Shown here: positions 1-38,094 of the stretch, piece after piece
Layout of the letters: every line of letters begins with the position of its first letter
How positions within the stretch are numbered: position 1 is the first letter of the stretch
Source of the DNA: Bdellovibrionota bacterium
Lineage (GTDB): Bacteria > Bdellovibrionota_C > UBA2361 > JBIKWN01
Direction: 5' to 3'
NCBI GenBank assembly: GCA_044356295.1
Contig: JBIKWN010000019.1
Span: forward strand, 1 to 38,094
DNA length: 38,094 nt
Program-made: the position numbers and the translations under genes
Notes under the pieces: generated by a model
What the model saw: the letters and a program-made list of their open reading frames with translations, nothing else
Databases searched by the model: none
Told to the model about the DNA's origin: nothing

Positions 1-1013
1 GCACCCAGGAACCTTTTAAATTTCAGACGTCACATCATTCTGAATCCGGGTGGAATGCTGCTGTTGCAGCAGGACAAAATCTATCGAAGTGCTACAGAAA
101 TCCAAAACCACTAGAGGATAGCTTTACAGTTTTTGATGTCGGTCAAATGACAGTAGCTGTTATCTGTGATGGGGTTACAAGGATTGATTCACACGATAAA
201 GAACTTGAAAAGGCGCGAATCTATCCTCAACTAAGTCCGGCAACAAAGGCTTCATTGCTTGCAGTTAAAACTATTGAAAGCACCTTTCCATTACTGTGTG
301 AATCATTTAATACCGGTGATGCTATTCAAGAGTGCTTCGGCTTATTAAATTATGCAATCGCGCAGTATAATCTCGAACTTTTGGAAAGTGGGCCGATTGA
401 TCCCGCTGCAACGACAGCTCTCATTGTTGCTCTCGAGGGGAACACGCTTCACTACGGAACCGTTGGTGATTCACTCGCTTTCATTGCTCATGATGATGGA
501 CAGATATCAGAGATTACTTCTAAGCCCAAAGGCACACACGAAATGTTCTTTGATGGATTATCTGGACGACTCAGAAAATTTCTCTATACCACTGCAGGAC
601 TAATTAGTGATAACCCTAGCGATTTTGGTTGGAAAGCGAATACCGCTATTCAAAAAAATATTAGAAATAATTTCAGGAACAAAAACGGTAAAAAAGGTTC
701 GTTTGGAGCAATTACTGGAGAAGAAGAAGGGCTCCAATTTTATAATGGTGGATCAATTGAAATTTCATACACTGACGATGTAATCGTTGCCTCTGATGGA
801 GTTCTTTCAGTGCTCGATCGGAGACACCTTAACCAATTAAGACGGGGTGAGGTTACGCCTTCAGAACTCTTAACTCTACAGGAAGAATTCGATTTACATC
901 AATCGCTCAGAAGCGATGATAAGACGATTATTCATCTGTATCGGAAAAACAGGGTTGCAATGCCGGATCCACAGCTTAGAGACCATTCATTCAAACCCGT
1001 AATTGCATCCTAA
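1..1013 (+). CDS. PP2C/PPM-family protein phosphatase-like protein, 5'-truncated by the window edge
   Basis: The frame of the 147..1013 ORF is open back to base 3 (TQEPFKFQ...PKPLEDSFTVFDVGQMTVAVICDGV). PP2C motifs present: EDSF, VICDGV, GTVGDS, VASDGV, RSDDKTII. Confidence 0.75.
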   Translation, partial: TQEPFKFQTSHHSESGWNAAVAAGQNLSKCYRNPKPLEDSFTVFDVGQMTVAVICDGVTRIDSHDKELEKARIYPQLSPATKASLLAVKTIESTFPLLCESFNTGDAIQECFGLLNYAIAQYNLELLESGPIDPAATTALIVALEGNTLHYGTVGDSLAFIAHDDGQISEITSKPKGTHEMFFDGLSGRLRKFLYTTAGLISDNPSDFGWKANTAIQKNIRNNFRNKNGKKGSFGAITGEEEGLQFYNGGSIEISYTDDVIVASDGVLSVLDRRHLNQLRRGEVTPSELLTLQEEFDLHQSLRSDDKTIIHLYRKNRVAMPDPQLRDHSFKPVIAS

Positions 1014-1206
1014 CGGCTATCGACACAAAACATAATCAAAAAGAAAAGTTATGTTCTTTGATTTGTAACTTTGTGATGACCAAATTACTGTGCGCTTTAA
1101 GGATGAGCAAAAATGTCTAGACACGCTCAAGGCCAAGATTATGGTTGTGGATCCTAGGGGACGCTCACCTTTACATCCATGCTCAGTTTTACCAAAACCA
1201 TTTTTG

Positions 1207-2076
1207 TTATACGTTGACCAACCTCTCTTCGACTAGCACAGCACTACCCTTCACTAAAACTGATTTGATATTACCATCTTCCATAGATAGATAAGCTACA
1301 ATCTCCGATGGACTGTGCATTACATAGCCTTGCTCAAAAACATACTCTGTAGATTGGCGCGGCTTATGTTCTGCAAGATAGCATGCTAGTGCGCCGCTAG
1401 AGCTTCCCGTTGCAGCCTCTTCGAAAATATCATACGCCGGCGCAAAGTTTCTGCAGTGTGCTGTGGCAGAATCCGCAATGGTATCAAATGTGAAAAGGTG
1501 AAATCCAACAGTATCGGTCGCACGATTATATTCTTTCATCCGATCATAATCGGGTTTAATTGAGAATAGATTTGATCTTGAGTTTATCGGAACAAGCACA
1601 TCGGACAGACCAGTCGATACAATCTGAGGCTTTAGTCCTGTTGACGAAATCCATTCTTGTGGGATGCGAAGAATTTGCGCCACCTCTTCATGCGGCACAT
1701 GTAAGCCGAATACAGGTAGAGCCTGTTGCATAGTCACGTATCCGTTAGCTTCAATAGTAACGTCTAATATTCCAGCGTTTAGTTCATGAGTAGTTTTTCC
1801 AGTGCCTATGAGCGAGCGAGCAAAAAGTAGAGAGTAAGTTGCAATAGTTGCATGCCCGCAAAGATCAACTTCGCTATTTGGAGTGAAAAATCGAATTTTT
1901 CGGTCAGCTTTTTGAGAGTCCATTATAAAAGCAGTCTCAGTGTACCCGACTTCTCGGGCGACTGTTTGCATTTGGAGATCACTTAAGGCGGACGCATCAA
2001 GTACTACTCCCGCCCGATTTCCACCAGAAATGTTTTGTGTAAAAGCACTGACTATTTGAACTGGTATTTCTTTCAC
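1207..2076 (-). CDS. PhzF family phenazine-biosynthesis-like epimerase/isomerase
   Basis: Family motifs SAFT..GGNRAGVV, YTETAF, IRFFTPNSEVDLCGHAT, EEAATGSSSGALACYL, EQG. Confidence 0.92.
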   Translation of the reverse strand: MKEIPVQIVSAFTQNISGGNRAGVVLDASALSDLQMQTVAREVGYTETAFIMDSQKADRKIRFFTPNSEVDLCGHATIATYSLLFARSLIGTGKTTHELNAGILDVTIEANGYVTMQQALPVFGLHVPHEEVAQILRIPQEWISSTGLKPQIVSTGLSDVLVPINSRSNLFSIKPDYDRMKEYNRATDTVGFHLFTFDTIADSATAHCRNFAPAYDIFEEAATGSSSGALACYLAEHKPRQSTEYVFEQGYVMHSPSEIVAYLSMEDGNIKSVLVKGSAVLVEERLVNV

Positions 2077-2270
2077 GACTTATTCTTTCATGCCAAATAA
2101 GAATTTGAAACTGTAGTGGAATCTTGCACTTATAAAAGGTGAGTGGTGCTCTTTTGTACCATAAAGTCACTATGGGCATGGGAGATGCCAAAGATTGAAT
2201 CTAGTAATTTGGCCCAACATAAATATTTGTTGAATTGTTAAAATGAGCAATTCTCTATTAGAATTCTGAA

Positions 2271-2735
2271 ATGCAAGCAAATACCAGCAATCCCACAACT
2301 TTTTCGACAATCAAAGTCATGGTAATAGTTGTATTCATAATCAGCACTTTAATAATCCTGGGAATAGCTGCCAAATTTGCCTTAGCAACTAAAAGCTTTC
2401 TCGACAATGCGGTTGAAGTTAGTGGGAGGACTATCAGTATAGAATCATATCAGGGAAGATGTGGTAGCAAGAATAACAAGTATCCTTGCACATTATACCG
2501 CTCACAGATTGAATTTAGCACGCCAGGTGGCGAGGTGTTGCAAGAAAAGGTAGAGGGGAGTTTTGAAAATGAAAAAGACTTAGCACTTCTTTATTCTAAA
2601 GGTGCAAATCCTTCTTTACGTTTTAGAAACGAATCATTTTGGCTTTTTCCTATAGTACTGTGTATCGTTGCTTTTATTGAGGTAGTTGTTTGTTTGCCTA
2701 TAATTCTTTATCTATTGAAAAAGAAACGGACTTAA
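2271..2735 (+). CDS. DUF3592-like two-TM membrane protein
   Basis: N- and C-terminal hydrophobic helices flank a beta-rich domain (GRTISIE...LYRSQIEFSTPGGE...LLY...NPS), the DUF3592 layout. Confidence 0.6.
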   Translation: MQANTSNPTTFSTIKVMVIVVFIISTLIILGIAAKFALATKSFLDNAVEVSGRTISIESYQGRCGSKNNKYPCTLYRSQIEFSTPGGEVLQEKVEGSFENEKDLALLYSKGANPSLRFRNESFWLFPIVLCIVAFIEVVVCLPIILYLLKKKRT

Positions 2736-2766
2736 TTACTCTCGTACATCGTGTGAATGGAAAGGC

Positions 2767-5700
2767 CGGTCGATCCCGCGCACGCGGGGAACACTATTGA
2801 TAATTAAATATAAGGATAATAAAGAACGGTTCATCCCCGCGCACGCGGGGAACACTCTTTCCAAATCTTTCGCGCTCCATCTCGCATCGGTTCATCCCCG
2901 CGCACGCGGGGAACACTTTTCGTCTAGTGCGGGATTATCGTTCTCATCCGGTTCATCCCCGCGCACGCGGGGAACACAATTATAGGCGTTATCATAGTAG
3001 CGGTAGGAACGGTTCATCCCCGCGCACGCGGGGAACACACCAGGATTCCACGAAACGATGTTTCCTTTGGCGGTTCATCCCCGCGCACGCGGGGAACACA
3101 CGTAAGTGATAAACGATTCTCTATTCTGTATCGGTTCATCCCCGCGCACGCGGGGAACACAAACCAAATCAAATCAGCTTCAACGTTATAGTCGGTTCAT
3201 CCCCGCGCACGCGGGGAACACGATACCAATTTCATTATGTGATGTATTAGTGCCGGTTCATCCCCGCGCACGCGGGGAACACTCTGCCATTGCTTTAAAT
3301 GGCGTAGATATTCCCGGTTCATCCCCGCGCACGCGGGGAACACTACTTTCAGTGCTGAAAAGATAGTTATTGAGTCGGTTCATCCCCGCGCACGCGGGGA
3401 ACACCTTGGATTGCATTGATTGAGTAGTTCGTTCCACGGTTCATCCCCGCGCACGCGGGGAACACATCGTACATAACTCTAATTATTCCTGTAAAAACGG
3501 TTCATCCCCGCGCACGCGGGGAACACATGCCAAATCTTGCCGGACGTATTGCAAGGTACGGTTCATCCCCGCGCACGCGGGGAACACTAAGAGCTGCTGA
3601 GTAGTAGCCTTAGTTAAATCGGTTCATCCCCGCGCACGCGGGGAACACATCTCTTCCCTCTGATTTACCTTCTTCTTAGCCGGTTCATCCCCGCGCACGC
3701 GGGGAACACATCTTTGACAAAGATTTTACCCTCATCATCGACGGTTCATCCCCGCGCACGCGGGGAACACATTTTGGAGTTTGTTATCCAATACCCTATA
3801 AGCGGTTCATCCCCGCGCACGCGGGGAACACTGTAGCCAAGTATAAAGTCTCAGATTCTAAGTCGGTTCATCCCCGCGCACGCGGGGAACACAAATGAGC
3901 CGAAGAGACTGTAAGTTTTAAAAACGGTTCATCCCCGCGCACGCGGGGAACACTGAACAAGATGAAATGCTATACGAGAGTTTCGCGGTTCATCCCCGCG
4001 CACGCGGGGAACACTTACCTGAGAAGGAATAATATAACTAATTAAACGGTTCATCCCCGCGCACGCGGGTAACACCTTTCGTTTTCGTGCTCTCTTTAGT
4101 TGTAGTTCGGTTCATCCCCGCGCACGCGGGGAACACACTGCAGCGTCTGAGAGGTTTTGCCCTTGGTACGGTTCATCCCCGCGCACGCGGGGAACACATT
4201 TAGCGTAGTTATTTCCCCCGCCGCTTTAGCGGTTCATCCCCGCGCACGCGGGGAACACGCTGGTAAACCTGCTTCGAATTGTCCACCGAACGGTTCATCC
4301 CCGCGCACGCGGGGAACACCAGATACAACAAGAACAAGACCGCGCCAAGTACGGTTCATCCCCGCGCACGCGGGGAACACGTCGATTTTAGCTTGAGCGA
4401 GGCGCTCGGCATCGGTTCATCCCCGCGCACGCGGGGAACACCTACGGAGAGATTAGACTAAATGCGCGTTGTCCGGTTCATCCCCGCGCACGCGGGGAAC
4501 ACGCGTAAAACAGGCTTAAGGGAATTGTGACTAACGGTTCATCCCCGCGCACGCGGGGAACACTATCTCAATGCACGCTATATTATGCCCGATAACGGTT
4601 CATCCCCGCGCACGCGGGGAACACAGCGAGTTTGCGCCGATGGATGCAGGCTGGTACGGTTCATCCCCGCGCACGCGGGGAACACCCGAAGAGTTTAAGC
4701 AATCTAATCAATGTCGGCGGTTCATCCCCGCGCACGCGGGGAACACATAGGGATTCAATTGGAATCTATTGACAGTCTCGGTTCATCCCCGCGCACGCGG
4801 GGAACACTAGCTGAAATAACTATTGGTGGCGGTGAATCTCGGTTCATCCCCGCGCACGCGGGGAACACGAGTTAAGAATTCAACGTGACGATTCAGGATT
4901 CGGTTCATCCCCGCGCACGCGGGGAACACGACTCTTCGCACCAAATCTCGTGGAGCTCTGCCGGTTCATCCCCGCGCACGCGGGGAACACCAAGTAGGTT
5001 TTAAAATAACTCGTTACGAATCCGGTTCATCCCCGCGCACGCGGGGAACACATTACTTATTATTATATTGTTGTTTATTTGTTCGGTTCATCCCCGCGCA
5101 CGCGGGGAACACGTCTTCACTCTCAAAATACGTTGAAAAAATTACGGTTCATCCCCGCGCACGCGGGGAACACAAGCGTGCTCCCTGATACCGATGTTTT
5201 TACATCGGTTCATCCCCGCGCACGCGGGGAACACTACTAGAGAATCGGTCTACCAGTTTGTTTTCACGGTTCATCCCCGCGCACGCGGGGAACACGGTTT
5301 TCTTTAGCGGCGCGTCACCATCTGAAACGGTTCATCCCCGCGCACGCGGGGAACACCAGATGAACTTCCAGAACGAGACGCAATAACACGGTTCATCCCC
5401 GCGCACGCGGGGAACACTTCTGTTAATTGTTTTTTATTCATGATGTCCTCGGTTCATCCCCGCGCACGCGGGGAACACATCTACGAGTGGTTGATGAGGA
5501 TCAGTTCGAGCGGTTCATCCCCGCGCACGCGGGGAACACTAATTTTCTCGCTCGAGTTCAATTTGTGCGCTCGGTTCATCCCCGCGCACGCGGGGAACAC
5601 CGATATAGAGATATATAGATCTTGTAGGTTACCGGTTCATCCCCGCGCACGCGGGGAACACGTTTCTAGTGTTCCTCTTCTCTTAATAAAACACGGTTCA

Positions 5701-6882
5701 TCCCCGCGCACGCGGGGAACACTAAGGGGTTTACGTGCAACCCAATAGAATCCGCGGTTCATCCCCGCGCACGCGGGGAACACCTTCTCTAAGCATACAC
5801 CGTTAGCTCTATTCACGGTTCATCCCCGCGCACGCGGGGAACACATCTTCGCTCTCAAAATACGTAGACAAAATCACGGTTCATCCCCGCGCACGCGGGG
5901 AACACATAGGTTCTATCTAAACAAGTTTCACCTGATTCGGTTCATCCCCGCGCACGCGGGGAACACGAGCCATTGGCAGGAGGCATTTCTGGTATACCCG
6001 GTTCATCCCCGCGCACGCGGGGAACACTTTTTGTATTTTGGCAAAACGAACGCCGATCCCGGTTCATCCCCGCGCACGCGGGGAACACGGTTCTATGTGT
6101 AATGAAATGAAATACTGCTACGGTTCATCCCCGCGCACGCGGGGAACACTACTAGCCTTGATTCTCTAATTTCTAAAAAGACGGTTCATCCCCGCGCACG
6201 CGGGGAACACTTTCTTTTGCCACCCGCTGGAGAGTCCCCAATCGGTTCATCCCCGCGCACGCGGGGAACACCGTATTCCTCTAGTAGTGAGTAATCTAAA
6301 AATCGGTTCATCCCCGCGCACGCGGGGAACACAAAAAACCAAAACTTTTAAGCGAATCGCGAGCCGGTTCATCCCCGCGCACGCGGGGAACACAAAAGCT
6401 CACGAGTTATAGCAGGGTAGTAGTCCGGTTCATCCCCGCGCACGCGGGGAACACATACCGAGAGATATACATCTTATGGGTTGCCTCGGTTCATCCCCGC
6501 GCACGCGGGGAACACAACTCTTGGATTTTTAGGTAGTTATTTCGGCTCAGGTTCATCCCCGCGCACGCGGGGAACACCTAAGAAGAAACAAAAGGAGCAG
6601 CGATGAAGGCGGTTCATCCCCGCGCACGCGGGGAACACAAACATCAAGATAGCTATATAATTCTAATCATCGGTTCATCCCCGCGCACGCGGGGAACACT
6701 TAGCCTTGCACTTTTTGTTTCTTCCACTTCCCGGTTCATCCCCGCGCACGCGGGGAACACGATTCTAGCCCCCTTACCTCCAGTGAATCACACGGTTCAT
6801 CCCCGCGCACGCGGGGAACACAATATACTTTTAATGGCTTTTGTAATGAGTGGCGGTTCATCCCCGCGCACGCGGGGAACAC
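2767..6882 (-). CRISPR. Type I-E CRISPR array: 68 repeats (67 full plus a degenerate trailer repeat at 2767-2794), 67 spacers, repeat GTGTTCCCCGCGTGCGCGGGGATGAACCG in transcribed orientation
   Basis: The 29-bp repeat CGGTTCATCCCCGCGCACGCGGGGAACAC (+ strand) recurs with a 61-bp period from 2827 to 6487, then at 6549-6854. Spacers are 32 bp (one is 33 bp). Internal hairpin TCCCCGC-4nt-GCGGGGA. The degenerate repeat on the left and cas2/leader on the right give minus orientation. Confidence 0.99.
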
Positions 6883-6962
6883 TATTCGAGCAACTTACCA
6901 GAAATAATGACTTTTTTGAACGTCCTTAACATTACCGAACTGTATAGAAAAAAATGCTTAGA
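6883..6962 (-). promoter_or_regulatory. CRISPR leader
   Basis: 80-bp AT-rich non-coding stretch between the cas2 stop codon and the first intact repeat, the usual leader position in I-E loci. Promoter elements were not pinpointed. Confidence 0.8.
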
Positions 6963-8184
<1,222 letters not shown>

Positions 8185-8195
8185 TTGAAGTGCAT

Positions 8196-8855
8196 TTAAG
8201 GGATTTTAATTAGCATTAGACCGCAACCGAAACCTTTAGCTGCACCAAGCCCAGTGTGCAACGTTTCCAAAAACGATTTTGAATCCTTGATTTTTAAGAC
8301 ACCACTTATATCTACTGTAGACAAAGATATTTTTTTAGAAGCTTTCCGTTTATAGAATTCGCGCTGGGTATATTCAGAATAGGTTAATGAAAGGGGATCC
8401 AAGACAAACCCACATCTTTCCTGCCGACTTTGTATCCATTCACCTACAGCAGACTGGACCAATTGATCCATAGTGGGCATTGGCTGACCTTCCAGTCGTA
8501 GTGAATGTTTTTTATGCATAACAACATCATGTCGCTTAGACCTTTTATCTTTTTCGTGTCCAACCGAAATAATGGGATTCACCCTTACAGTAAACTGCAA
8601 TTGCATATCAGGCATAAGCCGCGGATCGTATACTTTAGTCTGTGTGTAGAATAAAGAATCATCTTCATGTGGTAATTGGACCGATTGTATATAGATAGTA
8701 GGTAGATCGCCGGTTACTACTCGATAAAGAAAATCACGCTTTTGTTCTTCAGCTTTTGACATCAATGCCCATATACGCTGGTGCAGTGAATATTCATGCG
8801 ATAATTCACGCCAGGCGTTTCTAGGATCTTTAAAAGTAACTTTAGATAAATACAT
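8196..8855 (-). CDS. cas6e: Cas6e (Cse3/CasE) crRNA-processing endoribonuclease
   Basis: MYLSKV N-terminus, YSLHQRIW, RDFLYR, C-terminal G-loop GLGAAKGFGCGLM. Confidence 0.96.
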   Translation of the reverse strand: MYLSKVTFKDPRNAWRELSHEYSLHQRIWALMSKAEEQKRDFLYRVVTGDLPTIYIQSVQLPHEDDSLFYTQTKVYDPRLMPDMQLQFTVRVNPIISVGHEKDKRSKRHDVVMHKKHSLRLEGQPMPTMDQLVQSAVGEWIQSRQERCGFVLDPLSLTYSEYTQREFYKRKASKKISLSTVDISGVLKIKDSKSFLETLHTGLGAAKGFGCGLMLIKIP

Positions 8856-8864
8856 TAAATCCCC

Positions 8865-9581
8865 CTAAGGCATCATAACAGAGGCCATATATTCGTTACG
8901 CACGCCAAACTGCCAACGCGCACGACTAATAATATTATCGTGCTTGGTAAAGATAGCTATGGATTGCAAACCTGAACTAATTCCATCTTCCCAATAAATC
9001 CGAACCTCTTCGCCAGATTTTTTTTGCGGAACCCACTTTTCTCTAATTTCGGGGGCTAGGAAATATTGTGCTTGGATTTCAGCAAGACTTTCCCCAACTA
9101 GGATTTTTGGCATGCATGAAATAGCAAGCGGACAACTTTTTCTGCCAAGGTATAGGGCGCGTTCTGGTGAAGTTAATTTATCAAGTAACAAGATAAGTAA
9201 TTCCGATTCGCCAAAACAAAAAACCGAAAATACAGCATCACAAAGATATTCACGTGTCGATAAAATAGTATTCAATTCTGGCATTGCCAATTCCGAGGCT
9301 CTACTTCTGTGAGTAACACCTTTTTTGGACGAAGGCACTTGGGTAGTATGATAGTCAGATATCACCTTACGATCACCATCCAAGCGTATCGCAAACTTTA
9401 GCGTACTATTTAACTCTAAAATTTTTGCCTCATCATCTATTCGGTCATAGCCAAGTGCCGCAGATATAAAACCTATTAAAGCGGATTTGGTAGGGTAATT
9501 TAATGAATTTCTAATTTCACCGACAGCAATATCGCCCCATGATTGAAGTGGTGAATATAAAATAAAAGCAAGTGCTTGCAT
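8865..9581 (-). CDS. cas5e: Cas5e (CasD) Cascade subunit
   Basis: PLQSWG, YPTKSALIG, DYHTTQ, STREYLCDA, LYLGRKSCP. Confidence 0.96.
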   Translation of the reverse strand: MQALAFILYSPLQSWGDIAVGEIRNSLNYPTKSALIGFISAALGYDRIDDEAKILELNSTLKFAIRLDGDRKVISDYHTTQVPSSKKGVTHRSRASELAMPELNTILSTREYLCDAVFSVFCFGESELLILLLDKLTSPERALYLGRKSCPLAISCMPKILVGESLAEIQAQYFLAPEIREKWVPQKKSGEEVRIYWEDGISSGLQSIAIFTKHDNIISRARWQFGVRNEYMASVMMP

Positions 9582-9587
9582 TTAATA

Positions 9588-10655
9588 CTACTCGAATGAA
9601 GTTACAAATTTTATTAATTCAACCAGCGATCCTTTCCTTTCTGGAACTGCTAATTCAAAACTTGATGTCGCACATTTACCAAATGCAGCATCAAAATCAT
9701 CTCGCGTTAATCTAAGTTGCTTAATAGCATTAGTCAGTACGTCTCCTGTACTATCAGCCTTAACTGGATTAAGGAAACTTGAACATAATGATCGCGGTTG
9801 CTTTGTTCCAATTTCGGCAAACGCATAGGAGGCATAACTACCGTGGGCGTAACTATTCTGTTTACCAGATGGGCTTGTCGTTAATGCGGCCGAAACCAGA
9901 CCAGAAATACCTGCACGGACAAGTGCCATATCGTTACTTAGATTTTTTTTCAATCGATCTATATCTATGCATATATATTCATAAAAAACACCTGCGCCGA
10001 ATTGATTTACATCAATATGTGCTGCACCATCGCGATCAAATGACTTCCCAAGGTCATCAACGGCAGTAAAATAATCATCTTCTAAAGTCACTTTATGTAC
10101 TGACAGTGCATGCGCAACCTGTACAGCTGCCTCAATATTATAATCCTGCGCAGATGCAAGCATACGCCCAAACATTGCAACGTCTACACCACCTGGGGAT
10201 TTTTTAAGTACGTTCTGTATGGAATCGTCCGAAATATCTTCACCATCGGCTAATTTTTTTAATAATAAATCAATTTCGGCAAGTTCATGTGTCCCCATAA
10301 AGACAAGCTGTTCGGACTTTAGCTCATCTTTCCCTTTCTTATCTTCTTTCTTATCTCCCCCAAATATTGCAACAAGTTTTTTTGCCAAACCTTTTAACGC
10401 AGTGGAATCGACACCTATTGATGCACCTTGTCGCTCTATATAATGCCCGATCTCTTTTGTTCGTATTCCAAGATTACCGTGTAAGGACTCTGAAAATATT
10501 GAAGAGGTGCGCCATGCGCGCTTCAAAGATTGTGAAGATATCCTTAGACGTTGTGTATTTCCAAATACTGCTGATTTTGGGCGACCCAAATCATCCCGAT
10601 TTAGATTAGATGGTGGATATACAGTTAAAGAATGAAGTTGAATAAAGTTAGTCAT
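9588..10655 (-). CDS. cas7: Cas7 (Cse4/CasC) Cascade backbone
   Basis: PSNLNRDDLGRPK, RLRISSQSLKRAWR, DVAMFGRMLA, QVAHA, DYFTAVDDL, PSGKQNSYA. Confidence 0.97.
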   Translation of the reverse strand: MTNFIQLHSLTVYPPSNLNRDDLGRPKSAVFGNTQRLRISSQSLKRAWRTSSIFSESLHGNLGIRTKEIGHYIERQGASIGVDSTALKGLAKKLVAIFGGDKKEDKKGKDELKSEQLVFMGTHELAEIDLLLKKLADGEDISDDSIQNVLKKSPGGVDVAMFGRMLASAQDYNIEAAVQVAHALSVHKVTLEDDYFTAVDDLGKSFDRDGAAHIDVNQFGAGVFYEYICIDIDRLKKNLSNDMALVRAGISGLVSAALTTSPSGKQNSYAHGSYASYAFAEIGTKQPRSLCSSFLNPVKADSTGDVLTNAIKQLRLTRDDFDAAFGKCATSSFELAVPERKGSLVELIKFVTSFE

Positions 10656-10680
10656 GATTAATTCCTAAAAAAAATAAAAT

Positions 10681-11187
10681 TTATTTACTAGCCCCTACCT
10701 TGCGCGATTTTGCTTCGTAGAATTCTACCGCAATTTGTTTCTTTGCAGTGTCATTCCACCGACATAAAACTTCTGATAACGATCCAACATTAACTGCCCT
10801 ATTAATGAGTGGTAGAATGCGACGCATTTGTGTTAACAATTCTTCATTATCATTCCATTCTATCCGCAATAACTTTTGCATCCTTGGCTCTATAGCGGAT
10901 ATATCAGCAGACATGCTACCCAGTGTATGCGCAAAGCTTAATACACTAGAGCTATCGATATCTGCAAGAATACCAGCAACGACCGCAATCCTATCTGCGG
11001 ATACCTTGGCGTTAATAGATTGTAGTGAGTATCGCAATTTGTGGGTCTGCGGCTCTAATAACAAATCCAGAATAGATCCCCCGCGACGCAAACGGGCGCG
11101 TGCGCCAGCCCTGCCTTGCTTTAGTTCGTTCCACCATGCTTCGCAGATTGAACCAATAGTCTTTTCCTGATTAATATTAGATTCCAT
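10681..11187 (-). CDS. cse2: Cas11 (Cse2/CasB) small subunit
   Basis: WW..L...GARARLRR motif, helical composition, W...K.IA.EFY C-terminus, position between cas8e and cas7. Confidence 0.9.
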   Translation of the reverse strand: MESNINQEKTIGSICEAWWNELKQGRAGARARLRRGGSILDLLLEPQTHKLRYSLQSINAKVSADRIAVVAGILADIDSSSVLSFAHTLGSMSADISAIEPRMQKLLRIEWNDNEELLTQMRRILPLINRAVNVGSLSEVLCRWNDTAKKQIAVEFYEAKSRKVGASK

Positions 11188-12808
11188 CGGTGATTACCTC
11201 TGTTTTAACTTTTGATTTTTTATTTGTCGATTTTTTTACTACTTCTTGATCTGTTAGAGGAAGATTTAAGATCTTTTGAATACTAGCTTTATTTTTATTC
11301 ATGACCGCTTTGAGTGCAGAACGAGCTGCAAAAACCTTACCTATATCTATCCCTACCCAATTACCTAAAAGAAAATACTCATCAAAAACTTTGTATGCAC
11401 TTGCAAGCAATAAAGAATGCCAATCAACTTTTTGATCTGTTGTAGCTTGCAGCGCATTAGTCGCAAAATTATTAGCAAGCTCGTAAAATCTTGGCTCAAT
11501 CATATTATTAAAGTTAGATGACGGTTCAGTAGGATTACCGTTAGACCCATAGGCTAAACCAACCGCATACGAAACATATGATCTGATTTTTTCAGCTGCC
11601 TCCACTAAACCCGCCAACTCGATGGAATAATTCAACAAATTAGATTCTTCTATTGTATAAAGCGGCAAGATTGTATCTACCCACTTTAAGGGCTTCATAT
11701 TATCCATCGAATAGCCAAAACAATGAATACGCGAAGCACCAATACCGTTCCTATCAAAGCGTTCAACAACCTTTGACCGTATATGACCCTGTTGTATAGT
11801 TGTTAATTCTAGCCAATACCGAAATCCAATCGATGTACCGGGCGCTTTTTTTGATACCAAAGTTTCTTGTTTCTTCAATTGCCGGTATGGGGTTAATGGG
11901 TGTATCCAGTTCTCTGAATAATTATTACCGTAGTTTTTTGTTAAAAATGTAGCACAGCCTTCAACAAAGGTGGTAGAAGAATATACGGCACATTGGATTT
12001 TGTCAGTATTTAAACATAGGATGATACGTCGTGGCATAGTCCAATATACATGGAATGGATGACAATCATGTGGCTCGACTTTTTCATCCTGGGTACTACT
12101 CTTTGTACTGCTAAGCCATGGAAAAATTGTAATAGCGTCGTCGGAATTGGGACGTTGCTGACAATCAAATGCTGAAAGCTCAAGCACATTATTCCAAATG
12201 TCCCCCCATAGCGTTACGCCTTTAACTATGGTTGTAAGTGGGCCACCCCCACGTGCAGATGTGCGATGTCCCGCGCCACCTGAAGGTGCGTTAATTTGCA
12301 AAGCATATAATGCCGCTGAAGTAGCCAATAGCGACAATGAATAGTTTTCGTTTTCAATAGGGCGCTTAACAAAAAAATCCTTGTTGAATTTTTCAGATTG
12401 TTCACCCGGCGCATCAATTAAAAGACGATTTATACCGACAGGCTTTGCATCACTAGACCATCCCCGATCAAAGTCCTGCATAAATCGAGGACCATCCCCA
12501 TTTAAATTGAATGCAAACTCAAATTTTTGAAAAGCTTCCTTTAATTCATTTTCGCTGGGATTTGTATCGCGATACTTACGCCATTCGCGTGGGTCTTTTG
12601 GTGCAAATGCAGTCTGCACAAGTCCTATTAAAAACTGGATCAATGCACCATTAAAATCAGGCCGCGGCGCCGCTAGATCTATGATTGGATCTTTTGCAAA
12701 GTTATTTACAACTTCATGCGGGGCAATAAATTCGATTGTTCCTGATTGACGACGAACTGGTATCCATTTTTCATTCAAAAGATTATAGATCTTCATCTTT
12801 GACCTCAT
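11177..12808 (-). CDS. cas8e: Cas8e (Cse1/CasA) large subunit
   Basis: YNLLNEKWIPV, PRPDFNGALIQFLIGL, PRFMQD, NAPSGGAGHRTS.RGGGPLTT, WIHPLTPY. The true start may be the second Met (MKIYNLL). Confidence 0.95.
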   Translation of the reverse strand: MRSKMKIYNLLNEKWIPVRRQSGTIEFIAPHEVVNNFAKDPIIDLAAPRPDFNGALIQFLIGLVQTAFAPKDPREWRKYRDTNPSENELKEAFQKFEFAFNLNGDGPRFMQDFDRGWSSDAKPVGINRLLIDAPGEQSEKFNKDFFVKRPIENENYSLSLLATSAALYALQINAPSGGAGHRTSARGGGPLTTIVKGVTLWGDIWNNVLELSAFDCQQRPNSDDAITIFPWLSSTKSSTQDEKVEPHDCHPFHVYWTMPRRIILCLNTDKIQCAVYSSTTFVEGCATFLTKNYGNNYSENWIHPLTPYRQLKKQETLVSKKAPGTSIGFRYWLELTTIQQGHIRSKVVERFDRNGIGASRIHCFGYSMDNMKPLKWVDTILPLYTIEESNLLNYSIELAGLVEAAEKIRSYVSYAVGLAYGSNGNPTEPSSNFNNMIEPRFYELANNFATNALQATTDQKVDWHSLLLASAYKVFDEYFLLGNWVGIDIGKVFAARSALKAVMNKNKASIQKILNLPLTDQEVVKKSTNKKSKVKTEVITDGI

Positions 12809-15533
12809 GCAGACCTATTACAGGGTCATATTTAAAATCAACTAATTTATTTTTACGCGTCATAACTTGCCCTGAATAGTAATCAGACTGCTCTTCAATT
12901 ACCACAAAATTCCTCCATTTATGTTGTGGCTTTTCTTTTAATTCAATAATTGCTGGGGTATCTGGCAATGGTTTATATTTACCGGGCAAGCGTACCTCGC
13001 TAAGCTCCCATGCATTTTCCCCATTAAATAAGGGATACAATCTCCCATTTTTACTTATAACAAGAGTAACTTGATATTGATCCTCAGATAGCCTTGTTGG
13101 CGTATCAACATCCTTTGACCAGTTACTATTTTGCATGTCGTACCCCTGCAATACACTCAAGCCATTAATCATAGCAAGACTTTTCGCACCACTATCGATA
13201 CCTACGGCTTTCTGCTCGCGGTATTCTAAGGCAGATGGAATATCATCATCAGATGTATTTCCATAGACTTCTTCCACATAAGATCTAAAATCATCGGGTG
13301 CACGAAGACAGCCTTCGCGAATTAAGATCTTTGCCGTTAAATATAATTTACCATGATGCTTGTATACAAAACTTGCTGGTCTTGAAAATGATTCATACCA
13401 GTCGCTTTGTGGTTGGTCTGTAAATTTGGGTCCGTATATAACTAACTTAGGTGTGCCCCTTTCATCTGCACCAAATATTCTGTTGCCATTTTTATCACGT
13501 GTATGGCGCATAAGGCGTCCTGCACGCTGTATTATCAAATCTATTGGTGCTAAATCGGTAATCATTAAATCAAAGTCAAGATCGAGTGATTGCTCAATGA
13601 CCTGCGTTGCGATTAAGAGTTGCCCTGATCGTTGCGATGTTGTGCTTTTATCCCCAAAAATTGAAAGTACTTTATCTTCGATACGCTGTCTATCACCATG
13701 GCAAAAACGGGAATGAAATAATGTTAACTTATCTTGGCCTACTTCTGTTTTGAATTCCTCAAACGCTTCTAGCGCATCGTTGATAGTATTTCTAATCCAA
13801 CAAACAGATTTTCCTTGGCGAGTAACTTCTTTAATTGTATTTATAATAGCAGATTTATCATGATAGTACTCCACAGTGACCGTGCGCCTTACTTCGTCAC
13901 GTGTTTTAAATGTAGCCCGTGTACAATTTGATACGCTTACTACGTCCAATGATGGATATGGATTCTCTTGTAGTGTATTTGGAAGAATATTTTGACCCCG
14001 CCCTTTTAAATAGGCCTTACTAAAAGCGTCTTTCATGTGCCTAGGTAATGTCGCAGACATCAAAATAACAGGGGCATTAAATCCCCCTTGGAACTCAAGT
14101 AATCGTTCTATTAGTTGCGCCATATACGAATCGTATGCATGTACTTCGTCAAGAATTAACACACTTCTGCTAGCGCCAAATAATCTAAGGCTTTGATGTT
14201 TGAGTGGCAAAACACCAACTAATGCTTGATCAATGGTGCCTACACCAAATGACGCAAGCAGTGACTTTTTAGATGTATCTGCAAACCAGGCTGCGCAATT
14301 TGCCTCGCCTGCTTGTATTTCAGTTTCTGCAATACCATTTAATGCTTCAACATCAATAGTAGTAGGTTCTACGTTGAGTATTTCTTGAAAGCGTTGATTT
14401 AAAGCACTTCGCGAATGTGCAAGTACCAATGAAGGCGATGTATTTGGGGCAAAAATATTTAAATACATGTCACTGACACGTTTGAATACGCCATTTGCGG
14501 TTGCCATGGTTGGTAACGCGAAAAAAACACTTTGTACTTGGTTAGCTGCGATTAAGCGATGCGCAAGGCAAAGTGCAGCTTCGGTTTTACCGGCACCAGT
14601 GGTGTCTTCGATAATATAAAGACTAGGCTCTTGCTGAATATGCATCTCCCCACAAAGTGACTGTAACGGAGTTGGGTGCATAATGTTTGGACATGTCTGA
14701 CCTATCGCAACAAAACCTCTACTAGGTGTTGGTAATATTTTCAGCTTTCGGATTGCATACTCTGCCTGCGGAATTGCATAACTTTTCCAATATTCCGGAA
14801 GTAGCATAGGCTTATCTACAAATTCAAATAATGCACTATTTGAACCAATCCAATCACAGAAGGTGGCAAACCCTGCAAGAATCCAAGATGACTGCATTAC
14901 CCTGGTTTTTTGTAAATCATAATCATGACCTAAGGCGATTGGTGATTTAGCAAGAAAGACATATGTATCTTCTATAAATTGCTCAGCGGCTGAAGTTGAT
15001 GATTCTGGATACAACACATCAACTGAATAATTACCACCTAGATCTGGTGGCAATCCATGATGACCAAAAATGCTATTTAAAGATGGATTTAAAATTTCAA
15101 ATTTTGTTGGTTCATCTTCATCAAATCCTGTAAATTTTTTTTGTATGTTATTACGTAAAACAACGTCAGCTCCTTTATAACTGCGGACAAAAATCAAGCC
15201 TGCAGTATCATGACGCAAAAGATATCTCTGGGTTGATGATTTACCATTCAAATGCAGAAAAAGGTCTGGTACTAAATTCTGGAATCCTTCAGTAAACTTA
15301 CCCAAATCATGCCACGCAAGGAGTAATGTTATAAAATCAACCAATTGCGATGATGGCATATTGTGAAAAGCGCAAAGGCGATTCACCAGTGATTTATCAG
15401 AATTCAATAAGCAGTATCCTACGGCTGCCACATCAAGGTTATGATACGGAACTAAATGATAGCGTGGCTGCTTATCACCAACATCGGGATCTGCTTTTGC
15501 CCAGTATTTAAAATAACCTTCTGATTCGATCAT
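12783..15533 (-). CDS. cas3: Cas3 HD nuclease-helicase
   Basis: HD domain (HNLDV, WHDLGK, GHHG, CDWIGS) fused to an SF2 helicase (TGAGKTE, DEVH, SAT, QRAGRLMRH). Confidence 0.98.
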   Translation of the reverse strand: MIESEGYFKYWAKADPDVGDKQPRYHLVPYHNLDVAAVGYCLLNSDKSLVNRLCAFHNMPSSQLVDFITLLLAWHDLGKFTEGFQNLVPDLFLHLNGKSSTQRYLLRHDTAGLIFVRSYKGADVVLRNNIQKKFTGFDEDEPTKFEILNPSLNSIFGHHGLPPDLGGNYSVDVLYPESSTSAAEQFIEDTYVFLAKSPIALGHDYDLQKTRVMQSSWILAGFATFCDWIGSNSALFEFVDKPMLLPEYWKSYAIPQAEYAIRKLKILPTPSRGFVAIGQTCPNIMHPTPLQSLCGEMHIQQEPSLYIIEDTTGAGKTEAALCLAHRLIAANQVQSVFFALPTMATANGVFKRVSDMYLNIFAPNTSPSLVLAHSRSALNQRFQEILNVEPTTIDVEALNGIAETEIQAGEANCAAWFADTSKKSLLASFGVGTIDQALVGVLPLKHQSLRLFGASRSVLILDEVHAYDSYMAQLIERLLEFQGGFNAPVILMSATLPRHMKDAFSKAYLKGRGQNILPNTLQENPYPSLDVVSVSNCTRATFKTRDEVRRTVTVEYYHDKSAIINTIKEVTRQGKSVCWIRNTINDALEAFEEFKTEVGQDKLTLFHSRFCHGDRQRIEDKVLSIFGDKSTTSQRSGQLLIATQVIEQSLDLDFDLMITDLAPIDLIIQRAGRLMRHTRDKNGNRIFGADERGTPKLVIYGPKFTDQPQSDWYESFSRPASFVYKHHGKLYLTAKILIREGCLRAPDDFRSYVEEVYGNTSDDDIPSALEYREQKAVGIDSGAKSLAMINGLSVLQGYDMQNSNWSKDVDTPTRLSEDQYQVTLVISKNGRLYPLFNGENAWELSEVRLPGKYKPLPDTPAIIELKEKPQHKWRNFVVIEEQSDYYSGQVMTRKNKLVDFKYDPVIGLHEVKDEDL

Positions 15534-15720
15534 GTTGGCTTAATTATTCAAAAATATTTTTGGAATTACATGAATTATTTAACTGCATTGACAGTTAATA
15601 GATCCTCTCGAAGGTATGTACATCATAAAACTTACATATTATCTAAAAACACCTAAATCTTGAAATTATTTACATAGAAACCTATCTATTTTCTAAAATA
15701 CAACTCACTTGAATTAAATC

Positions 15721-16263
15721 TCAAAATCGTCTAGCAGATGCCAGGTAATAAAACTCACACATTTTATATTGGGTACTAACCGCAACACCCATAATTGCAC
15801 GAGATGAGTTTTTATTGAGCGTATCGTATATCATAGCGATTTGTACCCGCACACCATTGTTGGCAGTATATTCCTTTGCGAGTTCTATTCTTCGACCTTT
15901 ATCCCTGGATATCCCGTAAAATATACCGTCATGATTTGTAGAGACGGCAACACGATTCCCACGCATATTGATAATGTGAACAAAATTTAGGACATTCGGT
16001 GCACCTATGCATGAGGACGAAATACGTCTAAAAGAACCACGCCATCGTCCCGAAAATTGCGTGGACTTTCTATTAAATCGAACAGGGTTAGTAGCTTTGA
16101 TATTTGTGCTATTGGACGTGGCAATCAGCCCAATAGTTTTTATTAACTTGGTTTTGGAAACCAACGGTCTTTCCGAATGAGCGGTGTTCGTAATATCAAA
16201 ATTTACAAAACTAACAATCATTAAATATAACAATATATTTAATAAAAAATTTAATCTTCTCAT
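15721..16263 (-). CDS. Hypothetical exported or membrane-anchored protein
   Basis: 180-aa ORF with a basic-then-hydrophobic N-terminus (MRRLNFLLNILLYLMIVSFV), a beta-strand-rich C-terminal half and two Cys. No family recognised. Confidence 0.65.
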   Translation of the reverse strand: MRRLNFLLNILLYLMIVSFVNFDITNTAHSERPLVSKTKLIKTIGLIATSNSTNIKATNPVRFNRKSTQFSGRWRGSFRRISSSCIGAPNVLNFVHIINMRGNRVAVSTNHDGIFYGISRDKGRRIELAKEYTANNGVRVQIAMIYDTLNKNSSRAIMGVAVSTQYKMCEFYYLASARRF

Positions 16264-16376
16264 AATAACACCTCATTCATAACTTTTACTAAAGACAAGA
16301 TATCTTTTACTATCTTGAATTGAACTTTACAAAGACGTGTACCTAAATATGGCATAGGCGCCATTTTTAAAAAGGA

Positions 16377-17351
16377 CTACTCAATTGCAACTAAAAGCGC
16401 TTTCGCTTGCTCAAGCACCTCTAACCTGAGTTTTTCAGGTCCGATATACTTTACATACTTTCCGATACTAAGGATCCGACGCGCAAGTTCAGGTGATATC
16501 ATTGAGGGAAAGCTTCGAGTTAAAATACCACTCTCATCTAAAAAGTCTTCCTGATCATCATGCCATTTTTGTTTTATATAATAGTGAGACGCAGGCGGCA
16601 GAATTTGTATCTGTACAGTATAAATATCTTCAGATGCCCATACACCAAAACCCTGCAACCAATCCGATTCACCAAGTGGGCTTGATGATGGGAGAGGAAT
16701 TAGTGCAATTGCATCAGGCAGAATTTCAAGTTCTTTAATAAAACCACTATTCAACACCAATCCCCTGCCTGTTTCCTCATGGAGAAAAACATATAAAGTT
16801 CCATCGCTAAAATGAACTTTCATAATTCGTCCTCGATATTTTTTATCAGAATTATGACGCCATGGTGATCGATAAGTTAATGAAACTGGGTCACCCCGAT
16901 AGGCAGCGTGCACCAGAGGGAAGAGTTTTGTATCAGATAAAATAGCTATTTGGGTTAAATCGCTTGAAAAGAAATTTAGAAGTGGGGCAAGTTCTTTGGA
17001 TAAATTTGAATTTTTGACACTAACTTGACGCCATAAATTATCGATAGCATTTTGCAAATCGTTCGCATCTAAAAGTCCAGCGATTTCACGCAATAGAAGT
17101 AATGCAGTAAATTCATCCCTTCCTGGACTGAATACTTCAGGTTGAAAGTTTTGATCAGTTAAATAATAGCCTCGCTGTGTTGATTCGTATGCAATCGGCC
17201 AATTAAGTTCGTAGTTGAGGCGTTCGATACAACGATTAGCTGTTGTGCGACTACAACCAGCTTTTTTAGCTAAGATCGTAGCATTTGGAAAATCATTACC
17301 CTTCAACAACTCATAAAAAAGAAGTGCCCTTGATTGAATAGAGTTAAGCAT
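16377..17351 (-). CDS. HTH-WYL(-WCX) domain transcriptional regulator
   Basis: N-terminal wHTH (FPNATILAKKAGCSRTTANRCIERL...PIAY...GYYL), central WYL-like region (VSLTYRSP...HFSDGTLYV), WCX-like tail (WHDDQ...ELARRILSIG.YV..IGPEKLR). Confidence 0.85.
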   Translation of the reverse strand: MLNSIQSRALLFYELLKGNDFPNATILAKKAGCSRTTANRCIERLNYELNWPIAYESTQRGYYLTDQNFQPEVFSPGRDEFTALLLLREIAGLLDANDLQNAIDNLWRQVSVKNSNLSKELAPLLNFFSSDLTQIAILSDTKLFPLVHAAYRGDPVSLTYRSPWRHNSDKKYRGRIMKVHFSDGTLYVFLHEETGRGLVLNSGFIKELEILPDAIALIPLPSSSPLGESDWLQGFGVWASEDIYTVQIQILPPASHYYIKQKWHDDQEDFLDESGILTRSFPSMISPELARRILSIGKYVKYIGPEKLRLEVLEQAKALLVAIE

Positions 17352-17424
17352 ATTGATAGCAATGTGAAATAATAATTGCTAAGGATTTTACTGTAAAAAA
17401 GGATAATCGGAATGTACTATTTTG

Positions 17425-17543
17425 TGCCCCTAAAGGGGCAGATTCGCAAAGCGAATCGGGGTGAAACGTTTGCCGGAGGCAAACTCCCCGAAGGGACAAC
17501 ATCGAACCCCTAAGGGGTCGATTCGCGGAGCGAATCGGGGGTG
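17425..17543. repeat. Cluster of six short GC-rich hairpins containing a duplicated ~37-bp unit (REP-like)
   Basis: TGCCCC-taaa-GGGGCA, GATTCGC-aaa-GCGAATC, GTTTGCC-gga-GGCAAAC, TCCC-cgaa-GGGA, ACCCC-taa-GGGGT, CGATTCGC-gga-GCGAATCG. Confidence 0.8.
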
Positions 17544-17550
17544 ACAACAC

Positions 17551-17623
17551 TGGGCGCAGCAGGGCTCGAACCTGCGACCCTCAGCTTGTAAGGCTGATGC
17601 TCTACCAACTGAGCTATACGCCC
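17551..17623 (-). tRNA. tRNA-Val (anticodon TAC), CCA not encoded
   Basis: GGGCGTATAGCTCAGTTGGTAGAGCATCAGCCTTACAAGCTGAGGGTCGCAGGTTCGAGCCCTGCTGCGCCCA folds as a cloverleaf with anticodon loop CTTACAA. Confidence 0.97.
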
Positions 17624-17655
17624 GTAAATCCACGTCATCAATTACGGTTCGGGTA

Positions 17656-18891
17656 TTATATTGCTGCAGACGATGAAGTCAACTCTGTGGCCTCCTTAGA
17701 GACGAGAAGCAGCTTCTTACTCACCAAAACAACCATAAGAAGGAACACAAACAGATTTGCCAAAGGGACGATACCGTAAAAATAAATGCTCCCTGTCGCA
17801 AGAACAAAAGCGTAATTATAGGTGCAAGAAATAGCTATACATAAAAGAACAAGATGATAAATCCACTGCTTGTCAAAGAGTGAGGCTTCAGTCTTGTTCA
17901 TTTTCCAAAGAAAAACAAAAACAATCAGATTCATAATCTGTGAATACTGATACACCTGAGCTGGATACAAAAACATTGGAAATACAAAAAGTATTCTTAG
18001 TAATGAAAGGTTCTTCTCATTCCCCAATTCTTTATGATGACGTGCCGTATTGAAGAACAAAGAAAAAATAGAAAATCCAAATATCCAAAGTGGGATTCCA
18101 TATTCAGCACTAATCCCTGCGTTCATTGTATAGTTAAACTCTTTACCGACATACATACACAGTAGTTCGCGTAAAAAATACAAACCATTAATCAAGCTAA
18201 TATTTTCTTTCGGATCAAAAAAGATACTTCTTCCAAATACTCTTTCTGACAAAAAATTATACCAATTACTTGGAGTGATAATTACAAAAATGAATGCAAC
18301 AACACATGCAATAAAAATCATCCTCCATCGTCGCTCAATCAATGCAGGAACAAAAAGAAGCACAGGATATACTTTTAAAAGGCATGCGAATGCCAGAGCA
18401 CATGCGACAAGTCCTTCCCTCTTATTCCAATAAACAAGGGTAAATGTGATAAGCAAGAATACAAACCCATCGATATTACCTCTTTCAAAAAGAAAGACTG
18501 CAGGACAACTTGCAAGACCTGCGGGCACAATGAGCCACGAGCAACCGCTTTCTTTCTTGAGAAGCACGAGCCCAAAAAAAATACATAAAACATTTATAAA
18601 TATGTAAATTATCGTAGCAGTATGTTGGCTAAAAAAGGTTAACGGCGCTAAAAGCATCGCGGCCGTCGGCGGGGTTACGAACCGTGGATCTACATACAAT
18701 GGAAATCCAGCAACAAAATTCTGAGCACCACGGTAAAAATCAACAAAATCAAGCCCAAGAGGAAAGCGTCGAATTAAATTAAACTGCAACCCAAAAATGA
18801 TCGAACACAAGAACAGAGCCAACAGTGTCGTAAGAAGTACACCTGCTAACAAAGCCCCTGGTTCGATCAGTCCGTGATCTTTTTTTTCCAC
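17656..18891 (-). CDS. Glycosyltransferase family 87-like (DUF2029) polytopic membrane protein
   Basis: DFVDFY, FVTPPTAAMLLAPL, ERGNID, LKVYP motifs and many TM segments (GT-C fold). Confidence 0.75.
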   Translation of the reverse strand: MEKKDHGLIEPGALLAGVLLTTLLALFLCSIIFGLQFNLIRRFPLGLDFVDFYRGAQNFVAGFPLYVDPRFVTPPTAAMLLAPLTFFSQHTATIIYIFINVLCIFFGLVLLKKESGCSWLIVPAGLASCPAVFLFERGNIDGFVFLLITFTLVYWNKREGLVACALAFACLLKVYPVLLFVPALIERRWRMIFIACVVAFIFVIITPSNWYNFLSERVFGRSIFFDPKENISLINGLYFLRELLCMYVGKEFNYTMNAGISAEYGIPLWIFGFSIFSLFFNTARHHKELGNEKNLSLLRILFVFPMFLYPAQVYQYSQIMNLIVFVFLWKMNKTEASLFDKQWIYHLVLLCIAISCTYNYAFVLATGSIYFYGIVPLANLFVFLLMVVLVSKKLLLVSKEATELTSSSAAI

Positions 18892-18897
18892 GTTTAC

Positions 18898-21348
18898 TTA
18901 GTGAGTAACCACCTGACTTGGTTGTTTCTCTTTACCATCTTCTTCATCAGAGTCTTTTTTACCCTCTGAAAAAAGAAGCTCATCTCGGATAGCTTTTTTC
19001 TCGAGTAATCTATCGAGCTCTTTAGCTTCTGAACAGATTAATGCTTCAAAGAGAACTTGATCCACGTGACTGACAGGAATGAATTCGAGTTCATTTCTTA
19101 CAGTTGCTGGAATTTCTTCGACATCGTTTTCATTCTCTTTCGGAATACAGATACGACGGATACCACCGCGGTGTGCCGCCATCGCTTTTTCTTTGAGTCC
19201 ACCGATAGGAAGAACATTTCCACGAAGGGTAATTTCACCTGTCATAGCAATCTGTTTATCGATTGGAATTCCAGTAAGAGCAGAAACAATAGAAGTTGCC
19301 ATGGTGATACCAGCTGATGGGCCATCTTTTGGAATCGCACCTTCTGGCACGTGAACATGGATATCAACTTTATCGTAGAAGTACTTAGGAAGCCCAAGCA
19401 TCTCGGCTCTTGAACGAACGTAGCTAAGCGCTGCTTTCGCAGATTCCTGCATTACATCCCCAAGTTTTCCTGTAATTTGCAGTCGCCCGCGTCCAGGTAA
19501 AATTGTGGTTTCAATGACAAGCAGTTCTCCACCTTTCTCTGTCCATGCAAGTCCAGTAGTTGTACCAACCTGATGGTCTTCTTCCCCTTTTCCGAAACGG
19601 AATTTTGGCTGACCAAGGAACTTAGTAATATTTTCTGAGCTGATAACAACTCGGTGATCTTTACCTTTCTCAACAACTTCAACAGCTGCTTTACGGCAAA
19701 GAGTACCAATATCTCTCTCAAGATTTCTTACACCAGACTCGCGGGTATAGCGTCTGATAACATCAACAATTGCTGAGTCATCAAGGATAAGATTTTTATC
19801 CTCAAGCCCGTTATCTTTTGTTTGTTTAGGAACGAGATACTTCTTGGCAATGTTTAACTTCTCAAGCTCGGTATAACCAGAGAGTCTAATGAGCTCCATA
19901 CGATCCAACAAAGGCTGCGGGATTGAATGAAGTGAGTTCGCAGTACAGATAAACATCACTTTTGTTAGATCGTAATCACAATCTAAATAGTGATCATTAA
20001 AAGTTCCATTCTGCTCTGGGTCTAACACCTCAAGAAGTGCAGAAGAAGGATCTCCTCTGAAATCAGTCGACATTTTGTCGATTTCATCAAGTAAGAATAC
20101 AGGATTTGATGCCCCTGCTTTCTTAAGACTCTGGATTACTTTTCCTGGAAGAGCTCCGATGTATGTTCGTCGGTGACCACGAATCTCTGCTTCATCACGT
20201 ACACCACCAAGTGCTACACGAACAAATTTTCGTCCTGTTGAATTAGCAATAGATTTACCAAGCGAAGTTTTACCAACCCCTGGAGGACCAACTAAACAAA
20301 GGATTGGGCCTTTAAGTTTTCCTACAAGTTTTTGAACTGCTAAATATTCAAGAATTCTCTCTTTAACTCTTTCTAAACCGTAATGCTCATCTTCAAGAAC
20401 ATCTCGTGCATGATCGATATCAATCTCGTCATCTGTGCACTCATTCCAAGGAAGTGAAAGCATCCAATCAACATAGTTTCGAACTACCGTTGCTTCTGCA
20501 GACATTGGAGACATCATCTTAAGCTTGCGAATCTCTTTCTCGGTTTTTTCACGAGCTTCGTCAGGCATGTCTTTTGATTTTAATTTATCTTCTAGCTCTT
20601 GAACTTCATTTCGGAAATCATCTTTTTCACCAAGCTCTTTTTGAATCGCGCGCATCTGTTCATTGAGGTAGTACTCCTTCTGAGTCTTTTCCATCTGCTT
20701 TTTAACGCGGTTACGGATTCTTTTTTCCACCTGAAGGATTTCGATCTCTGACTTCATGTGACCCATGATCTTTTCAAGTCGTTCCTGTGGAGGAATCGTC
20801 TCTAAGATATCTTGCTTATCTTCAAGTTTAATATTGAGCTGAACAACGATTGCATCTGCAAGTCGAGATGGATCCTCGATTGCATTTACTTGCATGATCA
20901 TTTCAGGATTAACTTTTTTACCGAGCTTCACGTAATTTTCAAATGTTACGCATACAGATCGCATTAAAGCTTTTAGTTCGGTTGAAACTTCAGTATCAGG
21001 GATAATCTCTTCTGCATCGACAAGCATGTACTCGTCTTCTTGCACGTACCTTTTGATACGAGCACGCATTTTACCTTCAACAAGAACTTTAATCGGTCCG
21101 TCAGCAAGACGAATTAATTGAACAACTTCGCCGAGTGTTCCAATAGTGTAGATATCTTTTTGTCCAGGATTCGTAGTTCTAGCATCTTTCTGAGCCGCAA
21201 GGAGGATGTATTTTCCTTCCCTTTGAGACTCTTCAATAGCTTTAACGCTTTTTTCTCTTCCGACAAAAAGAGGCACCACTTGCTGTGGAAAAACCACGAG
21301 CTCTCTAAGTGCTAATAATGGGACAGGGTTGTTTACAGATGATTTCAT
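18898..21348 (-). CDS. lon: ATP-dependent protease La (Lon)
   Basis: LON N-domain, Walker [19 protein letters not shown], catalytic PKDGPSAG and GGLKEK. Confidence 0.99.
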
Positions 21349-21434
21349 AAGAATACAAATAAGTTACGGGTTACTTCACATATAAGATGCTAGTGAACAC
21401 TAAAAAAAATCACAAGATTGAAAGTATCGATAAA

Positions 21435-22064
21435 TTATTTAAATACAAAACCCGTTTTTTCAGCCCAAAATAAAAGATCGAGCTCATCCATCGAAATTTT
21501 GACTGTAGAGGAGAAATTTTGAAACTTTTCCTCTATTTCTAGATACTTTTTGTGGGAAATAGTGTTCGGTACGGCAGAAATTACCTTCAAATCGACTAGT
21601 TTATTCAATATGTGACGATCAAGAATCGCTAGATTTTTTCGCCCAATATTTCTAAGAGCATGTGACCCCTCCTTCATCCCTATTCCTACAACACGAGCGA
21701 CTAGAAATTCTCTCTCAACGAGAGCACCGTGACCCTGGGATAGAAAGCTAAAAAGCTCTTCTTTTTGTTGTATAAATAGAAGAAGCCTTTTTGCTCGTGT
21801 CAGATGAAAACGCACATAGGATTCAGGGGATCTTAAAATATCTGCTACTTTTTGTTCTTTTAGTTTATGTTCAAAAAGTCCTTCAGCCTCAAGAATTTTC
21901 ATCGCTGCCTCTGCCCTCACAGGACTTGATTGAGGCGTTAAGAGACACAGTGCAATTTCTCGAAGCCACATCTCTTTTGAAAGAGTCTCAAAACTTTGAA
22001 GTGCATTTTGAATCTCTACCTTTCGTAGTTGGTACTGTTGGAAAATATCTTCATCCCAAAGCAT
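21435..22064 (-). CDS. ogg: Ogg2-type 8-oxoguanine DNA glycosylase/AP lyase (HhH-GPD)
   Basis: LCLLTPQS, RFH..RA, GIGMKEGSHALRNIG (HhH with catalytic Lys), AILDRHIL (catalytic Asp), YLEIE, LDLLFW...GFVFK with C-terminal Lys. Confidence 0.88.
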   Translation of the reverse strand: MLWDEDIFQQYQLRKVEIQNALQSFETLSKEMWLREIALCLLTPQSSPVRAEAAMKILEAEGLFEHKLKEQKVADILRSPESYVRFHLTRAKRLLLFIQQKEELFSFLSQGHGALVEREFLVARVVGIGMKEGSHALRNIGRKNLAILDRHILNKLVDLKVISAVPNTISHKKYLEIEEKFQNFSSTVKISMDELDLLFWAEKTGFVFK

Positions 22065-24261
22065 TGGAAAACATATCTAAAATTGATAGCCGTGACTTAT
22101 CCATTACCAACCAAACAAAATCATCTGCACAAAGAACGAAATCACTTCTTGGGGTTAAAAATCGTTCATCCCCTCTTTCAACTGCAACCACGACTCCCTT
22201 GATAGAGGTTTGTAGATCTAAATCAGAAAGTGCTCGCCCATCCCATGCAGAACCAGTTTCCAATTGTACAGATGTTAGCGTAAATCCTTCTTCAAGTTCT
22301 TTTTCAAAATCATGCTCTTCTTGTGCTGCTAAGAATTGATCAAGTTTCTGAATATCATTATCAAAACCTAAAACAAGAATTGTATCTCCGGGGAAAAGTT
22401 TTGTATCACCCGTTGGAGCAACTTCTTTTCTTGAGCCGCGTTGATGCAAGATTACATTGACTCCAAATTTATTTCGCAGATCAAGTTCAGTGAGTGTCTG
22501 TTCAATAACTGGTGAGAGCGGATCGATTGTAAATGCATGCAGATGCTCGTCCCAAGGCCCCATGGGGAGGGCTCCGGATGCTTTACTCTGTTTTGGTTCT
22601 GTCGATAACGTTTTAAATACCCAAATATTTGCGCGGTGTAGATAGCTACTAAATAAAATGAGAAGCACCATAACCATCGCTGCGGTTGACAATAAGATTA
22701 ATATGTCAGGTATGAGTAGTAGCGAGATAAAAACATAAAATAAAAGTGTAAAAAATAGTGAAAGAAGTTGAAGTGGAGAGATACGCGTTGCACTGGATCG
22801 TTTCTGAATATCTCCTAACCCAGTCATTGCCAATAGAAACGGAGACGATAGTAAAGAAGCAATAAAGAAATAGACTAAATCTTGTTCTCTTTCACTGTCT
22901 GGGCTATCAAGAAAAACAAATTTCATAACAAGAAAAATTGCTGTAACTATCAAACCGTTTGCAACCATGAACATGAAACGTTTTTGAAATCGTCCTCGCT
23001 GTGCAGGCATCCATTCGCGGTGGGCAACCTCAGAACGATAAAGCTCAACTAATCGCTTGATAAAGCTTGGCAAAAGAGATGTCATAAACATCGCACCATT
23101 CTCAAATGACCTTGAAACCAGAGCAGTAATTAAAATTGAAAAAGCTGCAGCTGTAATAATAATTCCTTGCCATTCAGAACTAAGTAACTTTTCATTACAA
23201 GCAAGTGTCACCATCACAATCGAGAACTCTCCGATTTGCATCATCGCTAGTCCGCTTCGCGCTGCATCTTCAAATGAGCGCCCTGCCAATAGAGAAAAAA
23301 GAGAAACGGTTATAAATTTTCCAATAATAGCGACGCTGGTAACAATACATACTAGTGTCAATGAATGTTCAAGAACTGTTGTATCAAGAAGCATCCCAAC
23401 CGCAACATAAAATATTGCCGAGAAAAAATCTCGAATTGGTCGAGTAAGTGTGTCAACTTTTTCATGGATATGTGTCTCTGAAACAATGGAGCCAGTCAGA
23501 AATGCAGCAAGTGCAGTTGAAACTCCAAGATAACTTGCCCCTAAACATGCCCCAAGACAGAGTCCTAATGAGCCTATAATAATGACTTCATTGGTAAGAT
23601 ATTTCTGCACTCTTCTTACAATAATAGGCAGAAATAACGTTCCACAGAGTAACCAGGTAACACTCGTTCCAAATAATAATGAAACCTCTTTTGAAACAAT
23701 TCGAGAAAAATCGCCTCCACCTGTTTGAGTAAGAAATGAAATTCCTAACAAAAATAAGATCGCAAACAGATCTTCAATAATTAAAATCCCAATCACCGTT
23801 TGTGCAAAATAAAAATTAGAGAGCTTTTTTTCTTGAAAGATTTTTATAATAACCCCAGTCGATGAGATTGAGAGTAAAAAACCGATTGTTAAAGCACTCG
23901 CAGATTGCAGCCCAATAAGCTTTCCAACCAAAAAACCGATCAGTAACATTAATAATACTTCCCCCATTCCAATAAAGATTGGAGCAAAGCCAAGTTGTTT
24001 TAATTTTCGAAAACTAAACTCAAGTCCAAGACCGAATAAAAGAAAGATAATACCTAACTCTGAAAGGACTCGTATTTGATCAATGTCAGTAACTGTAGAG
24101 AAGAGATTTAAATTTGGTCCGCACAAGATCCCTGCAAACAGATACGCAAGAACTAATGGCAGCCCCAACCGCTTAGCGAAAAGCACAACACTGCCGGCAG
24201 CAGTCAGTGTGATACTTATGTCTCTAATAAAAGGGTGAAGTCCTGTCACGGGCTCAACCAA
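22051..24261 (-). CDS. CPA2-family cation:proton antiporter with C-terminal TrkA-C (RCK-C) domains
   Basis: LSELGIIFLLFGLGLEFS, ISSTGVI, LIIEDL, QIGEFS motifs; two RCK-C repeats (LTELDLRNKFGVNVI..RG; LSDLDLQ...VVAVERG). Confidence 0.92.
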   Translation of the reverse strand: MVEPVTGLHPFIRDISITLTAAGSVVLFAKRLGLPLVLAYLFAGILCGPNLNLFSTVTDIDQIRVLSELGIIFLLFGLGLEFSFRKLKQLGFAPIFIGMGEVLLMLLIGFLVGKLIGLQSASALTIGFLLSISSTGVIIKIFQEKKLSNFYFAQTVIGILIIEDLFAILFLLGISFLTQTGGGDFSRIVSKEVSLLFGTSVTWLLCGTLFLPIIVRRVQKYLTNEVIIIGSLGLCLGACLGASYLGVSTALAAFLTGSIVSETHIHEKVDTLTRPIRDFFSAIFYVAVGMLLDTTVLEHSLTLVCIVTSVAIIGKFITVSLFSLLAGRSFEDAARSGLAMMQIGEFSIVMVTLACNEKLLSSEWQGIIITAAAFSILITALVSRSFENGAMFMTSLLPSFIKRLVELYRSEVAHREWMPAQRGRFQKRFMFMVANGLIVTAIFLVMKFVFLDSPDSEREQDLVYFFIASLLSSPFLLAMTGLGDIQKRSSATRISPLQLLSLFFTLLFYVFISLLLIPDILILLSTAAMVMVLLILFSSYLHRANIWVFKTLSTEPKQSKASGALPMGPWDEHLHAFTIDPLSPVIEQTLTELDLRNKFGVNVILHQRGSRKEVAPTGDTKLFPGDTILVLGFDNDIQKLDQFLAAQEEHDFEKELEEGFTLTSVQLETGSAWDGRALSDLDLQTSIKGVVVAVERGDERFLTPRSDFVLCADDFVWLVMDKSRLSILDMFSNALG

Positions 24262-24269
24262 AGATAAAA

Positions 24270-25532
24270 TTAAGCAGACTCAGCCTGCGCTTGGTATACA
24301 ACCAAAGGTTTTTCACCTTTTAAAACTGTATCCTCAGAAATTACTACTTCCTTAATATTTGGCTCGGAAGGAACATCATACATAACTTCAAGCATGATAT
24401 TTTCCAAAATCGCACGCAGACCACGAGCACCAGTTTTTCGTTCAAGTGCTTTTTGCGCTACTGCTTGTAATGCTTGCTCTTGGACACGGAGGGTTACACC
24501 TTCCATTTCAAGAAGGCGTTTGTACTGCTTAATTAAAGCGTTCTTAGGTTCTGTGAGAATTTGAACGAGTGCTTCGATATCTAGTTCTTCAAGGGTTGCA
24601 ACAAGTGGCAAACGACCGATAAATTCAGGAATCAGTCCAAACTTCAAAAGATCCTCAGGCTGTGCTTGATGGAGTAGAACTTTTTTATCTTCTGCTTTTT
24701 TCTTTTCAGTTTTTGTAGAACCGAATCCAAGTTTCTTTTGACCAATTCTTTGACGAATTACGTCTTCGAGACCAACAAAAGCACCACCGCAAATAAATAG
24801 GATGTTACTTGTATCAACCTGCAAAAATTCTTGTTGTGGATGTTTTCTGCCACCTTTTGGAGGAACACTTGCAACAGTTCCTTCAAGCATTTTAAGAAGA
24901 GCTTGCTGAACACCTTCTCCTGAAACATCACGAGTAATAGAAGGATTTTCAGCTTTACGAGAAATCTTGTCTATCTCATCAATATAGACAATACCTCGCT
25001 GTGCTTTCTCAACATCGTAATCGCAAGACTGGAGTAAACTTAAAATAATATTTTCAACATCCTCACCGACATATCCCGCCTCAGTAAGGTTAGTTGCATC
25101 AGCAATAGTAAATGGAACTTGCAAAATACGAGCAAGTGATTGAGCCAGTAATGTTTTTCCAGTTCCTGTAGCCCCAATTAAAAGAATATTGGATTTTTGT
25201 ATCTCGACATCACCAGATTTGCCCTTTGCTTCGATTCTTTTGTAGTGATTATGAACCGCAACCGAAAGAACTTTTTTTGCATGATTCTGACCAATCACAT
25301 ATTGATCAAGGAAAGTTTTAATCTCTTTAGGTCGCGGAATTTTTGATTGAGTAACCTGAGCTTCAGCAGCCCCACCATCAATCTCTTCAGCAATAATATC
25401 ATTACAAAGGTCGATACACTCATCACAAATGTATACAGAAGGACCAGCAATAAGTTTTCGCACCTCTTCTTGGGTACGATTACAGAAAGAACACACGAGT
25501 GTTTGTCTATTCTTATCTTGTCCTCTGCTCAC
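24270..25532 (-). CDS. clpX: ATP-dependent Clp protease ATP-binding subunit ClpX
   Basis: C4 zinc finger (CSFC...CDEC), [39 protein letters not shown]. Confidence 0.99.
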
Positions 25533-25538
25533 AAGCGA

Positions 25539-26123
25539 TTAGCTCCTTCTCTGATAAACTTCGTCGATTATACCATACTCTTTAGCCTGTTCGCTCGTCA
25601 TAAAATTATCGCGATCAGTGTCTTCGATAATTTGCTTCATAGGCTTTCCTGTATGATGAACAAGGATTTTGTTAACTTCATCTTTAACACGAAGCATCTC
25701 TTTTGCATGAATTTCTACATCAGATGCTTGTCCCTGAAACCCACCAAGTGGTTGGTGAATCATGATTCGAGAATGTGGCAATGCAAAACGTTTTCCTTTT
25801 GCTCCACCTGCAAGAAGCAATGCTCCCATACTTGCTGCCTGTCCAACACATACAGTTGCGACATCGGCACGGATGTAGTGCATCGTGTCGTAGATTGCCA
25901 ATCCAGCACTCACTGAACCACCAGGACTATTTATATATAGAAATATATCTTTCTCTGGATCATCACTCTCTAGAAATAACATCTGAGCCACAATCAAGTT
26001 TGCAATATGATCATCTACTTGATTACCAAGAAAAATGATTCTGTCTTTTAAGAGACGAGAGTAAATATCGTATGAGCGCTCTCCTTTGCCTGTTTGCTCA
26101 ATGACATATGGAACGTATGGCAT
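25539..26123 (-). CDS. clpP: ATP-dependent Clp protease proteolytic subunit ClpP
   Basis: [35 protein letters not shown]. Confidence 0.99.
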
Positions 26124-26126
26124 GAT

Positions 26127-27395
26127 TTATCCTTTTTTAACGTACGTTACTTTTGCTTTTTCAACTAACATATCTTGCGTTTTTGAACGTGTAATTTCAA
26201 CTGCAAGATGTATCAGTGAACGACCAGTAAACATTTTTCGCGCTTCTGCTTCTGAGACACGATACTGCGCTGCAACTTCTTGAAACGCACTCTTCATGTC
26301 TTCATCATTAGGAGTTATTTTCTCAGTTTGGGCAATCATATCAGTGACGATATTTGCTTTGACTCTTTTTGCTGCCATTTCACCGAATGACTCACGAAAC
26401 GGCTCAACTGGGATATCTTCAAATTTAGTATTCTTTGGATCAACTGCTCCTACTCGAATTAAAAGATTTCTGACTTCATCATCGATTAATGCTTGTGGAA
26501 CTTGGAATGGATTGATCTCGATTATCTTTTCAACCAAAACATTCTTCGCTTTTTCTTTTGCCTGACCTTCTGATTGAGCATTTAAATTTTTCTCAATATC
26601 CATCTTGAGCTCAAGCACTGTCTTTGGCTCAAGTCCAAGTGTTGAAACAAAATCATCGGTGAGCTCTGGTAGCTCTCTTTCCATGATTTTATTTAAAGTA
26701 ACAAGATAAACCATCTCACCTTCATCACCTGCAGGAAGTTTTACTCCTCTGGTCTCTCCGATTTTTAAGCCTACAACTTGCTCATCAAACTCTTTTGGAA
26801 GTCGTCCATCACCTAATCCAATCGTTGCATTCTCTGAATTAGTTTCCGCTCCATCTTTTGCTTTAAATACAACTGATACATCAATTATGTCTTCGGCTTG
26901 TACCTCTGTGCGAGTTGTCTCTTTTGAACCTGAGCGTGAACGACGGTATGAATCGATAGTTTTCGTAATTACTTCATCCGTAACCTCTTCTTTTTCTACA
27001 GATATTTCGAGTCCTTCATATCCTGTAATTTTAGGAGTCGGATAAATTGAAAAATCAGCTGTGTACTCTAATTTCTCTGATGGGTTTTCAGAGGTAATAT
27101 CTATCTTTGGTGATCCAACAAGTTGGAGCTCATTCTTTTTAATAACTTCATCAAGTGAACTTGAAACAAGTTTTGAAACGACATCCCACTTGATGCTTTC
27201 TCCGTAGAGCTTTTCAACCATCTCACGCGGCGCCTTACCTGCACGAAAGCCATTTATTTTTGCTTTTCCTGCATAGTTCTTCATTGCAACTTCAAATTCA
27301 CGCTGAAAATGAGCTACAGGAACAGTAACAGCCGCTTTGCGGGTAACTTCATCAATAGTGGTAATAGTAGATTGGATTTCTTCTGTTTGATTCAT
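26127..27395 (-). CDS. tig: Trigger factor
   Basis: Ribosome-binding signature GFRAGKAP, FKBP-like middle domain, position upstream of clpP-clpX. Confidence 0.95.
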   Translation of the reverse strand: MNQTEEIQSTITTIDEVTRKAAVTVPVAHFQREFEVAMKNYAGKAKINGFRAGKAPREMVEKLYGESIKWDVVSKLVSSSLDEVIKKNELQLVGSPKIDITSENPSEKLEYTADFSIYPTPKITGYEGLEISVEKEEVTDEVITKTIDSYRRSRSGSKETTRTEVQAEDIIDVSVVFKAKDGAETNSENATIGLGDGRLPKEFDEQVVGLKIGETRGVKLPAGDEGEMVYLVTLNKIMERELPELTDDFVSTLGLEPKTVLELKMDIEKNLNAQSEGQAKEKAKNVLVEKIIEINPFQVPQALIDDEVRNLLIRVGAVDPKNTKFEDIPVEPFRESFGEMAAKRVKANIVTDMIAQTEKITPNDEDMKSAFQEVAAQYRVSEAEARKMFTGRSLIHLAVEITRSKTQDMLVEKAKVTYVKKG

Positions 27396-27521
27396 TTTAT
27401 GAAGGTATCACAAGGCGTTAGCGTAGTATAGACAGGCATACCTGCCCGAGCGCTTCGTTGAATTCTATAATTTCTTAAGCTATACTCAACTTGTTGTATC
27501 CACTACAACATCCTTCCCTCT

Positions 27522-27601
27522 GCGGGGATGGTGAAATTGGCAGACACGCTAGATTTAGGATCTAGTGCTTCGGCGTGGGGGTTCAAGTCCCCCTTCCCGC
27601 A
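27522..27601 (+). tRNA. tRNA-Leu (anticodon TAG), CCA not encoded
   Basis: GCGGGGATGGTGAAATTGGCAGACACGCTAGATTTAGGATCTAGTGCTTCGGCGTGGGGGTTCAAGTCCCCCTTCCCGCA: anticodon arm CTAGA-TTTAGGA-TCTAG, variable arm, T arm GGGGG-TTCAAGT-CCCCC. Confidence 0.96.
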
Positions 27602-27608
27602 GTATTTA

Positions 27609-27803
27609 TGGTTCAACGGCTGGCGCCGTTGAGACTGACTTCAGCTTGAAATTCAGCAACATTATATTTGGTTCAACGGCTGGCGCCGTTGAGACTGACT
27701 TCAGCTTGAAATTCAGCAACATTATATTTGGTTCAACGGCTGGCGCCTTGAGACTGACTTCAGCTTGAAATTCAGCAAGATTATATTTGGTTCAACGACT
27801 GGC
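27609..27803. repeat. 60-bp tandem repeat, about 3.25 copies
   Basis: Unit TGGTTCAACGGCTGGCGCCGTTGAGACTGACTTCAGCTTGAAATTCAGCAACATTATATT at 27609 and 27669 (identical), 27729 (1-nt deletion, 1 substitution) and 27788 (16-nt partial). Confidence 0.95.
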
Positions 27804-27825
27804 TTTTTAGGGTTTTTGTAACGCG

Positions 27826-27881
27826 AAGGTCGCGAAGTACGCGAAGGATTTTATCAATGCCTTCGGGTACTTCGCGACCTT
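27826..27881. repeat. 22-bp inverted repeat (1 mismatch, 12-nt loop)
   Basis: AAGGTCGCGAAGTACGCGAAGG (27826-27847) / CCTTCGGGTACTTCGCGACCTT (27860-27881). Confidence 0.9.
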
Positions 27882-27938
27882 AGATATTCCTGCTGCAGTT
27901 TCCAATGCCGCACTCATAGCTTTGCATGCAATAGATAA

Positions 27939-28421
27939 CTAATCCCCAATAATCTCATCTCGATCATCGGTAATATTTCGTATCACACCATTTGCATCAA
28001 CGACAACTATATAAGGAACACGGTCACCCAATACTCGGTTAAATGCTTGGTCGTATTCTTCATTGCCTGACATCATAAGCTCAAATTCAGTAATGCGACG
28101 TTCTGATAATACTTCTTTTACTTCTTTAAGTTTATCAGAGCTATCGAGAGTAGCAGCTATAAAAATATACTTACCTTGATTTTTAGGTTGCCGCGCAAAT
28201 TCATTTATAGCTTGCATTGCTCTCTTTGATGAACCACAGTTTGAACGCCAAAAAACGACAATGACAGGCTTCCCAAGATAACTCTGTATATTAGTCTCAT
28301 CACCGTCTTTCAACGTATAAAACCTCATCAATGGCGTTTCTTGACCAATGAGCACCTTCCCTGGGATGGGTCCACAGGCTGCAAGCAATAAACATAAGAG
28401 CAAAAATATTTTTTTTATCAC
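27939..28421 (-). CDS. TlpA/ResA-like thioredoxin-fold lipoprotein with a CxxS site
   Basis: Likely GTG start at 28421 (GTGA overlap with the upstream stop). Lipobox LAAC, GKPVIVVFWRSNCGSSK, VPYIVVVDANGVIR. Confidence 0.8.
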   Translation of the reverse strand: MIKKIFLLLCLLLAACGPIPGKVLIGQETPLMRFYTLKDGDETNIQSYLGKPVIVVFWRSNCGSSKRAMQAINEFARQPKNQGKYIFIAATLDSSDKLKEVKEVLSERRITEFELMMSGNEEYDQAFNRVLGDRVPYIVVVDANGVIRNITDDRDEIIGD

Positions 28422-30709
28422 TTTGTCATCCGCTCTTTGATCACCCAAAGCTCTTCCTCATAGATTTTTTTTACATCTTTATTTTGCTCTGCTTTATATG
28501 CTTCAAGTATAACTTGTAGTACAGCTGTATTATTAACATTTCGAAGTGCATGAACCGATGCCTTACGTACTTCAACTGATGGATTTGATAACAGTGCAAC
28601 CATCGAAGCCGCTGGAATCCGTTTTTCAAATTCTTGTAAATAGTAGGAAAGGAAACTTTGGTTTGGAGCACTCACTAAAAAAGAAAATAATGGATTCTTT
28701 TCTTCAAGATGTTTTAGTGGTTGCAAAGCTCTCTCTACCGTAGACTTAGAAAAAACCATTTCACTGCTTGTCGTTACCCCTACAAGAGCTGCAAAACTGG
28801 TACGATCTTTTGGATCCATTTTTCGAAACAATGAAAAAAGCTGTTCAATAAATACATTACCGCTACTTCTGCCAGCAACATAATCGAGTAAATCTTTTGC
28901 AATGAGTGGATCAGTATTATCAACAAGTAAAACTTTTAAAAGCTCTAATGCATCCGCATGTAGCCAAATTCCTAACTGTTCAACATCACCCTTTGAGACT
29001 TCTTTGGACAACAGTCGCGAAATGAGTTGAAGCGTTCCTTCAGGTAGTTCTTCTCCACTAAGAAGCGGATGAAGATATGCTTTCGTGGTATCACCAAAAA
29101 GATTTCGCTTGATAACTACTTCAAGAACGGAAGAAGAAATAGTTTTACCTTGCTGCAAAGCAGAGGTACTTAACCAACGAAGCTCATCATCTGAGCAGCT
29201 CTGAACCATAGCAGCAAATTGCGGTTGAAGTTCTGGTGAGGACTCAAGCAACATACCTATTAATGCTTTTGAAGAAATATTTATAGGAGGTAACGTTGAA
29301 CTATTCCCCATCTTTGCAATCACTGCACTCACGCTGGTTCTGTAAATATCTTCATCAGATGAAAGTACAAGCGCTGAAAGGAATTTACTTCCTAAGTATG
29401 GATTGAGAATAAAAATACGCTCGGCGATTTCCCCACGTGCAGCAGCAGGCAAGCTGCCATCAAGAATTTTCAAGCTTAATTCATACTCAGGAGGATTATC
29501 GGCAAGACTTACAGAATCGAGCCATGATTTTACTGCATCAGCTAGGAGTCCAAGTTTAAACCGCTTGGCTCGAATCATAATTTCACGCTCAGCAAGTAAT
29601 CGCTCTGATGGTTCAATTGATTTTAATGCTGCATCAACGAGTAACGTATGGGCGAGTGGATCATCAGATTGAGAAAGCTCTGCAAACTTAGCTCGTTTTT
29701 CAGTAATTTGTACATCTTGAGAATTTAAGATATCGGCAGCTTGCTTCATTCGATCATTTGCCACCGCCCGGAGAACCATTTGTGTTTCATCGAGGGTTTG
29801 TTCCGATTTGTTACTAAATAAAAGAAGCCCAATGGACAGAGCTATAACCAGGACTAAAAAGATACCAACCCCAATTAAAAGTTTTTTTCGATTTTGTACA
29901 CTTGCTGATGTTTCAGCTGATTGATCTTCTTTGTTAGCTCCAGAACCATCGAAGACTTGAAGTTGATTATCCGTGGACCTCTTTTCAAGTCTGCGTTCAC
30001 CACGCTGTGTTACCTGAGCTTCTTCATTAAGGATTTTTTCTTTTATCTTACGAAAATGAGAAGCAAAAATTGTAGCAGACTGTGGTGCTGACGAATCAGT
30101 ACTTTCAGCAATCGCAAGAGACTCATGAATCCATGCAGGAGCAGTTTGAAGTAAAGAACCAAATAATCTTCTACAAAGGGCAGTGAGTGCGAGTACATCT
30201 GCTCTCAGTATAGACTCGAGACTTCCTTCAAAGGCTGGATTACCCATAACACCAACAAGTGCTATTTCACCAGTTCTTGTCAACCAAAATGAATTTGCTC
30301 CTATATCACCTAATCCAATACCGTGAGCATGGAGCGTCTCAACAATCTGAAGCGCAGCAGCGAATCGACGCTCTGCTTCTTTCATATCTAAATTACCCTG
30401 TGTAATTGAATAGCCATCAGTATATTCAACGACGATAAAAAGTAACCCGCTTGGATCAAGTCCAACACTAAAAAGTTTTGGTGTTCGAATAGATACATTA
30501 GAAAACCTACCCATTCGTTTAACAAATTGAGTCAGGCGCTCATCATTATTTTCGAATTGTTCACGACAGATCCAAAGACCAACAGATCGCCCTCTTTCGC
30601 CATCATAGGCTTTAAATAGATCAGAATAGGTTTGTTCAATGAGTTGGTTTTCAACTGCAAAGATATCAGTAATTAATGTACTGACAAGGAATCCAGACGG
30701 TAAAGACAT
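28418..30709 (-). CDS. Membrane protein: degenerate Ser/Thr kinase-like N-domain, one TM helix, large helical C-domain ending in a HEAT-like repeat
   Basis: LFKAYDGERGRSVGLW, FIVVEYTDG, LHAHGIGLGDIGANSFWL (kinase subdomains with degenerate catalytic residues); TM LLIGVGIFLVLVIALSIGLLLF; LLSNPSVEVRKASVHAL (HEAT-like). Confidence 0.7.
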   Translation of the reverse strand: MSLPSGFLVSTLITDIFAVENQLIEQTYSDLFKAYDGERGRSVGLWICREQFENNDERLTQFVKRMGRFSNVSIRTPKLFSVGLDPSGLLFIVVEYTDGYSITQGNLDMKEAERRFAAALQIVETLHAHGIGLGDIGANSFWLTRTGEIALVGVMGNPAFEGSLESILRADVLALTALCRRLFGSLLQTAPAWIHESLAIAESTDSSAPQSATIFASHFRKIKEKILNEEAQVTQRGERRLEKRSTDNQLQVFDGSGANKEDQSAETSASVQNRKKLLIGVGIFLVLVIALSIGLLLFSNKSEQTLDETQMVLRAVANDRMKQAADILNSQDVQITEKRAKFAELSQSDDPLAHTLLVDAALKSIEPSERLLAEREIMIRAKRFKLGLLADAVKSWLDSVSLADNPPEYELSLKILDGSLPAAARGEIAERIFILNPYLGSKFLSALVLSSDEDIYRTSVSAVIAKMGNSSTLPPINISSKALIGMLLESSPELQPQFAAMVQSCSDDELRWLSTSALQQGKTISSSVLEVVIKRNLFGDTTKAYLHPLLSGEELPEGTLQLISRLLSKEVSKGDVEQLGIWLHADALELLKVLLVDNTDPLIAKDLLDYVAGRSSGNVFIEQLFSLFRKMDPKDRTSFAALVGVTTSSEMVFSKSTVERALQPLKHLEEKNPLFSFLVSAPNQSFLSYYLQEFEKRIPAASMVALLSNPSVEVRKASVHALRNVNNTAVLQVILEAYKAEQNKDVKKIYEEELWVIKERMTK

Positions 30710-30712
30710 AGT

Positions 30713-32878
30713 TTAGGATTCCCTTACTGAATGTTGTTTGCCAAAAACTCCAGCTATATGAAAGCGCTGACCTGCATTAAATTCTTTCACACTCATTACG
30801 GTGACACCACGTCCTAATCGTACATTCTCTAGCAGCAACCGAAATGCCATTCTTGCCTCTTCAGAACAGATAAACATACATGCCGCAGCACCACGATTTC
30901 TTAGACGTTGGACTACGAGTGAATTCCACTGTTCCATGAAGAGGTTTAAGACACTATCTTCAAGGTTGATAGAACGTTGTAGATCATCGTTTTGGGCTAA
31001 CTCTAATGATTTAGTAAATTCTTCTGAAAGAACAAAAGCCATCGGTGTTATGCCAGCATCTTCAATTGATGGAATAAGACGACGACTTAATTTTCTTCTC
31101 ACATGATCAAGGAGAGGTTTAATGGCAACATCTGTATCTTCTGCAGCTGAAATTTTATTTGTAATACAAATTTCAGAGACTGTTTGCAGTATAAGTTGCA
31201 AGTTTGTTATGGGTAATAATTCTCTCACCATTGAACATAAAAGTTGATGTAGTTTTGGTGGAGAGATAAAAAAACGAACCATTGTTTCTGAACGCAATCC
31301 TGCTGCTTGTTGTTCAAAATGTTTCATTTCATCAAGCACGCTCGAAAACGGAATTAACGATTCCGGATGTTCCAATAGCTCTGCAGTAGCCTGCAGTAAT
31401 GTAAGCTCAAGTGTATCAAAACCCCTGAGAGATAATCCTTGTAGTAAACGAGTAGTTTCTGGGCTGGATGTTACTTCAGTTAAAGCAGTACCCCAAAGTG
31501 GGTGTATCATCTCAGTTGCTAGAACTTCAAAGCCAAGTGCACGAGCTTCATTTCTTCTGAGTGGAATAAAAATCACATCGAGCGAACAAAGTGCAGTTAT
31601 AGATCGAATATCCTGACTCTTAATCTGAATTTGAAGTGGTGATAATTGATCAAATCGCTCACAGTATATATTTGGAATGATAACTCCGAGGGATTCTTTT
31701 ATTCGTAATCGAAAATCCTCCCATCCAGAATTTAAAAAGTCGAATCGATGCTTCAATAAATCATATGCGTGAACCCCAAGAAGTATTCTGAGCGGCTGAA
31801 TTGATTCTTGATTAACGTGATCCTGTATTAATGCTTGTTTGTTCGTGCTTCGACGATCTTCAACTAATTTAGATTCAGGAGTAGCGAAAGGAAGTCGTAG
31901 AAGTGGCTGTGTGCTTATGACATCTCCTTCTTGATTATGAACTATTGTCGGTTTGACGAATAAACCAAATCCCAAGAAAAATATTCCAACTCCAAAAAAA
32001 GGTAGAAAAGGGATTCCAGGAAATAATCCCAGCGTCATCAAAAGTCCCCCTGTTGCAACTATCGCAAGTGGATTTGCAAAAAGTTGCTGTGATAAGTCGC
32101 TTCCTAAGGTTAAACCGTCATTGCTGCTCACTCTCGTGACAACAATACCAGCACAGATTGAGATAAGAAGTGCAGGTATTTGGCTAACAAGTCCATCACC
32201 AACAGTAAGAATAGTATATGTTTGGGCGGCAGCACCTATCTCCATACCACGGGAAATCCCAAGATACAGTCCACCAATAATATTCACAAAGATAATAATA
32301 ATTCCGGCGATAGCATCACCTTGGACGAATTTCATAGATCCATCCATTGCTCCGAATAATTGAGACTCTTTTCGAAGCTCTTCCCGTTTTGTTCGAGCCA
32401 TTTCAGCAGTAATGAGTCCTGCGCGAAGATCTGAATCGATACTTGCTTGTTTTCCAGGTAATGCATCAAGTACAAATCGAGCAGCTACTTCACTAACTCT
32501 CGCAGCTCCCTTTGCAATCACAAGAAAGTTTACAATCGTAACAATGACAAAAATAACAAGCCCAACAAAAAGTTCACCTCGTATAAGAAATGTTCCAAAA
32601 GCATGGATTACGACACCCGCATCGGCTTGACTCAGTATCAACCTTGAAGACGCAACGTTTAAAGAAAGTCGAAACAATGTTGTCAATAACAGCATTGTTG
32701 GAAAAGACAAAAGACTAAGGCTCGAGGGCATATAAAGCCCCAAAAGTAACAGGAGCAGTGAAATTGAAATGTTGAGAACAATAAGTAAATCAATCGCAAT
32801 AGTAGGCAGAGGAACAACCAACATTGAAATGATGGCAAGCACCAATGCAGCAAGTACTATGTCTCCAGTTCGTCTCAT
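30713..32878 (-). CDS. sctV: SctV/FlhA (FHIPEP) family type III export gate protein, non-flagellar-like
   Basis: FPTMLLLTTLFRLSLNVASSRLIL, RVSEVAARFVLDALPGKQASIDSDLRAG, ESQLFGAMDGSMKFVQGDAIAG, LTVGDGLVSQIPALL, VVTRV; divergent cytoplasmic domain. Confidence 0.85.
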   Translation of the reverse strand: MRRTGDIVLAALVLAIISMLVVPLPTIAIDLLIVLNISISLLLLLLGLYMPSSLSLLSFPTMLLLTTLFRLSLNVASSRLILSQADAGVVIHAFGTFLIRGELFVGLVIFVIVTIVNFLVIAKGAARVSEVAARFVLDALPGKQASIDSDLRAGLITAEMARTKREELRKESQLFGAMDGSMKFVQGDAIAGIIIIFVNIIGGLYLGISRGMEIGAAAQTYTILTVGDGLVSQIPALLISICAGIVVTRVSSNDGLTLGSDLSQQLFANPLAIVATGGLLMTLGLFPGIPFLPFFGVGIFFLGFGLFVKPTIVHNQEGDVISTQPLLRLPFATPESKLVEDRRSTNKQALIQDHVNQESIQPLRILLGVHAYDLLKHRFDFLNSGWEDFRLRIKESLGVIIPNIYCERFDQLSPLQIQIKSQDIRSITALCSLDVIFIPLRRNEARALGFEVLATEMIHPLWGTALTEVTSSPETTRLLQGLSLRGFDTLELTLLQATAELLEHPESLIPFSSVLDEMKHFEQQAAGLRSETMVRFFISPPKLHQLLCSMVRELLPITNLQLILQTVSEICITNKISAAEDTDVAIKPLLDHVRRKLSRRLIPSIEDAGITPMAFVLSEEFTKSLELAQNDDLQRSINLEDSVLNLFMEQWNSLVVQRLRNRGAAACMFICSEEARMAFRLLLENVRLGRGVTVMSVKEFNAGQRFHIAGVFGKQHSVRES

Positions 32879-32884
32879 CTCTTT

Positions 32885-33778
32885 TTACACAAATGCTTTC
32901 ATCATCTGCATGCCGATACAAGTAAGCAAGATTAAAAGAAAGCCCATAAATACCATAGCTACCGGACCAGTCGCTTCAAGTTCAAGTTTTTTAATTTTTG
33001 CTTCAATTTTAGTTTCTCGTTGTGATGAAACTGCATCTGCCATTTCTTGAAGTTGTTTCGTAATTTCTCCACCATGCTTAAGTACCTGCGCCATAGCACC
33101 AAACGTTTGACCAAGCTCTAAATGTCCACTTCGTTTAGCTACTTCATTAAGTGCTGTTTCTAATGAAAGTCCAGAACGAGCAAGCGTTGTAACCATCCTC
33201 AGATATTCTGTTACAACATTATGAGAATCACGTTCATCTGCCATTGATACAACTTTTTGTAGACATGGACCGATGTCAAGTGAACTACTAACACCGATTG
33301 CAACTTGTTCAACTACAAGAGGAAGATAGAACATAATATCTTCAGATCGAGCCGCAATTTTTCTTTCAAGCATTGATTTTGGGATTTGAAGACCTACCAA
33401 TAGTCCCATGACAGCACCCATCAAAATATACTGTCCACCAGCAAATGTACCTCCATACCCGAGTACAATTGCACCGATAATTGGGGCAAAAGTCTTTAGA
33501 CGATAAAACTTTTTTCGACCTTCAGGAGTAATAATCCCTGCTTGAAATAAGAGACCTTCCTCAGTCGGTTTTTCTTTTACTTTTTTCTTCTTCTTTAATA
33601 ACTCATCTTTTGTTTTCTGGAATACGTCCTCTGTCTTATTAAAGTCACCAATTCCTTCACGTTGAGCTTTAATAATATTTTTTACCTCTGAGTTCTTACT
33701 CAGATAGAAAAATAGGAATCCTGCTCCTCCGGTGAGGAGAATTCCAAAAGCTACAATTAAGACTGTTATGCTATTCAT
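32885..33778 (-). CDS. tadC: Tad pilus inner-membrane platform protein TadC (T2SS-F domain)
   Basis: N-terminal TMs; T2SSF-like region (LPLVVEQVAIGVSSSL...GLSLETAL...HGGEITKQLQEMAD...EAKIKKL...GPVAMVF); directly after tadB. Confidence 0.85.
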   Translation of the reverse strand: MNSITVLIVAFGILLTGGAGFLFFYLSKNSEVKNIIKAQREGIGDFNKTEDVFQKTKDELLKKKKKVKEKPTEEGLLFQAGIITPEGRKKFYRLKTFAPIIGAIVLGYGGTFAGGQYILMGAVMGLLVGLQIPKSMLERKIAARSEDIMFYLPLVVEQVAIGVSSSLDIGPCLQKVVSMADERDSHNVVTEYLRMVTTLARSGLSLETALNEVAKRSGHLELGQTFGAMAQVLKHGGEITKQLQEMADAVSSQRETKIEAKIKKLELEATGPVAMVFMGFLLILLTCIGMQMMKAFV

Positions 33779-33797
33779 AATCTATTTATTACTGAAA

Positions 33798-34763
33798 TCA
33801 ACATCTAATTTTGGAAACTTTACTCACCCAAAACATACCCATAAACATTACAAAAATTCCAAACTGCCAAACCTGCCAACCCATAGGATTAGATACTGAT
33901 TCAGTAATAAATTTAGGCAGAATAAAATAAATAAAACTCATTAAACCGACTTGGATTGCGACAATAAACCAAATAGAGCCTCGCTGAAGTCCAATAGCTG
34001 CAACGGCTTGTGAGCGAAAATATTGTCTTCTTCTGACTTGTTTTGAAAGACGTTCAAGAGTGTCCGACAGGGTTCCCCCTACTCTCATACTTAAAAGAAG
34101 TGCTTGTACAAAAAGTTCAATTTCAGGGTGTGCAACATCTGAACCAAATGCACCCACTGATTTGTCCTCTGGTGCTCCTGCTCGAATTCTTTCAAGCATT
34201 AATTCAACTTCAAATCGTACTAAAGAATCAGATTCAAGCGAGGCTGATGCAGTTCCGAGCGCTTGTAATGGATTCATACCAGTTCTTAAAAGCCCTACAA
34301 GTGAAAGTAAAAATGGAGCATAATCTCGGTCGAATTGCTTGAATCGTTTGCTCATTGATCGTGCAACCAATGTGGCCATGATCCCAGAACCACTAAATAA
34401 AGAGATCGTCCACCAAAGAAAATTTAATTTAAGTAACGCAATCATAAAAAAGAATGCTGTAATGAGCGCGCAATAAATTTTATACGTTCTCGGGGTCATC
34501 TTCCACTGAGCATAGGTGAGTTTTTTTTCAAGTGTCAGCTCGGAACTAGACATCTTTAATTGTCCGCCCTCAATGCCAGAACGTGCCATTCGTGCAACTG
34601 GATCTTCAAAATCATCAGCCATACCACCACGATTATTTTTTAATCCTTGGAATCGGGTTGCTATATCTCCACCCCGAATATACGGCCAAGCAAAAATTCC
34701 AGCCACGCTCAGTAGAGACATAATTCCAATAGCGATGAGTAAAAAGATTACAGGCTCATTCAT
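33798..34763 (-). CDS. tadB: Tad pilus inner-membrane platform protein TadB (T2SS-F domain)
   Basis: F...FLLSLVGLLRTG.NPLQAL, VGGTLSDTLERLSKQVRRR, AAIGLQRGS, NPMG, KVSKIR C-terminus; follows cpaF. Confidence 0.87.
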   Translation of the reverse strand: MNEPVIFLLIAIGIMSLLSVAGIFAWPYIRGGDIATRFQGLKNNRGGMADDFEDPVARMARSGIEGGQLKMSSSELTLEKKLTYAQWKMTPRTYKIYCALITAFFFMIALLKLNFLWWTISLFSGSGIMATLVARSMSKRFKQFDRDYAPFLLSLVGLLRTGMNPLQALGTASASLESDSLVRFEVELMLERIRAGAPEDKSVGAFGSDVAHPEIELFVQALLLSMRVGGTLSDTLERLSKQVRRRQYFRSQAVAAIGLQRGSIWFIVAIQVGLMSFIYFILPKFITESVSNPMGWQVWQFGIFVMFMGMFWVSKVSKIRC

Positions 34764-34769
34764 TGTAAA

Positions 34770-36263
34770 CTACCTTTTCCCAGAAGTTGGATACGGAGTA
34801 TTGAATGTAAAATCTTGAGGCCATTCGCCTAGAAAAATATTGTTATCGGCTAATATTTTTTCGAATCCACTCGACCATGACTCAATTTTCCACATTGGCT
34901 TCTCACCTGACTGCGACAAACGGAACATAGGACGAACTTGAATAACACCTTCAACAAAGTGTCCAACTTCAATAATTTCAGCAATTCGAGGTCTCCCCGT
35001 CACTTTATCCCGAACCAACCAAACAATTGAATCAACAGCGAGAGCTATCTGTTGTCGAATAATATCGATCGCCACAGATTTCTGTGCACGACCAAGTAAG
35101 CTTTCTAGACGCACTAAGGTTTCGCGCGCACTTCTTGCGTGGAGTGTTGTCATCCCTGTATGTCCAGTTTGTGCACTTTCAAGAAATGCTTCAGCTGCAA
35201 AAGGAGTTCTCATCTCACCTAAGATAACTCTTGTTGGAGTCATTCGAAGAGTAGTTTTAATATGTTCCTGAAGTGTTACTTCGCCCACTCCTTCAGAGTT
35301 AGCAGGTCTCGAGACAAGTGATCGGAAAAATGGATGTTGAAAATTAACCTCTGGAGTATCTTCTACAGCAACAATTGATTCATCATTTCCAAATTGGGTT
35401 CCTAAACATTTGAGAAGTGTTGTTTTTCCAGTACCCGTCTCACCAGCAATCATCATTGTTGCGTGTCCAGAACGGGTTAAGGCAGCAAGATAATCTACAA
35501 TTAATGGTGGTGCCACTTGATAGGTTACTAGATTTTCTAAAGCAACTTCAGTCATTCGTGGAACACGAACACATAACAGTGGTCCTCGAGCGCCACAAAC
35601 ACTTTGATGTACCGCACATACACGAGTTCCATTTGAGAAAGCACCATCAACAGTATGCTGCTGTGTTGTTAAAGACTTTCCTAGACGGAGCAATAATCTA
35701 TCCAAAAATGAAACATATGATTGCTCATTAGGCCAATGAAGACTCGTTAGTTCACTAACTTTACCCCGTTGCAATACAACTGTTTGGTAATCATATACAT
35801 GGATATCAGTTACTTCTCTGTTTTCAATAAGAGGTTGCAGCACTCCCCAACCCATGAGATCTCGTTGGAGATGGATAATGATATGTGCTCGTTCAATATC
35901 ATCAATGACGTCATTTCTTTTTCTTATAACTTTATCAACGGCTGCTGCAATAGTAGCCTCATCGCCAGAACCACCACCCGCAAGTACGTTTACGTCTCCT
36001 CCGATCTCTGTTCGAGCATCACGCATAATTGCTTGCGCAGTAGAAGAAAGCTGATTTTGTTTTTTGTGCACACCACCAGATCGGTGTTGTGTTTCAGTTG
36101 ATGATTTTGAAGTTAAATTATTTGCATTTTGAGAAACGACCGAGACTTCCCCAGTGGATTGAGGCAAAGCCTTTTGATCTCCACCTCCTGGAGATTTGTT
36201 TTTATTCCCTCGAGTAGAAAAGAGTCCTAGAAGATTCTCTTTATCTTTATTATTGTCCACCAT
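34770..36263 (-). CDS. cpaF: Tad pilus ATPase CpaF/TadA
   Basis: GWGVLQPL, VTDIHV, Walker A GETGTGKTT, VEDTPE, LRMTPTRVILGEMR, His box TGHTGMTTLHA; low-complexity N-terminal extension. Confidence 0.93.
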   Translation of the reverse strand: MVDNNKDKENLLGLFSTRGNKNKSPGGGDQKALPQSTGEVSVVSQNANNLTSKSSTETQHRSGGVHKKQNQLSSTAQAIMRDARTEIGGDVNVLAGGGSGDEATIAAAVDKVIRKRNDVIDDIERAHIIIHLQRDLMGWGVLQPLIENREVTDIHVYDYQTVVLQRGKVSELTSLHWPNEQSYVSFLDRLLLRLGKSLTTQQHTVDGAFSNGTRVCAVHQSVCGARGPLLCVRVPRMTEVALENLVTYQVAPPLIVDYLAALTRSGHATMMIAGETGTGKTTLLKCLGTQFGNDESIVAVEDTPEVNFQHPFFRSLVSRPANSEGVGEVTLQEHIKTTLRMTPTRVILGEMRTPFAAEAFLESAQTGHTGMTTLHARSARETLVRLESLLGRAQKSVAIDIIRQQIALAVDSIVWLVRDKVTGRPRIAEIIEVGHFVEGVIQVRPMFRLSQSGEKPMWKIESWSSGFEKILADNNIFLGEWPQDFTFNTPYPTSGKR

Positions 36264-36404
36264 ATTTAGAGATTACGGCTAAATGACTAGTAAACGTAAG
36301 GAATAATTTAATATTCTTTGCCGCAAAAATAATAACAATATTTTATTTTATTATTTTTGACTTAATCTATGTAAAAAACGAAGTTTGATAAAAACACAAG
36401 AAAT

Positions 36405-36430
36405 AAAAAAGGAGCCCGATAAGGCTCCTT
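36405..36430 (-). terminator. Intrinsic terminator downstream of the flp pilin gene
   Basis: Minus strand AAGGAGCC-ttatcg-GGCTCC-TTTTTT, about 70 bp after the flp stop. Confidence 0.8.
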
Positions 36431-36500
36431 AAGTCGCTTAAAATAACTAAGATAAAACTTAATCAAATTAAGCAACCAGTTAGTTAACTGATAGTAACTA

Positions 36501-36665
36501 TTAGTTAGTAACTCCAGAGTTAATTTGTGAGAAGCTTGAAGAAACGCTAGTTCCTAAAGCTCTAACAGCAACAATTGCAACAATTGCAATCAATGCTACA
36601 AGAAGTGCGTACTCAACCAAGCTCGCACCTTTTTCTTTTTTCTGAGATATTTGTTTATTGTTCAT
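36501..36665 (-). CDS. flp: Flp/Fap (type IVc) major pilin, 54 aa, absent from the supplied ORF track
   Basis: Hand translation: MNNKQISQKKEKG|ASLVEYALLVALIAIVAIVAVRALGTSVSSSFSQINSGVTN. Prepilin G|xxxxEY Flp motif followed by a hydrophobic helix. Confidence 0.95.
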   Translation of the reverse strand: MNNKQISQKKEKGASLVEYALLVALIAIVAIVAVRALGTSVSSSFSQINSGVTN

Positions 36666-36808
36666 ACTGACCTTTAATACAAGTTTATGTTAATAATCTT
36701 TTCCGACCTACTAGACCTTCAAAGCATTCACCAATTAAGGTCACTCCAAGAAGAATGTCCCCTAGGGTGATCTAAACCTAAGATGCCACCTCTTGTCACT
36801 AGGATTTT

Positions 36809-38062
36809 TTACTTTTTTGAAGATCCACCAAAAATTCTTGAAAAAATACCAGTATTTGCAGTAGGAGTACTAGAGGAACCTCCTGCAAATTCTGTTTTTA
36901 CCTCTCCAACAAGACCGAGTTCCCGAGCAATCTTTTCAAGCGTAAGGCGGGTTGCCTTCTGCCCAAGACTATAAATAGTCCTACCACTACCTGGCCAAAG
37001 GTTACCTTTCTGGTCATAAGGAATCTGTGGCAAGCGCCAAGGAAGGTCTCCTAATCGGTGTGCTGGTTCTAATTCAGCGGCAATCTGATCGATGCTCAGC
37101 GCAGCTCCAGAGATTGGATTAACAAGGAAAACTATCTTATCTGCTGAACCAACAAGGGTCTTTACGAAACTTAAATACAGGTCAACCGCTGTTAATCCTA
37201 ATATTGAAGCATCAATAACAATAAGAACTATATCAGCTGCCCGAAGAACTCCTCCTGTTGCCGGACCCATTCGTCCCGCAGTATCAACAAGAATCACATC
37301 ATACATCACTCGAGACAGCTCAAGAATACGCTGTGCAAGTCCAAGTCCATCGGTATGACACACTAAGTCCATAGACTCAGCCATCCGATCTGGAGGCATT
37401 AATACCGACACATCACTGCTAATAGGAATTAGTGCATCTTTCAATGAATCTCTTGATATCTCACGAGAACCATTGACCCAAGCGCTGACTACTTTTGCCT
37501 CTACTCCGTTAACTGTTAACGCACGGGATAAGTCACGAGTTTCAACATCCATATCCCACATCATGGTTCGTTGGTTGAAAACGCTACATACTTCAGCAAG
37601 TGCTGCCGTCATCGACGTTGCACCGACACCACCTTTAGCATGGGCAATCGCAACTACTTTACCAACTCGCGTTCTTCCTTCACGCCGAAACTCAGCATGA
37701 ATTGCTACAAGGTCTTGTAGGAAATCAAGTGGACTAGAAGAATCCGTGAAAACTTTTCTTACACCTACAGAATGAGCAGCACGGAATGCTCCTCCACCAT
37801 ACGCTTCATCGGTTACAAACATTATGATTTGTATCCAAGGAGCCAACGTGTGACATTGTCTGGCAATAAGAGTAGACCGTTCACCTAATCCTGAACCAAG
37901 CACTACAACATCTGCTTCCGTTAAACGATCAGCATAGTCTCGTTCATTAACAAGCTTCACTTTGAGATCAAGCATCTCAATATCACTTTGCGAAAAAGCT
38001 TCTACTCTTTTTGCGCAAAATGCCTGTGTCTCTGTGTTGACATCAATAATGAGGAGCTTCAC
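36809..38062 (-). CDS. cpaE: CpaE/TadZ-like pilus localisation protein (atypical receiver domain plus MinD/ParA-like ATPase)
   Basis: Receiver-like N-terminus (MKLLIID...ADVVVL), GKVVAIAHAKGGVGATS deviant Walker A, YDVILVD, QIPYD; Tad context. Confidence 0.85.
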   Translation of the reverse strand: MKLLIIDVNTETQAFCAKRVEAFSQSDIEMLDLKVKLVNERDYADRLTEADVVVLGSGLGERSTLIARQCHTLAPWIQIIMFVTDEAYGGGAFRAAHSVGVRKVFTDSSSPLDFLQDLVAIHAEFRREGRTRVGKVVAIAHAKGGVGATSMTAALAEVCSVFNQRTMMWDMDVETRDLSRALTVNGVEAKVVSAWVNGSREISRDSLKDALIPISSDVSVLMPPDRMAESMDLVCHTDGLGLAQRILELSRVMYDVILVDTAGRMGPATGGVLRAADIVLIVIDASILGLTAVDLYLSFVKTLVGSADKIVFLVNPISGAALSIDQIAAELEPAHRLGDLPWRLPQIPYDQKGNLWPGSGRTIYSLGQKATRLTLEKIARELGLVGEVKTEFAGGSSSTPTANTGIFSRIFGGSSKK

Positions 38063-38094
38063 TGGTCCTCCAATAAGTCGAAAGATAATGCATG

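Follow-up and report, generated by a model that had tools for sequence, protein, structure and literature searches.

The locus raises the question of why, six base pairs after tadC, a string of Tad pilus motor genes continues into a gene for a type III export gate, and whether the products of both work in one machine. The window, that is, the whole stretch of DNA analyzed here, comprises 38,094 nucleotides from an uncultured freshwater relative of Bdellovibrio. On gene order and homology we consider it somewhat probable that these genes are one half, the Tad motor, of a composite set found across the phylum, in which a Tad (Flp) pilus machine is joined with a type-III-like export core that has neither needle nor secretin.

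Gene content and organization of the window

ORFs and Pfam matches place cpaF, tadB, tadC, a FHIPEP gene, a pseudokinase gene and a thioredoxin-like lipoprotein gene on the minus strand in that order. The sequence-only reading had described this string as apparently one translationally coupled operon, and its order and spacing were reproduced from the ORF coordinates, with gaps of 6, 19, 6 and 3 bp followed by a 4-bp GTGA overlap with the pseudokinase gene when the last gene starts at GTG 28421. The CpaF/TadA secretion ATPase (497 aa, 34770..36263, minus strand) matches Pfam T2SSE with 111.7 bits and the NCBIfam TadA-family model TIGR03819 with 208.6 bits, under the cut-off of 373; no FHA domain was found in it with Pfam. 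The platform proteins TadB (321 aa, 33798..34763, minus strand) and TadC (297 aa, 32885..33778, minus strand) match T2SSF with 49.1 and 42.1 bits. These are followed, likewise on the minus strand, by the Tad-linked FHIPEP export-gate protein of the SctV/FlhA family (721 aa, 30713..32878), a bitopic membrane pseudokinase with weak APH and HEAT_2 matches (763 aa, 28418..30709) and a thioredoxin-fold lipoprotein of the monothiol CxxS type (160 aa from the GTG start, 27939..28421; Redoxin 38.8 bits, AhpC-TSA 38.4 bits). Besides FHIPEP, family searches of the window found no further T3SS, flagellar or secretin families, as the sequence-only reading had stated.

Three features upstream of cpaF, all on the minus strand, were absent from the earlier gene list. 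A TadZ/CpaE-like ATPase of the ParA/MinD type (36809..38092; AAA_31 52.6 bits, CbiA 26.7 bits) is truncated at its 5' end by the contig boundary; its orthologues are 60-92% identical and keep their position in the locus among relatives. A Flp/Fap-type pilin of 54 aa with a G-ASLVEY motif (36501..36665) matches PF04964 Flp_Fap with 38.8 bits (cut-off 32.2), and 3' of flp lies a terminator-like hairpin (36409..36430) with a 9-bp stem, five G-C pairs and a T run. Thus all five Tad/Flp components, namely Flp pilin, TadA/CpaF, TadB, TadC and TadZ, are present in the window. RcpC, which is encoded between flp and cpaF in relatives, is absent from the window, and the genome carries three RcpC genes at other sites. 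No Tad-type secretin was found adjoining any Tad locus of the genome. The hairpin is the sole terminator-like site in any intergenic gap of the region; the count of such sites by itself is not significant, since 6 were observed against 6.3 expected from shuffles. It is predicted to set off a separate cpaF-to-lipoprotein transcription unit or an attenuated read-through. A search among RNA runs turned up none that contains the locus.

The export-gate protein

The gate is a full-length member of its family, matching PF00771 with 532.8 bits (cut-off 29.1) over profile positions 1-653 of 657. It scores 497 bits against TIGR01399 (SctV) and 466 bits against TIGR01398 (FlhA), under the respective equivalog cut-offs of 692 and 772. 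The best solved relative is Yersinia LcrD (348.7 bits, versus 295 for FlhA). In two trees the Tad-linked FHIPEP proteins form a clade of their own, designated T, apart from flagellar FlhA and from the named injectisome SctV; the placement relative to named SctV is separate, in a tree whose center is without resolution. The full-length FHIPEP architecture is common to the gate, flagellar FlhA and injectisome SctV (LcrD/YscV, MxiA, HrcV), as are the conserved charged membrane residues, which in the gate are D30, R79, R127, R134, D138, K183, D188 and D228. The conserved charged positions of Salmonella FlhA are, we assume, D45, R94, R147, R154, D158, K203, D208 and D249. Across 33 rows of the T clade six of the eight charges are invariant, one is D/E and one is K/R/N. 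From the kept charges and the full-length Pfam coverage, the Tad-linked gate looks functional. Residues D456, F459 and T490, which we take to form the chaperone pocket of flagellar FlhA, are not kept in the Tad-linked gate, and its neighbors are Tad genes rather than the SctU, SctW or SctN genes of injectisomes or the FlhB gene of flagella.

The gene might be a displaced flagellar FlhA, or the adjacency an artefact of assembly. Only family membership speaks for this explanation, which is extremely improbable. The genome's own FlhA (865 bits) is encoded beside FlhB on contig C128 and falls inside the flagellar clade, whereas the Tad-linked genes stand outside that clade (support 100*) in both trees; one relative (G020) is without a flagellar-type FlhA or FliP match, yet retains the Tad-linked gate. 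A chimeric assembly was ruled out in two ways. The order TadC-FHIPEP-pseudokinase is colinear at 32 of 40 loci of relatives, spanning 21 families of the window genome's order, and the tadC/FHIPEP junction is bridged by a 320-bp contig from another study, a different lake metagenome (run X4; window 32668-32987; one mismatch). Among the remaining loci one has FHIPEP-pseudokinase at a contig start and six are cut by contig ends; in one relative (G005, locus L063) the pseudokinase and thioredoxin-like genes stand apart from any Tad or FHIPEP match. In the phylum, 114 of 124 genomes encode the pseudokinase. The sequence-only reading had named conservation of the tadC-sctV-pseudokinase synteny across genera as its own check, and this synteny holds across the whole order and beyond.

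Type III components elsewhere in the genome and in relatives

The gate had appeared to be an orphan, and this was not borne out, as other contigs of the genome carry non-flagellar SctD/J/Q/R/S/T/U-like genes and a SctN-like ATPase. In addition to a flagellar set there are three scattered non-flagellar clusters, A, B and X. Clusters A and X make up another, gate-bearing T3SS-like set, and cluster B, on contig C94, consists of SctD-J-Q-R-S and is without a gate. Its FliP match is weak (54 bits, C-terminal part), its FliQ match is weak (33 bits) and FlhB/SctU is not detectable in it, so the export channel may be reduced. Only two secretin genes were found in the genome, on C25 and C37, the latter within a T2SS cluster, and none adjoins the Tad-gate module or cluster B. 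The sole non-flagellar SctN-like ATPase of the genome is an orphan on C38. A canonical injectisome was rejected, as neither a secretin SctC nor a needle was found within clusters A, B and X and the ATPase stands alone.

In deeper relatives the two sets are joined. In family f2, and likewise in ten families from other orders, cluster B comes immediately after the pseudokinase, giving one supercluster of Tad, SctV and T3SS core. At least 18 genomes carry the pseudokinase (PK) and SctQ genes together on a single contig at a distance of 4-7 kb; four of these genomes belong to family f2 and 14, from 10 families, to other orders. All 10 loci that were fetched show the order PK-FHA-SctD-SctJ-75aa-SctQ-SctR, and TadZ...CpaF-TadB-TadC-FHIPEP stood upstream of PK in all six loci whose upstream side was fetched separately. 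The supercluster of G058 reads, by Pfam, HK/RR, PP2C, FHA, Pkinase, TadZ, RcpC, CpaF, TadB, TadC and FHIPEP, followed by PK, two FHA, SctD-like, SctJ, FliJ/YscO-like, SctQ, FliP, FliQ, FliR, the FlhB N-terminal domain and TPR. No secretin or needle family was found among its 28 ORFs or in the window genome's own clusters A, B and X. In most families of the window genome's order there is no linkage between the Tad-gate module and cluster B; whether the contiguous or the split arrangement is ancestral was judged from distribution only.

As the Tad-gate string extends into a needle-less type III core in these deeper relatives, the Tad pilus and the core are probably built and used together. The gate might instead have been co-opted by the Tad machine, its nonameric FHIPEP ring acting next to TadB, TadC and CpaF in docking or as a PMF-coupled subunit, with no T3SS channel; this was the second option of the sequence-only reading. 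In keeping with this, the gate has stayed welded to tadC (6 bp here) in the window genome's order while cluster B moved away, and its membrane charges are invariant even though cluster B matches SctR and SctS only in degenerate form and is without SctU. We nevertheless regard co-option as unlikely, given that 113 of 124 genomes in the phylum retain SctQ of cluster B, that the cluster is contiguous with the gate in the at least 18 genomes noted above, and that a single-contig genome (G040) without clusters A and X retains exactly cluster B and the Tad-linked gate, 1.4 Mb apart. To our knowledge, no FHIPEP protein works without SctRST. Since the core lies directly after the pseudokinase in the deeper lineages, the gate is more likely the SctV of a T3SS-like core that has no needle and is genetically linked with Tad than a lone PMF subunit. 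Of the hybrid Tad/T3SS machine that had been proposed, the synteny of the gate with Tad thus stands, while a lone co-opted gate has become the less likely version.

Two independent machines with a common regulon or with gene order retained by descent, co-expressed with no contact or cargo hand-over, would also give the observed linkage, which by itself does not demonstrate contact. Contig C119 of the genome carries a second, ordinary Tad locus that has no gate, and with the gate-bearing clusters A and X this indicates that each kind of machine can exist alone; the unlinked modules in most families of the order agree with separate use. Against independence, the gate alone of all core components stays in the Tad operon, with gaps of 3-19 bp, across 21 families, and in Myxococcus xanthus recruitment of the T3SS* is Kil-dependent (PMC12075869). 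We hold independence to be quite unlikely.

Proposed mechanism and comparison with known systems

In the coupled system that we favor, FHIPEP would be the SctV-type gate of a core whose other members would be SctD, SctJ, the 75-aa protein, SctQ and divergent versions of SctR, SctS and possibly SctT, encoded on contig C94 here and after the pseudokinase in family f2 and other orders of the class. What is observed of the Tad-gate set is which genes it has, how they are linked and conserved, the clade of the gate and its kept residues; co-assembly, a cargo, the direction of control and any part in predation are putative. The CpaF/TadB/TadC motor would polymerize the Flp pilus, and at the same site unfolded cargo would cross the inner membrane via the T3SS-like core, energized through the ion pathway that is conserved in the gate. 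The cargo may then be displayed or pushed out by the pilus, as was proposed for the Kil/T3SS* pair of Myxococcus.

The closest known case is this pair of the Tad-like Kil apparatus and a needle-less T3SS* in M. xanthus, described by Seef 2021 (PMC8460266) and Herrou 2025 (PMC12075869), with Thiery 2022 known by citation; Seef 2021 also contains a remark on T6SS. In M. xanthus, Kil and T3SS* co-localize and are mutually dependent (PMC12075869), and the authors propose a joint complex with the pilus delivering T3SS* cargo (PMC8460266, PMC12075869). In both systems a Tad-type pilus motor goes with a T3SS-like basal body devoid of secretin, needle and translocon, and FHA-domain proteins are numerous in and near the clusters; the window system fits the tandem by gene content, the comparison being with published descriptions. 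In M. xanthus the sets are described in separate clusters (kil MXAN_3102-3108 and MXAN_4648-4661; T3SS* mxan_2434-2464), whereas here the gate gene is inside the Tad operon, and deeper relatives have the complete core after it. KilF is described with an N-terminal FHA domain, whereas none was found in the CpaF of the window, and the available portions of the Kil/T3SS* accounts do not mention a pseudokinase-HEAT protein or a CxxS lipoprotein. A 2025 review (PMC12428579) states that Kil/T3SS* co-occurrence appears restricted to the Cystobacterineae; the window genome belongs to another phylum. A literature search found no published description of Tad-gate linkage.

The Tad system of Bdellovibrio bacteriovorus is, according to a preprint (Tesseur 2026, 10.64898/2026.07.08.737194), essential for prey invasion. 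As here, the lineage is predator-related and FHA/TPR/kinase-type regulators surround Tad; it differs from the window in that TadZ is fused to TadA and tadC has a locus of its own. The terms FlhA, FHIPEP, SctV and 'type III' are absent from the preprint's text. Genomes from the phylum to which a named Bdellovibrionaceae MAG belongs gave at most one FHIPEP match each at E ≤ 1e-100 (101 genomes), and the pseudokinase profile gave kinase-domain matches only (201 genomes).

Pseudokinase, phosphorylation and the lipoprotein

The pseudokinase is modeled (AlphaFold2, pLDDT 83.7) as a kinase-like domain (~1-235), a TM helix (271-298) and, presumably in the periplasm, an all-alpha HEAT-like solenoid (308-762); the HEAT_2 match scores 28.4 bits. 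In Foldseek the fold matches kinases of the PknB type as well as the kinase-homology domain of Rv3910 (TMt 0.64 for the latter). Among 23 aligned members the beta3 Lys is replaced by W46 and the catalytic-loop Asn by S140, the DFG Asp position falls within a G-x-M-G motif, and the HRD-type Asp, D135, is the sole invariant catalytic residue. A kinase fold with these three residues substituted justifies the name pseudokinase given from the sequence alone. An active Hanks-type Ser/Thr kinase was rejected, as beta3 Lys, Asn and DFG Asp are missing.

PP2C-FHA-Pkinase genes stand upstream of TadZ in 3 of 3 annotated relatives of the order, and by this gene content the coupled system is probably switched by Ser/Thr phosphorylation. 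The Hanks kinase, PP2C phosphatase and FHA protein heading the relatives' locus would control assembly or firing, with the pseudokinase and FHA-bearing SctD-like proteins as a possible read-out. The H1-T6SS of Pseudomonas is controlled by threonine phosphorylation through PpkA/PppA/Fha1, and kinase, PP2C and FHA genes flank that secretion machine much as they do here, which may be a parallel. In M. tuberculosis the MviN (Rv3910) pseudokinase acts with FhaA; its kinase-homology domain is membrane-anchored and has a fold like that of the window pseudokinase, a likeness to be read as analogy only.

The product of the last gene begins, from the GTG start, with VIKKIFLLLCLLLAAC followed by G, a lipobox. 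It had been labeled TlpA, and the label is right as to the thioredoxin/Redoxin fold family (38.8 bits) and wrong as to the active site, which is CxxS, not CxxC. The motif is CGSS in the window protein and W-C-x-x-S in 26 of 26 orthologues, none of which has CxxC. The score against the ResA model NF002854 is 26 bits (cut-off 170), and a thiol-disulfide oxidoreductase of the TlpA/ResA type was rejected on the motif and on this score. The CxxS lipoprotein, which occurs in only part of the window genome's order, is probably a later accessory.

Gene organization of the Tad-gate locus

The genome comprises 2.96 Mb in 128 contigs and is 93.6% complete; the window corresponds to contig C100 in its entirety. 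The locus lies on the minus strand and was delineated from ORFs and Pfam matches. It contains a TadZ/CpaE-like ATPase gene (36809-38092), truncated by the contig end, a Flp pilin gene (36501-36665; Pfam and sequence), cpaF (34770-36263), tadB (33798-34763), tadC (32885-33778), a full-length FHIPEP gene of the SctV/FlhA gate family (30713-32878, hereafter T), a gene for a kinase-like/HEAT protein of 763 aa (28418-30709, the pseudokinase) and a thioredoxin-fold lipoprotein gene (27939-28421; also from sequence). The spacing given in the sequence-only reading was borne out: the intergenic distances from cpaF on are 6, 19, 6 and 3 bp, and the last two genes overlap by 4 bp (GTGA). The tight string of Tad motor and gate genes, which that reading had proposed as an operon, is confirmed by the ORF coordinates, the Pfam matches and its recurrence in relatives. 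A hairpin with a T run follows flp (36430-36409, minus strand) and is the only scanned site located in an intergenic gap; in the scan of the region, terminator and promoter site counts were equal to or lower than the shuffled expectation. flp stands alone in the approximately 0.5-kb gap between tadZ and cpaF (36264-36808), as in the congener G002. At loci of other relatives (L044:5108-6792, L059:5295-7036) flp and rcpC both lie between tadZ and cpaF, and three RcpC genes are located elsewhere in the genome under study. A Pfam/ORF survey of the 38,094-nt contig revealed no further secretion gene in the remainder of the window.

Conservation of the Tad-gate-pseudokinase adjacency

The pseudokinase is present in all 41 genomes sampled as relatives, including the genome under study. 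The 40 relatives represent 21 families of one order, and the window proteins were mapped onto one locus per relative. TadC, FHIPEP and pseudokinase are colinear in 32 of the 40 loci, nearly always preceded by TadZ...CpaF-TadB. In one locus FHIPEP-pseudokinase stands at a contig start, and in six a contig end lies next to the pseudokinase. The single exception is L063 (G005:C34:1-11000), where pseudokinase and thioredoxin-like genes follow unrelated genes, with 5.8 kb devoid of Tad or FHIPEP matches. A thioredoxin-like gene follows in 25 of 40 loci. An assembly chimera is ruled out by the recurrence in 32 loci and by a contig of an independent lake metagenome that bridges the tadC/FHIPEP junction. 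At the level of the phylum, the pseudokinase was found in 114 of 124 genomes, all of them classed as "same order" or "same class" as the window. A word-indexed homologue search with the pseudokinase recovered three relatives only; it was too insensitive and was superseded by the genome and profile searches. A Tad motor and a type III gate are genetically coupled here; the linkage is real and ancient within the phylum, and belongs to a larger Tad/T3SS-like supercluster (see below).

Affiliation of the gate protein

The best solved relative of T is LcrD of Yersinia (348.7 bits), with FlhA chains reaching at most 295 bits. In NCBIfam, T scores higher with SctV (497 bits) than with FlhA (466 bits), both values being below the respective cut-offs. 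A scan for related loci with an alignment of the T clade gave at least 600 stretches, mostly ordinary FlhA of many phyla, which were used only as references for the trees and for negative comparison. The FastTree phylogeny included 119 rows: 35 T (with the window), five X (the second non-flagellar FHIPEP of this genome and its relatives), the FlhA of this genome, six plasmid-borne named SctV and 72 FHIPEPs from diverse phyla; a fused ORF of 1461 aa and loci without an ORF of 580-800 aa were left out. The T clade, the X clade and the split between the flagellar clade and T+X+SctV each received a support of 100. In IQ-TREE (quick search, LG+G4, 59 chosen rows) FlhA, T and X were each supported at 100 and SctV at 90, and the centre was not resolved; branch lengths in these trees are large, and less confidence attaches to the quick method. 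Both phylogenies place T apart from FlhA and do not nest it among the named SctV, and no more is claimed. A displaced FlhA is ruled out by the position of T outside the flagellar clade and by the presence of the genome's own FlhA beside FlhB on contig C128. FHIPEP has at least one further deep lineage beyond FlhA and the injectisome SctV. In the alignment with Salmonella FlhA, its membrane charges D45, R94, R147, R154, D158, K203, D208 and D249 are conserved in T. The residues of the chaperone pocket in the flagellar literature, D456, F459 and T490, are not conserved.

Other type III, Tad and secretin genes

Absence of other type III genes had been noted for the window; such parts do occur elsewhere in the genome, as three FHIPEP genes and three non-flagellar T3SS-like gene sets, clusters A, B and X. 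The FHIPEP genes are the flagellar one on C128 (865 bits), T, and X, encoding 620 aa, on C18. FliPQR are found near the flagellar FlhA, and FliE/F/H/I/J on C67. By Pfam, cluster A (C71:59-9786) encodes SctI-like, a 239-aa protein, FliP, FliR-like, the FlhB N-terminal domain, a histidine kinase, a C-terminal piece of FlhB and an FHA protein. Its FlhB/SctU is divided, with the gene for a GAF/PAS histidine kinase between the N-terminal gene and an 82-aa C-terminal gene. Cluster X (C18:52242-57223) encodes a sigma factor, SctJ-like, two small ORFs, FHIPEP and a TPR protein. Clusters A and X form a further non-flagellar T3SS-like set in two loci with its own 620-aa FHIPEP, a layout kept in the relatives G015, G020 and G010. 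Cluster B (C94) encodes a double-FHA protein, an SctD-like FHA protein, SctJ, two small ORFs, a FliN-type SctQ, weak FliP and FliQ matches, ORFs of 184 aa and 86 aa, and a TPR protein; no gate gene was found among its Pfam-annotated ORFs. An SctN-like ATPase is encoded as an orphan on C38.

Clusters A, X and B are all present in four well-assembled relatives. The single-contig genome G040 is without A and X and retains B and T. Genome G020 (1.8 Mb) keeps T, X, A and B, including both non-flagellar FHIPEPs and both non-flagellar FliPs, and gave no match at the level of flagellar-type FlhA (about 850 bits) or FliP (about 240 bits); the T3SS-like sets are therefore independent of the flagellum. 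In these presence patterns X goes together with A, and T with B, the former pairing coming from one genome only.

A second, ordinary Tad locus (C119:11809-19292) encodes TadZ, a 68-aa ORF, RcpC, CpaF, TadB, TadC and a TadE/G-like protein, and no FHIPEP or pseudokinase follows it. Only two secretin genes were detected in the genome (C25:11713-12225 and C37:19888-20313), the latter heading a T2SS cluster with GspE, GspF, GspG and minor pseudopilins. No secretin gene lies beside either Tad locus or any of the T3SS-like clusters of this genome.

The Tad/T3SS-like supercluster

The SctQ of cluster B is present in 113 of the 124 genomes of the phylum. When SctQ coordinates were compared with the listed pseudokinase matches, at least 18 genomes carried both genes on one contig and strand at a distance of 4-7 kb; four belong to family f2 of the window's order and 14 to ten families of other orders. 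The order pseudokinase, double-FHA, SctD-like, SctJ, 75-aa ORF, SctQ, SctR is found in all ten loci fetched, none of which contains the thioredoxin gene. TadZ...CpaF-TadB-TadC-FHIPEP lies upstream in all six supercluster loci whose upstream side was fetched separately. In genome G058 the supercluster occupies one strand and encodes, by Pfam, a hybrid HK/RR, PP2C, FHA, an intact Pkinase, TadZ, RcpC, CpaF, TadB, TadC, FHIPEP, the pseudokinase (Pkinase 43.8 bits plus HEAT_2), double FHA, SctD-like, SctJ, a 76-aa ORF, FliJ/YscO-like, SctQ, FliP, FliQ, FliR, the FlhB N-terminal domain, a 144-aa ORF and TPR. PP2C-FHA-Pkinase also precedes TadZ in three relatives of the window's order, with Flp and RcpC between TadZ and CpaF. 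The reading of the Tad-linked gate that best fits linkage and presence patterns is that of the SctV of cluster B. On this reading the window carries one half of a two-part gene set that is contiguous elsewhere, and the distribution suggests that the contiguous arrangement is older than the split one. When the genome under study was searched by tblastn with SctR/S/T/U of the G058 supercluster, matches fell on the flagellar set and cluster A only and none on C94; its own cluster-B SctR and SctS are therefore assigned from weak Pfam matches alone.

Distribution and literature

Tad neighbours were found at two of 80 FHIPEP loci from many phyla, both in MAGs of this phylum named "Bdellovibrionota bacterium". 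In 201 sampled genomes of the phylum to which a named Bdellovibrionaceae MAG belongs, the pseudokinase profile matched kinase domains only (best 87 bits), all 150 listed matches being within profile positions 8-357. No more than one FHIPEP match per genome reached E ≤ 1e-100 in 101 sampled genomes of that phylum; the highest score was 570 bits, the level of the flagellar FlhA of the Bdellovibrionaceae MAG. Full-text literature searches gave no description of a gate gene inside a Tad operon. The words FlhA, FHIPEP, SctV and "type III" are absent from the text of a preprint on the Tad system of B. bacteriovorus (10.64898/2026.07.08.737194). In Myxococcus xanthus the Tad-like Kil system and the needle-less T3SS* are described as encoded in separate clusters with co-localising proteins (PMC12075869, PMC8460266, PMC12428579). 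Their co-occurrence is apparently restricted to the Cystobacterineae, according to a 2025 review (PMC12428579).

The pseudokinase and the lipoprotein

The structure model of the pseudokinase (pLDDT 83.7) consists of a kinase fold (1-235), a hydrophobic helix of 28 residues (271-298), flanked N-terminally by NRKK, and an all-alpha solenoid (308-762). Foldseek matched the kinase fold to PknB-type kinases and the kinase-homology domain of Rv3910 (TMt 0.62-0.64). In 23 members Trp replaces the beta3 Lys, Ser replaces the catalytic-loop Asn and the DFG Asp is missing; the HRD-type Asp alone is invariant. The solenoid is probably periplasmic, since the protein has one transmembrane helix and no signal peptide. 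Searching 1.84 billion representatives with a solenoid profile gave 254 clusters at E ≤ 1e-30; the matches listed are proteins of approximately 800 aa in which the solenoid domain is C-terminal, or fragments. A complex prediction of the gate cytoplasmic domain (335-721) with the pseudokinase domain (1-235) scored 0.00 and carries no weight either way on binding. The lipoprotein had been taken for TlpA; canonical TlpA is rejected, as CxxS replaces CxxC. The motif W-C-x-x-S occurs in 26 of 26 orthologues and the protein is therefore not a classical CxxC reductase.

An Atlas structure search with residues 300-763 (P0002) returned HEAT-repeat clusters at 0.89 or below, as leads only. Among these matches are a Myxococcota cluster of 131 proteins with a T2SSE-type ATPase fused to HEAT repeats (TM 0.51) and a Pkinase+HEAT cluster. 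From these leads, HEAT solenoids may recur with type-IV-filament motors.

Functional implications

A joint function of the Tad and T3SS-like parts is likely. To a question raised by work on Myxococcus (PMC12075869, PMC12428579), the phylum adds a second, unrelated lineage with comparative support for a true functional unit: the gate gene lies inside the Tad operon, and in basal members the entire T3SS-like core stands in line with the Tad genes. That the supercluster specifies one integrated machine of the envelope, a Tad pilus fed by type III export, is a tentative and rather doubtful reading. In such a machine, an SctV/SctRST(U) gate within SctJ/SctD rings would hand unfolded cargo to the Tad pilus, which would act as piston or carrier. 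Power would come from the Tad ATPase and the proton-motive force, and the membrane pseudokinase and FHA proteins would form a contact-triggered switch. If true, such a secretion system would represent a new architectural class, and also a genetic "fossil" of how Kil and T3SS* of Myxococcus came to cooperate. The finding provides a minimal set of genes to reconstitute or co-fold, a testable phospho-switch hypothesis and two conserved parts that are unstudied, the pseudokinase-HEAT family and the CxxS lipoprotein.

Other features of the contig

Past the lipoprotein gene lies a tRNA on the opposite strand, followed (17656-27395) by tig (trigger factor), clpP, clpX, a Na+/H+ exchanger gene, an Ogg glycosylase gene and lon. 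In many relatives, too, tig-clpP comes shortly after the Tad-gate module. The window also contains a type I-E CRISPR-Cas locus, with cas3, cse1, cse2, cas7, cas5, cas6e, cas1 and a likely cas2 ORF (6963-15533). The array (2827-6455) extends over approximately 3.6 kb with a period of 61 bp and the repeat CGGTTCATCCCCGCGCACGCGGGGAACAC, and accounts for the GC-rich, ORF-poor stretch of the window.
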